From the NCBI GenBank assembly GCA_002501065.1, contig DLRK01000196.1, positions 133,048-197,047 of the forward strand: 64,000 nt of DNA, given 5' to 3'. The position numbers and the translations under genes are program-made. A model generated the notes under the pieces. It was not told where the DNA came from. It saw nothing but the letters and a program-made list of their open reading frames with translations, and did no database searches. The number at the start of each line of letters is the position of its first letter. Position 1 is the stretch's first letter. Of the stretch, positions 1-64,000 are shown piece after piece. Source of the stretch: Akkermansiaceae bacterium UBA7890 (lineage in GTDB: Bacteria; Verrucomicrobiota; Verrucomicrobiia; Verrucomicrobiales; Akkermansiaceae).

Positions 1-1111
1 CGTCCTCCAGGCTGGGATAGGCCGCCTGGAGGCCGGGTTTGACCCTGGGCCCGAAGAAGAACATCGCCCCGGCATGGCCGTGGTCGGTTCCGTTGCTGCC
101 GTTCTCCACAATGTTGCGGCTGAACTCGCTGAACGAAAACGTCAGGACCCGCTCGTCCTGCCCCTGCTGCGCCAGGTCCTTTTGAAAGGCGAAGATGGCG
201 TCGTTCAGATCGCCCAACAGCCTGTCGTGCGCTTTGCGCTGGTTGCTGTGGGTGTCGTAGCCCCCCTGGAGCGTGTAATAGATGCGTGTGTCGAGCCCGC
301 CGTTGATCAGGCCGGCGATGGAGCGCAAGTTGTTCGCCAGGCCGCTCTTGGGATATTCGACCTTGGGCTTGTAGGCACTGGCCAGACGGCGGATCTCTTC
401 GCTGCTCGCATTGGCTGCCACGGCGGTGTGGCTGAGAAAGTCGATATTCCCCTCCGGCTGGGCGACCGGCTGCTTGTGCAGTTTCTGGTAGAGGGCCTTG
501 CGGGCCGGGTCGTTCTGAGCACCCGTGTAGAGAAACGATTCCGGCCGCCGGAAGGTGATGCCGGAGTGGCGCGGACCCTTGAGGGCCGGGGGGCTCTTGT
601 CGGCTCCGACTGCCACGGACAGAATGGGTTCGGACTTCTCGGCGAATCCTCCCTCGATGGCCCGCCCGATCCAACCGTGCGGGACGTCCGGGCAGCGGCC
701 CCGCTCGTCGGCCATGTGCCAGATGTCCATGGAACTGAAATGGCTGTAGTTCGGATGGGGATACCCGACTCCCGGCAGGATGCCCAATTGCCCTTCGTCC
801 AGGAGCTCCTTGAATCCTTTCAGGCGGGGATGGAAACCCAACTCGGCGTCGAGCTTGATGATCTCGTTTTCCGGGATGCGAGTGGTCTTGCGCCCCTCCA
901 CGTAGGCCTTGTTGCCGTATGGAATCAGGGTGCTGAGGGTGTCGTTGCCACCGCTCATTTCGATGACAACAAGAATCTGGGGAGCGCTTTGAGCGGATGG
1001 CTCGGCCTGCGCGGATTGAATCAGGAAATCAGGCAGGACGGCGCTCGCTCCGATCAAACCGAGGCCCCGGTTGAGGAAGTCGCGACGGGTGGCGATGGGC
1101 TGGTGGGACAT
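1..1111 (-). CDS. DUF1501 domain-containing protein with Tat signal; 3' end runs off the left edge
   Basis: The minus frame is open from ATG (1109-1111) to base 1. My translation starts MSHQPIATRRDFLNRGLGLIGASAVLP (twin-arginine signal), continues ILVVIEMSGGNDTLSTLIPYGN and ends ...ENGSNGTDHGHAGAMFFFGPRVKPG. This parallels the GTDHGHGG core of the complete DUF1501 gene at 61792..63078. It lies 29 bp downstream of a DUF1800 gene. Track ORF 74..1153(+) is its antisense shadow. Confidence 0.85.
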   Translation of the reverse strand, partial: MSHQPIATRRDFLNRGLGLIGASAVLPDFLIQSAQAEPSAQSAPQILVVIEMSGGNDTLSTLIPYGNKAYVEGRKTTRIPENEIIKLDAELGFHPRLKGFKELLDEGQLGILPGVGYPHPNYSHFSSMDIWHMADERGRCPDVPHGWIGRAIEGGFAEKSEPILSVAVGADKSPPALKGPRHSGITFRRPESFLYTGAQNDPARKALYQKLHKQPVAQPEGNIDFLSHTAVAANASSEEIRRLASAYKPKVEYPKSGLANNLRSIAGLINGGLDTRIYYTLQGGYDTHSNQRKAHDRLLGDLNDAIFAFQKDLAQQGQDERVLTFSFSEFSRNIVENGSNGTDHGHAGAMFFFGPRVKPGLQAAYPSLED

Positions 1112-1139
1112 GGGAAATGTTCTGGTTGGTGGTTGGTTC

Positions 1140-3083
1140 TTATTGGCGGGTGATGACGGCAAGTTCGGAGCTGGGCTGGAAGCGGATCGGTGCGTTCCGA
1201 GCCAGTTGGTATTCCGGCAGGCTGACCAGGGCGACCAGCACGGCCCGGAGACGGGTGTTGATCTCGTTGCGCTTTCCGGCCCACTGCTCCGGTGGAGGCA
1301 GGGGCCCCAGATAGGCGATCAATTCCTGGCGTTTTGGTTTGCTGAGGGGAACACAGAGCAGGGCCCGGGCGAGCGAATCCACCACGACGGCGGGATCAGC
1401 GTTTCCACTCTCCTGTAACCAGGCAACGAGATCGACTGGAGCGACCAGCTTGGCCATGACGTTGTATCGCTGCAGCAGCGAGCTGGCATCAACCCAGGCG
1501 CGGCCTCCCTCCCAGCCGGCGACATTGGGCGGTTCGAGGAGCCGCTGTCCCAGATTGCTGACGGTTCCGTCGATGGACGCGAAGTCGACGTTGGTCAATT
1601 TGAGGGTGCGGATGGCGCTGATCATCAACTCCACCGGGCTCTTGATGTGGGTGCCCATCGATCGTTCGCTGAAAAACTCTTCGGATCGGAACAGATTGCG
1701 CAGCATGGGTTTCATCTCATACTGGTGGCTTCGCAGCACGTGGGCCATCTGCTCAACGGCTCCCTTGTCGGGATTGTCGTGGACAAAGAAGCGGAAGAGC
1801 TTGCCGGTGATGTAGCGGGAGGTGGCCGGTTGCTGCAGGATCAGACTCACCAGTTCGTCGCCTCCAAAGTTTCCCTTCTGGCCGAAGAGGGTCTTCTCCC
1901 CGGTATCGTGGCGGCTGGCCACAAATTTGAACTGGCCGTTGTGATACTCGAAGTTGTATCCGGTCAGCGCCCGCGCCGCTTCCGCCAGATCCTTCTCGGT
2001 GTAGCCCTGGCCCTCGCCCATGGAAAAGAGTTCCAGGATTTCCCGTCCGAGATTCTCGTTGCCCGATCCCTTGAAATTCACGTGGTTGTCCAGATAGCGG
2101 ATCATGGCCGGATCGTGGGCGATGCCGTTCAGAAGGGCGCCGAAGTTCTCCGAAGCCCGGTGGCGAAACATCTCGTTCTGCCGCCACATGGCATAGGAAT
2201 CCTCGCCCGCCAGGAAGCTGCAGGCAAAATGGCCGTGCCAGAAGAGGGCCAGTTTCTCCTGCAAGGGTCGCTTCGTCTCGGCCATGCGCCGCAACCACGC
2301 CCGGCGTAGTCGATGATGTTGATTCTGGCGGAACGAGACGCGGGATTGATTCAATTCCGCCTTTTGGGCCGCGTTGAGATGGTGCTCGTAAGGGGCGGTT
2401 CGCCGGTGGGGAAAAGCATCGAACCAACCGGCCGTTTCAGGCTGGAGGTGGTAGTCGACCAGGTAGTCCACGGCCGCAAAGAGACCCATCCTGTGTAATC
2501 GGGAGACTTCCTCGGGCGAACCTCCGAAACCGGCACGGAACAGCAGATGGCGGGCCTTCTCGTAGTTCCAGGCGCTGGCCGCCAGTGGCTTCAGTCCGCC
2601 GATGACCGCCGCCTTGGCCTGGGCGGCCCGCTCGGTGGCGCGCAGGACAGTCTCCCTGGCACTGGTCACGTCGCGCTCCCGGGCCTCCTTGTCGGCATCG
2701 GTCGCTTCCTTCGCCGCTTTCCTGGCTTTGGCGAGGGCCGCTTTGGTGCTCCTCACGGCCTTGTCGGCAGCGAAGGTCTCCTGGGCCCGCAATGCTTCGG
2801 TGGCCTTGCTGGCTGCTGCGGTCTTTTCGACCAGGGCCTTCTCTGCAGCGGCTTTCTCGGCTGCCTGGGCCTCCGCCCGGGCCTTGACTTCTGCAACGGC
2901 CTTTTCCGCGGCCGCCTGCTCCTGACGCGCCTTCTCCGCGGCAGCCCTGGCCGCCTCCAGCGGACTGGAATCAGCCTGTGCGTGGGGGGACAGGCATAGT
3001 GACAACCCAAGGGCACAGCCCAGCACGGTGGCGGACATCCCACGAAGGTTCTTGCTCGGGAAGACAGTGAGAGTCGATTTCAT
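1140..3083 (-). CDS. DUF1800 domain-containing protein with N-terminal Ala/Glu/Lys-rich coiled-coil-like extension
   Basis: 647-aa ORF with ATG start and a signal-like N-terminus (GCALGLSLCLSPHAQA). About 150 aa are low-complexity (AAEKARQEQAAAEKAVAEVKARAEAQAAEKAAAEKAL...). DUF1800-type blocks follow: LALFWHGHFACS, ELFSMGEGQGYTEKDL, TGYNF. The DUF1501 partner is immediately downstream. Confidence 0.85.
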   Translation of the reverse strand: MKSTLTVFPSKNLRGMSATVLGCALGLSLCLSPHAQADSSPLEAARAAAEKARQEQAAAEKAVAEVKARAEAQAAEKAAAEKALVEKTAAASKATEALRAQETFAADKAVRSTKAALAKARKAAKEATDADKEARERDVTSARETVLRATERAAQAKAAVIGGLKPLAASAWNYEKARHLLFRAGFGGSPEEVSRLHRMGLFAAVDYLVDYHLQPETAGWFDAFPHRRTAPYEHHLNAAQKAELNQSRVSFRQNQHHRLRRAWLRRMAETKRPLQEKLALFWHGHFACSFLAGEDSYAMWRQNEMFRHRASENFGALLNGIAHDPAMIRYLDNHVNFKGSGNENLGREILELFSMGEGQGYTEKDLAEAARALTGYNFEYHNGQFKFVASRHDTGEKTLFGQKGNFGGDELVSLILQQPATSRYITGKLFRFFVHDNPDKGAVEQMAHVLRSHQYEMKPMLRNLFRSEEFFSERSMGTHIKSPVELMISAIRTLKLTNVDFASIDGTVSNLGQRLLEPPNVAGWEGGRAWVDASSLLQRYNVMAKLVAPVDLVAWLQESGNADPAVVVDSLARALLCVPLSKPKRQELIAYLGPLPPPEQWAGKRNEINTRLRAVLVALVSLPEYQLARNAPIRFQPSSELAVITRQ

Positions 3084-3120
3084 TCAATGAATCTAAACGC
3101 TGGAGAAATCCATGACCGCA

Positions 3121-3134
3121 TTGATTCAAATCAA
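3121..3134. promoter_or_regulatory. FNR/FixK/Dnr-type box, perfect TTGATtcaaATCAA
   Basis: Perfect TTGAT-N4-ATCAA palindrome, intergenic. Its centre is 44.5 bp upstream of the DUF1800 ATG (3083, minus). On the minus strand a -10-like TAGATT ends 6 nt before that ATG, and no Shine-Dalgarno is visible. Confidence 0.65.
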
Positions 3135-3394
3135 AAGACGTGAAAATCTCCGATTCGGACAGCATCGAGGGATACGGAGTGCAAATCCGGAACAGTCCCG
3201 CGAAAGCGTCCCATCTTCCTGAAACCACGGGGCTCCCGTCCCGGTCCCAGGCGCGGTCGCTGGGGGATGGAAATCACATCAAATCACGATCGCCCGGGGC
3301 ACACATTTCGATTCGTCAACCCACGTCGCCGGGCAGTTCATGACGCTACCCGAGTGCGCCATGAATGTCTTTTTCCGGTCACTCGCCGGCATTC

Positions 3395-3670
3395 TTACTC
3401 GTGCTGGGTATGCTCATCCCGCCGGCACCAGTCCAGAAAGTCATCCCAGGATCTTTCGTCTGCTTCGGACAGGTCCTCGTGAATCGCGGCCGCGACTCTC
3501 TTCCCGGCGCCGGCGACGGCGGCCAGGATCACGGTGGTAGTCCCCGTCACGGCATCGCCGCCCGCATAGACGCGGCGGTGAGTGGTGAGGCCCTTCTCTT
3601 CCTCGACGATAGCCCTTCTCTTGCTGGCTTCGTGAGTTGCATCCGGGCAATGCCAAGCCCCTAAGCCGCT
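3395..3670 (-). pseudogene. C-terminal remnant of a GltD-like / pyridine-nucleotide-disulfide-type FAD oxidoreductase
   Basis: Hand translation of the minus frame between TGA (3671-3673) and TAA (3395-3397) gives SGLGAWHCPDATHEASKRRAIVEEEKGLTTHRRVYAGGDAVTGTTTVILAAVAGAGKRVAAAIHEDLSEADERSWDDFLDWCRRDEHTQHE. It contains the C-terminal FAD motif (VYAGGDAvtG ... AAG.RVAAAI). There is no Met/start, and only ~165 bp remain before the upstream gene, so the N-terminal ~350 aa of such an enzyme is missing. Confidence 0.4.
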
Positions 3671-3807
3671 TCACGCTTGGAACAGTTCCGGCGCGTGTGG
3701 AACGATTCACCCTGATCTGCCACACATTAATGAGGGATTGAGCCCGGAAGCTCTGGACCCAAGTCAATCACTTCCTGGAAACTGCTCTACAATTCCGCTG
3801 TCCCCAA

Positions 3808-3825
3808 CCTCCGGTTGACCGGAGG
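3808..3825 (-). terminator. Possible stem-loop downstream of the 1240-aa gene
   Basis: CCTCCGG-ttga-CCGGAGG: 7-bp perfect GC-rich stem with a 4-nt loop, 15 nt after the stop at 3840. No U-tract follows. Confidence 0.3.
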
Positions 3826-3839
3826 GGCAGGATGGCCTT

Positions 3840-6800
3840 TCACCTCCCCAGCAGATTGACGGCCCGGACGGTACGGGTGCGTTCCTCGATTTCAGGTGGC
3901 AGGTGTCCCTTGAACCAGGCCTTGGCCCGGTAGCGAAACTCATCGCCGTGGGGAAGGAACTTGAGGGGCGGGATGCCTGCCGCGAGGGGAAGTCGGTCTT
4001 GCGTGGTGGCGTGAGGGTCTTCGTGACAACCGACGCAGGACTTCATCTCACCTGGCCGCGTGTAGATCCAGGTGAGCTGGTTGCCGACCACCCGCCGGTC
4101 GCTGTCGAGGACCTGAAAGTGAACAAGCCGGTCCGCCGGTGCCTCGATGTAGAAGGAGCCATCCGGAAGAAGCGGAGCGGTTCCCAGAACGCGAGCGTGT
4201 GTCCCCCCGTGGTTCGTCCAGACCGGTCCGGTGTTGGTATGAGTACTGTGCCGTCCCACCACCGGCACGCCTTCGATCAGGCGAACAAGTTTGCCCCGCT
4301 GGGTCACTTTCTTTTCCCTGGTAGTGAATACGGAAGCACAGAGAAAGCGTCCGCTGTAGGCGCGTGGCAGGGTGCTGGCGGGCAGGACGGGCGGACGGCG
4401 CCGGGGAAGGATCGGACGGGCTTCGAACTCCGCGGCCGCCGGGTCGTTATAGAGGAGGGTGAGTGTCCTTGAAGAGGGATCGAATACATACAACCCCAGG
4501 TCAACTTCCCTGCGGTGGGGTGTTTTGAGAGTCGAAGCGCAGAGCACCCGGCCGTCAGGAAGCGGATATGGGGTGGTGTAGGAGCGCGTTGCGTTGTCGG
4601 GCGAAATGATGGTCTCACTATCTCGCCGAGGTCCAATCAGAGTGAGCCCACCCTGGGTGACGGTGATGATATTCCGGGAATCGGGCATGGGCTGGGGTTG
4701 GGTCATGCGCAGGACACGGTGAGTCAGCGGCGCTTCCTGTCCATCGGCCGGGGTGCGCGGACCGTGGTCCAGGTTCCGCCAGTAAGCCCGCCGCTCCGGA
4801 CCATAGAGGACGACGTCCTTCGTGCCGTCCGGCCGGACCGCATGCAGGGTCAGTTCGGTCTTGTTCCTCGAATAAAATACATCCAAACGGCTGAAGACGA
4901 TCCGACCGTCGGGCAGGATCGCGGGTTCGTTGTCGCGTCCGATATTGGTGGCGATCGGGCGCATGTTGCCGCCGTCGGCATCCATAACCCACAAGGCGGT
5001 GCACGGGTAGCCATGGTATTCGTCACGGATTCCACTGCGGGTGGTGGCGAAGGCGATGTGACCGTCCGGCAGGTAAACCGGCCCCACATCGTGGTAGGGG
5101 CCCTCCGTCAGTTGTTCCAATCCCGATCCATCGAGATTGATCCGAAAGAGGTGCCACCATGGATCGTCTTCACCGCGGTGGGCGAAGATCGCGTGCGAGG
5201 CATCCCACGAAAGTTCAAGGTCGCCTACGTAACCGCCATCAAAACTGGTCAGGGGGACCACTTCACCGTCCGGCCGGGCGGGTCGCAGAACATGGAGATT
5301 TCGTCCTGGCCGGTAAACCGGACCCGAGTCGGTTACGACATAGGTCTGCCTCCAACGGTCCGCCTGCTCGACCGTGCCAATGGTATTGGGAATGTTGTTG
5401 CTGCCCTTGATGAACACCACTCCATCTAAGGTGCTGGCTTCAGAATCGGGATTGCCTGTGGATCCGGGTGGGGGAGAGGGTTCAGGTTTTAGCTTCTCGC
5501 CCGGGGGCAGTTCAACGCCGTGAATGCGAAGAGCGTCCCTCGAAATGTGCCGCACACTGTGAAAGGAATGATGAGTCGCTGCTTTGCGTAGAGCAGTCAG
5601 AGCTGCTTCGTTGCCCAGGTCGCCCAACGCCTCCGCAGCGGCATGACGAATCTCCAGGACGGATTGCTCATCGTTGAGAATGCGGACAAGCAGGTCGGTG
5701 TGGCCGTGCGCATCGAGCAATCCGAGCGCCCGGATCAGTCCTTCGCGCCATCGGGGCGCCGGATCGTCGTATTCTTCGTTCTTGAATGTGGAATTGTAGC
5801 CATAGTCCGCTTCGGCCTTTGCTTCGGACAGAAGCCTGGCGATCGGATCGATGGCACGCTGGTCGCCGAGCCAGGCCAGCGTCTTGGCGGCATTGATCCG
5901 CACCCAGCCTTCTCCGTGCTGCAGGAGCTCCAGGAGCCGGGGTAGATCCTCCTTCTCGATGCAAACCGCCGGCAGCCAGCTCGCCATCCGGGAATCCTTG
6001 AAGATAGGCCAATCCACGGTCTCGTTCGATCCCGCCACCCGCCGGACCTGGCCCAGTCGCTGCATGGCATGCTCGCACGCTTCCTGCCGGAGCCCCGATT
6101 TTTTCATCAGGTAACGCGTCAGCAGATGCCCGACTTCCGGCTCGTAGAGCATGAAGGTGTCGTGGTCGCCCGGCAGATTGGCCATCAGCTGTGGGACGAT
6201 CCGGCGGAGTGCCATAAGGTCCCGGGGGGCATCCAGGGGCAACCGACAGAGTGCGTAGGCGATGGCGTAAGGGGTTTCCAACATTCGATCCTCACTCGGA
6301 AACCCCATTCTGTCGTCTTGCGGGACTCGTGCCGGATTACGGCCGTCCGGTTTCTTGGCGTAGCGGGGATAGGCGGCGAGAAGGGCGGGCACAGCCCGGT
6401 GATCCCCAAAATCCCCCAGGGCCTCCGCGGCGTGCCGGGCCCACTGCGTGTCATCCAGAAGCTGGATCAGGAACTGGAATCCGACTTCTTCCCGCAACCG
6501 CCCCAGGGCGCGGATTCCGGCCTGCATCATTGGTCCGTGGGGTTTGGCAGGTGCCCGGTTCAGACATTCAATGACCGCTTTGCTGGCCCCCCGCCCGCCC
6601 AATGCTCCCAGCGCCCGCAGGCCCCGCTCCCATCGCCATGCGGCGGCCGAGGCGATTTCATTTCCCGCATTGGGTTGGCCGTTGACTTCGATCTCGAAAA
6701 AGGTGGTGGGATAGGTCGAATTCTTCGAACCGAAGGAGGTGATGCGGATATAGCGAGCCTGGTGGGGGGGGAAGTCGATGGTCAACTTGACGGGCGATTC

Positions 6801-7562
6801 GCCCTTCCTGCGTTCAACGCGGTTGAAACTTCGATTATCGAGGCTGGTGGCCACTTCGTAGTCGGTCATCACGAACTGCGGGCCGTATTGGTGAATGACA
6901 AGATTTGCGACCTGCTCGACCCGCCCCAGATCAACGGTGCACCACTGTGGCAGAGGAACATTCTTGGTCTGCCAGTAATCGGGACCGATCAATCCGTCAC
7001 CCAGCAGCCGGGCCGGTCCACGGTAGGTTGAGGAGGCCGTGATCGTCCACGTGCTGGTTGGGGGGTTCGAGTCTTCGAGCAACTTCAGGACATCCGCTGG
7101 CGGTCGGTCGGCGGGCACTCCGGCCCACCAGTGTCGCCACAGGTTGACCTGCGCTTCGCGTTCTTCCACCGGGGCCAGGGCATTCAGTGGGAATTCCATT
7201 CCGGACAGATTGTTCAGGGCCACATGGGCCGACTGCCGGGTGACCCAATCCTCATCCTGCAGGGCGAGAAGAAGTGGGGGGATGGCCTTCCGGCTCCCGC
7301 ACCATGCCAGCGCCATCGCAGCCTCCCGTCGAACCAGTACCGATCGATCAAGCAGGCCCGAGATCAGGGGTTCCTCGGCTTCATAGGCCCGCAGGAATCC
7401 CAACCCTTCCGCCGCTCCGGCGCGGGTCCGTGGCGAGTCTGAGTCAAGTTTCGTCACCTGCTCGGCCACCTGGCGAGCGAAGGGTGATTGCATCTTCTTT
7501 TCGGCTCCGGGGCATTGTCCCACGGCCAGGCAGACCAGTAAGAGTTCGATCGAGACTTTCAT
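3840..7562 (-). CDS. HzsA-related beta-propeller c-type cytochrome, paralogue 1 of 8: HEAT repeats + F5/8 type C (discoidin) + HEAT + PD40-like propeller + single CxxCH
   Basis: 1240 aa, ATG start, signal MKVSIELLLVCLAVGQCPGA. HEAT-like repeats: SPRTRAGAAEGLGFL, VLVRREAAMALAW, DWVTRQSAHVAL, GWVRINAAKTLAWLGD, LEIRHAAAEALGDLG. Discoidin block: YWQTKNVPLPQWCTVDLGRVEQV...ARYIRITSFGS...FFEIEVNG. Propeller: INLDGSGLEQLTEGPYHDVGPVYLPDGHIAFATTR, ILPDGRIVFSR. Family haem block: GTAPLLPDGSFYIEAPADRLVHFQVLDSDRRVVGNQLTWIYTRPGEMKSCVGCHED. The protein ends ~60 aa later and lacks the second HCxxCH module. Confidence 0.8.
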   Translation of the reverse strand: MKVSIELLLVCLAVGQCPGAEKKMQSPFARQVAEQVTKLDSDSPRTRAGAAEGLGFLRAYEAEEPLISGLLDRSVLVRREAAMALAWCGSRKAIPPLLLALQDEDWVTRQSAHVALNNLSGMEFPLNALAPVEEREAQVNLWRHWWAGVPADRPPADVLKLLEDSNPPTSTWTITASSTYRGPARLLGDGLIGPDYWQTKNVPLPQWCTVDLGRVEQVANLVIHQYGPQFVMTDYEVATSLDNRSFNRVERRKGESPVKLTIDFPPHQARYIRITSFGSKNSTYPTTFFEIEVNGQPNAGNEIASAAAWRWERGLRALGALGGRGASKAVIECLNRAPAKPHGPMMQAGIRALGRLREEVGFQFLIQLLDDTQWARHAAEALGDFGDHRAVPALLAAYPRYAKKPDGRNPARVPQDDRMGFPSEDRMLETPYAIAYALCRLPLDAPRDLMALRRIVPQLMANLPGDHDTFMLYEPEVGHLLTRYLMKKSGLRQEACEHAMQRLGQVRRVAGSNETVDWPIFKDSRMASWLPAVCIEKEDLPRLLELLQHGEGWVRINAAKTLAWLGDQRAIDPIARLLSEAKAEADYGYNSTFKNEEYDDPAPRWREGLIRALGLLDAHGHTDLLVRILNDEQSVLEIRHAAAEALGDLGNEAALTALRKAATHHSFHSVRHISRDALRIHGVELPPGEKLKPEPSPPPGSTGNPDSEASTLDGVVFIKGSNNIPNTIGTVEQADRWRQTYVVTDSGPVYRPGRNLHVLRPARPDGEVVPLTSFDGGYVGDLELSWDASHAIFAHRGEDDPWWHLFRINLDGSGLEQLTEGPYHDVGPVYLPDGHIAFATTRSGIRDEYHGYPCTALWVMDADGGNMRPIATNIGRDNEPAILPDGRIVFSRLDVFYSRNKTELTLHAVRPDGTKDVVLYGPERRAYWRNLDHGPRTPADGQEAPLTHRVLRMTQPQPMPDSRNIITVTQGGLTLIGPRRDSETIISPDNATRSYTTPYPLPDGRVLCASTLKTPHRREVDLGLYVFDPSSRTLTLLYNDPAAAEFEARPILPRRRPPVLPASTLPRAYSGRFLCASVFTTREKKVTQRGKLVRLIEGVPVVGRHSTHTNTGPVWTNHGGTHARVLGTAPLLPDGSFYIEAPADRLVHFQVLDSDRRVVGNQLTWIYTRPGEMKSCVGCHEDPHATTQDRLPLAAGIPPLKFLPHGDEFRYRAKAWFKGHLPPEIEERTRTVRAVNLLGR

Positions 7563-7695
7563 GAACTGCAGACGCTCCAGCCGCTGCGGGACGCCGGGGT
7601 CACCAGGTCGTCGGTGCGCAACCGCCTCGGAGAATTGAGTCTACGTTGCGTAATGGCCGGGATCACCAGGGGTCGACCTTTGGAATGCCTAAGCT

Positions 7696-7709
7696 ATGAC
7701 CTGGATCAA
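7696..7709. promoter_or_regulatory. FNR-type box, one mismatch (aTGACctggATCAA)
   Basis: Intergenic, centre 140.5 bp upstream of ATG 7562 (minus). It matches TTGAY-N4-RTCAA except at position 1. The spacer 'ctgg' is the same as in the box at 60164. Confidence 0.35.
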
Positions 7710-7858
7710 TTTGCGATCCGGGGGCTTCGGTGATGCCTGAACACGTGATGTGCTTCCTTTGACCCGGGTGGAATTGAGACCGGCGAACCCTTCCCCAGTG
7801 TTCTGTTCTTCTGTCCCTCTGCCGGAATGCGCCCGTTCAGCAATTCGTATCCAGAGCC

Positions 7859-9343
7859 CTACTCAAAGGCGTAGAGCGTGCTCTCGGTGCGCAGGTAGAT
7901 CCGGTTGCCGACCAGGGCAGGCGTGGCGTCGATACGTTCCTCAAATGCAGTCCGGTGCAGGATTTCGGGCTCCTTCCCGCCCGCCTTCACCACGGTGAGA
8001 TCGCCGTTCGTTGAGGCCAGATAGATTCTTCCATCCGCCGCCACCGGAGAGGTGTAGTACTTGCCACCCCCACCGATGCGCTTTCGACTGTAGTGTGGTT
8101 CACCCGTCTCGGCATCGAGGCAGGACAGGAGGCCACCGTCGCGAACGAAATAGAGCCGGCCGTCATACAGGAGCGGTGATGATACGTAGGGCAGTCCTTT
8201 GGTGAACTTCCAGTTCACGTGTGTCTTCGTGATGTCACCCTGGCCTCCCGGTTCAACCGCGATGGCCATGTTCTCACCTTCGGCGGAACGCCTCTTCACC
8301 TTGACCCAGTCCGCGCCCGTGATCCTGCCGTCCTTGTCGAGATCCAGGCCCTGGTAGAAATCAAGGGCCTGCCCCTTGAACTCGTCCATGGAGATTTCGC
8401 CGTCCATGTTGCTGTCGTGCTGCTTCCGGAACTCCGGCCAGGAGGGCCAGGGGCTGTCGCTGGCACCGTAGGACCAGGCCACGAAGAAGAGTCGCTTGTG
8501 ACCGACGACCGGGGTGGTGCAGGCAAAGGCCGCGAGGCCATCGACCATCCATCGCTCTTTGCCCGTCTTCAGGTCGTAGCCTTTGAGACGCACCGATCCG
8601 GGAATCACGACCTGATGGTGCCCGGCGTTGTTCCAGATGATGGGCGTGCCGAAACTGCCGTATCCATCGGGACGAGGCGTTACCCACACCTTTTTTCCGG
8701 TTCTTACATCCAGGGCCAGGAGCTTGGCGTCGATGAGCTGGTCGCGATTCAGGATGACGAGATTTCCGGTGATGATGGGCGAGGAGCCGGATCCGAAGTC
8801 GCCGGCACTGCGGGTGATGGTCATCGGATGGCGCCACAGTTCCCGGCCGTCGAAGTCGTAGCAGACGAGACCGGTGGAACCGAAGTAACTCACCACATGC
8901 GTTCCGTCGGTGGCCGGAGTGGGGGCGGCGGGGCTTCCTTCGCTTCGATGATAGACTTCCAGTTTCTCGGGCTTGATCCCCCTGGTCCAGAGCAGGTCTC
9001 CCCTGGCCCGGTCGTAGCAGCAGGTCCTGAGTTCGCCTTCGGCAAAGGTGGTGAGAAAGATCCGGTCACCCCAGACACAGGGAGAGGAGGGCGATCTCGG
9101 CACCTCCTTCTTCCACAAAACATGCGAGGCAGGGCCGATCTTCAGGGGCGGCTTGGAATCATGGGCGACTCCGGAAGCATTGGGACCACGGAACTGCGGC
9201 CAGGACGCGCTCTCTTCCGCTGCGATCCACGGGCACGGGAGCAGCAGGAGGGCTGCGAACAGCACGTTCCTTGACGAGTGAGGCGGTGTTATCCACGCGT
9301 TGCAGATCCCAAGTGACCGCCCGGAAGCAAGGCTCGTTCTCAT
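7859..9343 (-). CDS. PQQ-like (BamB-type) beta-propeller repeat protein with inserted EF-hand pair
   Basis: The ORF 7859..9367 starts at TTG; the first ATG is at 9343 (MRTSLASGRS...LFAALLLLPCPWIAAEE, signal-like). Motif SWPQFRGPNASG plus repeated propeller strands (LLWT, GDRIFLTT, GNLVILN, GRLYFVRDGGLLSCLDAETGE, GRIYLASTNGDLTVV). The EF-hand pair DSNMDGEISMDEF ... DLDKDGRITGADW is inserted between blades. Confidence 0.75.
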   Translation of the reverse strand: MRTSLASGRSLGICNAWITPPHSSRNVLFAALLLLPCPWIAAEESASWPQFRGPNASGVAHDSKPPLKIGPASHVLWKKEVPRSPSSPCVWGDRIFLTTFAEGELRTCCYDRARGDLLWTRGIKPEKLEVYHRSEGSPAAPTPATDGTHVVSYFGSTGLVCYDFDGRELWRHPMTITRSAGDFGSGSSPIITGNLVILNRDQLIDAKLLALDVRTGKKVWVTPRPDGYGSFGTPIIWNNAGHHQVVIPGSVRLKGYDLKTGKERWMVDGLAAFACTTPVVGHKRLFFVAWSYGASDSPWPSWPEFRKQHDSNMDGEISMDEFKGQALDFYQGLDLDKDGRITGADWVKVKRRSAEGENMAIAVEPGGQGDITKTHVNWKFTKGLPYVSSPLLYDGRLYFVRDGGLLSCLDAETGEPHYSRKRIGGGGKYYTSPVAADGRIYLASTNGDLTVVKAGGKEPEILHRTAFEERIDATPALVGNRIYLRTESTLYAFE

Positions 9344-9368
9344 GCCGCGAGCATAGCGATCCGGCAAG

Positions 9369-9385
9369 CCGGGTCAATGACCCGG
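9369..9385. repeat. 17-bp perfect palindrome CCGGGTCA-a-TGACCCGG in a divergent promoter region
   Basis: 8-bp arms with a 1-nt centre. It lies 26 nt upstream of ATG 9343 (minus gene) and 121 nt upstream of the sulfatase ATG 9506. Confidence 0.3.
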
Positions 9386-9505
9386 ACGATGGGGGATGGC
9401 CCCGGAATGGGCGGCCTCTGAAACGGAGTCGCCTCATCGAGCGACACAACTCCTTTACAAACAGGCTCTCGTGATCACGATTTGGTCGGAAGGAGAGACA
9501 AATCC

Positions 9506-11092
9506 ATGCCGATCCAATATCGTTCACTCCAAGGCGTCACGATCGCGGTCCTGTTGGTGGTGCTGCTTTCGGCTCTCGCTGGCTTTTCGGTCGCGAAGGT
9601 GGAACGCTCCAAACCGAATATCATCCTCATTCTCGCGGACGACATGGGCATCGACTCGGTGTCGGCCTTCAACGAGAAGCTGGGGCTCAGGACGCCGGCC
9701 ATCGACCGTCTGGCGGAGGAGGGGATGAGCTTCACAGATGCTCATTCGACCTCCGCGGTGTGTTCCCCCACCCGTTACGGGGTGCTGACCGGTCGCTACA
9801 ACTGGCGCTCGCGGCTCAAGCGCGGAATCGTGGGGCAGTGGGAGCGTCCGCTGATCGGGGACGCGCGGCTGACCCTGCCGGAGATGCTGCGGATGGAGGG
9901 TTACGCCACCGCCATGATCGGTAAGTGGCACCTCGGTTGGCACTGGCCGAAGAAAGGCGGCGGGACGACCCGGAAACTGGCCGAGATCGACTTCACGCAG
10001 CCCATCAAGGGCGGACCCAATGACCACGGCTTCGACTATTACTTCGGCGATGATGTTCCCAACTGGCCCCCCTACGCCTGGCGCGAGAATGACAGGCTGC
10101 AGGGTGAGATCACCGCGAAGATGAAAGGCGGAGCGATGGTTGGAGTATCGGCCGGGCCCGCGGTCGAGAACTGGGATTTCCGGGCGGTTCTGGCGGAGTA
10201 TGGCAGGCGGTGCGCGGCCCATATTCGCGACCAAGCCGGGAAGAAGGAGCCGTTCTTTCTCTACTTTCCGATGCCTTCACCCCACACCCCCATCGCGCCT
10301 CACGAAGAGTTCCGCGGCCGGACCGGGATCAGCGAGTATGCCGATTTCCTGGTCCAGACCGATGCCGTGGTTGGCCAGTTGCTGAAGGCGCTCGACGAGT
10401 CGGAGCAGACGGATGAAACGATCCTGATCTTCACCTGCGACAACGGGACTTCGCCCAAGGCGGGGTTTGCGCAACTTGATGCCGCGGGCGTCCATTTGAA
10501 CCAGAATTGGCGAGGATGGAAGGCGGATGCCTACGAGGGCGGACATCGCGTTCCCTTCATTGTCCGCTGGCCGGGGAAGGTGGAAGGCGGTAGCACGAGT
10601 GACCAGATTATTTCGCTCACCGACATCATGGCCACCTGTGCGGAGGTGGTCGCACACAAGTTGCCGGTCAATGCAGCCGAGGATAGTGTCAGCCTGCTGC
10701 CGGTGTTGCGCGGCGAGGGTGTTGCGGAGTCGCTGCACGAGATCGTCATCAACCACTCGATCTCCGGACACTTTGCAGTGCGCAAGGGGAGGTGGAAGCT
10801 CCTGCTCTGTCGCGGATCGGGCGGGTGGAGTGCGCCCCGCGAATCCGAGGCCGCCAAGAAGGGGTTGCCGCATTTGCAGCTTTACGACCTGGAGAGCGAC
10901 CCGGGGGAATCACGGAACCTGTATGAGAAGCACCCGGAGATGGTGAGGGAGTTGATCGACGATCTCGCCCGTGCTTTCCGCGAAGGCCGCACCACTCCGG
11001 GTCCCCGTCAACTTAACGATGGCTGGCCGAACACCATCGCGGGGACGCTGTTGAAGCAGTTTCCCCAACTGGCAGTTCCCCCGCAGCGCTGA
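9506..11092 (+). CDS. Arylsulfatase A-family (S1) sulfatase
   Basis: The track ORF starts at TTG 9482. ATG 9506 is preceded by AGGAGA. Signal/anchor: VTIAVLLVVLLSALAGFSVA. Motifs: PNIILILADDMG and the formylglycine target CSPTRYGVLTGRY. C-terminal blocks: GGHRVPFIVRWPG, LYDLESDPGESRNLY. Confidence 0.9.
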   Translation: MPIQYRSLQGVTIAVLLVVLLSALAGFSVAKVERSKPNIILILADDMGIDSVSAFNEKLGLRTPAIDRLAEEGMSFTDAHSTSAVCSPTRYGVLTGRYNWRSRLKRGIVGQWERPLIGDARLTLPEMLRMEGYATAMIGKWHLGWHWPKKGGGTTRKLAEIDFTQPIKGGPNDHGFDYYFGDDVPNWPPYAWRENDRLQGEITAKMKGGAMVGVSAGPAVENWDFRAVLAEYGRRCAAHIRDQAGKKEPFFLYFPMPSPHTPIAPHEEFRGRTGISEYADFLVQTDAVVGQLLKALDESEQTDETILIFTCDNGTSPKAGFAQLDAAGVHLNQNWRGWKADAYEGGHRVPFIVRWPGKVEGGSTSDQIISLTDIMATCAEVVAHKLPVNAAEDSVSLLPVLRGEGVAESLHEIVINHSISGHFAVRKGRWKLLLCRGSGGWSAPRESEAAKKGLPHLQLYDLESDPGESRNLYEKHPEMVRELIDDLARAFREGRTTPGPRQLNDGWPNTIAGTLLKQFPQLAVPPQR

Positions 11093-11101
11093 GGGGCTGG
11101 G

Positions 11102-12442
11102 TCAGACCTCCTTTGTGATTCCTGGCTGAGGGGCCGGATAGATGCCCCCGGGGCCTTCGTGGATCGGGGCCTCCGCGCCATAGTCCATGTGGTCGATATC
11201 CTTGACGAACTGGAACTCGGACTTCAGAGCCTGATCCCAGGTGATGAATTGGCCGGTGTGGGTCGCCATCCGTCCCATCAAGGCAACGATGCCCGCCTCG
11301 CCTGCCCGCCGTGCTTCGTTGTGCGGCTTGTCGTGACGGATGGAGTCAAGGAGGACCTGCCATTCGGCGCGGTAGGGATTGACTTCGGGTTGACTGTATT
11401 GCCATGTCAGTTCACCGGGAACCATTTCCTGACTCTTGTAGATCTTGGGGTGAGGTCTGCTCAGCGATGTCATGATGACGGCCGAGCCCTTCGAACCGGA
11501 GGCGTAGTCGGTGTAGGTGTTCCAGCAGTTCTTCATGTGCCGTGAAAAGGCCAGAAGCTTGGCGCCGTCGGCAAAGGTGTATTCCACGGAGTAGTGATCG
11601 AACTGGTTGCCAGCCTCGGGATAACAACGACCACCGAACCCCTGGGCCGAGACGGGCCAGGCTCCCTTGGCCCAGCAGGCTACGTCGATGTTGTGGCAGT
11701 GCCAGTCGATGAAAAACCCGGATGACAGCCAGGAGAAGCTGTTGGGATGCTGGATCTGAAATTCCAGTTCGTTCTTGTCCTTGGGTCGAGGTGGGCAATG
11801 AACGGGTCCGTGGACGCGATAAATTCGTAGAGTGTGGACATCCCCGATCGCTCCGTCGTGAATGCGCTTGATCACTTCCTGCCTCGCGGCGGAGTGCCGC
11901 CACATGAACCCGACTCCCACCTTCAGGTTTTTTTTCTCGGAAAGCTCGGCGGTCTTCAGCCATCGCCGGGCGGCGGGAACATCCGTCGCAAACGACTTTT
12001 CCGCGAAGACATTGATTCCCTTGCTAACTGCGTACTCGAAGTGAAGGGGCCGAAAGGCAGCGTGCGTGGTGAGCAGCACCACATCGCCCGGGGACAGGCA
12101 GTCGATGGCCTTCTTGTAGGCGTCAAATCCGATGAACTGACGCTCCGGCGCCACCTCCACCTTGTCACCATAGGCGGCGCTCAGGTTGTTCAGGCTTCCC
12201 TTCAACCGGTGCTCGAAGACATCCGCCATGGCATGCAGTTTGACCGGGCCACCGGTGGTCGAAAGGGCATCGCGAACTGCGCCGCTACCGCGACCGCCGC
12301 AGCCCACCAAGGCGAGCCGGATCGTGTTTCGCTCTCCCGCATGGACGCCGCCGTGAGCGGCTCCTGCGGCCAGGGCCGAGGTGGCGGCGAGGCGTCCGGT
12401 GTTCTTTAGGAATGTGCGGCGTGTGGCGTCGTGATCTTTCAT
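11102..12442 (-). CDS. Gfo/Idh/MocA family oxidoreductase with twin-arginine signal
   Basis: 446 aa. MKDHDATRRTFLKNTGRLAATSALAAGAAHG (Tat). Rossmann motif IRLALVGCGGRGSGA. The C-terminal half is typical of PVC Gfo/Idh/MocA proteins (FIDWHCHNIDVACW). It starts 14 bp after the upstream TIM-barrel gene. Confidence 0.85.
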   Translation of the reverse strand: MKDHDATRRTFLKNTGRLAATSALAAGAAHGGVHAGERNTIRLALVGCGGRGSGAVRDALSTTGGPVKLHAMADVFEHRLKGSLNNLSAAYGDKVEVAPERQFIGFDAYKKAIDCLSPGDVVLLTTHAAFRPLHFEYAVSKGINVFAEKSFATDVPAARRWLKTAELSEKKNLKVGVGFMWRHSAARQEVIKRIHDGAIGDVHTLRIYRVHGPVHCPPRPKDKNELEFQIQHPNSFSWLSSGFFIDWHCHNIDVACWAKGAWPVSAQGFGGRCYPEAGNQFDHYSVEYTFADGAKLLAFSRHMKNCWNTYTDYASGSKGSAVIMTSLSRPHPKIYKSQEMVPGELTWQYSQPEVNPYRAEWQVLLDSIRHDKPHNEARRAGEAGIVALMGRMATHTGQFITWDQALKSEFQFVKDIDHMDYGAEAPIHEGPGGIYPAPQPGITKEV

Positions 12443-12456
12443 GGTTCAAGGTGGTT

Positions 12457-13365
12457 CTAGAGTTGGCTGGCGAGCCTGATCAGGTGAGCCCGCGATTTCC
12501 TGAGAGCTGCGCTGGTCTCGTCTGGAGCGGGTTCGTGGTGCAGGAAGGGGTTGAGCGGATACTTGAAATTGACCTCCTTGAGCGCGGCGAGGAGTGGTTT
12601 GAAGTCGACCGGTCCGATTCCGGGCAACTGGTTGGTGGAGCTGCCTTTCTGCCATCCATACACGTAGAGCAACTGGTCGCCACAGGTCCGGATGACCTGC
12701 GCTACATCGGCCTTCCAGCTTTGCAGATGATACGGGGCCAGTGCGATTCCGATACGTGGATTGTCATTGAGATCGACGAATGCCTTGAAGGAATCCGGCG
12801 CGTCGAGCAGGGCGTGGCTGTGGTTTTCGATGGCCAGAAACGAGTTGTTCTTCTCCGCCAGCTCAGCGAGGGGTTTGAGGGTTTCCAGAAACGCCTTCAT
12901 CTCGTTTCGGATGTCCTTGGGATTTCCTCCCCGGGAACCCTGTACCGCCACCCCCCCACCACAGCCACCCAGCAGACCGGCGTACTTGGCAAACCCGCCC
13001 GCATAGACCGAAAAGGAGTAGAGATCGAGCCGATGTTTCTTCAGCAGGGCCGTGAGTCCTTCGTGTCCAAGACGATTCAGGCAGTCATCCAGATGGGGAC
13101 AGCCCGCGTGAGCACTCCAGATGTCGATGGCATCGAAGCCGAGCGAGGCAATGCGCGCTACCGCCTGCTCGATAGGGAGGGACGAGAAATTAATGGACGA
13201 ACAGGAGAGGCGCATCGCCCGTTTTCCGGGGTCATCGGCACCGGCGCTTCGCGGCGCGTGCACCAGGGCCGAAAGCCCGGTCGTGGCCAGGGTCATGCGT
13301 TTCACAAAGCGACGACGTGTTTGGCGTTCCTGGCGGATCAACCCTAATTGTGGTCTGTTCGTCAT
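12457..13365 (-). CDS. Sugar phosphate isomerase/epimerase (xylose isomerase-like TIM barrel) with twin-arginine signal
   Basis: 302 aa. ERQTRRRFVKRMTLATTGLSALV (Tat). Motifs: GFDAIDIWS, FLAIENHSHALLD, PFLHHEP. Confidence 0.75.
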   Translation of the reverse strand: MTNRPQLGLIRQERQTRRRFVKRMTLATTGLSALVHAPRSAGADDPGKRAMRLSCSSINFSSLPIEQAVARIASLGFDAIDIWSAHAGCPHLDDCLNRLGHEGLTALLKKHRLDLYSFSVYAGGFAKYAGLLGGCGGGVAVQGSRGGNPKDIRNEMKAFLETLKPLAELAEKNNSFLAIENHSHALLDAPDSFKAFVDLNDNPRIGIALAPYHLQSWKADVAQVIRTCGDQLLYVYGWQKGSSTNQLPGIGPVDFKPLLAALKEVNFKYPLNPFLHHEPAPDETSAALRKSRAHLIRLASQL

Positions 13366-13442
13366 GGGTCAGGTGGGAGCTGTGGGACCTACCTGCGCCA
13401 GGGGTATGGTTTGTCGATGAGGCAGATCTAACAGTGCGCGGT

Positions 13443-13456
13443 TTGACTTGAGTCAA
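13443..13456. promoter_or_regulatory. FNR-type box TTGACttgaGTCAA
   Basis: Perfect 5+5 palindrome with a 4-nt spacer in the divergent intergenic region. Its centre is 84.5 bp from ATG 13365 (minus) and 117.5 bp from ATG 13567 (plus). Confidence 0.55.
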
Positions 13457-13566
13457 CGAGAGAGGGAAGAACGGGAAAGAAGAGGCCACTTCACAAGGGA
13501 AGCCGCTACCCGGGTGCACGAAGGTGCTCAGTGAGGCCGTAAACGTTTCTGTAATTCGATGCTGAA

Positions 13567-15717
13567 ATGCGTGATTCCTCCACCTGCGGCCGTCTCGCTG
13601 AGATTCTGGTCCTCATTCTCTCAATCCTGATCCACGGGGGGGGCCTCGCTGCCCCGGCATCTCCGGTGTTGCCGGAAGATGTTCAGGAAGTGATCTATGC
13701 CACCCGCCCGTATGGACCCGACAATCACTACTACGCGAATTTCGGCTACTATTGCCAGGAACCGGGGAAGAAGGCGTATCCGCAGGGTGGCAGGCTCTGC
13801 CGACTGGATCTGAGGACCGGGAAGGTGATCTCCCTGCTCGATGATCCGACCGGGGGGGTGCGGGATCCGCAGTTGCACTACGATGGAGACAAAGTCCTGT
13901 TTTCCTATCGCAAGGGTGGCTCCGAGCACTACCACCTCTACGAGATCAACATCGATGGCAGCGGTTTGAAACAACTGACGGATGGGCCCTATGACGATGT
14001 CGAACCGACCTACCTGCCCGACGACGGAATCGCATTCTGTTCGACACGTTGCAATCGCTGGGTGATGTGCTGGAAGGTCCCGGTTGCCATTCTCTACCGC
14101 TGTGATCCGGGCGGAAAAAACATCCGTGCTCTCAGCAGTAACGCCGTGACGGAGAACACGCCTTCGGTTCTGCCGGATGGTCGCATTCTCTACACCCGGT
14201 GGGAGTACGTGGAGCGCAGCCAGCTCTGTTACCACCACCTGTGGACGGTCAATCCGGATGGGACCGGACAGATGACCTATTACGGCAACATGTTCCCCTA
14301 CGGCATGAATCAGAGTATTGCCCGGCAATCCGGAAACCTGGTCGACTACAAGAATGTTCCCGGCGCGGTGGCGATGCTGGATGCTAAACCGATTCCCGGG
14401 ACGGGGAGGGTGGTCGCGATCTTTTCACCGGGTCACGGCCGCAAGGAGCACCAGGGATATGTGACCGTGATTGATCCGCGCAAGGGTCCGGATGACCCGC
14501 CATCGGCGCGCCGTATTCACAGTGACGGCGGGTGGCGCGATCCCTATTCGGTTGCGCCTGACCGGTTCCTGGTGGCCAGGGAGCGCGAGCTTCACCTGAT
14601 GGATGAACAGGGAAACACCAGGCTCCTGCACCGCTTGACGGGTGTGCGACCGGACATGCGACTGCACGAGCCGGTTCCAGTCCGGGCGCGGGCCCGGGAA
14701 GGAAACCCGGTCAAACGAATTGAAACTTCCGAGGAAACGGGCCGCATGATCCTGGCTGATGTCACGATTGGGCGCAACATGGAGGGAGTCCAGGCGGGCG
14801 AGATCAAGAAGCTCCTGGTCCTTGAGCAACTCCCTGGTCCCTTCCACGTCAGTCCGGGGTTCGACGGCATCAGCCTGTGGGGCGCCTTCACCCTCATGCG
14901 CATCATTGGCACCGTCCCGGTGGAGCCCGACGGATCGGCCTATTTTGAGGTCCCCGCGATGCGCAGCGTGTTCTTTGTCGCTCTCGACGAAAACGACCTG
15001 TCCATGAAGAAGATGCAGAGCTTCGTCACGGTGCAACCCGGCGAAGTGCTGAGTTGCGTTGGATGCCACGAGCCTCGAACCATGGCGCCACCCAGTTTGA
15101 ACCAGCCCTCCCTGCTGGCAGTGAGCAGGCCCCCCAGCAAGATCGAGCCGATTCCGGACGTGCCCCAGATCATCGACTTCCGGCGCCATGTTCAGCCAGT
15201 TCTCGACCGGCACTGCGTGGAGTGTCACGGCCGGGAGAGATCCGATGGCAACCTGCGCATCGATGCGGCACGAAGCGTGACTTCCCACGGAAGCGGACGC
15301 GTGTTGAGTTCCTATGTCGAACTGGTGAAGCGCCTCGGGGAAATTGCCGATGGCCGTAACGCGCATGGAAACCGGGCTCCGCGGACGATGGGCAGTTCGG
15401 CTGCCAAGCTCATGCAACGCATCGACGGCAGTCACTACGACGTGAAGGTCTCTCCCCGGGAACACAAACTGATCAGGCTCTGGCTGGATTCAGGCGCGGT
15501 GGCGAATGGCACCTATGCCATCATGGATGGCGGGACGCCCGAGCGACCCAGTCCGAATTACATCCGTGAAATGAAGCGCTACGGGGTTCTGCCGGAAGAC
15601 TTCGAGCTGGGCCGTGATCCGATCGACGTCTATGCCCTCGATGAGGCCTACTGGCGGACCTTCTGGTACCGGTCGCGGGTCGCCGGGCAGGAAGCTGCGT
15701 TAAAGGCGGGGAAATGA
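13567..15717 (+). CDS. HzsA-related beta-propeller c-type cytochrome, paralogue 2 (short type, 2 CxxCH)
   Basis: 716 aa with a signal-like N-terminus. PD40-like blades: YHLYEINIDGSGLKQLTDGPYDDVEPTYLPDDGIAFCSTR, LPDGRILYTRWEYVERSQLCYHHLWTVNPDGTG. Haem block: GTVPVEPDGSAYFEVPAMRSVFFVALDENDLSMKKMQSFVTVQPGEVLSCVGCHEP. Second module: VQPVLDRHCVECHG. Confidence 0.85.
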   Translation: MRDSSTCGRLAEILVLILSILIHGGGLAAPASPVLPEDVQEVIYATRPYGPDNHYYANFGYYCQEPGKKAYPQGGRLCRLDLRTGKVISLLDDPTGGVRDPQLHYDGDKVLFSYRKGGSEHYHLYEINIDGSGLKQLTDGPYDDVEPTYLPDDGIAFCSTRCNRWVMCWKVPVAILYRCDPGGKNIRALSSNAVTENTPSVLPDGRILYTRWEYVERSQLCYHHLWTVNPDGTGQMTYYGNMFPYGMNQSIARQSGNLVDYKNVPGAVAMLDAKPIPGTGRVVAIFSPGHGRKEHQGYVTVIDPRKGPDDPPSARRIHSDGGWRDPYSVAPDRFLVARERELHLMDEQGNTRLLHRLTGVRPDMRLHEPVPVRARAREGNPVKRIETSEETGRMILADVTIGRNMEGVQAGEIKKLLVLEQLPGPFHVSPGFDGISLWGAFTLMRIIGTVPVEPDGSAYFEVPAMRSVFFVALDENDLSMKKMQSFVTVQPGEVLSCVGCHEPRTMAPPSLNQPSLLAVSRPPSKIEPIPDVPQIIDFRRHVQPVLDRHCVECHGRERSDGNLRIDAARSVTSHGSGRVLSSYVELVKRLGEIADGRNAHGNRAPRTMGSSAAKLMQRIDGSHYDVKVSPREHKLIRLWLDSGAVANGTYAIMDGGTPERPSPNYIREMKRYGVLPEDFELGRDPIDVYALDEAYWRTFWYRSRVAGQEAALKAGK

Positions 15718-15807
15718 ATGGATCGCGGGGGCGCCTTGCGAAGTCGAGGCAGACCTGGCTTCAAACCCTTTTCCGAATTCAATGGATGCCTTCCCTGGGC
15801 GCAAAGA

Positions 15808-15821
15808 TTGATCAGGATCAA
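15808..15821. promoter_or_regulatory. FNR/FixK/Dnr-type box, perfect TTGATcaggATCAA
   Basis: Lies in the 139-bp gap between paralogues 2 and 3, centre 42.5 bp upstream of ATG 15857. A -10-like GAGAAT ends 8 nt before that ATG. Confidence 0.6.
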
Positions 15822-15856
15822 GGAATTCCCGGGGGGACAGGGGAGAATAACAAGTT

Positions 15857-18202
15857 ATGGTGAAATTTCTCATGGTCGCCGGTCTGTCTGGTTTTCTTTT
15901 CTCGAGCCCCGCGGGCGCGAAGAACCAGGCAGTGCAATCCTACGGGAAGATCCACTCCGGTGAACTCGGCTTTACCAGGATCGTTGTCTGCCAGCGGAGG
16001 GAGCTTTCTCCCTCCCACGTCTACACCTACCACCAGGAAGGCCTGCGGCCGGGAGGTGGTCTCTGGATCTGCGACTTCTCCGGTGAAAAGGTGCGCAAGA
16101 CCATGATTCTCGGCAGCCCGGACGGCGTGATCCTTGATCTCAACCTCCACTACGACGGGCGCACCCTGCTCTTCAGCTGGAAGCGCACCATGGAGGATCA
16201 TTTCCAGGTTTACTCGATCGGAATTGACGGCGGAAACCTGAAACAGATCACCAATCACGACTCCAACAACTTCAATGCCTGCTGGCTCCCGGACGGTGGA
16301 ATCGCGTTTCTTTCCGACCGCAAGCCGGCTTACGCCTACTGCTGGAAGACGACCACTCCCATCCTGTGGCGCTGCGATGCCGACGGCAGCAGGCCGGTTC
16401 GGCTCAGCGCCAATTACCTCAATGATTTCACCCCGGTGGTCTTCTCCGACGGCCGGATCGTTTACAGTCGCTGGGAGTATGTTGACCGGCCGGCTATTCC
16501 GATCCAGAGCCTGTGGTCGATCAACCCCGACGGGACGGGGCTGGCCGGGGTGTTCGGTAACCGGATCCTGAGCCCGGCCACCTTCATGGATGCGCGGGAG
16601 ATTCCGGGAAGCGATGGAACGATCCTGTGCGTTCTGACCTCGCACAACGGACCCTGTCGCGGAGCAATCGGGATCGTCGACCCGAAACTCGGTTCCAACG
16701 CCCAGGCCGCTATCAGGAACATCACCCCGGAAATCGACATTGGACGGATTGACGATGCGCGACGGGGCAATGGCATGCGGGGTCCCTACCTCAACCCCTT
16801 TCCGGTCAACGGGACTTACTACCTGGTTTCCAAGGCCGGCGAGATCGAACTGCGTGATTACGGGATGCAATACACGGCCCGCATCCTGGGCAAATCAGGG
16901 GAGCTTGGCTTTTATGCGCCCCAGCCGGTAAGAGCACGCAGCCGGGAGAGGCTCCTGGCCTCCAGCCTCCGGGAACCAGAGGATGAGGAACAGGGGTGGG
17001 GGACCATCTTCATGCAGGACGTCTACGAGGGGCTCGGCGGCAAGGTCGAACGGGGATCGGTGAAGCGGTTGGCGGTGGTGCAGGAAGTGGAAAAACCGTT
17101 GGGAATCGATCCCTCCAAGCGGGCTTTTGGATTTCAGTTTCCGGTGGTCAGTGCCGGCGCCACCTATGCGCCCAAGAAGATCTGGGGTTACGCAAAGGTT
17201 GAGCAGGACGGATCCGCTCATTTCCGCGTTCCGGCCCGGGAGCCGATCTACTTCCTGCCGATTGATGGGGAGGGCCGGGCCGTACAGCGGATGCGCACCT
17301 TCACGCATCTCATGCCGGGCGAGGTGCAGAGTTGCGTCGGTTGTCACGCCGACCGCAACAATGCGACGCCCCGGAGGGAGAGGAAAAGCACCGTGGCCCA
17401 GTCACGTCAGGTGGAGGAACTGACCCCTCCCGAATGGGGTGTTTCCGGGTTCAGCTATGCCCAGCTCGTCCAGCCCGTCCTGGATCAGCACTGCGTCAGT
17501 TGCCACAGCCACGAAGAGCAGGCCGGCGATCTTGAACTGACCGGGGACAAGACGGACTTTTTCAATGTTTCGTATGACAACCTGATCCGGAAAGGGCGGG
17601 ACAGGTATGTTCAATGGATCTCCACCTACAATGGCCAGGAATCCAACATCCTCGAAATCGAACCGGGCCGCTGGGGGGCCAAGGCGTCCCTTCTCGGACA
17701 GGTCGTTGCGACCGGGCATCCGGACCAGGAAGGGAAAAAGCGGATCGATCTCCCACCCGACCAGAAGCACCGCCTCTACGCCTGGATGGATCTCAACAGT
17801 CCCTACTACCGGAGCAGTGACTCAGCCTACCGGGAAAACAAGGGGTGCCGTCAGATTGTGCCCGACGGACTGCCCGGTGTGTTTGCCGATGTCGCAAAGC
17901 GGCGCTGCGTTTCCTGCCATGCGGGCCTGCAGGATGTGTTCAAGTCTCCGGGTCGTGACAGTTTCTTTATCCGTCTCGATCATCCTGAACGCAACGGATT
18001 CCTCCGTGCTCCTCTTGCAAGGAAAGCCGGCGGCACCGAGGCGTGTGGAGCAGCCGTTTATGCCGGCACCGATGACCCGGATTACCGGAGGTTGCTGGAG
18101 ACCTTCGAAGAAACCCGTAAGATGCTGGAAGCCAGGCCCCGGATGGACATGCACCCCATGGGCACCCCCTTCAAGTGCCTTCCTGCAGCCGAGACCCCCT
18201 GA
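15857..18202 (+). CDS. HzsA-related beta-propeller c-type cytochrome, paralogue 3 (short type, 3 CxxCH)
   Basis: 781 aa, signal MVKFLMVAGLSGFLFSSPAGA. Blades: LPDGGIAFLSDR, FSDGRIVYSRWEYVDRPAIPIQSLWSINPDGTG. Haem block: GYAKVEQDGSAHFRVPAREPIYFLPIDGEGRAVQRMRTFTHLMPGEVQSCVGCHAD. Additional modules: VQPVLDQHCVSCHS and RCVSCHAG. Confidence 0.85.
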   Translation: MVKFLMVAGLSGFLFSSPAGAKNQAVQSYGKIHSGELGFTRIVVCQRRELSPSHVYTYHQEGLRPGGGLWICDFSGEKVRKTMILGSPDGVILDLNLHYDGRTLLFSWKRTMEDHFQVYSIGIDGGNLKQITNHDSNNFNACWLPDGGIAFLSDRKPAYAYCWKTTTPILWRCDADGSRPVRLSANYLNDFTPVVFSDGRIVYSRWEYVDRPAIPIQSLWSINPDGTGLAGVFGNRILSPATFMDAREIPGSDGTILCVLTSHNGPCRGAIGIVDPKLGSNAQAAIRNITPEIDIGRIDDARRGNGMRGPYLNPFPVNGTYYLVSKAGEIELRDYGMQYTARILGKSGELGFYAPQPVRARSRERLLASSLREPEDEEQGWGTIFMQDVYEGLGGKVERGSVKRLAVVQEVEKPLGIDPSKRAFGFQFPVVSAGATYAPKKIWGYAKVEQDGSAHFRVPAREPIYFLPIDGEGRAVQRMRTFTHLMPGEVQSCVGCHADRNNATPRRERKSTVAQSRQVEELTPPEWGVSGFSYAQLVQPVLDQHCVSCHSHEEQAGDLELTGDKTDFFNVSYDNLIRKGRDRYVQWISTYNGQESNILEIEPGRWGAKASLLGQVVATGHPDQEGKKRIDLPPDQKHRLYAWMDLNSPYYRSSDSAYRENKGCRQIVPDGLPGVFADVAKRRCVSCHAGLQDVFKSPGRDSFFIRLDHPERNGFLRAPLARKAGGTEACGAAVYAGTDDPDYRRLLETFEETRKMLEARPRMDMHPMGTPFKCLPAAETP

Positions 18203-18217
18203 TCGAAACGGACCGCG

Positions 18218-19585
18218 ATGACCTTGAAGACCTGCTTTCTTGGTGCAACAGTGTTGATCGCAGTTCTGGCCGGAAGGCACGCAGGGGCCGGCGAGTCGAC
18301 CTGGCAGGTGGCCGAACGTGTCGAGGTCGAAACGGTGCCTTCGTGGTTCCCGGTCGGGTTCTCATTGCTGACCCATGGCCAGCGCCAGTACGTGGCATAC
18401 TATGATGCGGAACACCGGATGACGGTGGGCGTTCGCAGGCCGGGCCAGCGCCAGTGGCAGACCGTCAAGCTCGACTCGAAGGTCGGATGGGATTCGCACA
18501 ACGGTGTTACGATGGGGATGGACGGGAACGGCGATCTGCATGTGTCGGGCAACATGCACGGTGTGCCATTGATCTATTTTCGTAGCGAAATTCCGGGCGA
18601 TGTCATGACCTTGAAGCGGTTGCCCATGACCGGTCGGAATGAGAACCGGTGCACCTATCCCCACTTCCTGCATGACGCGGCGGGCAGACTGGTCTTCCAT
18701 TATCGGGACGGGGGCAGCGGGAACGGACGGCGCTACTACAACGTTTATGACCGCAGCTCGCGAACCTGGTCGCGGCTTCTTGACAGGCCGCTGTTCGAGG
18801 GGCAGGGCAAACGGAACGCCTATCCGATCGGTCCGGTGGCGGGACCCGGCAGGCGATTTCATGTCTTCTGGGTCTGGCGCGACACGCCCGACTGCGCGAC
18901 CAATAACAACCTGTCCTACGCCCGCAGCCCTGATCTTGTCCGTTGGGAGAGCGCTGCGGGCGAGCCTGTCGATCTGCCGATGGTGCTTGGGACCAGGGGG
19001 CTGATCGTCGATCCGGTCCCATCGGGAGGCGGAATGATCAACGGTGGGGCGAGGCTGGTTTTTGATTCTCAGGATCGGCCCATGATCGCGTATCACAAGT
19101 CCGACGAAGAGGGGAACATGCAGCTCTACGTGGCCCGTTTTGCCGGGGGCAGTTGGATGCGGCGGGTGATCACCACCTGGGACAAGCCGGTGAAGTTCTC
19201 GGGACGCGGAGCCATGCCATTCATTGGGATCCGGATCTCCACGCCCCGACGGGTCGGGGGAATGGTGTGGATGATCGGCTACCGCCATCGCGACTACGGT
19301 AGCGGGACAGTTGCCTTCGACGAAAGGACGCTCGAACCCGTGACCTCGAGGATCGAGCCGCTACCCCGCGAGCTTCCGAAGGAACTGGAACAGCCGGAGC
19401 TCAGGTTCGCCGGGATCGGCGTCCGCCGGGCGGAGGATCTCGGGGGGCCGGGCGACCCGAACGTGCGCTATGTCCTGAAGTGGGACGCCCTGTCCGCCAA
19501 CTACGACCGGAAGCGGACCGGATTATTGCCTCCACCCGCAATGCTGCGCGTCTACAAGCTCGTCCGCGATACGGAGGGGCAGTAG
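18218..19585 (+). CDS. BNR_4-like (BNR repeat family) beta-propeller protein
   Basis: 455 aa with a signal-like N-terminus, 15 bp after paralogue 3. Motifs as I remember them for the BNR_4 family: YVAYYDAEHRMTVGVRR, GWDSHNGVTMGMDGNGDLHVSGNMHGVPLIYFRS, TYPHFLHDAAGRLVFHYRDGGSGNG. Confidence 0.6.
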   Translation: MTLKTCFLGATVLIAVLAGRHAGAGESTWQVAERVEVETVPSWFPVGFSLLTHGQRQYVAYYDAEHRMTVGVRRPGQRQWQTVKLDSKVGWDSHNGVTMGMDGNGDLHVSGNMHGVPLIYFRSEIPGDVMTLKRLPMTGRNENRCTYPHFLHDAAGRLVFHYRDGGSGNGRRYYNVYDRSSRTWSRLLDRPLFEGQGKRNAYPIGPVAGPGRRFHVFWVWRDTPDCATNNNLSYARSPDLVRWESAAGEPVDLPMVLGTRGLIVDPVPSGGGMINGGARLVFDSQDRPMIAYHKSDEEGNMQLYVARFAGGSWMRRVITTWDKPVKFSGRGAMPFIGIRISTPRRVGGMVWMIGYRHRDYGSGTVAFDERTLEPVTSRIEPLPRELPKELEQPELRFAGIGVRRAEDLGGPGDPNVRYVLKWDALSANYDRKRTGLLPPPAMLRVYKLVRDTEGQ

Positions 19586-19674
19586 GGGGACGGTAAAGGT
19601 CTTCCCGTGGCAGAGGGTTGGACAAGGGAGATTCCCGGCGACGGTCAGGCTCTTGTGGGAAAGTGCTCCCGGCA

Positions 19675-22380
19675 TCACTTTGGCGTGGGGCGGAAGTCGG
19701 GGTGGTTGCGATATTTCACGTTGCGTCGCCCGAAGTAGCTGCCGTAGTAAGGGGAATTGGCATCGATCCAGGTGACCAGCCTGATGAACTCGGATCTGGA
19801 CAGGTTGACGTCCGCATGTCCCTCGCGGATCAACTGCACCAGTTTGCTCACGTGAGAACCCAGGGTGTAGGGTGGGACCGGTGAGGCATCCCCGGTTTTC
19901 GGTTCGTTTTCGTGAAAGACCTGCACGAGATCCTTCTGGAGGAGATTCTCGTAGGAACGGTTGAAGAGGGTGGTCAGTTCACCGCTCAAATCGAGATCCC
20001 CTTCGAGTTTCTCCGCGTTGTGGCAACTCACGCAGTGCCGGTCCAGGATCGGTTGGACATCGACCGCATAGTGAATGGGACGAGGTCCGGAGTCGCCGGG
20101 TTGTGGTCTCAATTCATGGGGCCGGTGGTGCAGGGCAAGCATGGGCCAGTTCCTGGGAGTCCACTTTTTGGGGCTGTGGCAACCGATACAGGAGCGCGAT
20201 TCACCCGGACGCAGATTCACGAATGATCGCATCCGTTGCACCTCCATGAAATCCTTGTCGAGGGCCTGGAAGTAGAGGTTGCGATCAGGTGGAACCGTGA
20301 AGTGGGCGGAGCCATCCGCTTCGACCGGGACGATGCCGAGCATACGCTTGGCGTGGAGGCTGCCATTCATGCTGACTACGGCGTGTTGCTGGTAGCTGCT
20401 GTCCCCGTCCCAGAATCGCCGGGCAGCCCAGGGCCGGGCCAGGGTCTCCATGACCCGGAGGTATTTGATCGTTCCGCGTTCCACGCCATTCAATCCCACG
20501 TACACGTCGGACATGATGAGAGTGGCGGCAGTGTTGGCGGAGTCTCTTGACGAGATTGCAACAGGAGGGGTTTTCCTCGGTTGGGCCCGGATCGGTTGCC
20601 AGCAGGAGATCGATGAGTCCCGATGGATCAGCACCCGGTTTCCGAATTCATCCAGGAGGTAGATTCCGTAGGCGGAGAGATCGTTGAATTCGCGGTCGGG
20701 GTTGCAGGTGACCAGGAAGAACTTATCGTCGAGGGGATAGGGATCCGTGTAAAGCGGCCCCTTGTAGTCCCGGCGCCAGCGGCCATTGCGCTTGTGAAAG
20801 TAGCCGTGTTCGGTCCGCACATCGACGTTCGGGGTGATATAGGTCATCGAGGGGCGGGTGCGGCCGGACTGCCGGGTATCGATACGAATGACGGTCCCGA
20901 CTCCCAGCGGCATGTGGGGCGCGCCGATCACCACGAACTGGCTGTTGCTTCCCGGGATGGCCCGCCCGTGAAGCAGGGTATCGGGAAAGGTGATATTGTT
21001 GCCGTAAATCTCGGTCGAACCACTTCCGTCCGGAAACATCGCCCAGAGGCATTTGATCACCACGTCCGGTTTGTCCACGTATTCCCAGCGGGTGTAAAGG
21101 ATGCGCCCATCGTTCATCACGCTGGGGGATCCCTCGCTCAGCGGACCATTCGAAAGAACCTCCAGGTTCCGGCCATCGGCGTCCATGCGGTAGAGGGTGG
21201 TGGTCGTGAACAGGTCAGGAGTGTCACAAAGGATGCCGCGTTCGCACCGGGTGGAGACGAAACAGATCCCCCCGTCCGGCAGGTAGCATGGGTGCATGTC
21301 GTCGGTGTGATGATGGTAGGCCTGATCGATCCTGTATTTCCTGATGCGCGACTGTTCGTCGGGTGGATCGAAGGTGATCTGGCGAAGCCCGCTCCCATCG
21401 AGGCCCACTTCCCAGATTCGGAATCCCTTTCCAATTCTGGGTTTGTAGCCAAAGACGGCCCGCTTGCCATCGAAGGACAGATCGCAGCGTCCGAAGATTC
21501 CTCCGTTCAACCGGGGCGCAAGTTCCGTCACCGTTCCGTCCGCCAGGGACAGGACGCACAGATTCCCGCCGAAATGTTTACACCCGTTGATGTAATCAGT
21601 GTAGTAATGATTGGACTGGTAGGTGTGCCGTTTGACAAAGAGCAGTTTGTCAAACTGCAGGAGGGGATTGTCGGAAAGCAGGGCTTCAGTTCTCAATTGT
21701 TCGATCTCGTCGGCAGCCTCCGGCCTGGTCCTGAGTTCGCGTTCCAGCACCGTCAACCGGGCCAGGTGATCCTCATGTCCGGGGTAATCATAGCGGGCCC
21801 CAAGATCTGTAATCGCTTTGCGCAAACCTGCGATATTCAGCTCGGTGAGCTGTTCTTCAGCTTCTGCGGCTGGATCACGAAAGAGATTCTTCTTTGGTGG
21901 GATCTTGCTCGAAGAGACTGTCAGTCCCCTGAGATGAGGCATGAATCCGGAACTTGCGATCCGGATCGTGTTCCGGCCACGCACCAGATTGAACGGACCG
22001 TGGGATTGCCAGCGAAGATCACCGCTGAAGAATCCGCCCGTGGGTTCCTGAAGCGCCACTTCAGGATGATCCTCTCCGTTGATGCTCAGTTGGCAGGGAC
22101 GAGGTTCCCCCGAGCAGTAGTAGAAATGGACGGAATAAGCCCCGCCCTGAACCTCGATCGCCCACTCCATGAATCCTCCCTTCCCAACGCAGAGGGTGAG
22201 GTTGTCGAAGGCGGCGTATTCGGCCGCAATGTTGGATGAGCGCGCCGAAAGCTCGCGAGCGGGAAGACTGACATCCTCGGCCCGGAGCAGAGACCCTCCC
22301 GGGAGAAGCAACGATATCAGCGCAAGCAGTGACTTGATCTGACACAGGTGGGGAGCCGCCGTCCTGGAGAATCGCTTCAT
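19675..22380 (-). CDS. HzsA-related beta-propeller c-type cytochrome, paralogue 4 (CBM6/35-like N-terminal domain, 2 CxxCH)
   Basis: Start is set at ATG 22380 (MKRFSRTAAPHLCQIKSLLALISLLLPGGSLLRAEDV), which overlaps the upstream stop as ATGA. The 223-codon 5' extension in the track is Pro/Arg/Gly-rich junk. CBM-like domain: GGAYSVHFYYCSGEPRPCQLSINGEDH...LVRGRNTIRIAS. Linker: NPLLQFDKLLFVKRH. Blades: LPDGGICFVSTR, NDGRILYTRWEYVDKPDVVIKCLWAMFPDGSG. Haem block: GIVPVEADGSAHFTVPPDRNLYFQALDKDFMEVQRMRSFVNLRPGESRSCIGCHSP. Second module: VQPILDRHCVSCHN. Confidence 0.85.
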   Translation of the reverse strand: MKRFSRTAAPHLCQIKSLLALISLLLPGGSLLRAEDVSLPARELSARSSNIAAEYAAFDNLTLCVGKGGFMEWAIEVQGGAYSVHFYYCSGEPRPCQLSINGEDHPEVALQEPTGGFFSGDLRWQSHGPFNLVRGRNTIRIASSGFMPHLRGLTVSSSKIPPKKNLFRDPAAEAEEQLTELNIAGLRKAITDLGARYDYPGHEDHLARLTVLERELRTRPEAADEIEQLRTEALLSDNPLLQFDKLLFVKRHTYQSNHYYTDYINGCKHFGGNLCVLSLADGTVTELAPRLNGGIFGRCDLSFDGKRAVFGYKPRIGKGFRIWEVGLDGSGLRQITFDPPDEQSRIRKYRIDQAYHHHTDDMHPCYLPDGGICFVSTRCERGILCDTPDLFTTTTLYRMDADGRNLEVLSNGPLSEGSPSVMNDGRILYTRWEYVDKPDVVIKCLWAMFPDGSGSTEIYGNNITFPDTLLHGRAIPGSNSQFVVIGAPHMPLGVGTVIRIDTRQSGRTRPSMTYITPNVDVRTEHGYFHKRNGRWRRDYKGPLYTDPYPLDDKFFLVTCNPDREFNDLSAYGIYLLDEFGNRVLIHRDSSISCWQPIRAQPRKTPPVAISSRDSANTAATLIMSDVYVGLNGVERGTIKYLRVMETLARPWAARRFWDGDSSYQQHAVVSMNGSLHAKRMLGIVPVEADGSAHFTVPPDRNLYFQALDKDFMEVQRMRSFVNLRPGESRSCIGCHSPKKWTPRNWPMLALHHRPHELRPQPGDSGPRPIHYAVDVQPILDRHCVSCHNAEKLEGDLDLSGELTTLFNRSYENLLQKDLVQVFHENEPKTGDASPVPPYTLGSHVSKLVQLIREGHADVNLSRSEFIRLVTWIDANSPYYGSYFGRRNVKYRNHPDFRPTPK

Positions 22381-25145
22381 CGCGGGCCTTCCGTCCGGAG
22401 ACTCCGGGCGACTGTTACGCTTGTCCTGGCCGGGGTTCCATGCCTGCTCATGGCACGCCATGTCAGGGCGTAGTGATACGTTCCCTCCCGCAGGGTCGGA
22501 TCGAGGTAGGCCGAGCGGGTCAGGGACACGAGGTGAGTCGATTCGTCGGGGATGAAGTCCGGTTCCGTGCCGCGGTGCAGTTCGAAGACTACTCCGCTCC
22601 AGTTCGAAGAATGCTCCCACGAAAGCGAAACTCCCTGCGGAGTCGCCACCGCTCGCAGGGTGGGGGAGTGCGGGGGTGGCGATGGCGGAATGAGCTGCCG
22701 GCTGGAGCCCGGAATGATCTTCGCTCCCGGCATGTCCACCCGTGGGTCGGTGAGGGCGAGGTCCCGCCCCTTGCGCAAGGTGGCAAGCATGGATTTGTAG
22801 TGCTGGCTCTGAGTGGATGGAAAGCTTGCCATCGGCTCTCCGGAGCGGTCCGGTCTGCTGAACTCCCGGCGCGCAAAGGCGGCAACTGGCTTCACGGCAT
22901 GGGCGTAGTTGTTCACCAGTTGGCGAATCCGTTGATGGGCCGGATTCACGTGGCGCTCGCGGCAGAGTCCCAGTCCGAATCCCTCGGCCCCGGGCGCCAG
23001 CGGAGCTCGCAGAATGCGGCTCAGGTGAGGCTGTTGCAGGTTGATCCAATCCTCCTCAAACAAGACGGGGTTTCCCTTCTTGTCGCCGTGACAGCGCATG
23101 CAGTCGGCTTGGCGCATGTTCTCGATAAGGGCTTGGCGAGTCTGCTTCCAACCCCTGGTGGCACAACCCGATTTGGTGGAATCCCATGTGCCATGATACA
23201 GTCCGTTGCTGTCGATCCAGGCCATCAGCAAGTCGCGCTCGCGGGGGCTGAGTCCGGTTTCGCCGTGGCCGTCCATGAGGAGCCTGGCAAGCGGCGCCGC
23301 TCCCGATCCATGGGTCCGGGGTGGGAAGATTCGGGATGACCAGAGGGCGGTGCCATTCATGCAGTCGATTCCTGCAATGAGGGTGGCCACCAACTGACTC
23401 CTGCGGCGGCTGACCAGGTTCTCATAGCTGATGCTGAAGTGCTGGGTCCACCCGCCGGTGAGGTCCAGGCCGGCCTCCAGCCCCTCCGCGCCCCCATGGC
23501 AACGGATGCAGTGACGGTCGAGGATGGGTTGGACCATGCTGGGATAGTCGATTGCTCCGCTGCCCCAGGATTCGGGCTTCAGCTGGCTGGGCGGACTCGC
23601 CAGCAATTGCTGGAACCGGGGGTCGGTCTGGGGTGCACTTGTGCGATCCTCATGGCAGCCCACGCACGTGCGGGTGGTTCCTGGCACGGCCTGGATGAAA
23701 GTCCTCATGCTCTGGACGAGCCGGCCATCGCGGTCGAGGGCCTGCAGGTAGAGGGCCCGCCCGGCGGGCACCTCGAAGTAGGCGGAGCCTTCCTCCGTGA
23801 CCGGCACGGTTCCGAGGTAATTCTTGGCGCTGAATGCCAGGGCGGCACTGACCAGGAAGGTCTGGTTGTAGGGGCTGCCTCCCATCGTGGAGGAGGAAAC
23901 GCGTGAAGTTTCCTCGATTACTCTCAGCCGTTTGACCTCGCCGCGTTTCACTCCATCGAGACCCTGGTAGATGTCCTGCACCAGGAATCGGCCGGTGGTG
24001 GCCTTGCGGTCGATGCTGGAAGGAATGAAAACCGGAAGCGGCCGTGGCTTCACCAGCATGGGTGAGTGAAGGCAGATGTCCGGATCGTCCAGCAGGGTGG
24101 TGCGGTGCCCGGTCCGGTTCAAGAGCTGGATGGCATTGCGCTTCCGGCCGGGCAGGCGTCCGCTGAAGAGGACGGTTTCCTCGTTCAGGGGCCACGGTTC
24201 GCAGGAATCGCCGACATCGCGGGTCGGTTGGTCGGGATGCTCGAGATTGGTGAGGGCGGCCGGGTTGTTCTTTCCCTTGCTGGGGTCGAGGAATGCGATC
24301 GAGCCGCGGGGCGTGCCGTTGTGTTTGGCGAGGGTGCCGACCAGGAGAGAGGAATTGGGAACCGGACGGGCATCCAGGACCGCTTCCGGGAAGACCATGT
24401 TGTTGGCATAGAGCGCGGTTTCCTGGGTTCCGTCGGGATGGCAGGTCCAGAGGGATTGAATGGTCAGCGCGTTCTTGTCCACATACTCCCACCGTCCGAA
24501 CAGGATGCGTCCGTCCGGCAGCACCACCGGATCGAATTCATTGACGAAATTGACCGAGATCGAATGGAGATCGGACCCGTCCGCATTCATGACGTGCAGC
24601 ACCGCCACCCCGGTGTTGTTGCAGGGCACCAGTCCGCTTTGACGGGTGGAGAGGAACACGATGCGGCCATCGGGAAGGTAGGCGGGCGAAATATCATGCT
24701 GGCCACTCTTGGATCCCTCGTAAGACGCGCAGGTCGGTTCGGGATTGGTGAGGCGCCGGAGGTTGCGGCCGTCGAGGCCGATCTCATAGATGCTCGTGTT
24801 GCCGTCAGGTTTGCCCTTGAAACTGAAGAGCAGGCGGGTGGCGTCCCAGGAGAGCTCGGGATCGGTGTAGACACCGAGGCCCAGGGTCTCGGGAGTGGTG
24901 GGATCGATGATGGCCCGGATGCGCCATTGATCCTTTGGTGCAGACGGATTCTCCAGCAGGTAGATGCCTCCCCCGCCCGGCGGCCATTTGTAGTAGGTGT
25001 CGTAGATGTGGATGCCGGAGTAGGAATGGCGCTTTACGAAGAGAAGGGGAGCGTCGAGCAGGTGGGCAGGGTGCACCGCCGCGGCCCGGCCGGGCAGCAT
25101 TACGAAGCCGCAGAGAAGCAGGAATAGAATTCGTAGCATGTTCAT
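22377..25145 (-). CDS. HzsA-related beta-propeller c-type cytochrome, paralogue 5 (3 CxxCH, C-terminal Fn3-like domain)
   Basis: 922 aa, signal MNMLRILFLLLCGFVMLPGRAAA. Blades: LPDGRIVFLSTR, LPDGRILFGRWEYVDKNALTIQSLWTCHPDGT. Haem block: GTVPVTEEGSAYFEVPAGRALYLQALDRDGRLVQSMRTFIQAVPGTTRTCVGCHED. Additional modules: VQPILDRHCIRCHG, DCMRCHGD. The C-terminus looks Fn3-like: GVSLSWEHSSNWSGVVFELHRG...GTYHYALTW. Confidence 0.85.
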   Translation of the reverse strand: MNMLRILFLLLCGFVMLPGRAAAVHPAHLLDAPLLFVKRHSYSGIHIYDTYYKWPPGGGGIYLLENPSAPKDQWRIRAIIDPTTPETLGLGVYTDPELSWDATRLLFSFKGKPDGNTSIYEIGLDGRNLRRLTNPEPTCASYEGSKSGQHDISPAYLPDGRIVFLSTRQSGLVPCNNTGVAVLHVMNADGSDLHSISVNFVNEFDPVVLPDGRILFGRWEYVDKNALTIQSLWTCHPDGTQETALYANNMVFPEAVLDARPVPNSSLLVGTLAKHNGTPRGSIAFLDPSKGKNNPAALTNLEHPDQPTRDVGDSCEPWPLNEETVLFSGRLPGRKRNAIQLLNRTGHRTTLLDDPDICLHSPMLVKPRPLPVFIPSSIDRKATTGRFLVQDIYQGLDGVKRGEVKRLRVIEETSRVSSSTMGGSPYNQTFLVSAALAFSAKNYLGTVPVTEEGSAYFEVPAGRALYLQALDRDGRLVQSMRTFIQAVPGTTRTCVGCHEDRTSAPQTDPRFQQLLASPPSQLKPESWGSGAIDYPSMVQPILDRHCIRCHGGAEGLEAGLDLTGGWTQHFSISYENLVSRRRSQLVATLIAGIDCMNGTALWSSRIFPPRTHGSGAAPLARLLMDGHGETGLSPRERDLLMAWIDSNGLYHGTWDSTKSGCATRGWKQTRQALIENMRQADCMRCHGDKKGNPVLFEEDWINLQQPHLSRILRAPLAPGAEGFGLGLCRERHVNPAHQRIRQLVNNYAHAVKPVAAFARREFSRPDRSGEPMASFPSTQSQHYKSMLATLRKGRDLALTDPRVDMPGAKIIPGSSRQLIPPSPPPHSPTLRAVATPQGVSLSWEHSSNWSGVVFELHRGTEPDFIPDESTHLVSLTRSAYLDPTLREGTYHYALTWRAMSRHGTPARTSVTVARSLRTEGPR

Positions 25146-25151
25146 TGTGGG

Positions 25152-28100
25152 TCAGGGATCGGATTTCCGGTTGGATTGACCGGGAGGAACCTCGTTGGCG
25201 TTCCATTCAGATTCACAGACCACGCGGAAGCCGACGTTGTAGACGCGTTGCCATGGTTCGTAGTTCTGGCGGAATGTTGACGTCCCCCGTGCCGGCTCAT
25301 CCCGCCAGGAGCCCCCGCGGGCAACCCGTCGTTCATCCGGTTCCTCACGCGCCTGGTCACGCCCCGTCCCCGGATGCGGGGTGTAGGCGGAGCGGGTCCA
25401 TTCCGCGACATTGCCGTGCAGGTCGTGGAGTCCCCATGGGTTTGGCAGATAGCGCCCGGAGGCCACCGCGATGAGGGCCCCGTCATTGAACCGCATGTCT
25501 TTTGGGATCCAGTCGTCGAAGGGCGTCGGGTTGGCCAGTGGTTTGTCCACGGTGTAGGGATCGCTTGCGAATTCGCGCAGTTTCGCATCGGCGAAGTTCG
25601 CGTGTTTGGAAAAGTCATCATCAGCAGAACCGAAGTTGAAGGGGGTGGCGGTCCCGGCCCGGCAGGCCCATTCCCATTGCGCCTCGGTGGGCAGGGTGAA
25701 TTCCTGGCCGGTACGGGCACTCAGCCAGCGGCAGAACTCCATGGCCTCCTGCCAGGAAACCCGAACCACTGGCTGGCCCGGGTTGTTGGCGGGATAACCA
25801 TGAATTCCGAACTGGTAGGTGTTCTTGTCCTCGACCCGGCTGTCGTGTTTCGGATTGAAAGCGGCGAACTGGGCATTGCTGATCTCAAAGCGCCCCATCC
25901 AGAAAGGTTGCCCGATATGGGCGAGGGAGACGGGTTGCTCGTCCGCCGCACCGTCGCGGCTCCCCATCAGGAACTGGCCGGTGGGAATCCGCACCAGGTC
26001 GAGGTGGAGCCCCGGATCCAGCTCCAGGCGACGGTGAACGTCCGGTCCGGCCGCCGCCTGACGGCGGATCGCCTCGGTTCTGTCGAATGGCCATCCCGCA
26101 GCCTTCAGGTGTGATTTGGGCGGAACTTCTGGCTGGCGGGGTGTCTCGGGAGCGGGGGACGGGCGGACCGTGGCGGGGATCGCTTCAGGGTCATCGATCA
26201 CATTGGCGTAGCGCTTGAGGAGTTCGCGTCGGCGTTCCCGTTGCCGGCCGGGTTGCGCGATGTGCTCACCCCAGGTGCCGTGATAGGGACAATTGAGATC
26301 AATCCACGTCACGATACGGTCCCAGGCCTCGGCGTCGAGCTTCACCCCGTGATGCCCCTTCATGAGCAACTGCACAAGGTGTGTCGTATTGGCATGGAAT
26401 TCGAGCGGCTCCAGCACGTGCATCTCGCTCTCGATTCCGGGACGGCGCACGTAGCGGTGCAGCTCGGCGTAGCCCACTGAGAATTTTCCCGCCGTCTTCG
26501 CGTAGCCGCCGTTACCGGGCGTGACGGATTTCCAGTTGGTGATCATCTCAGTCCCGCGCAGATCGGGGATGGCGGTGCCCTCCGGCGACGCCTGCCCGTC
26601 ATGGCAACTCACGCAGTGCCGGTCGATGACGGGTTGGACATCGCGCGGGTAGCTGAAGCCGCGCACCGGCCCGTGCCAGGGCGTGATCTTTGATACCTCC
26701 CGGGTCAGGGCGTAGGATTCCCGGGCTGGTGGAGTGCTGTTCTGGCGATCGTGGCAACCGGTACATTGCACCGTCTCACCCGGCATGGCGGTCATCCAGC
26801 TGCGCATGAGCTGGAGCGCTTTGCCTTCGGCATCGAGCGGTTGGATTGAGATGGGGGTGTTGGCCGGCACCTGGAATCGCGCCGAGCCGTCAGCTTCCAC
26901 CGGGACGGTGCCGAGCACGCGCTTGATGTCCCATGGGCCGTCCATGCCGACGACACCAAGCAGTCCTCCCATGCCCTGGTAGGCATAATGATAGGTGAAG
27001 AGGCGCAGACTCTTGACCGTCCCGCGTGGAACTCCACGCAGACCCTCGCCGGAATAAATGTCCTGCAGGACCACCAGTGCGTCGGTGCGGACCGGATCGA
27101 CGCGGTCGGGAATGACTGGCGGGCGTCTGGATTTGCGCAGGGGAATGGGTTCCAGCAGGGCGAACTCCGGCAACTCCTTCAGGAGCAGAAGATTGTCGAA
27201 GACGTCCGTCAGGTAGATTCCCCACCGCGAGCGGGGCCCGGGCTTGCAGGCCACCAGGAAGTATTTCTCACTCAGGGGCCAGGGGTGGAGGAATTTCGGC
27301 CAGCTGTTCATGGTGAGTCCGTCCCGGATCAGGGGATCCACCTTCTTGCCGAAGCCGGGGATTCGCTGCACGACCGGTTCCCCTTCATGCCGGCCCTTTT
27401 GCGGGTCGAAGAGGACCAGTTCCCCCATGCGCGGATGATCGTGATGGCCGCCAATGACCGAGACGATCATGGTGGGATGATTAGGGACGGGTCGGGCGTA
27501 GAAGAACGAGTTCGGCCAGAAGGAACCGCTGCCCAGGTAGGCCGATTGGTTGGTGCCATCGGGATTCATGGTGAAGAGCAACCGCGAGTTCGAGTGCGGG
27601 GTGTCGGCATACTCCCAGCGAGCGTAGAGGACACGCCCGTCGTTCATCACGGTGGGGCACCAGTTGTGTTCCTGGTCGAAACAGAGTTGGCGGATGTTTC
27701 CGCCGTCGGCATCCATCAGATAGAGATTTGCGACGTGGGCGCTGCCATTGACGCAGGGCACGCCGACAAAGGAGGCGGTGGAGGTGAACGTGATCCTGCC
27801 ATTGGGCAGGTAGCAGGCGTCATAGCTGTCCACATCGGGTTGCTCACCGGTAAGTTGGCGGGGAGAGGGGGCACCCTGGAGATTCAGCTCGAACACTTGC
27901 CAGCGGCCGTTGGGGCCGGGCATGGAGAACAGGGCACGATCCGAATCCCAATGCAGATCGACATCGCCGACGAACTTCCCGCCCGGCTGGAAGAGGGTTT
28001 GCGGTTCGGCTCCCTTTTCCTTGAACGACAGCAGGCACAAGGCGTCGTCATAGCCTTTCCCGGGCAGGGAGCAGTTGCTCTCCCAGTTGCGCGGCAAGCC

Positions 28101-28484
28101 CAGGGCAGGCGATTTTGCGGAGCGTTTGACCAGGAGAAGCTGATCGAAATCGAGGAGGGGATTGCCCAGGAGGGCTTCATGCTGCAACGCGAGGAACTGC
28201 TCCCGGATATCTCCCCGGGTGGCGGCCTTTTCCATTTCCCCGAGTCGAGCGAGGTAACGCCCTCCTTCGGGATAGCGTCCTTCAAAGGTCTGGATCAGGT
28301 CCTCGACGGCACGGCGCAAGGCAGGAAGGTTGATTCCCGGTCCGTGAGCGCCACTACCGGGGGATGTTGACTTGGGCGATTGAGCATGGAGGGAGGCGGG
28401 GACCAGCAGGCCCAGAAGCAAGAATCCCCAGCGGTTCCCTGCGACGCCTCCCGGCAGAAAGCGAAAAAGTTCGGATCTGATCAT
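25152..28484 (-). CDS. HzsA-related beta-propeller c-type cytochrome, paralogue 6, fused to a C-terminal FGE-sulfatase (SUMF1/EgtB/PvdO-type) domain
   Basis: Start is set at ATG 28484 (MIRSELFRFLPGGVAGNRWGFLLLGLLVPASLHA). Linker: NPLLDFDQLLLVKR. Blades: LPNGRITFTSTA, NDGRVLYARWEYADTPHSNSRLLFTMNPDGTN. Haem block: GTVPVEADGSARFQVPANTPISIQPLDAEGKALQLMRSWMTAMPGETVQCTGCHDR. Second module: VQPVIDRHCVSCHD. The last ~285 aa are FGE-like: VRIPTGQFLMGS...PVVRVSWQEAMEFCRWLS...LPTEAQWEWACRAG...GLHDLHGNVAEWT...RVARGGSWRD...GFRVV. Confidence 0.85.
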   Translation of the reverse strand: MIRSELFRFLPGGVAGNRWGFLLLGLLVPASLHAQSPKSTSPGSGAHGPGINLPALRRAVEDLIQTFEGRYPEGGRYLARLGEMEKAATRGDIREQFLALQHEALLGNPLLDFDQLLLVKRSAKSPALGLPRNWESNCSLPGKGYDDALCLLSFKEKGAEPQTLFQPGGKFVGDVDLHWDSDRALFSMPGPNGRWQVFELNLQGAPSPRQLTGEQPDVDSYDACYLPNGRITFTSTASFVGVPCVNGSAHVANLYLMDADGGNIRQLCFDQEHNWCPTVMNDGRVLYARWEYADTPHSNSRLLFTMNPDGTNQSAYLGSGSFWPNSFFYARPVPNHPTMIVSVIGGHHDHPRMGELVLFDPQKGRHEGEPVVQRIPGFGKKVDPLIRDGLTMNSWPKFLHPWPLSEKYFLVACKPGPRSRWGIYLTDVFDNLLLLKELPEFALLEPIPLRKSRRPPVIPDRVDPVRTDALVVLQDIYSGEGLRGVPRGTVKSLRLFTYHYAYQGMGGLLGVVGMDGPWDIKRVLGTVPVEADGSARFQVPANTPISIQPLDAEGKALQLMRSWMTAMPGETVQCTGCHDRQNSTPPARESYALTREVSKITPWHGPVRGFSYPRDVQPVIDRHCVSCHDGQASPEGTAIPDLRGTEMITNWKSVTPGNGGYAKTAGKFSVGYAELHRYVRRPGIESEMHVLEPLEFHANTTHLVQLLMKGHHGVKLDAEAWDRIVTWIDLNCPYHGTWGEHIAQPGRQRERRRELLKRYANVIDDPEAIPATVRPSPAPETPRQPEVPPKSHLKAAGWPFDRTEAIRRQAAAGPDVHRRLELDPGLHLDLVRIPTGQFLMGSRDGAADEQPVSLAHIGQPFWMGRFEISNAQFAAFNPKHDSRVEDKNTYQFGIHGYPANNPGQPVVRVSWQEAMEFCRWLSARTGQEFTLPTEAQWEWACRAGTATPFNFGSADDDFSKHANFADAKLREFASDPYTVDKPLANPTPFDDWIPKDMRFNDGALIAVASGRYLPNPWGLHDLHGNVAEWTRSAYTPHPGTGRDQAREEPDERRVARGGSWRDEPARGTSTFRQNYEPWQRVYNVGFRVVCESEWNANEVPPGQSNRKSDP

Positions 28485-28669
28485 GGAAATGTGGATAGTG
28501 CGTTTCTTGACGGAGGATGACGCGCTGCTGCGGGACCATTGCCCAATCACGGGTAGTCCGTCAGATCCACCTGAACTCACCACTCCGGAGGCAGCAGTTT
28601 CACCTTCCCTTAAACTGCTCCATCACGGACACCCATTGCGAATGGAAAGGGTCCTTGATTGGACAAGTT

Positions 28670-28683
28670 TTGATCGAAGTCAA
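28670..28683. promoter_or_regulatory. FNR-type box TTGATcgaaGTCAA
   Basis: Lies in the 347-bp divergent region between the paralogue 6-5-4 operon (ATG 28484, centre 192.5 bp away) and GH32 (ATG 28832, 155.5 bp away). Confidence 0.5.
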
Positions 28684-28831
28684 AGTCGTGTCCGGGCGGA
28701 TGACTACCTGCCCGCAGCTCCTCGTCCCGCCATAAACCAGAACCATCCGGGGTTCCTCCGTGTGCTGCGCTTTTCCCTGGATCGATCCCGTCTGAAAGGA
28801 CTTTTGAATTGTTCGCGTAGACCCGAACGCG

Positions 28832-30253
28832 ATGAAATTACTGAGGATCTCATTTGTGTTGTCTAGTTGCGCTGCTTCCGCCCTGGTTGCGGATGGTGAG
28901 AACACCGGCAAGGCACTGGAGACCCCCGCCTGGCCGGAGGAACCGCCTGCCAACTGGCTGACCTACCATCTTGCCCATCCCGGCCCGGGCAACGCCTTTC
29001 CGGGGGACCCGAACTGCGTGTTCGACTACAAGGGCCGCTACCACCTGCACTACATTTATCGCAATCGCACCGGATTTGTCTTTGCCCATGTTTCCAGTGA
29101 TGACCTGGTGCGCTGGAAGTGGCATCCGACGGTGCTCGCTCCTCCGACAACCGGACACGGGATGTTCAGTGGCACCGGTTTTTACACCAAGGACGGCCGC
29201 CCCACGGTCATCTATCACGGCCAGGGTTCGGGGCGTAACTGGATCCAGCATCCGCTCGACGATCAATTCGACAGCTGGTCCAAACCCGTTCCGGTGCTGC
29301 CGAAGACCGCCGATGGCAAGGATCCCAAGATGCGTCACTGGGATCCGGATTGCTGGCTGAACGGCGAAACGTATTACGCGCTGTCCGGTGGGCAGAACCC
29401 GCAGTTGATGAAGTCGACAGACCTCAAGAACTGGATCTACCTCGGCGACGTGCTGCACAAGGACTACCCGGCGGATCTCGGAGTGCCCAAGGGCGAGGAC
29501 ATTTCCTGCTCCAACATGTTCAAGATCGGCGACAAGTGGATGCTGCTGTGCATCAGTCACTCACTCGGGTGCCGCTATTACCTTGGTGACTTCAAGGATG
29601 AGAAGTATCTGCCAGAGTCCCACGCGATGATGAGCTTCGGCAACAACATGTTCTTCGCGCCGGAGTCGATGCTGACCCGCGACGGTCGGCGGGTGATGTG
29701 GGCCTGGCTGCTCAAGGTGCCCGCGGCGCCGACAGGCTTGCAGTGTCTGCCGCGCGAACTCGAGTTGCCAGAGGACGGGGTGCTTAGAATCCGCCCACTT
29801 CGGGAACTCAGCAAGCTTCGCTACGATGAAAAGAACTGGAGGGATCTGTCGATCAAAGACGGTGCGGAGCACGCTCTGAACGACCTCGAGGGGGACGCTC
29901 TTGAACTGGAGATCACCATCGCCGCGCCAGTGCCCGCCGAGGCTGGGTTGCACCTGCTGGGCGATGACGATGCCAGGGATGAGATGAGCATTGTCGCTGG
30001 TGGGAAGCGGAATACCCTGACGGTCGGCCCGACGAAGCCGCCGTTTGCACTCAAAGAAGGCGAGGATCTCACGCTGCGTGTGTTCATCGACAAGAACCTG
30101 GTCGAGGTTTTTGCCAACGACCGCCAGGCGGCGGCCTTTGCTCATAAGCACATCCGCAAGAAACCAAACATCCGTCTCTTCGCCAAAGGGGGCGATGTGG
30201 TCGTCAAGTCAATCAAGGCGTGGAAGATGAAGACGATCTATCAAATGCCTTAA
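28832..30253 (+). CDS. Glycoside hydrolase family 32-like (beta-fructosidase/levanase-type) protein
   Basis: 473 aa, signal MKLLRISFVLSSCAASALVA. GH32-type blocks appear in order: GDPNCVFDYKGRYHLHY (WMNDPNG-like), FSGTG, RHWDPDCW (RDP-like), EDISCSNMF (EC-like), followed by a C-terminal beta-sandwich. Confidence 0.65.
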   Translation: MKLLRISFVLSSCAASALVADGENTGKALETPAWPEEPPANWLTYHLAHPGPGNAFPGDPNCVFDYKGRYHLHYIYRNRTGFVFAHVSSDDLVRWKWHPTVLAPPTTGHGMFSGTGFYTKDGRPTVIYHGQGSGRNWIQHPLDDQFDSWSKPVPVLPKTADGKDPKMRHWDPDCWLNGETYYALSGGQNPQLMKSTDLKNWIYLGDVLHKDYPADLGVPKGEDISCSNMFKIGDKWMLLCISHSLGCRYYLGDFKDEKYLPESHAMMSFGNNMFFAPESMLTRDGRRVMWAWLLKVPAAPTGLQCLPRELELPEDGVLRIRPLRELSKLRYDEKNWRDLSIKDGAEHALNDLEGDALELEITIAAPVPAEAGLHLLGDDDARDEMSIVAGGKRNTLTVGPTKPPFALKEGEDLTLRVFIDKNLVEVFANDRQAAAFAHKHIRKKPNIRLFAKGGDVVVKSIKAWKMKTIYQMP

Positions 30254-30335
30254 GCAGTTACCGGCAGGCAATCCGGCTCCGGTTCTCCTGGCGGACGATT
30301 CGGTTCAGCCTGCCGGGGCTGGTGGGCGTTGATCC

Positions 30336-30361
30336 GGTCAACCGCTGAGGCGCGGTTGACC
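30336..30361. terminator. Stem-loop between convergent genes (candidate bidirectional terminator)
   Basis: GGTCAACCGC-tgaggc-GCGGTTGACC: perfect 10-bp stem with a 6-nt loop, between the GH32 stop (30253) and the stop of the minus-strand gene (30376). No clear U-tract. Confidence 0.45.
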
Positions 30362-30375
30362 TGTGAAGACAGTCC

Positions 30376-30804
30376 TCAACCCTCGAGCGGCGAGGATTTG
30401 CGGAGTTTCCTGGCATCATCCATGAGCCGGCTCCGGAATTGGGTCTCCTCGTCTCCGGGCTTGGGTCTCATGAGAAGGATTGCGCCTGGTTTCTGATCGT
30501 GTGCCACGGGCAGGGGAATGACCGCCACGGCGAGGTCGAGGGGCGATCTGTCCACCGCACAGATTTTCTCCTCGCAAAAGGCGATTGGGCCACCGTTGCG
30601 GACCGCTTTTACCGCTGGGCAGCGGGCAGCGCAATTTTGGTCCGCCACCGGGAAGACCTTCCAGCATGGTTTGCCGAGCCAGTCCGACTGGACGAGGGAC
30701 TTTGCCTGGCCGTTAAGGTAGATCACCTCCATGCCCTTGCTGACCACGGCACAGGGATCCGGCGTTCTCTCAAGGAACCGCCATGGTTCAGCATCTGCAG
30801 GCAC
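30376..30804 (-). CDS. Small Cys-rich PAS-like protein (hypothetical)
   Basis: 142 aa with a GTG start in the track. The N-terminal ~100 aa look PAS-like (PCAVVSKGMEVIYLNGQAKSLV...). Six Cys at residues 18, 47, 58, 62, 77 and 82 (NCAARCPA ... FCEEKIC). No CxxCH and no output domain. It lies 250 bp downstream of ric on the same strand. Confidence 0.5.
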   Translation of the reverse strand: MPADAEPWRFLERTPDPCAVVSKGMEVIYLNGQAKSLVQSDWLGKPCWKVFPVADQNCAARCPAVKAVRNGGPIAFCEEKICAVDRSPLDLAVAVIPLPVAHDQKPGAILLMRPKPGDEETQFRSRLMDDARKLRKSSPLEG

Positions 30805-31054
30805 GTTGATGGAGAATCGGCTCTAGCGACTCATCCTGACAAGTAGAATTGCCGGATCGGTGACCTACATCCTGCGAACTTATTCACATTGCCTGGAAGC
30901 AGAGGGGAGAGTCCCCTGCATAAACTGGATCCTGGCAGGGCCTTGGCAGGGGGCGAAAAACCCTGAAACACTGCGACGAATCGATGAATGGGCCAGAAAG
31001 TCATGCTTCGCCAGTAACCGCTGGCGACCCCTGCCTGATCTTGAGCCATTCCTG

Positions 31055-31735
31055 CTAGGCCGCCCCAAGTTTGAGGGCGCGCGGGAAGAGGATGTTGTTC
31101 TCGAGATGGATGTGCTGATGGAGTGATTCTTCCAGGGCCGCCAGGCCATGCCAGAGGGCTCGCCAAGTATTGCAGGCACCGTCGGGAACGATGTAGCCGT
31201 TGGTCAGCTCCCGCAATCGTTGCAGGGCCTGGCCCGCTGACTCATGCTCGTGTTCCATGACCTGGACGGGACCGCTCGCCATGAAGCCGTCTCCCCGACG
31301 GATAAGAGGAAAGAGAATCTGCTCTTCCTTGAGCATGTGTTGTTCGAGTTCGTTCCTCAGGTCGGAGAAGACTGATGCCAGTTCGGGCAGGACGTCGGGA
31401 GCCCGGTCACCGTGAACGGCGTTCACTTTTCTGGCCATGGCCTCCAGACGGGGAAGTTCTTCGCGGAGTGGGGCGTGGTAGGTCACCAGGATGTGATCAA
31501 TCAAATCCTCGAGCGGTGACTGATCCCAGCGTTGCTGCGGGCCGTCCTTTTCTCCGGCAGTCTCGCTGATTTCATTCAGGACCATCTGCAGGTCGAGCTC
31601 GCGCTTTTGACAGGCTTCCTCCAGTGACGTTCCTCCTCCACAGCAGAAGTCGATTCCATGACGATGCAGAACGCGTGTTGCCAGCGGGTACTTGGTAGCG
31701 AGATCGCCAACGCGGGTTTCCTTTTCGATTTTCAT
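31055..31735 (-). CDS. ric: Iron-sulfur cluster repair di-iron protein (RIC/YtfE/ScdA family)
   Basis: 226 aa. ScdA_N-type N-terminus: VGDLATKYPLATRVLHRHGIDFCCGGGTSLEEAC. Hemerythrin-like His/Glu motifs follow: HILVTYHAPLREELP, LEQHMLKEEQILFP, VMEHEHE, LHQHIHLENNILFP. Confidence 0.9.
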   Translation of the reverse strand: MKIEKETRVGDLATKYPLATRVLHRHGIDFCCGGGTSLEEACQKRELDLQMVLNEISETAGEKDGPQQRWDQSPLEDLIDHILVTYHAPLREELPRLEAMARKVNAVHGDRAPDVLPELASVFSDLRNELEQHMLKEEQILFPLIRRGDGFMASGPVQVMEHEHESAGQALQRLRELTNGYIVPDGACNTWRALWHGLAALEESLHQHIHLENNILFPRALKLGAA

Positions 31736-31798
31736 TGTTTCGTTTCCATGTTCCGGAATCGCCCTCCAATGTCAGCAGAAATCCCCGATATCAAGCTT

Positions 31799-31820
31799 GC
31801 TCTTGATCAAGATCAAGAGC
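31799..31820. promoter_or_regulatory. FNR/FixK/Dnr-type box, perfect TTGATcaagATCAA (31803..31816) inside a 10+10 bp palindrome
   Basis: GCTCTTGATC-aa-GATCAAGAGC. The box centre is 74.5 bp upstream of the ric ATG (31735, minus) and about 294 bp upstream of the ctaA ATG 32103. Confidence 0.65.
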
Positions 31821-31931
31821 AGGCGCAGGCGTAATCGGACGGGGATCGAAGTTGTTCCGCCGGATGGGATGACGTCAATTTGGCGACGGCCCCGGAATGC
31901 CGCTACTGAATGTCATGCGCGTGTTCATCGG

Positions 31932-32036
31932 CACATTCGCGAAAGTCTGAACATCCGCTTGTCCGCCGAGGGCGGGGATGCGAGTATCAAGTCCACCAAG
32001 GTGTGGAAGGTGCAGACGATCTGCCAGACGCCTTAG
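31932..32036 (+). pseudogene. Remnant of the 3' end of a second GH32-like gene
   Basis: Translation HIRESLNIRLSAEGGDASIKSTKVWKVQTICQTP* aligns codon for codon with the end of the intact GH32 gene, HIRKKPNIRLFAKGGDVVVKSIKAWKMKTIYQMP* (30149..30253). By-eye nucleotide identity is ~70% over 105 nt. Nothing GH32-like lies upstream of it. Confidence 0.6.
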
Positions 32037-32102
32037 AACCGGGACTGGCTGAGCCGGAAGGGCTGATTCCGGGTGACGGACCCGGTGTGCAGTATTTTGT
32101 CC

Positions 32103-33161
32103 ATGGCCATTCCAGAGCCCCGAACTCATCATCGTCCCATCGCGATCTGGCTTTTGATCTGTTGTGCGACCCTTGCCGGAATGGTCGTGCTGGGCGGGGC
32201 AACCAGGCTGACGGGCTCGGGACTCTCGATGGTGGAATGGAAACCGGTCACCGGTGTTCTTCCTCCCCTGAACCAGGATGACTGGGAGGAGGTTTTTGGG
32301 CTCTATCAGCAGTCACCGGAATTTCAGGAGGTGAATCTCAATATGAACCTCGAGGGGTTCAAGGGCATCTTCTATCTCGAATACTTCCATCGCCTTCTCG
32401 GACGCCTGATCGGGCTCATCGTCATGCTGCCGCTGATCTACTTCGTGGTCAGAAGGAAGATCGATTGGACGCTGGCCCTGAAACTGGGAATCATGGTGGT
32501 TCTCGGCGGGTTGCAGGGGGTGCTCGGTTGGTACATGGTCCAGAGTGGGTTGGTGGATGTTCCCCATGTCAGCCAATACCGGTTGACCGCCCATCTCGGC
32601 CTGGCGTTCCTGATCTACGGCTACATTCTCTGGATTGCCTTCGATCTGCTGTGGCCGAACTCTGCCGGCAAACCAGACCCCGACCATCGTGGGCTCCGGC
32701 GCTTCTCCGTTCTCATCCCCTGCCTGGTCTTTGGGATCGTTCTTTCAGGAGGATTTGTGGCCGGCCTGAAGGCCGGTCTCATTCACAACACCTTTCCCCT
32801 GATGGGCGGTCGGGTGGTTCCGGAGGGGCTTCTGTATCTTGATCCGGTCTGGAGAAATGTTTTTGAGAATCCCGTTACGGTGCAATTCAATCACCGTGTT
32901 CTTGCGACGCTCCTGTTTGCCTTGATTCCTGTTTTCTGGCTCCACGCAAGACGCCATGCCCTGCCCCGTCGGATCAGAATCGGCTTTCACCTCCTTCTGG
33001 CAATCCTGTTGATCCAGGTTGCACTGGGCATCTCGACCCTGCTTCTGCGCGTGCCGGTGTCGATTGCGACCATTCACCAGGGTGGAGCGCTGGCTCTTTT
33101 CTCGGCGGCCTTGTTTCTGGCCAACCAGCTGGGAAAAGGGGTTGCCGGTGAGCCTCGGTAG
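32103..33161 (+). CDS. ctaA: Haem A synthase (COX15/CtaA family)
   Basis: The track ORF starts at GTG 32073; the first ATG is 32103 (MAIPEPRTHHRPIAIWLLICCATLAG). Motifs: GGATRLTGSGLSMVEWKPVTGVLPPLNQDDWEEVFGLYQQSPEF, HRLLGR, LTAHLGLAF, QFNHRVLA, IHQGGA. It is polytopic. Confidence 0.88.
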   Translation: MAIPEPRTHHRPIAIWLLICCATLAGMVVLGGATRLTGSGLSMVEWKPVTGVLPPLNQDDWEEVFGLYQQSPEFQEVNLNMNLEGFKGIFYLEYFHRLLGRLIGLIVMLPLIYFVVRRKIDWTLALKLGIMVVLGGLQGVLGWYMVQSGLVDVPHVSQYRLTAHLGLAFLIYGYILWIAFDLLWPNSAGKPDPDHRGLRRFSVLIPCLVFGIVLSGGFVAGLKAGLIHNTFPLMGGRVVPEGLLYLDPVWRNVFENPVTVQFNHRVLATLLFALIPVFWLHARRHALPRRIRIGFHLLLAILLIQVALGISTLLLRVPVSIATIHQGGALALFSAALFLANQLGKGVAGEPR

Positions 33162-33174
33162 GGCCGCCCGATGC

Positions 33175-34008
33175 TCATCTTAGCATCAGATCGACGGGCA
33201 TGTATTTCTGCCCGTCAGCCCCCGGCCAGCCGGCGGGATGGTAGAGGAGACCGGCCAGTTTCCCGATGTTGGTGGGAGCGTAATCCCCGATCGGCAGGGT
33301 GATCGTGATTTCACTGCCGTCGATCCGCAACTTCTGCTTTTCGAGGGTATTGATGTGGTTGAAGTGGGAATAGAAGTAGATCTCATCCGCCGCGATCAGG
33401 GGATGGCCGGCGCTATTCCTGATCTTGAGAACGAACTGATTGCCGTTTCGTTTGCAGGAATACTCCCAACCACTGATCGGGCGGGGAAGGCGGAGGCGGG
33501 CATCTGAGATTTGCTTTCGGACTGACTCATCCCACTCCGTGTTCTTTCCGCCGGGCAGCTGCAGGGTGAACTCCTTGAATCCGAGGTTGCAGCACCGCTT
33601 TGGCCCACAGGCCATCCAGGCTCCCTTGGCTTTCAGGATGATGGGCTCCTTCGGAAGCGGGTCCGGCGCGGTGATATCCACCAGCAGCAGGGTGTCGTGG
33701 TTGTAGCCATGGGCATTGTAGATCACCATCTTGCACCGTTCCGGGACCTGCCACTGAATCTCTCCGGCTGTGAATCCCTCCGGCAGTTCCCATTGCAGGG
33801 AGGTGGCGAATCCGACGGTGCCGGGGTTGACCCAGTAGGTGTGATAGGTTTTCGCGTGCTTCAGGGAGAGTGCTACCGTGAATGTCTGCCCCGGAACGAT
33901 GGTCTTCGCTTCCGAAATCAGATCCGGCCGGACCCCGACAAAACTGGTTGGTGCCGCCGTGCAGATCGCGACGGTGGCGGAGAGGAAGAGGGCGGGGTGC
34001 AGGTTCAT
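33175..34008 (-). CDS. DsbD N-terminal/DsbC-like (thiol:disulfide interchange) domain protein
   Basis: 277 aa, signal MNLHPALFLSATVAICTA. Block: VPGQTFTVALSLKHAKTYHTYWVNPGTVGFATSLQWELPEGFTAGEIQWQVPE, typical of the DsbD-alpha-like domain. Confidence 0.6.
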   Translation of the reverse strand: MNLHPALFLSATVAICTAAPTSFVGVRPDLISEAKTIVPGQTFTVALSLKHAKTYHTYWVNPGTVGFATSLQWELPEGFTAGEIQWQVPERCKMVIYNAHGYNHDTLLLVDITAPDPLPKEPIILKAKGAWMACGPKRCCNLGFKEFTLQLPGGKNTEWDESVRKQISDARLRLPRPISGWEYSCKRNGNQFVLKIRNSAGHPLIAADEIYFYSHFNHINTLEKQKLRIDGSEITITLPIGDYAPTNIGKLAGLLYHPAGWPGADGQKYMPVDLMLR

Positions 34009-34099
34009 GAAGGAGTATCCCCCCTACTCTCGGCAGGGCGAGGATCGATCACGATGACCTGTCCGTCGCGAAAGTCCGCCCCCCGGATCCCGCCATTCG

Positions 34100-34113
34100 T
34101 TGACTTGCGTCAA
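34100..34113. promoter_or_regulatory. FNR-type box TTGACttgcGTCAA
   Basis: Perfect 5+5 palindrome in the 122-bp gap, centre 98.5 bp upstream of ATG 34008 (minus). Confidence 0.5.
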
Positions 34114-34130
34114 GAAGCTCCCTGGGTGGA

Positions 34131-35603
34131 TTAACGCCGGGGTCTCCCCGCGCCCGGGCCATCAGGTCTCTCCGGGGGCTTTCGGGGAGCCTCGCGGTCG
34201 GAAAGATAGCCATCCTTGTCCCGGTCCAACCGATCAAAGTGATGAGGCGGACCGTCGAACTCGACCTTGGAGACTTTCCCGTCTCCGTTGCGGTCAAGGC
34301 GCTTGATGAAATGTCCGGAACGCCCCGGCGGATTTTCTCCCCTCCCGGGCGAACGACGGCCTGCCTCCTTCCCGGTCTCCAGGGCTGGCCCGGATGCGAT
34401 GGGCTTTGCGGTTCCACTGCGGACACAGCGAACGAAGTTTTCAATCCGGATCACGTCGCCCTGCGGTCCGCGCCCGCGGGGAAACTCCGTGGCCTTGCCC
34501 GACTTGGGATCACTGCGTTGCGAACCCGCACCGTGGACGTCCATCAGGCGAAACTTTCCGCTCCGGCGATCCTGCATCCAGCCGAGGGAACGGCCGAAGG
34601 CAAGGTAAACCGCGCTGTGGCCGGCACCATTTCCACGGACGTGGGTTGTGCTGGTCCAGTAGTGTGCGAAGTCGTTCTTGCCGCCCTCATTCCTGAAGGA
34701 CGTGCAGTCGAACAAGGGATCGATTGCGGCGGATTTGGTGGTGTCGGGCGAGCGGGAGTAGTCGACGATGCTCTGCAGTTCCTTCGCGTTTGGCAATCGC
34801 CAGTCGGAGTGTCCACCCAGTTCCAGGTTCTTTGCGTAGGCCAGGGCATCCTGCCAGTTGAGTCCCTTCCCGCTGTCGGTCCTGGTCCAGGTCAACCCGG
34901 TGGAGGTATCGGTAATCGTCCCGTTCCGGTTATCCCTGAACTTGTTCTTGCCGTAGTGCGGATTCCCGCGCACGTAGAACACGTAGTACTTCTTGTTGCG
35001 GCGGCCTTCGACCGGGTATCCCTTGATGCGGCCGTCTGCGAAGTTGACGCCGAACATGGTCTTGTTTCCGCCCATGGTGGTGCTGACGTAGCGGGTTCTG
35101 GTGGCGAATTGCGAGTCGATGATGCGGTCTCCGTCTTTCTCCCTGCCGTATTGGAACCTGAAGGCCGAGTCGTCGATGAATGGGTGGAGGTCTTCTTCAT
35201 CAACGGCGCGCGGATCGGGATCGGTTCCGGAGAACAGGATCAGCGAATAGAGTTCCTTGATGGATGGAAGCCGCCAGTCGGTATGGCCGCCGGTCCGGCA
35301 CCTTGAGGCGCCTGTCACTGCTTTCTGGTAGCTCTGCTTCGCGCCGGGATCCTGTTGCCACATCAGCCCCGTGACGAGATCACTGACGGTGCCGTCGCCG
35401 TTGTCGCGGTAGCTCGGCGGGTTGCCCGCATACTGTCCGTCCTGTCCGTGAAACGGTTCTCCAGGGTCCGGATGCCTGATGGCGGTCCGTCCGTCGTAGC
35501 AATGCTCCTGCCCTGTATCGACGATGGGGGAGGTGATCTCCGCAAGGATTGTCCCTGCGGTGAAGGCGCTTGTGATAAGAGCTAAAGGGGTTGTCGTTTT
35601 CAT
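34131..35603 (-). CDS. DUF1566 (Lcl C-terminal-like) domain protein with C-terminal EF-hand pair
   Basis: The track ORF starts at GTG 35621; ATG 35603 gives the signal MKTTTPLALITSAFTAGTILAE. Two DUF1566-type motifs: HTDWRLPSIKELYSL and HSDWRLPNAKELQSI. EF-hands: LDRNGDGKVSKVEF and LDRDKDGYLSDRE. Confidence 0.75.
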   Translation of the reverse strand: MKTTTPLALITSAFTAGTILAEITSPIVDTGQEHCYDGRTAIRHPDPGEPFHGQDGQYAGNPPSYRDNGDGTVSDLVTGLMWQQDPGAKQSYQKAVTGASRCRTGGHTDWRLPSIKELYSLILFSGTDPDPRAVDEEDLHPFIDDSAFRFQYGREKDGDRIIDSQFATRTRYVSTTMGGNKTMFGVNFADGRIKGYPVEGRRNKKYYVFYVRGNPHYGKNKFRDNRNGTITDTSTGLTWTRTDSGKGLNWQDALAYAKNLELGGHSDWRLPNAKELQSIVDYSRSPDTTKSAAIDPLFDCTSFRNEGGKNDFAHYWTSTTHVRGNGAGHSAVYLAFGRSLGWMQDRRSGKFRLMDVHGAGSQRSDPKSGKATEFPRGRGPQGDVIRIENFVRCVRSGTAKPIASGPALETGKEAGRRSPGRGENPPGRSGHFIKRLDRNGDGKVSKVEFDGPPHHFDRLDRDKDGYLSDREAPRKPPERPDGPGAGRPRR

Positions 35604-35777
35604 GAGACGGGGATTGAACACGTGCGCTGTCCGGAAGTTTCTGCCCGTCCCGGCAGGCCCGGTGTCAGGGGCCCATTATCTGGTTCATCCAGTCTCAAAG
35701 TGAAGACGGGACTGTCTGGTTGCCCTCTCTTCATACAGGTGGATTTTGAGCGGCAGCGGGAGAGAAGTTTGCCCTTC

Positions 35778-35791
35778 CTTGACTTGAATCA
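35778..35791. promoter_or_regulatory. FNR-type box TTGACttgaATCAA
   Basis: Intergenic. Its centre is 41.5 bp upstream of ATG 35826 and 95.5 bp upstream of the better-supported ATG 35880. The spacer 'ttga' is the same as in box 13443. Confidence 0.55.
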
Positions 35792-35825
35792 AGAACTATC
35801 GGGAGCTCCTCGTCGTTGCTTCTGA

Positions 35826-38315
35826 ATGCCAAAATCCGATCGTTGGTGGACTTGTGGGAATCGAATGAGGAGAGAGAGGATGCACGTGATTCTGCCCGTG
35901 ATGGGATGTGTCTGCGTCCTGCTGAGTGGACGGCTTCACGCCGCGTCACCAGGGGTGGGGATTGAGAGTGAAGACTCGACGGAACTCCGATTGCAATTCG
36001 AAGTGTTGCAGGGAGACCTCAAGAAGCGCCAGCGCATCGCCGGGTATGCGAGCCAGGTCACCCATGAGGAAGCGTTGATCCTGGATGCTGATCGGGATCC
36101 GGTCGACGTGGTGCTGCGCCGGACGGAAGCGCTTCTCGACGACTTGAGCCGGGAGGCGGCGCCGCCCTTCACCACGATGCGCAAAGAACTGGCGGTGCTT
36201 CGGGAGGAGGTCCTGCGAACCGAAGTGGAAGACGCCGAGGGGCGCTATGCGGTTTATGAGAAGCTCTGTGCGCTTCGCCGCCGGATTGCGTTTTCGAATC
36301 CGCTTCTCGATTTCGACGAAGTTCTCTTCATGAAGCGCCACCGCTCGGGCTTCAATCACATGTGTGACCAGTACTACGGAGTGAATGCCAAGCCGGGTGG
36401 GGGACTTTACGTCCTTTCCGATCCCTTTGGTCCGGATCCGCAGGTGCGCGATATTCTGTCGGATTCGGTGGTGCAGCGAGGGCGGCTGAAGGGTGAGAAG
36501 CTGATCAACGGCTCCTTCGTGTCTCCGGATCTCTCCTACGACGGCAGGAACGTCCTCTTTGCATACGTGGAATGTGAAGGCGATACGAAACACAGACATC
36601 ATACCGATCCTTCACGTGGGCACTGGGCGGAAGGGCGCAGTTACCACCTCTTCAAGGTTGGAGTGGACGGGAGCGGGCTCGAGCAGCTGACGGACGGGAC
36701 GTGGAACGACTTCGATCCCTGCTGGCTTCCGAACGGAAGGGTCGCCTTCATCAGCGAGCGGCGGGGTGGCTACCTGCGCTGCGGCCGCGTTTGCCCGACC
36801 TACACCCTGCACGACATGGAGCCCGATGGCAGTGACATCCTGTGCCTCAGTCCGCACGAGACCAACGAGTGGCATCCCAGCGTGACGAATGACGGGATGA
36901 TAATCTATACTCGCTGGGACTATGTCGATCGCCACGGTTGCACTGCCCACCTGCCGTGGATCACAACGCCCGATGGGCGTGACTCGCGTGCTGTGCACGG
37001 CAATTTCGCACCCCGGGAGCGTCGTCCCGACATGGAACTCGATCTGCGTGCCATTCCCGGCTCCAGCAAGTTTGTTGCAACTGCCGCGCCGCACCACGGT
37101 CAATCCTTCGGATCGCTGGTGGTGGTGGATCCGCGGGCGAGGGACGACGATGCGATGGCGCCGGTGAAGCGGATCACTCCGGAAGTAGATTTTCCCGAAA
37201 CCCAGGGCGGGGGCCAGGTCTATGGCACGCCATGGCCGCTCAGCGAGAAGTACTACCTCTGTGTCTACGATGCGGGGATGAAGCCGGGTTTCGGGGGACA
37301 GGGCCGGAGGCACGTCCGGGGCAACTACGGGATCTACCTCGTGGATGCCTTTGGAAACCGGGAACTGATCCATCGCGATGGAGAGATTGCCTGTCAGAAT
37401 CCGGTTCCCCTGCGGGCGCGCCCGGTTCCGCCGCAGGTTCCAGTGGCGTCCCAGCGCGTGGCGGCGGGTGAGTCGGGGGAAGGCACCCTCGCGGTGTTGA
37501 ATGTCTACGACAGCCTGAAGGCGTGGCCGGAGGGAACGAAAGTGGACGCCTTGCGCGTTTACCAGGTCATTCCCATGTCAGTTCCCTCCGGGGCGCCACC
37601 CCACGAGGTCGGCCTGCGCCTGCCCACCGGGCGGGACTCCGTCATTCTGGCCCGCTATATCCTGGGCACGGTTCCGGTCGAGAAGGACGGGAGTGCGCAC
37701 TTTGTCGTTCCGGCGGGCAAGGAGTTGTTCTTCCAGGTCCTGGATGACGAGGGCCTCGCGGTGCAGTCCATGCGCTCGTCAACCTATGTCCAGCCGGGTG
37801 AACGGCTGGTGTGTGCAGGCTGTCATGAACCCCGGCATCGCACGCCGGAGCTTCAATTTGAACTGCCCCTCGCCCTGAGCCGCGAGCCTTCCAGGATCGT
37901 CCCTGATGTCGACGGGACCAATCCCTTCAGTTATCCCCGGCTGGTGCAGCCGGTGCTCGACCGGCATTGCGTCAAGTGCCATGCCGAAAATCCGGATACC
38001 TCCCCGAGACTGGACAAGGAGGTCATCGTGAAGGGTCGGCAGAAGTGGTACGCCTCGTATCACAGCCTCGCTTCCAAGTTCGGGTTCTGGAGTTACGGGG
38101 ACCGGCATCGGACCACGCCCGGTAAATTCGGAGCCCGGGCCTCCAAGCTCTACCAGATACTCCGGGATGGTCACTACGAGGTAAAGCTGTCCCAGGAAGA
38201 GATGCACCGGATCACGGTGTGGCTCGATTCCTGTTCGGTCTTCTACGGCGTTTACGAAAAAGAAGGAGGTGAAGCCCAGCTCCGTGGCGAGGTCGTGAAG
38301 CCGACCCTGGAGTGA
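35826..38315 (+). CDS. HzsA-related beta-propeller c-type cytochrome, paralogue 7 (2 CxxCH)
   Basis: 829 aa from ATG 35826. ATG 35880 is preceded by AGGAGAGAGAGG and gives the signal MHVILPVMGCVCVLLSGRLHA, so it is probably the true start. Linker: NPLLDFDEVLFMKRH. Blades: LPNGRVAFISER, NDGMIIYTRWDYVDRHGCTAHLPWITTPDG. Haem block: GTVPVEKDGSAHFVVPAGKELFFQVLDDEGLAVQSMRSSTYVQPGERLVCAGCHEP. Second module: VQPVLDRHCVKCHA. Confidence 0.85.
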   Translation: MPKSDRWWTCGNRMRRERMHVILPVMGCVCVLLSGRLHAASPGVGIESEDSTELRLQFEVLQGDLKKRQRIAGYASQVTHEEALILDADRDPVDVVLRRTEALLDDLSREAAPPFTTMRKELAVLREEVLRTEVEDAEGRYAVYEKLCALRRRIAFSNPLLDFDEVLFMKRHRSGFNHMCDQYYGVNAKPGGGLYVLSDPFGPDPQVRDILSDSVVQRGRLKGEKLINGSFVSPDLSYDGRNVLFAYVECEGDTKHRHHTDPSRGHWAEGRSYHLFKVGVDGSGLEQLTDGTWNDFDPCWLPNGRVAFISERRGGYLRCGRVCPTYTLHDMEPDGSDILCLSPHETNEWHPSVTNDGMIIYTRWDYVDRHGCTAHLPWITTPDGRDSRAVHGNFAPRERRPDMELDLRAIPGSSKFVATAAPHHGQSFGSLVVVDPRARDDDAMAPVKRITPEVDFPETQGGGQVYGTPWPLSEKYYLCVYDAGMKPGFGGQGRRHVRGNYGIYLVDAFGNRELIHRDGEIACQNPVPLRARPVPPQVPVASQRVAAGESGEGTLAVLNVYDSLKAWPEGTKVDALRVYQVIPMSVPSGAPPHEVGLRLPTGRDSVILARYILGTVPVEKDGSAHFVVPAGKELFFQVLDDEGLAVQSMRSSTYVQPGERLVCAGCHEPRHRTPELQFELPLALSREPSRIVPDVDGTNPFSYPRLVQPVLDRHCVKCHAENPDTSPRLDKEVIVKGRQKWYASYHSLASKFGFWSYGDRHRTTPGKFGARASKLYQILRDGHYEVKLSQEEMHRITVWLDSCSVFYGVYEKEGGEAQLRGEVVKPTLE

Positions 38316-41300
38316 TTTCCCTCAAGACGGATTTCGGCATGTACCTGCAGATTCTTCTCTTCTGGCTTCTCTCCCTTGCGGTGTGGGGGAGCCAGGGAAT
38401 CGTCTTCGAGGGCCACTCGGGAATCGGGAAGGGCAAACACATCGTTCTGGTCAGCGGGGATGAGGAATATCGCTCCGAGGAAGCCCTGCCGATGCTGGGG
38501 GAAATCCTGTCCAGGCGATACGGGTTCAAGTGCACCGTGCTCTTCGCCATCAACCGCGAAACGGGCGAGATCGATCCCAATACGGTCGACAACATTCCCG
38601 GCCTCTCGGCCCTGGAGAGCGCCAACCTGATGATCGTGTTCACCCGCTTCCGGGATCTTCCGGATGAGCAGATGGCTTACGTCGACGCCTACCTGCAGAG
38701 CGGGAAACCGGTGATCGGAATCCGCCCCTCGGTGGTGGCCTTTCGAACCAGGAAGGGCAGCAGGTTCTTCCGATACAGTTCCAGCAACGGGGGAGGCGAT
38801 TTCGCGGGCGGCTTCGGGCGTCAGGTCCTGGGGGCGACCTGGATTTCGCACCATGGCCGGCACGGAGCGGAGAGCACCCGTGGTATCCCGGTTGACGCCA
38901 TGGCAGATCATCCCATCCTGCGGGGGGTGGATACCATGTGGGGTCGAACCGATGTCTACACGGTCCGCACTCCCATTCCGCACGGCGGGAAGGTGCTGGT
39001 GATGGGCCAGTGCCTGGAGGGGATGACACCCTCTTCTCCCCCATCGGCCAAGCCGCAGATGCCACTGGCCTGGATCAAGCGTTTTCCTTCCACGAATGGA
39101 GATGCGCGGGTGTTCATGACCACCATGGGCGATGCCCAGGATTTCCGGGATACGGGTTTCCGGCGCATGGTCGTGAATGCCTGTCTGTGGGGCGTGGGTC
39201 TGGAGGATCAGATTCCGGCCAAAAGCATGGTCGACTTCGTCGGCGCCTACGATCCGTTGCCCTTCGGATTCAACGGTTTCAAGAAGGGGCTGTTTCCCCG
39301 CCACTATGCGGGGGGCGATAAACCGAAGAAGGAAGGCGCCCCTTCCGACGAGGCCCTCCTGGGCGATCTGTTCCGGAAAGGAGATCGTATCTGTTATATC
39401 GGCAATACCCTGGCGGACCGGATGCAGCACTTCGGGTGGGTGGAGACCCTGTTTCAGGCCAGGTATCCCGACAAGCAGTTGGTTTTCCGAAACCTGGGAT
39501 TCGCGGCGGACGAACTCACGGTGCGCCCCCGCTCCATGAACTTTGGCGACCCGGATGTTCATCTCATGCACTCCGAGGCCGACCTTGTTTTCGCCTTCTT
39601 CGGCTACAACGAGTCGTTTGGAGGAGAGGCCGGTCTGCTGGAATTCAGAAAGAACCTCACGGAGTTCGTCGATCACACTCTGGCCCGCAAATACAATGGA
39701 ACGAGCGCGCCGCGCCTGGTGCTGTTTTCGCCCATTGCGCACGAGAATCTGCGCGATCCGGACCTGCCGGATGGAACCGAGAACAACCGTCGTCTTGCTC
39801 TCTACACCGAAACGATGCGTGAGGTGGCGAGGGAGAAGAAAGTCGTCTTCGTGGATCTGTTTGCACCAACCAAGGCGCTGTTCGCAAAATCAGATGAACA
39901 GCTGACGATCAATGGAATTCATCTCGATGGGAAGGGGAACCGGCAATTGGCGGAGATCATTGATGGAGCTCTCAACGGAAGGTCTGGTCGCTATGATGAA
40001 AAGAAACTCGAGCGGATCCGGGAGGCGGTGCTGAACAAGAATCTCCGCTGGTTCAACCGTTACCGTGCCACGGATGGTTACAGTACATACGGCCAGCGAG
40101 CCTACCTGACTTTCGTGAACGGCCAGTCCAACAAGGACGTGATGGATCGTGAGATGTTGATCCTCGATGCCATGACCGCGAACCGGGACAGGCGGATCTG
40201 GGCGGCCGCACAGGGCCGTGAGCTCGCGGTCGATGACAGCAACCTCCCGAAGCCGATCCCCGTCAAGACCAACCTGGGAGGTGGAAGCAGGAGCTCCAGC
40301 GCGGTGAAGGAGGGTTCCCTCAATTACCTCGGGGGGAAAGAGGCCATCGACAGGATGACGGTGGCCAAGGGGATGGAGGTTGGTCTTTTTGCCTCCGAAG
40401 AACAGTATCCCGAGCTGGTCAATCCGGTCCAGATGGCGGTCGATACCGATGGACGGATGTGGGTGGCGGCCTGGCACACTTATCCGCACTGGGACCCGAA
40501 CAAGGAACTCAATGACAAGCTGCTGATCTTTCCCGATGAGGACGGAGACGGGGTGGCGGACCGCTGCATCGTGTTTGCGGACAAGTTGCACAATCCGACC
40601 GGATTCGAGTTCTGGAACGGGGGCGTGCTGGTGGCCTGTGCGCCCGAAATTCTCTTCCTGAAGGACACCGATGGCGACGATAGAGCCGACCTGACGATCC
40701 GGTTGCTCGATGGGATCGACTCGGCCGACACGCACTGCGGGGCCAACAGCTTTGTCTACGGTCCCGACGGTTACATCTATTTTTCGGAAGGGATTTTTCA
40801 TTTCACCAACGTCGAAACGCCCTGGGGAAAACCGCTTCGGACCAAGGGGCCGATGCTCTATCGCTTTAACCCGCGAACCTACGAGATCCACGAACAGTTC
40901 AAGATCAGTCCCAATCCCCACGGAGTCGTGATCGATGATTGGGGACGGCTCTTTGCCACCGACGGCACGAGTGGCCGTGGTTACTATGTCGGCTATCCCG
41001 GGGCGGGCACTCCGCACGAACTCTACCGGAAGCGGGTGCGGCCGGTGGCGGGTTTCGGCCGGATTTCGGGGAGTCACTTCCCCGAAGAGAATCGGGGCAA
41101 CCTTCTGATCTGCAACACGATCGGGGTCCTCGGAATCCTGCAGCACAAGGTGGTGGTGGAAGGGGCGGACATTCGGAGCGAAGAGATCGAACCGATCGTG
41201 GTCTCCACCGATGGGAATTTTCGGCCGACCGATGTTGAGCTTGGCGCCGATGGAGCCCTCTACTTCCTGGACTGGCACAATGCCATCATCGGGCACATGC

Positions 41301-42832
41301 AGCACAACCTGCGTGATCCGAGCCGCGATCATGCCCACGGGCGGATCTACCGCGTTACCGCAAAAGGGCGGCCGTTGTTGAAGCCGGTGCAGATGAGCAG
41401 GAAGTCGATTTCGGAGTTGCTCGAGTTGCTCGAGTCGCCCGAGGACGCGGTGCGCTATCGGGCCCGCATTGAACTCAGTGGACGGGACAGCAGCGAGGTT
41501 CTGGCCGCGGCACGGAAGTGGATCAGTCGATTTGATGCAGGTGACTTAGCGGATGCCCGTCCGCTCACTGAAGCGCTCTGGCTGCACGAGCAGCACAACG
41601 CGGTGAACGAACCATTGCTGACGAAAGTCCTCCGCTCGTCCAGCGGGCCGGCCCGCGCGGCGGCCACCCGCACCCTGGGGCACTGGGGAAGGAGAGTGAA
41701 AGAGGGCGCCAGGCTCCTGCAGGAGAGAGCCCGGGATCCCGAACCTCTGGTGCGGGCCGAGGCGCTGGTGGCGGCCGCGGCATTCGAGGGCCTGGATGCA
41801 GCCGAAGTGGTCTTCCGCGCGGTGCAGTGTCCCACCGATGCCCAGATCGAGTACAACCTCGCGCAGACGCGACGCGTGATCGATCCCTACTGGCAGAAGG
41901 CGCTCGGGGAGGGCCGGACCCTGTCGCGGGCAGGCCAGGCCTTCGTGAGGGGGATGAAGCGCGGATCGAGGGAAGGGGTTGTGGGTGCGGGATCGCAGGA
42001 CAGCGCCACGAACCTCCTCCATGTTTATCATGAGACCGCCTTTACGAAGGCCGGTGAAGCGACCGGGATCAGGTATTTCACCAAGTCCCCTCCGGGGAAG
42101 GAGTTCAGCGTCTATCATCTGCGTCCGGAGAAGAGTGGGAGCTACAAGGTCGTGCATGCCGGGATGTTCAAGTCGGATGCCAAGACCGGGATGAAGAGCG
42201 TGTCCTTTGCCCGACCATGGCAGATGATGGCCGGCGATGTGCTCGCCCACTCCGGCAACGGGGGGCCGACCTATCGGAGTGCTCCGGATGCCTGGGGGGA
42301 TACCCTCTATCACCCGGTGAAAAGTCTTCCGGTGGTGGGGCAGAGTTTTCGACCTGGCCAGCAGCAGGTTCTTCCGCAGAAGCGGCAGTATTCCATGCAG
42401 CCCATCATGAGTGGATCCTCGGGGGAGCAGCCGGATCCGGTGCCCGCGGAGGCGGATGCCGACGTGATCATCAGGACCATTCCCGAGATGATGAGATACG
42501 ATTTGAAGGAGTTCACGGTGAAGGCCGGGAAGAAGGTGAAGCTCCTCCTCATCAATCCCGACAACATGCCGCACAACGTCGTTATCGCCGAGCCCGGAAC
42601 GATGGAGCAGGTCGGACTCCTTGCCGACAAGATGGCGGTGGACCCGCAGGCGGCGAAACGGCACTACGTGCCGAATTCTTCCATGGTTCTCTTTGCGACC
42701 ACGATGGTCGACGATCACTCGCAGGCCACCCTCGATTTTATCGCTCCCGGCGAGCCCGGAGACTATCCCTTCCTCTGCACCTTTCCCGGCCACTGGCGCC
42801 TGATGCAGGGCGTGATGAAGGTCGTTCCTTGA
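38312..42832 (+). CDS. 1506-aa multidomain protein: ThuA-like + SGNH-hydrolase-like + PVC-type (glucose/sorbosone-dehydrogenase-like) propeller + HEAT repeats + C-terminal blue-copper (azurin/plastocyanin-like) domain
   Basis: GTG 38312 overlaps the upstream stop (GTGA); the alternative ATG 38339 gives the signal MYLQILLFWLLSLAVWG. ThuA-like: KHIVLVSGDEEYRSEEALP...ARVFMTTMGDAQDF. SGNH-like: ICYIGNTLADRM...FRNLGFAADE...NGIHLDGKGN. Dehydrogenase: NPVQMAVDTDGRMWVAAW...DGDGVADR...NPTGFEFWNGGVLV...DTDGDDRAD. HEAT: AVRYRARIELSG, PLVRAEALVA. Type-1 Cu ligand pattern: MPHNVVIAEPG ... YPFLCTFPGHWRLMQG. Confidence 0.8.
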   Translation: MISLKTDFGMYLQILLFWLLSLAVWGSQGIVFEGHSGIGKGKHIVLVSGDEEYRSEEALPMLGEILSRRYGFKCTVLFAINRETGEIDPNTVDNIPGLSALESANLMIVFTRFRDLPDEQMAYVDAYLQSGKPVIGIRPSVVAFRTRKGSRFFRYSSSNGGGDFAGGFGRQVLGATWISHHGRHGAESTRGIPVDAMADHPILRGVDTMWGRTDVYTVRTPIPHGGKVLVMGQCLEGMTPSSPPSAKPQMPLAWIKRFPSTNGDARVFMTTMGDAQDFRDTGFRRMVVNACLWGVGLEDQIPAKSMVDFVGAYDPLPFGFNGFKKGLFPRHYAGGDKPKKEGAPSDEALLGDLFRKGDRICYIGNTLADRMQHFGWVETLFQARYPDKQLVFRNLGFAADELTVRPRSMNFGDPDVHLMHSEADLVFAFFGYNESFGGEAGLLEFRKNLTEFVDHTLARKYNGTSAPRLVLFSPIAHENLRDPDLPDGTENNRRLALYTETMREVAREKKVVFVDLFAPTKALFAKSDEQLTINGIHLDGKGNRQLAEIIDGALNGRSGRYDEKKLERIREAVLNKNLRWFNRYRATDGYSTYGQRAYLTFVNGQSNKDVMDREMLILDAMTANRDRRIWAAAQGRELAVDDSNLPKPIPVKTNLGGGSRSSSAVKEGSLNYLGGKEAIDRMTVAKGMEVGLFASEEQYPELVNPVQMAVDTDGRMWVAAWHTYPHWDPNKELNDKLLIFPDEDGDGVADRCIVFADKLHNPTGFEFWNGGVLVACAPEILFLKDTDGDDRADLTIRLLDGIDSADTHCGANSFVYGPDGYIYFSEGIFHFTNVETPWGKPLRTKGPMLYRFNPRTYEIHEQFKISPNPHGVVIDDWGRLFATDGTSGRGYYVGYPGAGTPHELYRKRVRPVAGFGRISGSHFPEENRGNLLICNTIGVLGILQHKVVVEGADIRSEEIEPIVVSTDGNFRPTDVELGADGALYFLDWHNAIIGHMQHNLRDPSRDHAHGRIYRVTAKGRPLLKPVQMSRKSISELLELLESPEDAVRYRARIELSGRDSSEVLAAARKWISRFDAGDLADARPLTEALWLHEQHNAVNEPLLTKVLRSSSGPARAAATRTLGHWGRRVKEGARLLQERARDPEPLVRAEALVAAAAFEGLDAAEVVFRAVQCPTDAQIEYNLAQTRRVIDPYWQKALGEGRTLSRAGQAFVRGMKRGSREGVVGAGSQDSATNLLHVYHETAFTKAGEATGIRYFTKSPPGKEFSVYHLRPEKSGSYKVVHAGMFKSDAKTGMKSVSFARPWQMMAGDVLAHSGNGGPTYRSAPDAWGDTLYHPVKSLPVVGQSFRPGQQQVLPQKRQYSMQPIMSGSSGEQPDPVPAEADADVIIRTIPEMMRYDLKEFTVKAGKKVKLLLINPDNMPHNVVIAEPGTMEQVGLLADKMAVDPQAAKRHYVPNSSMVLFATTMVDDHSQATLDFIAPGEPGDYPFLCTFPGHWRLMQGVMKVVP

Positions 42833-42882
42833 GGACGAATGCCATGCCAAGGAACTCTGATGGGAGGATCACGCGCCAACCG

Positions 42883-42901
42883 GGGCGGACGAGCTCCGCC
42901 C
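42883..42901 (+). terminator. Possible stem-loop after the 1506-aa gene
   Basis: GGGCGGA-cgagc-TCCGCCC: 7-bp stem with a 5-nt loop, 51 nt after the stop and followed by TTGCCGTT. It could be an attenuator rather than a full terminator, since same-strand genes follow. Confidence 0.25.
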
Positions 42902-42960
42902 TTGCCGTTCGACGGGATCCATGGTGCGGTGCCTGGAGGAAAGGAGTTGTGAAGAGGAGC

Positions 42961-43857
42961 ATGAGAACGGTAGTGGCGGCAGGGACCGCAGGTATTCGGC
43001 CCGGTGTTGCCGTCTTCTGCTTCCTGATGTGGATTTCTGCAGGTCTTGCTGGCGCGGAGAAGGAGAGAAGGGCGAACCTCTTCTTCGCTTTCGACAACGG
43101 TGTCGGACGTGGCAAGTGGATGCCGCAGGAGCAGGCGCGAACCCTCAAGGAGCTTGGTTACGACGGGATCGGATACACCGGCACGAAGAATCTCCTCGAA
43201 CGGTTCAAGGCCTGCGATTCGCAAGGCCTGAGAGTGTTCAGTCTGTATCTGCCCTGCCATCCCGGGAATGAAGTTCCCTTCTCACCGCAGCTCGCAGAGG
43301 CCGTGAAACAGCTCGAAGGAACGGGAACGATGCTCTGGTTGACAGTGCAGGGAAGGAGCAGCGACATGGAAGCGGTGCGGGTGATCCGGGAAATCTCTGA
43401 CATTGCCGGCAGGCATGGCATCAAGGTTGCGCTCTACCCGCATCATGGATTTTATGTTGCTACGGCAAGGGACGCGGTGCGACTTGTGAAGCAGGTCGGT
43501 CGCCCCAACGTGGGTGTTTCCATCAACCTCTGCCACGAGCTGCGGGCTGGCAACGTGGACAGGCTGGGCGAAATCATCGAGGAGGCGGCGCCCCATCTGT
43601 TCCTGGTTTCGATCAACGGTGCGGATCGGGAAGGGGGATGGGACAAGCTGATCAGGACGCTGGACCAGGGTGAGTTCGACGTCCCGGGGTTTCTACGGAA
43701 GCTGGCGGCAGTGGGTTACACGGGGCCCGTCGGTCTGCAATGCTACAACCTCAAGGGTGACCAGCGGGAGAATCTGGAGATCTCGATGAAGGCGTGGAGA
43801 AACCATCTCTCGAGTGATGACAGGTCCCGCGGGCAGCTTCAGGTGCCGGAAAAATGA
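42961..43857 (+). CDS. Sugar phosphate isomerase/epimerase (xylose isomerase-like TIM barrel), secreted
   Basis: The track ORF 42217..43857 is an over-extension that overlaps the previous gene. ATG 42961 gives MRTVVAAGTAGIRPGVAVFCFLMWISAGLAGA (signal). Motifs: LGYDGIGYTG, VALYPHHGFYV, VSINLCHELRAG. Confidence 0.7.
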   Translation: MRTVVAAGTAGIRPGVAVFCFLMWISAGLAGAEKERRANLFFAFDNGVGRGKWMPQEQARTLKELGYDGIGYTGTKNLLERFKACDSQGLRVFSLYLPCHPGNEVPFSPQLAEAVKQLEGTGTMLWLTVQGRSSDMEAVRVIREISDIAGRHGIKVALYPHHGFYVATARDAVRLVKQVGRPNVGVSINLCHELRAGNVDRLGEIIEEAAPHLFLVSINGADREGGWDKLIRTLDQGEFDVPGFLRKLAAVGYTGPVGLQCYNLKGDQRENLEISMKAWRNHLSSDDRSRGQLQVPEK

Positions 43858-43902
43858 CAGGCCGACACTTGTGATTTCCCTGTGTGTCTGGAACATGCAC
43901 GG

Positions 43903-45150
43903 ATGCGCCTTGGATCGATGATCGCTCTTCTTGCCGCGGCCACTGCAATTCCCGCCGGTGCTGCACCCGCCCCGTTTTCCCTGGAGATCAGTCAGCTGAC
44001 TTCCGGTGAGAAACACCACTTCTTCGGCTATATCGGTCAGTGCCGGACCATTCCCTGGAATGAGAGTGGACGTTATGTGCTCGGGTTGGAGATCGATGCC
44101 ATCGATCGCATGCCGAAACCCGGGGAGGCCGCTCTCATCGTCCTGATCGATACCAGGCAGAACAACCAGATCATTCCCATCGAGAAAACCCGCGCCTGGA
44201 ATCCGCAGCAGGGGACCATGTTCTACTGGAATCCGCTCGCAGCCGGGACGCAGTTCTTCTTCAACGACCGTGATGAGGAGACCGGAAAGATCTTCACGGT
44301 TCTCTATGATATCGGGAAGAGGGAACGGATCCGGGAGTATAGATTCGACGACACCCCTGTTGCTAACGGCGGGGTGGCCCAGAAGGGAGGAGCCTTCCTT
44401 GCCCTCAACTACGGGCGCATGGCGAGGCTGCGGCCCGTCACGGGTTATCCTGGTGTGGCCGACTGGTCGCAGGCCGGGGACCCCGCCCCCGCCAACGACG
44501 GCATCTTCGTGGTTGATACCCGGACCGGCGCCAGGCGGCTCCTGGTCTCTTTTCGCCAGCTGGCCGACAAACTGAAGGAGGCTGATTCCAGGACGCCCGA
44601 TCTCCCCCTTTTCATCAATCACAGCCTTTGGAATCGTGATGGCAATCGGGTTTACTTCTTCGCACGGGGCGGATGGAATCGGCGTGGGTCACGAATCAAT
44701 GTTCCGTTTTCCATCCACAGCGACGGCACGAATCTGACCTGCCACTCACAACATATCGGCGGCCATCCCGAGTGGGCGGAGGGATCCCTCGTCATCGGAC
44801 GATCCGGTCCGGATCAGATCCTTTACGACATTGATACCCGGAAGGTCGCCGGCAAGCTGGGCACGCCGAAGATCTTCCCCAATCCGGAGGGTGATGTCTC
44901 GCTCTCTTCTGATGGAAAGTGGTTCGTAAACGGATACAAGACCGGCACCAGTAACCACTACGTCGTCTACCGCCGTAGCGACGGCGCCTCGGTCCGGAGT
45001 GAAGGCTTCGACAAGGGGAGATACTCCGGCGACATCCGTATTGATCCCGCTCCGCGATGGAACCGCACCAACGACGCCATCCTCGTCCCGGGCCTTGCGG
45101 ACAACGGAACCCGGCAGATGTTCGTGATCCGGATACGTTCGAACGAGTGA
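43903..45150 (+). CDS. Hypothetical secreted protein, probably beta-propeller (TolB/oligogalacturonate-lyase-like)
   Basis: The track starts at GTG 43882; ATG 43903 gives the signal MRLGSMIALLAAATAIPAGAA. Repeated strand-like segments: GRYVLGLE, MFYWNP, IFTVLYD, IFVVDTRTG, NRVYFFARG, GKWFVNGY, and a C-terminal IRIDPAPRWNRTNDAILV. I recognise no family with confidence. Confidence 0.5.
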   Translation: MRLGSMIALLAAATAIPAGAAPAPFSLEISQLTSGEKHHFFGYIGQCRTIPWNESGRYVLGLEIDAIDRMPKPGEAALIVLIDTRQNNQIIPIEKTRAWNPQQGTMFYWNPLAAGTQFFFNDRDEETGKIFTVLYDIGKRERIREYRFDDTPVANGGVAQKGGAFLALNYGRMARLRPVTGYPGVADWSQAGDPAPANDGIFVVDTRTGARRLLVSFRQLADKLKEADSRTPDLPLFINHSLWNRDGNRVYFFARGGWNRRGSRINVPFSIHSDGTNLTCHSQHIGGHPEWAEGSLVIGRSGPDQILYDIDTRKVAGKLGTPKIFPNPEGDVSLSSDGKWFVNGYKTGTSNHYVVYRRSDGASVRSEGFDKGRYSGDIRIDPAPRWNRTNDAILVPGLADNGTRQMFVIRIRSNE

Positions 45151-45154
45151 CCCT

Positions 45155-46066
45155 CTACCTGGCTGGAATTGATTCTGTTGTCGCGGTGAGATCACCGAGC
45201 GCGAACTGGATGCCGTCGAGGTAGTGCTGCAGGACGGTCGGGTTCCAGAAGATGTCATGCTGGTGCCCAAGGGCGGAGTAGAAGACCCGGCCCTTGCCGT
45301 AATTCTTGATCCAGCTCAGGGCAAAATCGCGATCCGTGCGGCGGATGCCCTTGATCTTCGCCAGGTCCATCCCGGTGGTGTCGAGACTGAAGAGGACCCG
45401 CAGCTGTTTGCGGTCGAATTCCTTGAACTGGTAGATCTCGTCCGTGACGGTGAAACGGTCGGACGGGAAGGCGTGGCAAAGGCAGTGCTCGGGATCCTCG
45501 ATTTTCAGGGTAACGGTCGAGCCTGCATTCCACGGATGGCTTTCGAAGCGGGCCCCGACGATGGCGCCGTACTCCGGCCACTTCCGGAAGCTGGCAATGC
45601 CGGCGTGAATGACCATGAGCCCCTTTCCATCCGAGAGGAATCCGCGGAGGCTCTTCTTCAGGAGGGTGTCGCGTGCATTGGCCTTCTCCTGCCCGGCGGG
45701 TGGGAGCTTGGAGAAGTTCTCGGGAAGGAAGATCTCGTTGTTGGTGTTGTTGAAGACGACCGCATCGAACTTCGCGAGACGATCGGGTTCGAAGAAGGAA
45801 TCGTCGTTGGTGATTGTGGCGTCGAAGGCCTTCGTCTTCTCACCCATCATCCTGATGGCGGCTTCTCCATAGGGAATGGCAGTGTGCCAGTATCCCCAGG
45901 CGCGGGAGAAGACCAGGAGTTTGCGGGGTTTGTGGGGCTTTGCGGAGGCTTTTGATGGGACTGCGGCTTTGATCCTTGCGAGCTCATCCGGAGTGGGGGC
46001 GGCACTGAGTCCCGCTACGGCGATCAGAAGCAGGACGGAAGTAAGAGAGGAGAGGATGAGTTTCAT
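45155..46066 (-). CDS. ThuA domain-containing protein
   Basis: ATG 46066 (MKLILSSLTSVLLLIAVAGLSAA) overlaps the upstream stop as ATGA. The 91-codon extension in the track is junk. Motifs: RKLLVFSRAWGYWHTAIPYG, FDAVVFNNTNNE, GLMVIHAGIASF, RVFYSALGHQHDIFWNP. Confidence 0.85.
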   Translation of the reverse strand: MKLILSSLTSVLLLIAVAGLSAAPTPDELARIKAAVPSKASAKPHKPRKLLVFSRAWGYWHTAIPYGEAAIRMMGEKTKAFDATITNDDSFFEPDRLAKFDAVVFNNTNNEIFLPENFSKLPPAGQEKANARDTLLKKSLRGFLSDGKGLMVIHAGIASFRKWPEYGAIVGARFESHPWNAGSTVTLKIEDPEHCLCHAFPSDRFTVTDEIYQFKEFDRKQLRVLFSLDTTGMDLAKIKGIRRTDRDFALSWIKNYGKGRVFYSALGHQHDIFWNPTVLQHYLDGIQFALGDLTATTESIPAR

Positions 46067-48570
46067 TTCGATCGATTCTGGTTGGCGTAATGCCGGAACT
46101 GTCCGGCGATGTTCGCGCTTCCGGCGTCGCCCCGATGCAGGACGATCCGATAGCGCAGGATGAGAGGCTTGGTGGTGGGCAGAACGACGGGCTGCCGTCC
46201 CGGAAACACGGGATTCTGACAACTTCTGCTTCGTCGAATCGTCCAGCCCTGGGGGAAGCCGGGGAGAGAGGGATGGCAGAGGATGGCAAGGCCGGAAGTT
46301 TCGCCCCGTCCGCCGAAGTCGGCGCTGAAATCGACCCATGGCTGAGGCGATGAGGGATTCCTGGTATCCACGGTCACGGGGCCCTCCGGACCGATGATCT
46401 GCAGCTCCGGCGGCAAGGGGATACGAACCGAGAATCCGCCATAACCTTTCGTGTTCTCGGAACCGCCGAGACGCACGTTCTCTTCAAGGGCACGCAGTTG
46501 GATCTTGAAGTCGATCAGGCGAGTCGTCTCTGTGGATGAGTGAACGCGGATCGTGGCGTGCTCCTCCACGATCGGTTTCTGGTTGCCATCCTCATCGACC
46601 CAGAGCGGCGACTTCCAGTGGACCATCGCCTCGATCGCAGACGAGGTTTCATCACTCTCGATGTCGACATCGCGCACGTCCCAGATGAGATCCTTCTGTT
46701 CCCACGGAACTCCGATGCGTTTTTCACCGATCCAGAGCTGCATCCACGACCAGAAAACGCCCCGATGGTGACGATGATCAGCGGGCATGTCGTCGGTCAT
46801 GCCCACCCCGTCGAGATCGTAGAGAGGGTGAATGTAGTGGCCGCGTCTGTAGCTTCCGTCCGGCTGTGAAAGCGGATCCCTGTTGTAGACGAGGATCTCT
46901 TTCCCGTCTTCCGAAAACCGGAATCCACCCCTGGTGCGGTGAATCTTGACCTTGGAAGGAGTGTTGATCGCGGGGAATTCCTGCGGACCGCCGATCGACT
47001 GCACCCCACCTCCTGGAACGGAGGGGACGGTGCGCCTCGGGGGTGGCGTCTTCTGTGGTTCGGGAGGTGGGGGAGAGTTCCTGTGGAGGCGATTCAGGGT
47101 GTAGACCATCCACGGATTGACCAGGGCATGGCCATCCTTGCTGGTGAGATCCTTGATCCGGAGGTCATAGAGTCGCCATGGTTTCAGCTTGTCGAGGGTG
47201 AGGGATACGGTCCGCTGGTCGCTGGAGACGTGGGCTGAAACCACGCGTTCAGGAGTCTGCCCGTACTTCTTCGAGCCATATTTCTCGTGGTAGTTGTAGA
47301 GATAGCTCTGGAGTGCGTAAGTGGATGGATCAGCGGCAGTTTCCATGTGAACGGGACGGGTAAAGGTGAGCTCGAATCCGGAGCTGGTGAGTTTCATCGA
47401 ATGCACTTCCATGGGCGTCACGCCGTTCCACTTCAAACACTTCAGACCACTTGCGCCTACCCACGCCTTGTGTCTGGTCCCTCCAATCCAGAGGCTTCCA
47501 TCATCGGGGTGGAAGGCGAGTCTGTTGTTCCCGAGGCTCAGGCCGGCCTTGTCGAAGAATGGAATGCAGGCGCCCTGAAGCTGTCCATCCACCTTCTCGA
47601 GCATGATCCGAATCAGCCGCGGGAAATTCATGGCCCCGATGAACATTTGTCCTGCAAAGGGGCCGAAGCGGCCGCCAGTGGTATCGCACAATGGCTGGGA
47701 AGGGGAATTCGCCATCTCGCCGTGGGGAAAGACGATTGCCGGGCGTGAGCGCAGGCGATCCAGTTCCGCGACCGGGACTTCGAAGGGATGTCGATTGAAG
47801 CCGGCTCGCCACACGAGGCTGTGTGGGTGTCCGTAAAATCCGCCCCGGCGAATGTGATAAAGGGCACTGGAACCGACGAAGTCACCCTGGTTGTCAGGCA
47901 CAAGGAGATTTCCATCCAGATCGAATCCAAGTCCGTTCGGTTCGCGAAAGCCGTTGGCCCACGGAATGGTCCTGCCGTCCGAAGTGAGCTTCATGATCCA
48001 GCCACGGTAGGGCACACAGGAGTTCATCCGCCCGTCGTGACCGGTACGGCTGTAGAGGCCCCGGACTTCGTTGGTGAGGAGCCGACCGAAGGCGGATCCC
48101 GTTCCGAGACTGAAGTAGAGATTGCCGTCGTCGTCCCGGACTGGACCGAAGTTGAACTCGGCGTAGTTGCCCGAGATGCCGAAATCGTCCGAGAGGGTCC
48201 GGAAGTGGTCGGCTGCACCGTCTCCGTTCCGGTCGGTGAGCAAAGTGATCTCCGGCCGTTGTGCCACGACGATCTCGGTATCACTTATCGGCAGAAGTCC
48301 CAGGGGTGTGTGCAGCCCTTCGGCGAAGAGGCGCCATTTCCCGGTCACCGGATGGTAAGTGTAGACCTTGCTGAGGGAGAGACAGCAGGCCAGTCGGCCG
48401 TCGGGAAGAAAGGCCACCGCATCGACGCTGGACTCGCCGTCCGGAAGGGGGATGGACTGCAGTTCGTAGTAGTTGTTGATCAGGGTCGCGGACTCCTTGT
48501 CTTCACCGTGAGCAGGCGGACATGCGAGAAGAGCGGCGAAGAGAAAGACGATAATGGATCTGGGGGGCAT
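46063..48570 (-). CDS. Fusion of a glucose/sorbosone-dehydrogenase-like (PVC-type) beta-propeller with a C-terminal PmoA-like DUF6807 domain
   Basis: 835 aa, signal MPPRSIIVFLFAALLACPPAHG. Propeller: AVAFLPDGRLA, DRNGDGAADH, DDDGNLYFSLG, FREPNGLGFDLDGNLLVPDNQGD, FYGHPH. A Pro-rich linker follows (PPPPEPQKTPPPRR). DUF6807-type block: RGHYIHPLYDLDGVGMTDDMPADHRHHRGVFWSWMQLW. Confidence 0.75.
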   Translation of the reverse strand: MPPRSIIVFLFAALLACPPAHGEDKESATLINNYYELQSIPLPDGESSVDAVAFLPDGRLACCLSLSKVYTYHPVTGKWRLFAEGLHTPLGLLPISDTEIVVAQRPEITLLTDRNGDGAADHFRTLSDDFGISGNYAEFNFGPVRDDDGNLYFSLGTGSAFGRLLTNEVRGLYSRTGHDGRMNSCVPYRGWIMKLTSDGRTIPWANGFREPNGLGFDLDGNLLVPDNQGDFVGSSALYHIRRGGFYGHPHSLVWRAGFNRHPFEVPVAELDRLRSRPAIVFPHGEMANSPSQPLCDTTGGRFGPFAGQMFIGAMNFPRLIRIMLEKVDGQLQGACIPFFDKAGLSLGNNRLAFHPDDGSLWIGGTRHKAWVGASGLKCLKWNGVTPMEVHSMKLTSSGFELTFTRPVHMETAADPSTYALQSYLYNYHEKYGSKKYGQTPERVVSAHVSSDQRTVSLTLDKLKPWRLYDLRIKDLTSKDGHALVNPWMVYTLNRLHRNSPPPPEPQKTPPPRRTVPSVPGGGVQSIGGPQEFPAINTPSKVKIHRTRGGFRFSEDGKEILVYNRDPLSQPDGSYRRGHYIHPLYDLDGVGMTDDMPADHRHHRGVFWSWMQLWIGEKRIGVPWEQKDLIWDVRDVDIESDETSSAIEAMVHWKSPLWVDEDGNQKPIVEEHATIRVHSSTETTRLIDFKIQLRALEENVRLGGSENTKGYGGFSVRIPLPPELQIIGPEGPVTVDTRNPSSPQPWVDFSADFGGRGETSGLAILCHPSLPGFPQGWTIRRSRSCQNPVFPGRQPVVLPTTKPLILRYRIVLHRGDAGSANIAGQFRHYANQNRSK

Positions 48571-48594
48571 GGGACTCGCGATTACGGATGGTGG

Positions 48595-49674
48595 TCATTT
48601 CCCGGCTGCCTCCGGGGAAGAGATGGTGAGGTAAAACTCCCGAGCGTCGTCGCCGCGGAAGACAAGGTAGTCGCCCTTCCGTTGGCCGTTGGAATGGATT
48701 TGGTCCACCTGTTCGGGATCGATGGAAAACCAGATCAGGTTACCGGAAGCTGACGTCGTCCGGAACCGTCGCAGCAGTCGATCATCGCGGACTTCGATTC
48801 GCTCCTTCACCAGGATGCCGTCCATTTCGTATTCGAATTCCGGTATGCCTGAATCGTCCAGGGCGTAGCCGAGAAAGCGGATTTCAGACGGCTTCCGTGG
48901 TTTTGCACCTCCGATCCGCAACGGGAACGCGTTGCTTTCCCGGTAATAGACCTCACCCACCAGTTTGCCTGGTTGGCGATAAACCGGTTCCACGAAGCCT
49001 CCTTTCCAGGCGTAGCGGAAGGAGCAGGCGCCGGCGTCCCAGCAGTAAGAATGCCCCTCCGGCAAGTGCACCGCGATGGAGGCCGGACCGGAATCAGGCA
49101 TGAAAATACGTTTCAGTATCGCCCGGTCGCTTCCCGTCAGGAGAGTTGTTTCGGCGCTTGATGGATCGGTGTTCGCGACGGATGGCTTCGGATCATTGGT
49201 GACATGCATGGAACCGTGCATGACGAACCCGTGGCCGGGATAGGTGCAGACGAAGGAATACTCGGCGAGAGTGGCCGGAGCGGTGAACCGCAGCGTGAAG
49301 GATTCTCCCGAGGCGACCACCTTGGTGGCCCAGAGCACATTTGTGGAGCTCGGAACAAAGTGAACCTCCGGCGCCCTGGATCCCAGAGCCAGGGCGGCAT
49401 TGACCACGGTGTTTCTGGTCCCGGGTTTCACGATTACGAGGTTGTGCAGCATTGTGTCACTGTTGGAAAAGATCAGCTCCACCTCTGCCCCCGGTTTGAT
49501 GTCGAAACGCTTGAGATCATAGCGCAAGCCCGGGAGGGTGCCGATCCGGATGGTGGTCCTGGTGTCGGCGGCTTCGAGATCATGAACCACAGAGGCCGGA
49601 AGGAGGAGGACTCCCAGGAAGGAGAGAAGCCTGTATCCCCGGTGCTTGAGTGGAAAGGCAGGGAGTGTGCTCAT
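48595..49674 (-). CDS. Blue-copper (cupredoxin, azurin/plastocyanin-like) domain protein with uncharacterised C-terminal domain
   Basis: 359 aa with a signal-like N-terminus (LLSFLGVLLLPASVV). Type-1 Cu ligand pattern: MLHNLVIVKPG ... YSFVCTYPGHGFVMHGSMHV (His, Cys-x4-His-x4-Met). The ATG overlaps the upstream stop (ATGA). Confidence 0.75.
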   Translation of the reverse strand: MSTLPAFPLKHRGYRLLSFLGVLLLPASVVHDLEAADTRTTIRIGTLPGLRYDLKRFDIKPGAEVELIFSNSDTMLHNLVIVKPGTRNTVVNAALALGSRAPEVHFVPSSTNVLWATKVVASGESFTLRFTAPATLAEYSFVCTYPGHGFVMHGSMHVTNDPKPSVANTDPSSAETTLLTGSDRAILKRIFMPDSGPASIAVHLPEGHSYCWDAGACSFRYAWKGGFVEPVYRQPGKLVGEVYYRESNAFPLRIGGAKPRKPSEIRFLGYALDDSGIPEFEYEMDGILVKERIEVRDDRLLRRFRTTSASGNLIWFSIDPEQVDQIHSNGQRKGDYLVFRGDDAREFYLTISSPEAAGK

Positions 49675-50948
49675 TCGATTGTGAACTGGGTTCCTCCGGC
49701 GAGGGCCTTCACTTTTCCTTCATCGACCTCCACCCCGAGTCCATGGCCGGTGGGGATCTCCATCATTCCATTCTCGATCTTAAGGGGTCGTTCCAACACG
49801 TCCGCAGTCAGAAACTGCGGGCCGTTCAGCGCCGCAGGTTTCCTGAGACCAAACGCCCCGTAGAGTCCGAGCGTGGCAGCAAGAGAAATGTCGGGGTCGG
49901 TCAATCCGCTTCCGAGCCACATCAGGCCTTCCGAGAGAATCAGTTCGATTTGTGCTTTCGCCGATACCAACCCGCCACACCGCGAGTGCTTCATCGCGAC
50001 GCCGTCGATCATCTTGAGCTGGATGAACTCACGAAGTTCCACGGGGGAGACCACACCCTCGTCCATCAGGATCGGCAGGGCTCCCTGCTTCTTGAGGGCC
50101 TGGTAGCCGCTGATCTGGTTTGGTTTGATGGGCGCCTCCAGGACATCCACGCCGGCCTTGGCCAGCTTGGGGGCGATTTCCAGGGCGGTGGCGGGATCGT
50201 ATCCACCGTTGGCGTCCGCCCAGAGAAAGGCGTTCGGGGCGTTCCTGCGAACCGCGGTCGCCAGAGCGAGGTCGAACCTGGGATCGGGGGCAACCTTGAT
50301 GTTGAAGTGCCTGTAACCTCGTTTATGCCCCTTCTCCATGAGGCCGTCGACCTCATCGAGCGACCTTGGGTTCAGGGTCCAGCTGAGGGTGAGTGGTTCT
50401 CCTGCCGGGCGTCCCCAGAGTTTTGCCAGCGACTTCTTCTCTATTCGTCCCGCCAGATCGTGCAGGGCCACATCGAGGCCGGCGCGCGTGATCGGCATCC
50501 CGGTCGAGAATCCGTCGGCGATCGACCGGGTCATGATTTCGTGAGCCCCGGCGAAATCGAAGAGATTGTGCCCGATGAGTTTCGGAGCAAAGTAGTCACG
50601 CAGGGCGGTCGTTGCCGTCTCAAGCGTTTCGTAACTCCACTTTGCCACAGGCACGCTCTGCCCCCAGCCGGTCACTCCGTTTGCAGCCGTTACTTTGACA
50701 AGAACGGCGGCACGACCCTTCGATCCGTGGGGACCGGTGAAGAACTTGAAGTGCCCGGTCATCGGGTAGCGTACGGGGAACAGGTCGATGCGACTGATTC
50801 TCATGGTTGAATCCGTGGTCCGGCCCATTACTCGTCTGCTCATTCCGACGAAGGGCAGGGCGGCGGCACCCTTCACGAACCGGCGTCGCCCGATACAAGC
50901 ACGACTTCGGATGGATCTGGGAGCACAACCTGCATCGAGTGAGCTCAT
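49671..50948 (-). CDS. Enolase-superfamily (mandelate racemase/muconate lactonizing enzyme-like) protein, possible twin-arginine signal
   Basis: The track ORF (to 51236) overlaps the upstream gene. ATG 50948 gives MSSLDAGCAPRSIRSRACIGRRRFVKGAAALPFVG. The alternative ATG 50804 gives MRISRIDLFPVRYPM, a classical MR/MLE N-terminus. Catalytic blocks: HFNIKV, LWADANGGY, VLEAPI, ILMDEG, KHSRCGG. Confidence 0.8.
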   Translation of the reverse strand: MSSLDAGCAPRSIRSRACIGRRRFVKGAAALPFVGMSRRVMGRTTDSTMRISRIDLFPVRYPMTGHFKFFTGPHGSKGRAAVLVKVTAANGVTGWGQSVPVAKWSYETLETATTALRDYFAPKLIGHNLFDFAGAHEIMTRSIADGFSTGMPITRAGLDVALHDLAGRIEKKSLAKLWGRPAGEPLTLSWTLNPRSLDEVDGLMEKGHKRGYRHFNIKVAPDPRFDLALATAVRRNAPNAFLWADANGGYDPATALEIAPKLAKAGVDVLEAPIKPNQISGYQALKKQGALPILMDEGVVSPVELREFIQLKMIDGVAMKHSRCGGLVSAKAQIELILSEGLMWLGSGLTDPDISLAATLGLYGAFGLRKPAALNGPQFLTADVLERPLKIENGMMEIPTGHGLGVEVDEGKVKALAGGTQFTIE

Positions 50949-50981
50949 TCTGAAGCTACGCCGGTGGGATGCCGGGGGTTT

Positions 50982-50995
50982 TTGATACAGATCAA
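50982..50995. promoter_or_regulatory. FNR/FixK/Dnr-type box, perfect TTGATacagATCAA
   Basis: Lies in the 98-bp gap between the heparinase-like stop (51047) and ATG 50948, centre 40.5 bp upstream of that ATG. A -10-like TAGCTT ends 4 nt before the ATG on the minus strand. No SD is visible. Confidence 0.6.
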
Positions 50996-51046
50996 TTGCA
51001 TGGCCGTCCGGGCTTTCCTGCCCGTCGCCTTGCGGCCGCAGCCGGG

Positions 51047-52987
51047 TTACCACTTCTTCAGCGGGCGCAACTTGATCTGGGTCCCGGAGGACTTGTTCAG
51101 TGGGCCGGGAGTGAAGAGGACCGCAAGGGTGAGCCTGCCGGATGCCGGGGCGACAGATTCGAAGGCGGTCATGCGGGTTCCGGTGTTGGGAGAGTCCCAG
51201 TCGTGCCGGGGTCGGGAGGTGTCGAGGACATGCCATGTGGCATTGGGACCTGCCGAAAGGATGCGGGCCCGGAGAAACTTTCCGGAGTGGCGCAGATCGA
51301 GGGAACGCTGTTTCAGTGAGCCCGGGATTGCCGGTGTGATCATGCCCCAGCGCACCCGACTCCCGGGCTTCAGGCCTCCCAGTTCATCCTGCAGGAGGAC
51401 TTCACCGGAGGGGAGCAGAGCAATGCCGCGGGCAACGGAAGTCGCCTGGCCGGCATAGACCGGAGTGAGATCCGCAATCGAGTAAGGAAAGGCGGCATCG
51501 TCCGAAAACCCTGCCATCCCGGCGTGGCCCTTGGCGACCTGGAGCTGATCATCGATGACGAGGGTGTTGTGTCCGTGATTCTGCTGCCGGAAGATGGTCC
51601 ACCGGTCAGAGTTCTGGGCACGATTCCAGAGATTCATGCCACGCGATTCGATCCCGTGGTAGCCCTCGGCTCCGAGATCGACCGCCCAGCGCACGCCATT
51701 GGCATCGAGCACGAAGGAGCCGATATCCATCTGCCCGTGGTTGGCGGAGGGTGAACCAGCCTTGAAGCCGACAAAGGTCGCGGCTGGATCGTCCCAGGAA
51801 CTGCGGTGTAACGCGATGGGCGTTTCCCCGCCGCTCTGCCAGTGAAGGGGTAGAGCACATTCGGGTTTGCCTGGTCCGGTTTTCATCCAGAGGAGAGCGA
51901 GCGGCAGAAAGCGGTCGAGATTGGAGGCGCCCCGGGAGGCTTCGGTCGTGGCCAGCAGTTCGCTCAGGCGCTGACGCTCACCCCGCAACCAGTCGAACCG
52001 GTTGAAGCGGGAGGCGAACCAGAACAGGATGGGGGAGGGATTGCGCGAGGAGCCTCCGTCGGCGTAGTTGAAGAAGAGATCGGAGGGACCGCCCGCCAGG
52101 GCAGGATATTGTCCGGTCATGCTGAACCCTGGCGCCATGGAAAGTCCATAGTCGGTCCCAAGGACGCTCTCGAGCACACCGATCAACATCACGTTGTAGC
52201 TCGTTCCGTAGGACCAGTAGGCGGGGCCTTCCGGGTAGCTTCCGCGGGGCGCGTAGACAGCCATGGAGCGCGTTACGTTACGCAGGGTGTTGTGAACAGT
52301 CTGGGCGGCGAGCTCGGGTTCGTCCTCAAGAACGGCAAGCGCACCCGCGGTGAGCCCGCCGTGGCAGACCTGTCCCCAGTTGTTGGCAGACCGGACCCAG
52401 CCCTTGTGGCGACTGTTGAAGGGGAGAGCGACTCCCTTTTCAACGATGGCTTTCCGGATCCGGGTTCGGCTCGCCTCGTCGATCTGGTCATGGAGCCAGT
52501 CATAACCGATCGCGAGAGCGAAGGTCATTTCAGCGACATCGAGGAAGTGGGAGGGGTTCCAGTCACGGAAGCGGGACACGGCCAGCATCTCGTCCGTGGC
52601 GCGCCTGGCGAAGGCGTTATTGCCGGTGAGTTGATAAGCCATCGCGAGAGTGACGACTCTCCTGACACAGCGTCTCGATTCGCCGAGAAGTCGCCGTCCG
52701 CGCAGTTTTCTCTCGATGGGAGGGACAGTCAGCAGGTGATCGGCATGAGCAATTACGGCATGGGCCAGCATCTGCCGCAACGGATCGTCGCTGAGTGATG
52801 TGCGCAGTGCGGCGAAGTCGTCCCGGGTCGCAAGGAGACGGGGATGCCCGGACGGGACCCTGCCGATTCCTTCGCGGATCTCAGGAAGGGTGGTGGTGGG
52901 CGGGTAGCGATACGTCTTTGGAGCAGCGACGGACCAGCCTGATACGATCACACATAGCGTGAAGGTGGCGAGATTACGGCAGGCCAT
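51047..52987 (-). CDS. Heparinase II/III-like (alginate-lyase-fold + Hepar_II_III) protein
   Basis: 646 aa, signal MACRNLATFTLCVIVSGWSVAA. Motifs: RDWNPSHFLDVAEMTFALAIGYDWL, GGLTAGALAV, SANHGQMDIGSFVLDANGVRWAVDLG, NHGHNTLVID. Confidence 0.75.
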   Translation of the reverse strand: MACRNLATFTLCVIVSGWSVAAPKTYRYPPTTTLPEIREGIGRVPSGHPRLLATRDDFAALRTSLSDDPLRQMLAHAVIAHADHLLTVPPIERKLRGRRLLGESRRCVRRVVTLAMAYQLTGNNAFARRATDEMLAVSRFRDWNPSHFLDVAEMTFALAIGYDWLHDQIDEASRTRIRKAIVEKGVALPFNSRHKGWVRSANNWGQVCHGGLTAGALAVLEDEPELAAQTVHNTLRNVTRSMAVYAPRGSYPEGPAYWSYGTSYNVMLIGVLESVLGTDYGLSMAPGFSMTGQYPALAGGPSDLFFNYADGGSSRNPSPILFWFASRFNRFDWLRGERQRLSELLATTEASRGASNLDRFLPLALLWMKTGPGKPECALPLHWQSGGETPIALHRSSWDDPAATFVGFKAGSPSANHGQMDIGSFVLDANGVRWAVDLGAEGYHGIESRGMNLWNRAQNSDRWTIFRQQNHGHNTLVIDDQLQVAKGHAGMAGFSDDAAFPYSIADLTPVYAGQATSVARGIALLPSGEVLLQDELGGLKPGSRVRWGMITPAIPGSLKQRSLDLRHSGKFLRARILSAGPNATWHVLDTSRPRHDWDSPNTGTRMTAFESVAPASGRLTLAVLFTPGPLNKSSGTQIKLRPLKKW

Positions 52988-53037
52988 ACAGTTGGCAGAC
53001 AGGGGATTGGTGTTCCGGAACCCACTGACGGTCAGCG

Positions 53038-54066
53038 TCAGGCCTCCCCGATGGCATCCACTTCTATCTCGAAGAGCAGGTCATCGCGGCAGACGTCGTT
53101 TTGCACGACTGCCACGGGAAGCTCCGTCACATCATGCTCTCTGCAAAAGCGGTCATAGGCAGGGAGATCTTCGAGATGCTTGAAGTAGGCGGCCCCGCGC
53201 GTGACGTCGGCCCAGTTCATTCCGCGCGACTCCAGGATGGCTTCCACGACTCTCATCGTCAGCGCGACCTGTTCATCCACATCCCCGACGTGGAGGGTCT
53301 CGCCGCTGGGGGCAATGCTGGCAGTGCCGGAGACGAGGAGGCGCCGGTGGTCGGGCATTGCGAGTTCAACCGCCCGGCTGAACGAGCTGCCGTATTCGAG
53401 GGCCGCACCCTGCAGAGGGGAAGGCACCGCCTCGATTATTACGTTTTCAGTCTTCGGCATGACGGCGGTAAGGCTGCAGGTGATCGCACTGCCGGACGAA
53501 TTGGAGGCACCCACCCCGGTGCTGGCCGGGACCAGGCCGTCGTAGATTCCCCGTGTGGTGAAAAACTGGTCGCGGATCTGATTGAGCTCGTCATACCAGT
53601 CAAGGATATCGTCGACGAAAAGCCAGGTGCGGACCACGTGGGAGAAGCTCATGCCGACCTGGTGCAGGGCGGATTCCATTCGTTCGAAGATCTGACGGGC
53701 CTGTTCTTCCCTGGAGAGACGGGAGTCCGGATGGATCTCCTTGAGTTGGCAGTAGCGGGCGTGGGCATCCTCATAGATTGTCCCCACAATGCGTCCTCCC
53801 AGCCAGACTGGTTCGACCGGTGTGCCCGATACGGTATGAACGTAGAGACCGGTCACCGGGCAGTCGGTGTGCGCCTCCCCAACGGAGACATTCAGCGGAC
53901 AGTCGTCGCAGTCGCAGCAATACCTCTGCTGCAAGGTGGCGGTCCCCTGCGTGTTGAGCAACCCAATCGAGTCCTTGCGTGCTACCTTTCCGTCACGATG
54001 GCGCAGATGGTCGTCCATCCTGTCGAACATCGCGGTCGGGTTATCCCCGCTGCGGCTCAGGAACAT
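53038..54066 (-). CDS. RidA/YjgF-fold protein, possibly FkbO/Hyg5-type chorismatase-like; start uncertain
   Basis: The track ORF (429 aa) starts at TTG 54327 and would overlap the upstream gene by 137 nt. ATG 54066 gives 342 aa. The C-terminal RidA-like domain reads LLVSGTASIAPSGETLHVGDVDEQVALTMRVVEAIL ... DLLFEIEVDA. An upstream half (HVVRTWLFVDDILDWYDELNQIRDQFF) suggests the two-domain chorismatase arrangement. It also has an unusual Cys cluster, RYCCDCDDCP. Confidence 0.5.
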   Translation of the reverse strand: MFLSRSGDNPTAMFDRMDDHLRHRDGKVARKDSIGLLNTQGTATLQQRYCCDCDDCPLNVSVGEAHTDCPVTGLYVHTVSGTPVEPVWLGGRIVGTIYEDAHARYCQLKEIHPDSRLSREEQARQIFERMESALHQVGMSFSHVVRTWLFVDDILDWYDELNQIRDQFFTTRGIYDGLVPASTGVGASNSSGSAITCSLTAVMPKTENVIIEAVPSPLQGAALEYGSSFSRAVELAMPDHRRLLVSGTASIAPSGETLHVGDVDEQVALTMRVVEAILESRGMNWADVTRGAAYFKHLEDLPAYDRFCREHDVTELPVAVVQNDVCRDDLLFEIEVDAIGEA

Positions 54067-54190
54067 CAAGAACGACTCACTGCATCCAGTCCGGCAGATT
54101 TCCCGCCGGAACTGGTTGGCGTTGCTTGGCTCGGTGCTTGGTTCGATCGTGGAGATGGTCTTCACGGTTGAGGAGGAAGCAGTTTCAAGG

Positions 54191-55552
54191 TTAAATGGGG
54201 TTGCCCTGTCCGGGATTGGGAATGGGATACTGGTTGTCTGCATCGGGTCGGACCGGGGCGTCGGAAGCCCAGGTGCAGGCATCGAGCCCGGGCGCCAGTT
54301 CGTGATCCGAGGCGAGGGCTTCTTCAAATGTCACTTCCCGGCCGGACTCCGCGGCCATCCGACCCATGATGGCGGTCATGGCGGCCCTGGCACAGCGGTC
54401 GGTTTCGTTGTAGGGATTGTTCTGGCGAATCGCCTCGAAGAAGAGGTCGTGCTCATGTTGGTAGGCATTCTTGGCCGTCCCCTTGTGCCGCCAGATCACG
54501 TTCTCGACCTTCTCGTCGTGTCCACGGCAGATACGGGGTTTCGAGACGCCCTCGCCGAGGGTGGCGCTACCGGTCGTTCCGTGAATTACGTCTCCAAAGT
54601 GGTTCCAGGTGTTGGGGATGTGGCGTCCCTGGGCGAACATGCGGGTGCCGTCCGCAAAGCGGTATTCGACCGCGAAGTGGTCATACATCTGGTCCGGCTG
54701 GGAGCGAACCTGCCGACCTCCCTGGCCCTGCGCGGAGACCGGCCAGGCATTCTTGACCCAGCAGCACACGTCGATGTTGTGAATCAGCCAGTCCACAATG
54801 AAGCTGCCGTTCAGCCAGGTGAAGTTGCTGTAGTTGGCGATCTGGTGGGCAAGTTCGCTCATCCCGGATTGCTTCGGTTTGAAGCCGACCGGTCCATGCT
54901 CGCGGTAGGCCCAGCACGTGATGATGTCGCCGATGGCGCCATCGTGAATGCGGCGAATCGCTTCTTCCAGCGGCGGGGAGTGACGGCTCATCAGTCCGCC
55001 TGCGATCTTCAGGTTCTTCCTGTCAGCTGCTTCGCCGGCCCGCAGGACCCGCCGGATACCAGGCCCGTCCACCGCAAACGACTTTTCCATGAACACGTTA
55101 CACCCGTGATTGACCGCATATTCGAGGTGAATGGGCCGGAAGGCCGGGGGAGTGGTCAGAAGCACCACGTCCGCCTCGCCCAGCAGGTCGATGGCCGACT
55201 GGTAGGCGTCCATCCCAAGGAAACGGCGCTCCGGTGGAACCTCGACCTGCTTGGGGAACTGTGCGCTGATGGACTTGAGGCTGCTTTCAAGGCGGTGTTC
55301 GAAGACATCCGCCACCGCCCAGAGTTTGGTTGGTCCGCTGGTCTTTAGCGCATTGAAGGCGGCACCGGTACCACGTCCCCCACAACCAACGAGGGCGACC
55401 TTGATCGTATCGTCACCTGGGGAAGCCCCTTGAGCAAATCCTGGCGCCGTGGCGGCACCCATCAGACCCGCCGCCGCAGCACTCTTCCCGGTGTTTTTGA
55501 GGAACGTTCTGCGGGATGGATCGGTCTCAATGACAGTATTAGTTGGTTTCAT
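54191..55552 (-). CDS. Gfo/Idh/MocA family oxidoreductase with twin-arginine signal
   Basis: ATG 55552 gives MKPTNTVIETDPSRRTFLKNTGKSAAAAGLMGAATAPGFA (Tat). Rossmann motif IKVALVGCGGRGTGA. FIVDWLIHNIDVCCW parallels the gene at 11102..12442. Confidence 0.85.
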   Translation of the reverse strand: MKPTNTVIETDPSRRTFLKNTGKSAAAAGLMGAATAPGFAQGASPGDDTIKVALVGCGGRGTGAAFNALKTSGPTKLWAVADVFEHRLESSLKSISAQFPKQVEVPPERRFLGMDAYQSAIDLLGEADVVLLTTPPAFRPIHLEYAVNHGCNVFMEKSFAVDGPGIRRVLRAGEAADRKNLKIAGGLMSRHSPPLEEAIRRIHDGAIGDIITCWAYREHGPVGFKPKQSGMSELAHQIANYSNFTWLNGSFIVDWLIHNIDVCCWVKNAWPVSAQGQGGRQVRSQPDQMYDHFAVEYRFADGTRMFAQGRHIPNTWNHFGDVIHGTTGSATLGEGVSKPRICRGHDEKVENVIWRHKGTAKNAYQHEHDLFFEAIRQNNPYNETDRCARAAMTAIMGRMAAESGREVTFEEALASDHELAPGLDACTWASDAPVRPDADNQYPIPNPGQGNPI

Positions 55553-55598
55553 CAGAGCTTCTTTTTGTTCGTTGAGGCAAACAGGTTGCGGGTGGCAG

Positions 55599-58085
55599 TC
55601 ACAGTTGGTTCGGCCGGTACCACAGAGATTTCCAGTAGGCCTGGTCGAGGGCGTAGGGATCGAGGAAGGACTTTTCGCTTTGATTCGCGGGCAGGATTCC
55701 ATAGCGCTTCATTTCCCTCAGATAGTCATCACGCGGACGGAACCCCGGCATGTCGAAGCGCTTGATGGTCTCGAGGTGAAACTTCGCGGCGCGCACGACC
55801 GCGAGCAGTTTCTGGTAATCGGGGTCTTCCGTGTCCGTGAACACCGAAGCGACCTGGCCCTTTGCCTCGCCCTCCCTCACCCTGCAGAGGCCCAGTCCCC
55901 CGGCCTCCTTTGCGAGAGGCGCGAGGATGAGAGGAGATTTCTGCGGGCGAGTCAGATTGTAGACGATATGGCGGGAGAGGCGCAGTTTGAGATCGTCTTC
56001 CTGAAGCGCCCAGGGCGGAAAGCGATCCACGGAGGGAGTTTCGGGCAATGCCGTGGGTCCGGAGTGGCACTGCTGGCAGCGCCGGTTGATTGCGGCCCGG
56101 CCGTCGCCCACGGCGGGCCAGGAGAAGTCCGCATGATTGCTCCTGTTTTCTTCGTAGCCTCCGATCATGCCAGTCCCAAGAGCGGCATAGGTGCCGGGGT
56201 AGGGGGCGCCGGTGTCGATCCAGAGGGCGAGCATCCTGCGCTCATGCTCGCTGACCTTGGCGCCATAGTGGCTGCCGTCAGACTTCTGGATCAAGGGGCT
56301 GGCAGAGGATCCGATCGTGCGGGGCGCGTAGTTGCTTCGGGGCCGGTTGCGGCCGTCCACGAATTGTCTTCGCACCGTCAGAATGTAGTAGCTGTGGGAG
56401 TAGAGCGGACCCCGGTCACCGGTGAGGATCACGTCGCCTGCCCGGGGACCGCCGTGCTCTGTCGCTTCGTAGTCGTGACAGGCCACGCAGTGCCTATCGA
56501 GAATCGGCTGGATGTCCCGTGGGAAATCGAAAACGTCAGGCGTTCCGGGGATAGGCTTGATCCGGCTTGCCGGGCGCCGCAGGGCGGCCAGATCGGGAAT
56601 GGGGAGGGGAGTGCGTGTGCGTTGTTCATGACATCCGACGCAACTGGTGACCTCGCCCGGCTGCACGGTAGTGAAGCTCTGCATGCGCTTGACCGACAGG
56701 CCGTCTTTGTCCCGTGCCACGAACAGGACACTGCGAAGGGCGGGCAGTTCCAGGTAGGCCGAGCCGTCTGGCTCGACCGGGACGGAGCCGAGAACCCGCT
56801 GCAGAGTGAAGGTGCCACCGTAACTGAGTGGCTCCATGCCACCGGTGTAGTTGATCGGCTTGGGCAGCGTTTCCAGGACCAGCAGGTCCTTGATCTCACC
56901 GCGCTCGATTCCGCTCATGTTGCGGCCCTCGTAGATATCGGCGAGGATGAGGCGGCCGGTGTCCTGTTGAGGTTCCGCCCTGGATGGAATCACGTGCTCG
57001 CGCTCACGGGGCCGGATCGGCCGCGGTTCGTGACACTGCAGTCCAGCCGCCCGGTCGGATTCGGGCAGTTGATAGATGGTCCGCACCTGTCCGTCTCCAT
57101 CCATCACCATCAACTCCGTTCCCCGTGCCACGAGGAAGTGATCCGGCTCGAGAGCGTATGGATCGCGAAAGTTGTTGTCCTTGTTGAGTATCCGGGCCGA
57201 GGGGAGATGATCCGGTCCCATCCCCGGATCCACAATTGCGACGGCCCCATTGTGTTCACGGCGACCGTGCGAGGGAGAGAAGATTGCCACCACCGTGTTC
57301 CCTCCCGGGATCGGTTTGGCGTCGATCATGACAATGCCGGGATGCTGGTTGCCGTAGAACACCATCTGTCCGGTCCCGTCCGGATTGGCAGTCCAGAGAT
57401 GGTGGTAATGCACCTGGCTGCGATCGATGTATTCCCAGCGCTGATAGAGGATGCGCCCGTCGGGCAGAACCCATGGCGTGTTGTCGTGCTCGTTGTTGCT
57501 GGAAATCATGCGGATGTTTCCGCCTTTGGCATCGCAGCGGTAGAGCACCGCGACCTGAGTCAGCCAGCAGTTCACCCAGCGGTTGCAGCGGCTCGAACAG
57601 AACATGATCCCGCCATCCGGCAGGTAAGTGGGTTCGATGTCGTCGCAATCGCCGTCTGTGAGTTGCTTCAGTCCGGTGCCGTTGATGCCGATCTCGTAGA
57701 GATGGAAGTGAGTGGAGCTGCCCTTGCGGTAGGCGAAGAGAATCTTCTTCCCGTTGTAGTGAACCTGAGGATCACGGATGCTTCCCTTCCCGTCCTCCAG
57801 CAGAACGGTGAGCGTCCCGGTCCGGGGGTCGAGGCGGCAGAGTTTGCCTCCCCCGTCGGAGTAGGCCATCCGGTCCGTGTCCGCTGCATAATAGCTGAAA
57901 TTCGCGTACCAGTGTCCATCCTTGCCCGGCTTGCGTACCGCGAAGACGAGATCGTCCGTAATTCCGGACCCGGGTGATTCAGTTCCCTGGAGACTGCCGC
58001 CCAGGAGAGGGAGAAACAGAACCAGAAACAATCCGAGCCATCCTGGACCAGGTTTTGTTTCTGCCACTCTATTACTCCTGATCAT
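55599..58085 (-). CDS. HzsA-related beta-propeller c-type cytochrome, paralogue 8 (short type, 3 CxxCH)
   Basis: 828 aa with a signal-like N-terminus (WLGLFLVLFLPLLGGSLQG). Blades: FHLYEIGINGTGLKQLTDGDCDDIEPTYLPDGGIMFCSSR, LPDGRILYQRWEYIDRSQVHYHHLWTANPDGTG. Haem block: GSVPVEPDGSAYLELPALRSVLFVARDKDGLSVKRMQSFTTVQPGEVTSCVGCHEQ. Additional modules: IQPILDRHCVACHD, RCQQCHSG. It is closest in layout to paralogue 2. Confidence 0.85.
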   Translation of the reverse strand: MIRSNRVAETKPGPGWLGLFLVLFLPLLGGSLQGTESPGSGITDDLVFAVRKPGKDGHWYANFSYYAADTDRMAYSDGGGKLCRLDPRTGTLTVLLEDGKGSIRDPQVHYNGKKILFAYRKGSSTHFHLYEIGINGTGLKQLTDGDCDDIEPTYLPDGGIMFCSSRCNRWVNCWLTQVAVLYRCDAKGGNIRMISSNNEHDNTPWVLPDGRILYQRWEYIDRSQVHYHHLWTANPDGTGQMVFYGNQHPGIVMIDAKPIPGGNTVVAIFSPSHGRREHNGAVAIVDPGMGPDHLPSARILNKDNNFRDPYALEPDHFLVARGTELMVMDGDGQVRTIYQLPESDRAAGLQCHEPRPIRPREREHVIPSRAEPQQDTGRLILADIYEGRNMSGIERGEIKDLLVLETLPKPINYTGGMEPLSYGGTFTLQRVLGSVPVEPDGSAYLELPALRSVLFVARDKDGLSVKRMQSFTTVQPGEVTSCVGCHEQRTRTPLPIPDLAALRRPASRIKPIPGTPDVFDFPRDIQPILDRHCVACHDYEATEHGGPRAGDVILTGDRGPLYSHSYYILTVRRQFVDGRNRPRSNYAPRTIGSSASPLIQKSDGSHYGAKVSEHERRMLALWIDTGAPYPGTYAALGTGMIGGYEENRSNHADFSWPAVGDGRAAINRRCQQCHSGPTALPETPSVDRFPPWALQEDDLKLRLSRHIVYNLTRPQKSPLILAPLAKEAGGLGLCRVREGEAKGQVASVFTDTEDPDYQKLLAVVRAAKFHLETIKRFDMPGFRPRDDYLREMKRYGILPANQSEKSFLDPYALDQAYWKSLWYRPNQL

Positions 58086-58146
58086 GCTGCCGGGGCTTCT
58101 TGATTGGTTTATCCAGGAAGCCCGTTGGGGTGGTCGATTTCCGGTT

Positions 58147-59967
58147 TCAGAGTGACTCGACGAACTCGATGAGATCGGTGATCTCCTCCGGGGTAAGATC
58201 GGTGGTCACGCCATGTTCGTCGTCAGCGTTGAACGTCGTGACCACGTCACGAATCGAAGTGGCGCGTCCATCATGCAGGTAGGGGCCGTTGCGCCAGATT
58301 TCGATCAGGGTCGGCACGTCATATTTCATGTTCTTTTCCAGGTTCACCCCCGTGCCGATATCGTAGCGCTTCATGTTGGTGTAGAGGGGAGGCTTGTGAC
58401 AAAGGGCGCAGTTGGCCTTCTCAAAGACCTTTTTTCCCCGTAGCGCCGCCGGGCTGAGTTGCCCCTTCACGAGACGGGGGCTGGGCACCTGTTTGAGCGA
58501 CTTCAGGTATTCGTCGATGGCCACTGCGTCACTCTCAGGACGCACCGCCATGAAGAATCGGATTCCAGCCCGGACAGAGATCTCGGCATTGGCGCGCACC
58601 GCGGTCGCAGTAGTGGGCGGTGTCTGGTGGGCCAAAACGAGGCTCTTGGTGTTCTTCGGGGTTCCCAGGCCATCGTTGAGGAGATCCCAGTTGAGCGCAT
58701 CGGTGCGGTCACTGGGATGGCAGCTGACGCAACTCTGCCACTGCTGAAAACACCACGAGGCGTCCTTGAAGAGAAACTCGCCGCGCCGGACCACGGTCAT
58801 GGGCGGGACTTCACCAAGAGCGACCGAAGTTGAGCGAGGGTCACGCTGCGTGTCGAGATCGATGATGCCGATGCTGTCGGAGAAATACTCGGCAGTGTAG
58901 AGTTTCGAACCCACCATCACCAGTTCCCGAGGGCCGAGGCCGGAGAGTTTTACACGCTGCCGTAATCCCACCATGAAGCTCAGATCGTTCGGAATGTTCT
59001 CCGGGGGGTCCGTGGCCAGCTTTTCATGCAGCGCCACGCGATCAATGATGCTCACTTCATGGCTCCCGGAATGAGTCACGGCGAGAACCTTGCCGTCGCT
59101 CGTGCAGGCCACGCCCCATGGGTTGGCTGCTCCCCGGTCGACATTGTCCAGCAACACCGCGTTGACCAGTTTCAGATTGACCGCATCGATGACACTCAGG
59201 GCGTTGGTGTTCACCCATCCGCGCTCCAGTTGAGTGGCGGGCACGTGATAGCGACCAATCGTATGAGTGGCATACACGTGGTTGCCGTCGGGAGACAGGC
59301 ACAGGCCGTTCACTCCGGTAGATCCGTTGTGGAGCGGGATCGAGGTGAGCAGTTTCTTGGCCTTGGTATCGATCACGCTCAACTCCGCGGCCGCGAATGC
59401 TCCGTTGGCGGGGCCAGCCGGTATGTGATTGGCGACGAAGAGACGCTGGCCGTCCGGGCTGAGAACCGCTGCCACGGGCTCTCGCGCCACCGGAACAGAC
59501 GCCAGTTCTTTCCCGGAGCCCAGATCGATGAATGCGACGCGATTGTTGAAGCGATTACACACATACAGGATCCCGCCCTCCGGACTGATCGCCAGCGCAC
59601 TGGGGGTGTGTCCCACCGGAATGATGTTGACGATCTTGCCGCTGGCAGTGTTCACCACCGCGATCCGGCCCTCCGGTTCCCCGAGGGCGACGTAAAGCCG
59701 GGAAGCATCCGGGCTCAAAACGAGGTCGGCAGGGGTTCCTGGCACCGGGATTGTCCTTTTGACACTTCCGGTCTCAAGGTCGAATGCGGCCACTTGCTGT
59801 GTCGTGGTCTGCGCGATGTAAAGCGCCACTCCTCCACTGTCGGCACAGAGTGCGGAAGGCGAACGATAGGTCGCGTCCTCCGCTGCTCCTGCCAGCAGCA
59901 ATCCCGTCGCCAACCAGACCGACACGATTCCCCGGGTGATTCCGCTCGTCCTCTTCGCTTGTTTCAT
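58147..59967 (-). CDS. YVTN/YncE-type beta-propeller fused to a di-haem cytochrome c peroxidase/MauG-like domain
   Basis: ATG 59967 gives MKQAKRTSGITRGIVSVWLATGLLLAGAAEDA; in-frame ATGs at 59973 and 59982 are also possible. Propeller repeats: LYVALGEPEGRIAVVN, HTPSALAISPEGGILYVCNRFNNRVAFIDL, EPVAAVLSPDGQRLFVANH. CCP-like half: SCVSCHPSD ... NCALCHKPPLY ... NGPYLHDGRATSIRDVV. Confidence 0.8.
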   Translation of the reverse strand: MKQAKRTSGITRGIVSVWLATGLLLAGAAEDATYRSPSALCADSGGVALYIAQTTTQQVAAFDLETGSVKRTIPVPGTPADLVLSPDASRLYVALGEPEGRIAVVNTASGKIVNIIPVGHTPSALAISPEGGILYVCNRFNNRVAFIDLGSGKELASVPVAREPVAAVLSPDGQRLFVANHIPAGPANGAFAAAELSVIDTKAKKLLTSIPLHNGSTGVNGLCLSPDGNHVYATHTIGRYHVPATQLERGWVNTNALSVIDAVNLKLVNAVLLDNVDRGAANPWGVACTSDGKVLAVTHSGSHEVSIIDRVALHEKLATDPPENIPNDLSFMVGLRQRVKLSGLGPRELVMVGSKLYTAEYFSDSIGIIDLDTQRDPRSTSVALGEVPPMTVVRRGEFLFKDASWCFQQWQSCVSCHPSDRTDALNWDLLNDGLGTPKNTKSLVLAHQTPPTTATAVRANAEISVRAGIRFFMAVRPESDAVAIDEYLKSLKQVPSPRLVKGQLSPAALRGKKVFEKANCALCHKPPLYTNMKRYDIGTGVNLEKNMKYDVPTLIEIWRNGPYLHDGRATSIRDVVTTFNADDEHGVTTDLTPEEITDLIEFVESL

Positions 59968-60163
59968 AAACATGATTAACATGAATAGGATTACCGCCAC
60001 CAGCGTCATTAGCGTTGGAAGCGTACACTTCGCTATAAGAAAAACAGAAAGGCTCTTTATCCGTGAGACTCGACTAATTGACCTCAAGTTGTTCTGGGTC
60101 AAAACACCGCCAGGTGAGGGGAGGATCAAGATCTGCTGAACCGGGGTTAAAAGTTCCCAGACC

Positions 60164-60177
60164 TTGATCTGGATCAT
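60164..60177. promoter_or_regulatory. FNR-type box, one mismatch (TTGATctggATCAT)
   Basis: Lies in the relatively AT-rich divergent region. Its centre is 60.5 bp upstream of GTG 60231 (87.5 from ATG 60258) and 203.5 bp from ATG 59967 (minus). Confidence 0.4.
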
Positions 60178-60230
60178 CAACTGACCGGTTTTCGGGCGCA
60201 CGAGAACGTGAAGAGTGGCATTGTGGGGCG

Positions 60231-61790
60231 GTGAATCAGGACATGGGTTCCGACTTCATGAAACGGAACTCTGATCCAAGTGCCGTTCGACCGGCCGATG
60301 TAGTCAAGTTCGGCACAATTCTGGCGGCCACGCTGTTTTCCATCCTGGGTGCACATGCTTCCGAGAAAAGCACGGTCCCGACCACCCGCCAGCAGGCCGT
60401 TCATGCCCTCAATCGCCTTGCCTTCGGTCCCGCCTCTGGAGACGTCGACCGCGTGGTGAACGTGGGGTGGCGCGCCTGGGTCGAACAACAACTCGACCCG
60501 AAGTCGATTGATGACAGCTCCCTGGAGCGGCGCCTCAGAAAATTCCCCTCGTTGGAGATGAGCATGGCTCAGACCTACCGCAGCTATCGACCCCCGAGGG
60601 CTCTCGTGCCGGAGACGTCCCGCGAGCAGAGGAAACTCGAACTGGAAAAACAACGATTGCGCAGGGGTCTCCAGAGAGAACTCGACGAGTCGGTCTTCCT
60701 GCGGGCTGCCGAGAGCAGGCGGCAGTTCAATGAAGTGATCGTCAATTTCTGGCGTAATCACCTGAACATCGATTGTAACAAATCCCCTTACTGGGCCAAC
60801 CATTACGAAGTGAACGTCCTGCGAAAACACGCCTTCGGGATGTGGGAGGACCTCCTCATGGCCTCCGCAAAGCACCCCGCCATGCTGGTCTATCTCGACA
60901 ATTACCACTCGAAGAAGGGGAACATCAACGAAAACTACGCGCGTGAATTGATGGAGCTGCACACCCTGGGGGTCGATAATTGCTACACTCAACAGGACGT
61001 GGGCGAACTCACGCGGGTCCTCACCGGATGGACCTGCTTCTGGCGTTATGATGACGACGGAACGGAACACTGGCGCTTCATTTTCCGCGCGAATCACCAC
61101 GATTCGGACCCTGCCACCGTTCTTGGGCTGCGGCTCGATGGAAACGGCGGCCTGACCGATGGCGAGATGGCGGTGCGATACCTGGCTCATCACGAAGGGA
61201 CGGCTCGCTTCCTCGCCCGCAAACTCTGTCGCCACCTCGTCAGCGATGATCCACCTGAAGCCCTCGTCGACCATGTGGCCGCAGTCTTCCGTGCCACGCG
61301 GGGTGATCTCACCAAGGTCTACCGTGCCATCATCCTGAGCCCCGAGTTCATGGATCCGGTCTTTTACGGTAGCAAGCACAAGACGCCGTTTGAATTCGTG
61401 ATCAGCGCGGTGCGCGCCACGGGTGCATGTGTTGAGAATCCACGACGGACCCTGCAGGCTCTTGAGGTGATGGGACAGCCTGTCTTCAAGTGCGGGGTGC
61501 CCACCGGTTATTCCGATCAGGCCGAGGCCTGGCTTGATCCCGGCGCCCTGGTTCACCGTTGGAACTTCGCGATGCGCTTCGCCAACGACAAGGAGGACGG
61601 TGTGGCCATCCCCGCGACGTTCCATGAACGCATGGCCGGATCACCCCCGGTCGAGATGCGTCGACAAACGATCGATGCCATCCTTCCCGGAGGGCCCGGG
61701 ACAGACCTGGCAAAGAGCCTGAGCAAAACCGGGGACCCGCGGCGTATGATCGCACTGGCATTGGGATCGCCAGCCTTTCAACAGCAATAG
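60231..61790 (+). CDS. DUF1800 domain-containing protein
   Basis: 519 aa from GTG 60231; in-frame ATGs lie at 60243 and 60258 (MKRNSDPSAV...ILAATLFSILGAHA). Blocks: VNFWRNHLNID, ARELMELHTLGVDNCYTQQDV, TGW. The stop lies 1 nt before the DUF1501 ATG. Confidence 0.85.
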   Translation: MNQDMGSDFMKRNSDPSAVRPADVVKFGTILAATLFSILGAHASEKSTVPTTRQQAVHALNRLAFGPASGDVDRVVNVGWRAWVEQQLDPKSIDDSSLERRLRKFPSLEMSMAQTYRSYRPPRALVPETSREQRKLELEKQRLRRGLQRELDESVFLRAAESRRQFNEVIVNFWRNHLNIDCNKSPYWANHYEVNVLRKHAFGMWEDLLMASAKHPAMLVYLDNYHSKKGNINENYARELMELHTLGVDNCYTQQDVGELTRVLTGWTCFWRYDDDGTEHWRFIFRANHHDSDPATVLGLRLDGNGGLTDGEMAVRYLAHHEGTARFLARKLCRHLVSDDPPEALVDHVAAVFRATRGDLTKVYRAIILSPEFMDPVFYGSKHKTPFEFVISAVRATGACVENPRRTLQALEVMGQPVFKCGVPTGYSDQAEAWLDPGALVHRWNFAMRFANDKEDGVAIPATFHERMAGSPPVEMRRQTIDAILPGGPGTDLAKSLSKTGDPRRMIALALGSPAFQQQ

Positions 61791-61791
61791 C

Positions 61792-63078
61792 ATGAACAGT
61801 TCGCGACGACGATTCATCAACCGGTCAGGCTCTTGCCTGCTGGGGGCCTCAACCCTGGGGTCGCTTGCGGCAGTGGAGAGGGGGCGGGCCGATCGGAACC
61901 CCAGGCAGGATCAGGAGGATCCGGTTCTCGTGACCGTCTACCTGCGCGGCGGGGTGGATTCGCTCGGGGTGCTGGTGCCATACCGGGAGAAACGTTACGC
62001 GGAAATCCGCCCGACCATTGCCGTTCCGGCGCCCGATGCCAGGGAAGGCAGGGTCTCTCTGCCGCTCGACGGGACCTTTGCGCTGAATCCGAACATGCCG
62101 GGACTGCATGCGCTCTATGAAAAGGGTGATTGTGTTCCAGTGGTGTGCGTCGGATCGCATCACTCCACCCGGAGCCATTTCGATGCACAGGATTTCATGG
62201 AGCGCGGTGCACCCGGCCTCCGTCACGTCAAGGACGGCTGGCTGAATCGCTATCTCGCCGAAACGAAGAGCAAACGTGATGTTCCTCTGCGGGCCCTCGC
62301 CCTGCAACCCCGCCTTCCGCGATCACTGCGCGGATCCTATCCGGTGCTCGCGGTACCGGAGCAGGGGACCACTGCGCAAGTAATGGATGAATTTTCGGAT
62401 CTCTTCGGCCTCCCGCCTGCCGCGGAGGGAAGCAGCCGAGGTGAAGGAGAACGTGCCATGCAACGGCAAATCCGTCAGAGCGGACACGACACCATCAAGC
62501 AGTTGCGTTTTCTCAACGACATCCTGGCACAGAGCGAAGGGGATGGGGCTCCCGATTACCCCGACAGCCCCTTTGCCCGGCGGATGCAGAAGATTGCGAA
62601 GGTCATCAAGGCGAAGAGTGGGTTGGAGATCGCTGCGGTGGACTACAACGGCTGGGATCATCACGTCGATGAAGGCCCGGTCGATGGCAACATGGCCCGG
62701 CATCTTGCCAGCGTGAGTGACGGCATTGAAGCGTTCGCCAGGGACCTGGGATCCCGTATGAGCCGGGTGCTGGTGCTGGTCATGAGTGAGTTCGGCCGGA
62801 CTGTGAAGGAGAACGGCAACGAGGGCACGGATCACGGTCACGGTGGTCTCATGCTGGCGGTGGGAGGAATGCTCAACGGCAAGCAGGTGTGCGGCCGGTG
62901 GACGGGACTCGAAGCGGGCAAGCTCTACGAAGAACGCGATCTTCCGGTGCACACCGATTTCCGGGTCGTGCTGGCCGAAACTCTGCATGGACTCTTTGGA
63001 TTCGACGGAATCAAGGCGGGGCTCTTTCCCGAGTACACCCCCACATCACCGCCCCTCGAATTCATGCGACCGGGGTGA
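61792..63078 (+). CDS. DUF1501 domain-containing protein with twin-arginine signal
   Basis: 428 aa. MNSSRRRFINRSGSCLLGAS (Tat). Motifs: VYLRGGVDSLGVLVPY, HSTRSHFDAQDFME, GWDHH, GNEGTDHGHGG. Confidence 0.9.
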   Translation: MNSSRRRFINRSGSCLLGASTLGSLAAVERGRADRNPRQDQEDPVLVTVYLRGGVDSLGVLVPYREKRYAEIRPTIAVPAPDAREGRVSLPLDGTFALNPNMPGLHALYEKGDCVPVVCVGSHHSTRSHFDAQDFMERGAPGLRHVKDGWLNRYLAETKSKRDVPLRALALQPRLPRSLRGSYPVLAVPEQGTTAQVMDEFSDLFGLPPAAEGSSRGEGERAMQRQIRQSGHDTIKQLRFLNDILAQSEGDGAPDYPDSPFARRMQKIAKVIKAKSGLEIAAVDYNGWDHHVDEGPVDGNMARHLASVSDGIEAFARDLGSRMSRVLVLVMSEFGRTVKENGNEGTDHGHGGLMLAVGGMLNGKQVCGRWTGLEAGKLYEERDLPVHTDFRVVLAETLHGLFGFDGIKAGLFPEYTPTSPPLEFMRPG

Positions 63079-63109
63079 GGAGGGGGAGAAGAAACCTGTC
63101 TCTCCCGTT

Positions 63110-64000
63110 CTACCCCAGCGACCACCCGTCCCGATAAGGCCGCTTTACCCACTTGTTGGCCTCCTCGTGGTTGGTGATGCGCAGCTTGTCGTTGTTCCAG
63201 AGTAGTTTCTTGCCGGGGAAGCGCTTGGCGACATTGCCGAGGAGGGTGATTTCGGTGAGGGGCCCGCCGTAACCGAAGTGGGCGCCGGCGGGTTTGCCGG
63301 CTTTGCAGGCGCGGATCCAATCCTGCTCATGGCCACCCTTGACTCGTTCGATGGTCCTGGCCGGGGGGTTGAAGGCCTTCATGGCGGTTTCGGGAATGAG
63401 CTGCGGATTCTGACCGTAGACCCCGCACAAGATCGTGCCCTTGTCCCCCTTGAAGATGACTCCGCCTTCCCTGGGCAAGGCACGGCCTTTTTCCAGTTCC
63501 TCCGGGCGAGGCGGTTCCTGTCCTTCATACCAGGTCAGCTTGAGAGGGGGGGAGCTATCGCGTTTCGGAAAGTGGTAAGTGACCACCGCCTTGGCCGGAT
63601 GCACCTCCATATTGCCACCCTCGACGGTGGCTTCGATGCTATCCGGGGCACCGAGCTTCAGCGCCGAGACAATGGGATCAAAGGTGTGCACGCCGCGGTC
63701 GCCCATCATGCCGCAACCGAAATCCCACCAGCAGCGCCAGACTTTGGGATGATAGCAACTGTGGTAGGGACGCATGGGGGCGGGGCCGATCCAGGTATCC
63801 CAATCCAGACCGGCTGGAAGCGACTGGCCTTTGTCGGGGCGATCGCTCAAGGGGGAACTCCACCAGGTGTGGCCATGTGGCGCGTAGGACAGGCTGCACC
63901 AGGCGTCGACTTCTTCGATCGTTCCGATCGCACCGGACCAGATCCACTCGCTGATCTGCATGCGGCCTTCACCCGAATGCCCCTGGATGCCGAGTTGGGT
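63110..64000 (-). CDS. Gfo/Idh/MocA family oxidoreductase, C-terminal part; 5' end beyond the right edge
   Basis: The track ORF starts at Met 63961, but the frame stays open to base 64000. My translation of the last 39 nt is TQLGIQGHSGEGR, directly preceding MQISEWIWSGAIG. That is an internal motif of PVC-type Gfo/Idh/MocA proteins, so the Rossmann domain must lie outside the window. Confidence 0.8.
   Translation of the reverse strand, partial: TQLGIQGHSGEGRMQISEWIWSGAIGTIEEVDAWCSLSYAPHGHTWWSSPLSDRPDKGQSLPAGLDWDTWIGPAPMRPYHSCYHPKVWRCWWDFGCGMMGDRGVHTFDPIVSALKLGAPDSIEATVEGGNMEVHPAKAVVTYHFPKRDSSPPLKLTWYEGQEPPRPEELEKGRALPREGGVIFKGDKGTILCGVYGQNPQLIPETAMKAFNPPARTIERVKGGHEQDWIRACKAGKPAGAHFGYGGPLTEITLLGNVAKRFPGKKLLWNNDKLRITNHEEANKWVKRPYRDGWSLG

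Follow-up and report, generated by a model that had tools for sequence, protein, structure and literature searches.

Two loci of an Akkermansiaceae genome link β-propellers to azurin-type copper domains

Analysis of a 64,000-nucleotide stretch of contig DLRK01000196.1 from Akkermansiaceae bacterium UBA7890 (the window) revealed two convergent loci (Table 1) in which a β-propeller is linked to a blue-copper domain, covalently in a 1506-aa fusion protein and by gene coupling in a split operon. This link is genuine and is found again in other phyla, within a large family that has hardly been studied, and the copper-tailed architecture is already common, with hundreds of ThuA+DUF7133+Copper-bind proteins in databases. 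The explanation that we favor, and which we regard as reasonably probable with its mechanism included, is that the two loci are independent members of one very large, almost uncharacterized family of exported proteins that resemble sugar oxidoreductases. All four proteins of the two loci have signal-peptide-like N-terminal hydrophobic segments. Re-reading of the sequence showed that the ORF coordinates in the initial annotation were correct for both loci, and Pfam and NCBIfam matches bore out its module order for the fusion (ThuA, SGNH-like, propeller, HEAT, blue-copper).

Table 1. Features of the fused and split loci (positions are those of the window).
Feature	Position	Strand	Details
1506-aa exported fusion	38312..42832	+	Signal peptide, ThuA, SGNH-like, DUF7133 propeller, HEAT, extra domain, azurin-type cupredoxin
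ThuA-like module	38432..39301	+	About residues 41-330; PF06283 at 101-293, 42.6 bits (cut-off 33.4)
SGNH/GDSL-like module	39434..39943	+	Residues 375-544; PF13472 Lipase_GDSL_2, 44 bits
DUF7133/TIGR02604 (Piru_Ver_Nterm) β-propeller	40337..41491	+	From residue 676 to ~1050; PF23500 230 bits, TIGR02604 201 bits
HEAT-repeat linker	41612..41842	+	Residues 1101-1177; PF13646 HEAT_2, 36.9 bits
β-rich domain before cupredoxin	42029..42421	+	About residues 1240-1370; ~130-200 aa
Azurin/auracyanin-type type-1 copper domain	42464..42829	+	Copper-bind PF00127, residues 1392-1504, 36.2 bits
Xylose-isomerase-like TIM-barrel gene (AP_endonuc_2)	42964..43857 (start approximate)	+	PF01261, 74 bits; downstream of fusion gene
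Stand-alone exported ThuA, 303 aa	45155..46066	-	PF06283, 147 bits
835-aa exported propeller protein	46063..48570	-	Six-bladed sGDH-like propeller 33-385, Ig/fn3-like 386-495, Pro-rich linker, DUF6807 553-825
359-aa exported cupredoxin protein	48595..49674	-	Cupredoxin residues 39-159; DUF6797-like β domain about 183-355
MR/MLE (enolase-superfamily) gene	49671..50948	-	PF13378 and PF02746; precedes cupredoxin gene

The fusion gene has a GTG start that overlaps the preceding stop codon (GTGA), with an alternative ATG start at 38339, and its orthologues (1473–1495 aa) have an identical Pfam set. Alignment of the SGNH-like module with orthologues and paralogues revealed GNT at block I and NGIH at block V in place of the canonical GDS and DxxH. 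The fused propeller contains two DxDxDxxxD-type motifs (residues 742 and 785) and belongs to a 12-member paralogue clade (support 100/99) in which haem-tailed and copper-tailed members are mixed; the 1506-aa protein itself has no CxxCH motif. The β-rich domain that precedes the cupredoxin, which the initial annotation had overlooked, has no Pfam match and is kept only in orthologues of about 1475–1506 aa; hhalign shows no relation between it and the C-terminal domain of the split cupredoxin protein (probability 0.1). Residues 1180–1506 are at least 99% covered by nine homologues. The AP_endonuc_2 gene directly adjoins the fusion orthologue in two of the three contexts checked. Several neighboring genes in the window encode haem or peroxidase-type proteins.

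The junctions described for the minus-strand operon can be read straight from the sequence: ATGA overlaps join the MR/MLE gene to the cupredoxin gene and the propeller gene to the ThuA gene, and 24 bp separate the cupredoxin gene from the propeller gene. Further domains in this operon had been overlooked, namely a conserved C-terminal domain of about 180 aa in the cupredoxin protein, which is DUF6797-like (PF20601) in homologues and fused versions, and the Ig/fn3-like and DUF6807 (143 bits) domains of the 835-aa protein. The split propeller gives a weak DUF7133/GSDH match (Pfam GSDH 21.8, cut-off 25). Because His137, which is conserved in the family, is replaced by Ala, the catalysis of this copy may not be typical. 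The MR/MLE protein has a twin-arginine-like N-terminus (RRRFVKGAAAL) and is probably Tat-exported; it is probably an aldonate-dehydratase-type partner.

Both copper domains are of the azurin type, although the blue-copper spacing first reported, C-x4-H-x4-M, was wrong; the actual spacing is C-x4-H-x3-M (CTFPGHWRLM and CTYPGHGFVM), as in azurins. The ligands are H1421 (position counted manually in the translated sequence), C1489, H1494 and M1498 in the fusion and H77, C143, H148 and M152 in the stand-alone protein, and this His/Cys/His/Met set is invariant across the cupredoxin family alignment. The nearest solved relatives of both modules are the azurins and auracyanins A and B of Chloroflexus and Roseiflexus (PDB 6KOL, 2AAN, 1QHQ; E 1.5e-14 and 5.5e-12, the latter for the fused module against 6KOL), which have identical ligand spacing. 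A model of the split cupredoxin (pLDDT 83.5) superimposes on auracyanin with a TM score of 0.85–0.88 and an rmsd of 1.6–1.7 Å, with 38% identity to 6KOL in structural alignment. Unlike the modules described here, auracyanins and azurins act in photosynthetic or respiratory chains as free-standing or lipid-anchored carriers, and both cupredoxins of the two loci score below the NCBIfam azurin equivalog cut-off (35–42 versus 105 bits).

The two loci had been proposed to have a Rosetta-stone relationship. They do share ThuA, propeller and cupredoxin families, but they are distant paralogous systems rather than fused and split versions of one. Pfam ThuA is matched in both loci, the propellers are homologous by hhalign (probability 98.3%, E 1e-14), and the copper ligands align within an auracyanin/azurin fold, so neither unrelated modules nor divergent copper sites separate the loci. 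Module-by-module identity is appreciable only for the cupredoxins (42%; 42.5% by blastp); the propellers are about 24% identical, with a blastp match of 34% across 85 aa only, and the ThuA module of the fusion has no significant blastp match to the stand-alone ThuA. In the closest complete genome no fusion orthologue of at least 1400 aa lies near the split operon, and proximity of the two loci was not seen there.

A census of the 5.04 Mb genome revealed 64 DUF7133 ORFs, of which 47 have one CxxCH motif, mostly about 110–130 residues from the C-terminus, and four have a C-terminal cupredoxin. Cupredoxin domains are rarer (ten) than DUF7133 or ThuA; all ten have the C-x4-H-x3-M spacing and none occurs in a CxxCH-bearing protein. 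Propeller–cupredoxin pairing is found eight times. Each of the seven split-type propeller genes of about 500 aa is preceded by a coupled carrier gene, which encodes a cupredoxin in four cases and a cytochrome c in three, the latter with a small start/stop overlap at the junction. DUF6797 or a DUF6797-like domain is present in five of the seven partner proteins, including two of the three cytochromes. In both the fused and the split format, therefore, cupredoxin and cytochrome c can stand in for each other as electron carrier, which bears out the view of the initial annotation that a cupredoxin here replaces the usual cytochrome.

The proposed coupling of propeller and cupredoxin is likewise backed by fusions and by gene pairs with translational coupling, both here and in other genomes. 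A protein that combines a cupredoxin with a DUF6797-like domain is encoded in the genomes of at least 574 species, and in 80 loci sampled from other species across Verrucomicrobiota, Bacteroidota and Planctomycetota, the propeller gene directly follows the cupredoxin gene in 70, mostly with a 4-nt overlap. At least two species encode the pair as one Copper-bind and propeller ORF (L021, 904 aa; L094, 1215 aa), with DUF6797 detected in L094. The neighbors in the 80 loci include Amidohydro_2 (19 and 17), MR/MLE (20), DHDPS-type aldolase (12), SDR/epimerase (12) and SusC/SusD (10) genes. An MR/MLE gene upstream of the cupredoxin gene also occurs in L013, L014, L018 and L019; 20 of the 80 loci have a related cluster. 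The Amidohydro_2 family includes sugar lactonases, and this set fits non-phosphorylative routes from aldose to lactone, aldonate and 2-keto-3-deoxy-acid; the lactonase-, MR/MLE dehydratase- and aldolase-family neighbors thus suggest an aldose-oxidation pathway.

The association of ThuA with the propeller also held. Among 25 ThuA ORFs, nine ThuA–DUF7133 fusions were found by genome search (ten counting the 1506-aa protein), and of the 16 ThuA genes that stand alone, nine have a DUF7133 gene within 1.5 kb, about seven-fold above the 1.3 expected, a count reached in none of 5000 simulations. Among the 80 loci, only those of the two closest relatives, L018 and L019, have a ThuA gene behind the split pair. 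Pfam ThuA is also common to both loci and the rhizobial thuEFGKAB (trehalose/3-keto-disaccharide) system, where it accompanies sugar-oxidation partners (PMC8121099). ThuA partners the Gfo/Idh/MocA dehydrogenase ThuB in that system, whereas here its fusion partner or neighbor is a propeller, with which it may act.

Structure prediction relates the split propeller (pLDDT 88) to sugar dehydrogenases. Its best PDB matches in Foldseek are PQQ-dependent sGDH and aldose dehydrogenases (E 2e-13 to 1e-10), including sGDH 1C9U (E 2.4e-13) and 3A9G (TM 0.72). The six-bladed fold is common to the soluble PQQ enzymes (sGDH 1C9U/1CQ1, PaeASD 3A9G, TTHA0570 2ISM and S. coelicolor Adh 3DAS), and sGDH-type enzymes share a DxNxDxxxD-type structural metal motif with the propellers described here. 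The likeness is one of predicted fold, at only 14–18% identity, and PQQ is a candidate cofactor. What we take to be the sGDH 'RN' motif, judged by eye, has an invariant R209 but not an invariant Asn, and the fused propeller lacks the motif. A search for pqqC found nothing in this genome, although the pqqC control likewise had no match in any genome, and a pqqE search returned only a generic radical-SAM match below cut-off.

The closest known systems to the fusion are the PVC-type heme-binding CxxCH proteins (TIGR02604 and TIGR02603; DUF7133, HEAT and cytochrome c), with which it shares propeller family, HEAT linker and C-terminal carrier position. This genome contains 47 such paralogues, some with an N-terminal ThuA. 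The fusion differs in having an azurin-type copper domain and no CxxCH at the carrier position, as well as extra SGNH-like and β-rich pre-cupredoxin domains; many copper-tailed homologues nevertheless bear the NCBI label 'PVC-type heme-binding CxxCH protein'. A propeller with a dedicated carrier is also seen in fungal AA12 pyranose dehydrogenase, which has a fused cytochrome b domain, and in six-bladed PQQ propellers of bacteria, whose cytochromes are fused or encoded next to them (bioRxiv 10.64898/2026.07.10.737718). Periplasmic location is a further likeness between the PQQ sugar dehydrogenases and the proteins described here. The carrier found here is a cupredoxin, which that preprint does not mention ('azurin' has no occurrences).

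Methylamine dehydrogenase–amicyanin and aromatic amine dehydrogenase–azurin (PDB 2H3X, which is among the structural matches of the cupredoxin model) provide a model for how a propeller–cupredoxin pair would work, as these periplasmic dehydrogenases pass electrons singly to a type-1 copper partner from their own operon. Azurin is also the acceptor of Pseudomonas putida ADH IIB. The quinoprotein dehydrogenases of known pairs belong to unrelated folds and carry unrelated cofactors (TTQ, or eight-bladed PQQ), and their cupredoxin is free, with neither a DUF6797-like adaptor nor covalent fusion. A mechanism is proposed where the propeller oxidizes a sugar in the periplasm, most likely an aldose to a lactone for the split type and possibly a glycoside for the fused type, and electrons would pass singly to type-1 copper and then to the respiratory chain. 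In both loci an azurin/auracyanin-type domain takes the place of the c-type haem domain of most relatives. Wiring would be covalent in the fused form, where ThuA and SGNH-like modules precede the propeller and the HEAT linker and extra domain would tether the cupredoxin; in the split form it would be achieved by co-translation from the cupredoxin gene 24 bp upstream, with the DUF6797-like domain keeping the carrier near the propeller as the HEAT linker would in the fusion.

The two loci could instead be unrelated, their resemblance a coincidence of abundant paralogues that reveals no link between ThuA, propeller and cupredoxin. Since DUF7133 and ThuA are so abundant in this genome (64 and 25 ORFs), finding both families within 12 kb says little on its own, and the divergence of the ThuA and propeller modules, the lack of a fusion orthologue near the split operon in the closest complete genome and the scarcity of ThuA behind the split pair all agree with coincidence. 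As a general statement, however, it is largely refuted by the recurrence of the pairing here and in 70 of the 80 sampled species, by true single-ORF fusions and by the excess of ThuA–DUF7133 adjacency, and we regard it as very unlikely. Marginally less so, though still unlikely, is that the propellers cleave glycosides as hydrolases or act as lactonases, with the copper or haem domain an accessory for, say, stability, sensing or redox regulation. The one characterized relative, Lac161_ORF7 (AGW45552; TIGR02604, HEAT and cytochrome c), was reported to be a lactose-hydrolyzing enzyme and not a dehydrogenase, with a Km of 1.8 mM for the purified protein (PMC5342196), and TIGR02604 has been treated as a putative glycoside-hydrolase family (PMC7397252). 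The Foldseek matches also include propeller lactonases, as well as a fusion of lactonase and Cu/Zn-SOD (3E5Z, 3DR2, 8DJF, 9M58), and the searches for PQQ synthesis genes, with the silent control noted above, point the same way. Hydrolysis would, however, leave unexplained why nearly all members keep a dedicated one-electron carrier, for which haem c and type-1 copper can be exchanged in the fused as well as the split format; PQQ dehydrogenases are the top structural matches, a separate lactonase-family gene is already present in the neighborhood, and the reported lactose cleavage could reflect oxidation followed by elimination.

Least likely of all is that electrons flow in reverse or outside respiration, with the copper domain feeding a reductive or oxygen-activating propeller, or handling copper. 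The direction of flow is not fixed by anything in the sequence, the DUF6807 partner has no assigned function, and the haem and peroxidase-type neighbors would suit such a role. Flow from propeller to copper is nevertheless favored by the His/Cys/His/Met ligands and azurin spacing, which are those of electron-transfer cupredoxins and not of copper chaperones, by the dehydrogenase-to-copper direction of the amine dehydrogenase pairs, and by the catabolic sugar-acid gene context, which fits oxidation.

All open reading frames lie where the initial annotation had placed them (table below), and the Pfam and NCBIfam matches in the 1506-aa fusion protein follow the module order it had proposed, namely ThuA, SGNH-like, propeller, HEAT and blue-copper; the approximately 130-200 residues that precede the cupredoxin have no match in either database. 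The junctions of the minus-strand operon, as read from the sequence, are also as it had described, with an ATGA overlap between propeller and ThuA and a 24-bp gap between cupredoxin and propeller, and a further ATGA overlap joins the MR/MLE gene to the cupredoxin gene. The DUF6807 domain of the 835-aa propeller protein had not been listed. A signal-peptide-like hydrophobic segment is found at the start of all four proteins (the fusion, the split cupredoxin and propeller proteins and the stand-alone ThuA), and a motif search found no CxxCH in any of them, the fusion included.

Features of the fused and split loci and of the related loci discussed in the text
Feature	Sequence	Position	Strand	Size	Assignment
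Fusion protein	window	38312-42832	+	1506 aa	
ThuA, fusion	window		+		PF06283, 42.6 bits (cut-off 33.4)
SGNH-like module, fusion	window	39434-39943	+	residues 375-544	Lipase_GDSL_2 (Pfam)
Propeller, fusion	window		+		DUF7133 (Pfam), 230 bits; TIGR02604 'Piru_Ver_Nterm' (NCBIfam), 201 bits (cut-off 122)
C-terminal part, fusion	window		+		HEAT_2, then Copper-bind (Pfam)
MR/MLE gene	window	49671-50948	-		Enolase superfamily
Split cupredoxin protein	window	48595-49674	-	359 aa	Copper-bind (residues 50-158); second domain without Pfam match
Split propeller protein	window	46063-48570	-	835 aa	Weak DUF7133/GSDH propeller, fn3-like stretch, strong DUF6807 (143 bits)
Position 137, split propeller	window	48160-48162	-	1 codon	Ala
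Stand-alone ThuA	window	45155-46066	-	303 aa	PF06283, 147 bits (cut-off 33.4)
Exported ORF	window	43882-45150	+	422 aa	No Pfam match
CxxCH paralogue	window	35826-38315	+		
CxxCH paralogue	window	55599-58085	-		
CxxCH paralogue	window	25152-28583	-		
Cupredoxin protein of paralogous pair (L006)	C77, own genome	481-2955			DUF6807, Copper-bind, F5/8 type C
Azurin-tailed protein (L008)	C76, own genome	7776-10928		1050 aa	N-terminal 3-keto-disaccharide hydrolase (DUF1080)
Cupredoxin-propeller ORF, Opitutaceae bacterium MBA3-11 (isolate)	L021	9863-12577		904 aa	Copper-bind, then split-type propeller
Cupredoxin-propeller ORF, Chthoniobacter MAG	L094	9845-13492		1215 aa	Copper-bind, then split-type propeller; DUF6797 and Laminin_G_3 insert

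The ligand spacing first read from the sequence, C-x4-H-x4-M, needs correction: both cupredoxins have C-x4-H-x3-M (CTFPGHWRLM and CTYPGHGFVM), which is the azurin spacing. The copper ligands predicted for the fusion are H1421 (a hand-counted position), C1489, H1494 and M1498. Those of the split protein are H77, C143, H148 and M152, all four of which are conserved without exception across 15 diverse homologues; the ligand loop is spanned by the HMMER alignments to 6KOL and 2AAN. An AF2 model of the split protein (mean pLDDT 83.5, mostly 84-98 over the cupredoxin domain) has the predicted cupredoxin Greek-key fold and superimposes in Foldseek on auracyanins with TM 0.85-0.88 and an rmsd of 1.6-1.7 Å. 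By ligand set and spacing, both modules are thus assigned as putative type-1 (blue) copper domains of the azurin/auracyanin branch. Their scores on the NCBIfam azurin equivalog TIGR02695, 35.4 and 42.4 bits, fall below the curated cut-off of 105.1, which points to azurin-like domains and not azurin orthologues.

The cupredoxins of the two loci are clearly related (42.5% identity over 127 residues, E 5.5e-26, blastp). For the propellers, blastp aligned only 85 residues at 34% identity, and profile-profile comparison (hhalign probability 98.3%, E 1.3e-14, 24% identity over 175 columns) indicates homologous but distant domains; the two ThuA modules gave no significant blastp match. The initial annotation had treated the fusion as a Rosetta stone for the split operon. 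A family-level link does hold for ThuA, propeller and cupredoxin, but since blastp relatedness is clear only in the cupredoxins and the propellers are distant, the reading of one system in fused and split formats was dropped in favour of distant paralogous systems. The idea that the domain before the fusion cupredoxin is the same adaptor as the DUF6797-like domain of the split protein was likewise rejected (hhalign probability 0.1). Single ORFs in which Copper-bind precedes a split-type propeller (the approximately 500-aa class plus the 835-aa protein) occur in L021 and L094, and they form a more closely matching Rosetta-stone fusion than that originally proposed.

The pairing of cupredoxin and propeller recurs well beyond this genome. 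Relatives of the split cupredoxin protein are found in at least 574 species genomes, and its family, which carries the label 'plastocyanin/azurin family', comprises 500 or more cluster representatives. In a sample of 80 loci (Verrucomicrobiota, Bacteroidota and Planctomycetota), 70 have a propeller gene immediately downstream of the cupredoxin gene, most often with a 4-nt overlap, and three independent look-ups also returned the pair. Genera that carry the pair include Pedobacter, Chitinophaga, Dyadobacter and Larkinella. At least 368 cluster representatives, from Bacteroidota, Verrucomicrobiota, Planctomycetota and Gammaproteobacteria, show the fused ThuA, DUF7133, HEAT and Copper-bind architecture; the copper-carrier form is abundant in databases. 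Fused and split formats, whose co-occurrence had been raised in the initial annotation, coexist as a rule, as cupredoxin ORFs of at least 900 aa are present in 10 or 11 of 15 genomes with the split pair. Proximity of the fused and split loci was not seen in the closest relatives.

A census of the 5.04-Mb UBA7890 genome revealed 64 DUF7133 ORFs and 25 ThuA ORFs. Ten azurin-like domains were found by local blastp; each of them has the complete ligand motif, and no CxxCH protein contains one. Local blastp was used because a PF00127 profile search found only two of the ten and missed the stand-alone one; the same route also missed the weak ThuA of the fusion, so its absence calls for short domains are to be read with caution. 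Four of the ten domains form the C-terminus of SGNH-like, DUF7133 and HEAT proteins. Another four belong to proteins whose genes immediately precede split-type propeller genes (that for the 835-aa protein and three of approximately 470-510 aa). Of the remaining two, one is a stand-alone protein of 189 aa and the other is the C-terminus of the L008 protein, in which some 680 residues without assignment separate it from the DUF1080 domain.

The DUF7133 ORFs fall into 47 with a single CxxCH, in most cases approximately 110-130 residues from the C-terminus, four with a cupredoxin and 13 with neither. The fusion lacks the motif, whereas 47 of its 64 paralogues carry it, which agrees with the earlier proposal that a cupredoxin here takes the place of a cytochrome. 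The PVC-type heme-binding CxxCH proteins thus share the N-terminal TIGR02604/DUF7133 propeller with the fusion, but their C-terminal CxxCH domain is absent from it. On the split side, a c-type cytochrome gene precedes each of the other three split-type propellers of approximately 500 aa, the two genes sharing a short start/stop overlap. Since copper- and haem-tailed DUF7133 ORFs occur alongside cupredoxin or cytochrome genes before split-type propellers, the carrier, haem c or type-1 copper, is swappable in both formats. In a tree of DUF7133 domains all four copper-tailed proteins fall in one clade of 12 (support 100/99) together with six haem-tailed members, a mixture that requires at least two carrier switches. 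DUF6797, found in two of the three cytochrome proteins preceding split-type propellers and also reached by homologues of the split cupredoxin protein, recurs as the putative adaptor of the split format.

ThuA is less closely bound to the split pair. Of the 80 loci, L018 and L019, from the two nearest relatives, are the only ones with ThuA downstream of the pair, and both share the whole order MR/MLE, cupredoxin, propeller with DUF6807, and ThuA. Because ThuA and DUF7133 are both hugely expanded in the UBA7890 genome, their occurrence within 12 kb means little alone. The tie of ThuA to the DUF7133 family in general is nevertheless strong: nine ThuA-DUF7133 fusions were found by genome search, ten counting the 1506-aa protein, and of the 16 stand-alone ThuA genes nine have a DUF7133 gene no more than 1.5 kb away (1.3 expected), with nine reached in none of 5000 random placements.

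The split propeller scores 37.6 and 35.8 bits in the DUF7133/TIGR02604 searches, over the Pfam cut-off and under that of NCBIfam, and 21.8 bits on Pfam GSDH (PF07995), under the gathering threshold of 25; the Pfam scan gave no GSDH match in the fusion. When the split propeller was searched against the PDB by sequence and by profile, the outcome was either nothing or NHL/'Pizza' repeat matches only. Its structural model (pLDDT 88, pTM 0.89) predicts a six-bladed sGDH-like fold, and the best 15 Foldseek PDB matches are PQQ sugar dehydrogenases (1C9U at E 2.4e-13 and 3A9G at TM 0.72, then 2ISM, 7CDY and 3DAS), with fungal AA12/CcPDH and propeller lactonases placed lower. The fold is shared with soluble PQQ glucose/aldose dehydrogenases, yet identity is just 14-18%. 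R209, part of an 'R-x-P-x-G' motif, is invariant, and there is also a DxNxDxxxD motif. In the 94%-complete UBA7890 genome, a search for pqqC gave no match, with an uninformative control that had no match in any genome either, and that for pqqE gave only a sub-threshold radical-SAM match; PQQ can be scavenged. His137 (motif GNYHE) is kept in 30 of 34 split-type propellers. The equivalent residue is Ala in the 835-aa protein, and Ala or Ser in three DUF6807-fused orthologues (L018, L019 and L024), a subgroup that may be catalytically different.

Genes located up to 5 kb from the split pair were clustered across the 80 loci and cluster representatives annotated, with counts given in loci. Besides propellers (72), they include MR/MLE-type enolase-superfamily enzymes (20, plus the closer MR/MLE of L018 and L019), two Amidohydro_2 clusters (19 and 17), SDR/epimerases (12), DHDPS-type enzymes (12), further DUF7133 and HEAT proteins (11), SusC and SusD (10 each) and DUF1080 (8). 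Sugar lactonases belong within Amidohydro_2, aldonate dehydratases within MR/MLE and 2-keto-3-deoxy-aldonate aldolases within the DHDPS family. With functions taken from this established knowledge of the families, the neighbourhood resembles the layout of non-phosphorylative aldose oxidation routes, in which the propeller and cupredoxin would sit at the first step, from aldose to lactone. The sugar would be oxidized in the periplasm, and electrons would pass to type-1 copper and on to the respiratory chain. The periplasmic oxidation and electron-transfer unit postulated earlier, its mechanism being inferred, gains support from recurrence and carrier interchange instead of a single juxtaposition.

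The main alternative is that the propellers are glycoside hydrolases. Lac161_ORF7, a TIGR02604, HEAT and cytochrome c protein from a Chthoniobacter-like cosmid and the only DUF7133/TIGR02604 member ever assayed, was reported to hydrolyse lactose with a Km of 1.8 mM (PMC5342196), and the TIGR02604 family was later treated as a putative glycoside-hydrolase family (PMC7397252). A redox function is the more economical reading, because the propeller travels with a one-electron carrier in nearly all members, because haem c and type-1 copper alternate as this carrier in fused and split formats alike, and because the split pair lies among lactonase-, dehydratase- and aldolase-family genes. A further reading, which we regard as unlikely, is that ThuA/DUF7133 proteins with haem or copper tails form a PQQ-independent class for periplasmic oxidative glycan processing, in which glycosides would be oxidized and partner TIM-barrel or DUF1080 enzymes would cleave by elimination. 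If true, this oxidative elimination would explain the 'beta-galactosidase' activity of Lac161_ORF7, much of the glycan breakdown in PVC bacteria and Bacteroidota would proceed via respiratory-chain-coupled oxidation and not hydrolysis, and metal or oxygen supply would decide between copper and haem carriers.

A 2026 preprint describes approximately 22,000 six-bladed PQQ propellers of bacteria, which lie in carbohydrate loci and have cytochromes either next to them or fused; it lists nine PQQ-binding residues and does not mention azurin (10.64898/2026.07.10.737718). The literature searched yielded no mention of DUF7133, DUF6797 or PF23500 and no description of cupredoxin-linked six-bladed propellers. 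The systems studied here are the copper-carrier form of a six-bladed sugar-dehydrogenase-like propeller with a dedicated electron carrier. DUF7133/TIGR02604 is among the most expanded exported families of Verrucomicrobiota, Planctomycetota and many Bacteroidota, and is now a testable candidate for periplasmic sugar oxidation coupled to the respiratory chain. Many fused copper-tailed entries bear the name 'PVC-type heme-binding CxxCH protein' even though Pfam assigns them a copper domain and no cytochrome domain; the 'heme-binding CxxCH' name in NCBI annotation is misleading for many such members.

The SGNH/GDSL-like module of the fusion lacks canonical catalytic residues. Block I reads G-N-T in place of G-D-S (G-N-G, G-G-G, G-N-S or G-S-G in relatives) and block V reads N-G-I-H in place of D-x-x-H. 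As non-canonical blocks are kept across orthologues and paralogues, the module is unlikely to be an ordinary esterase. In two of three contexts, the orthologue of the fusion retains a neighbouring xylose-isomerase-like TIM-barrel gene together with an AraC/PAS regulator. In L098 and L099, the PAS and AraC-type regulator and AP_endonuc_2 TIM-barrel genes lie directly upstream of orthologues of 1475-1493 aa, which suggests that the TIM-barrel enzyme and the fusion protein form a small regulated unit; a DUF6807 gene adjoins another fusion orthologue (L100).

Three paralogues of 828-1143 aa in the window have several common CxxCH motifs, and both of those scanned match the hydrazine-synthase-alpha middle domain. 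One of the three overlaps the start of the fusion gene by GTGA; despite this overlap, the HZS_alpha-type dihaem propeller gene was rejected as a fusion partner because it is missing from all three orthologue contexts. DUF6807 changes place between paralogous pairs, being fused to the cupredoxin protein in L006 and to the propeller in the window, and is thus a third shuffled module of the propeller-cupredoxin unit. A distance of 4 bp separates the end of the 422-aa exported ORF from the convergent ThuA gene. The MR/MLE gene encodes a twin-arginine-like signal (RRRFVKGAAAL) ahead of the canonical N-terminus; an exported enzyme of the enolase superfamily would be unusual.
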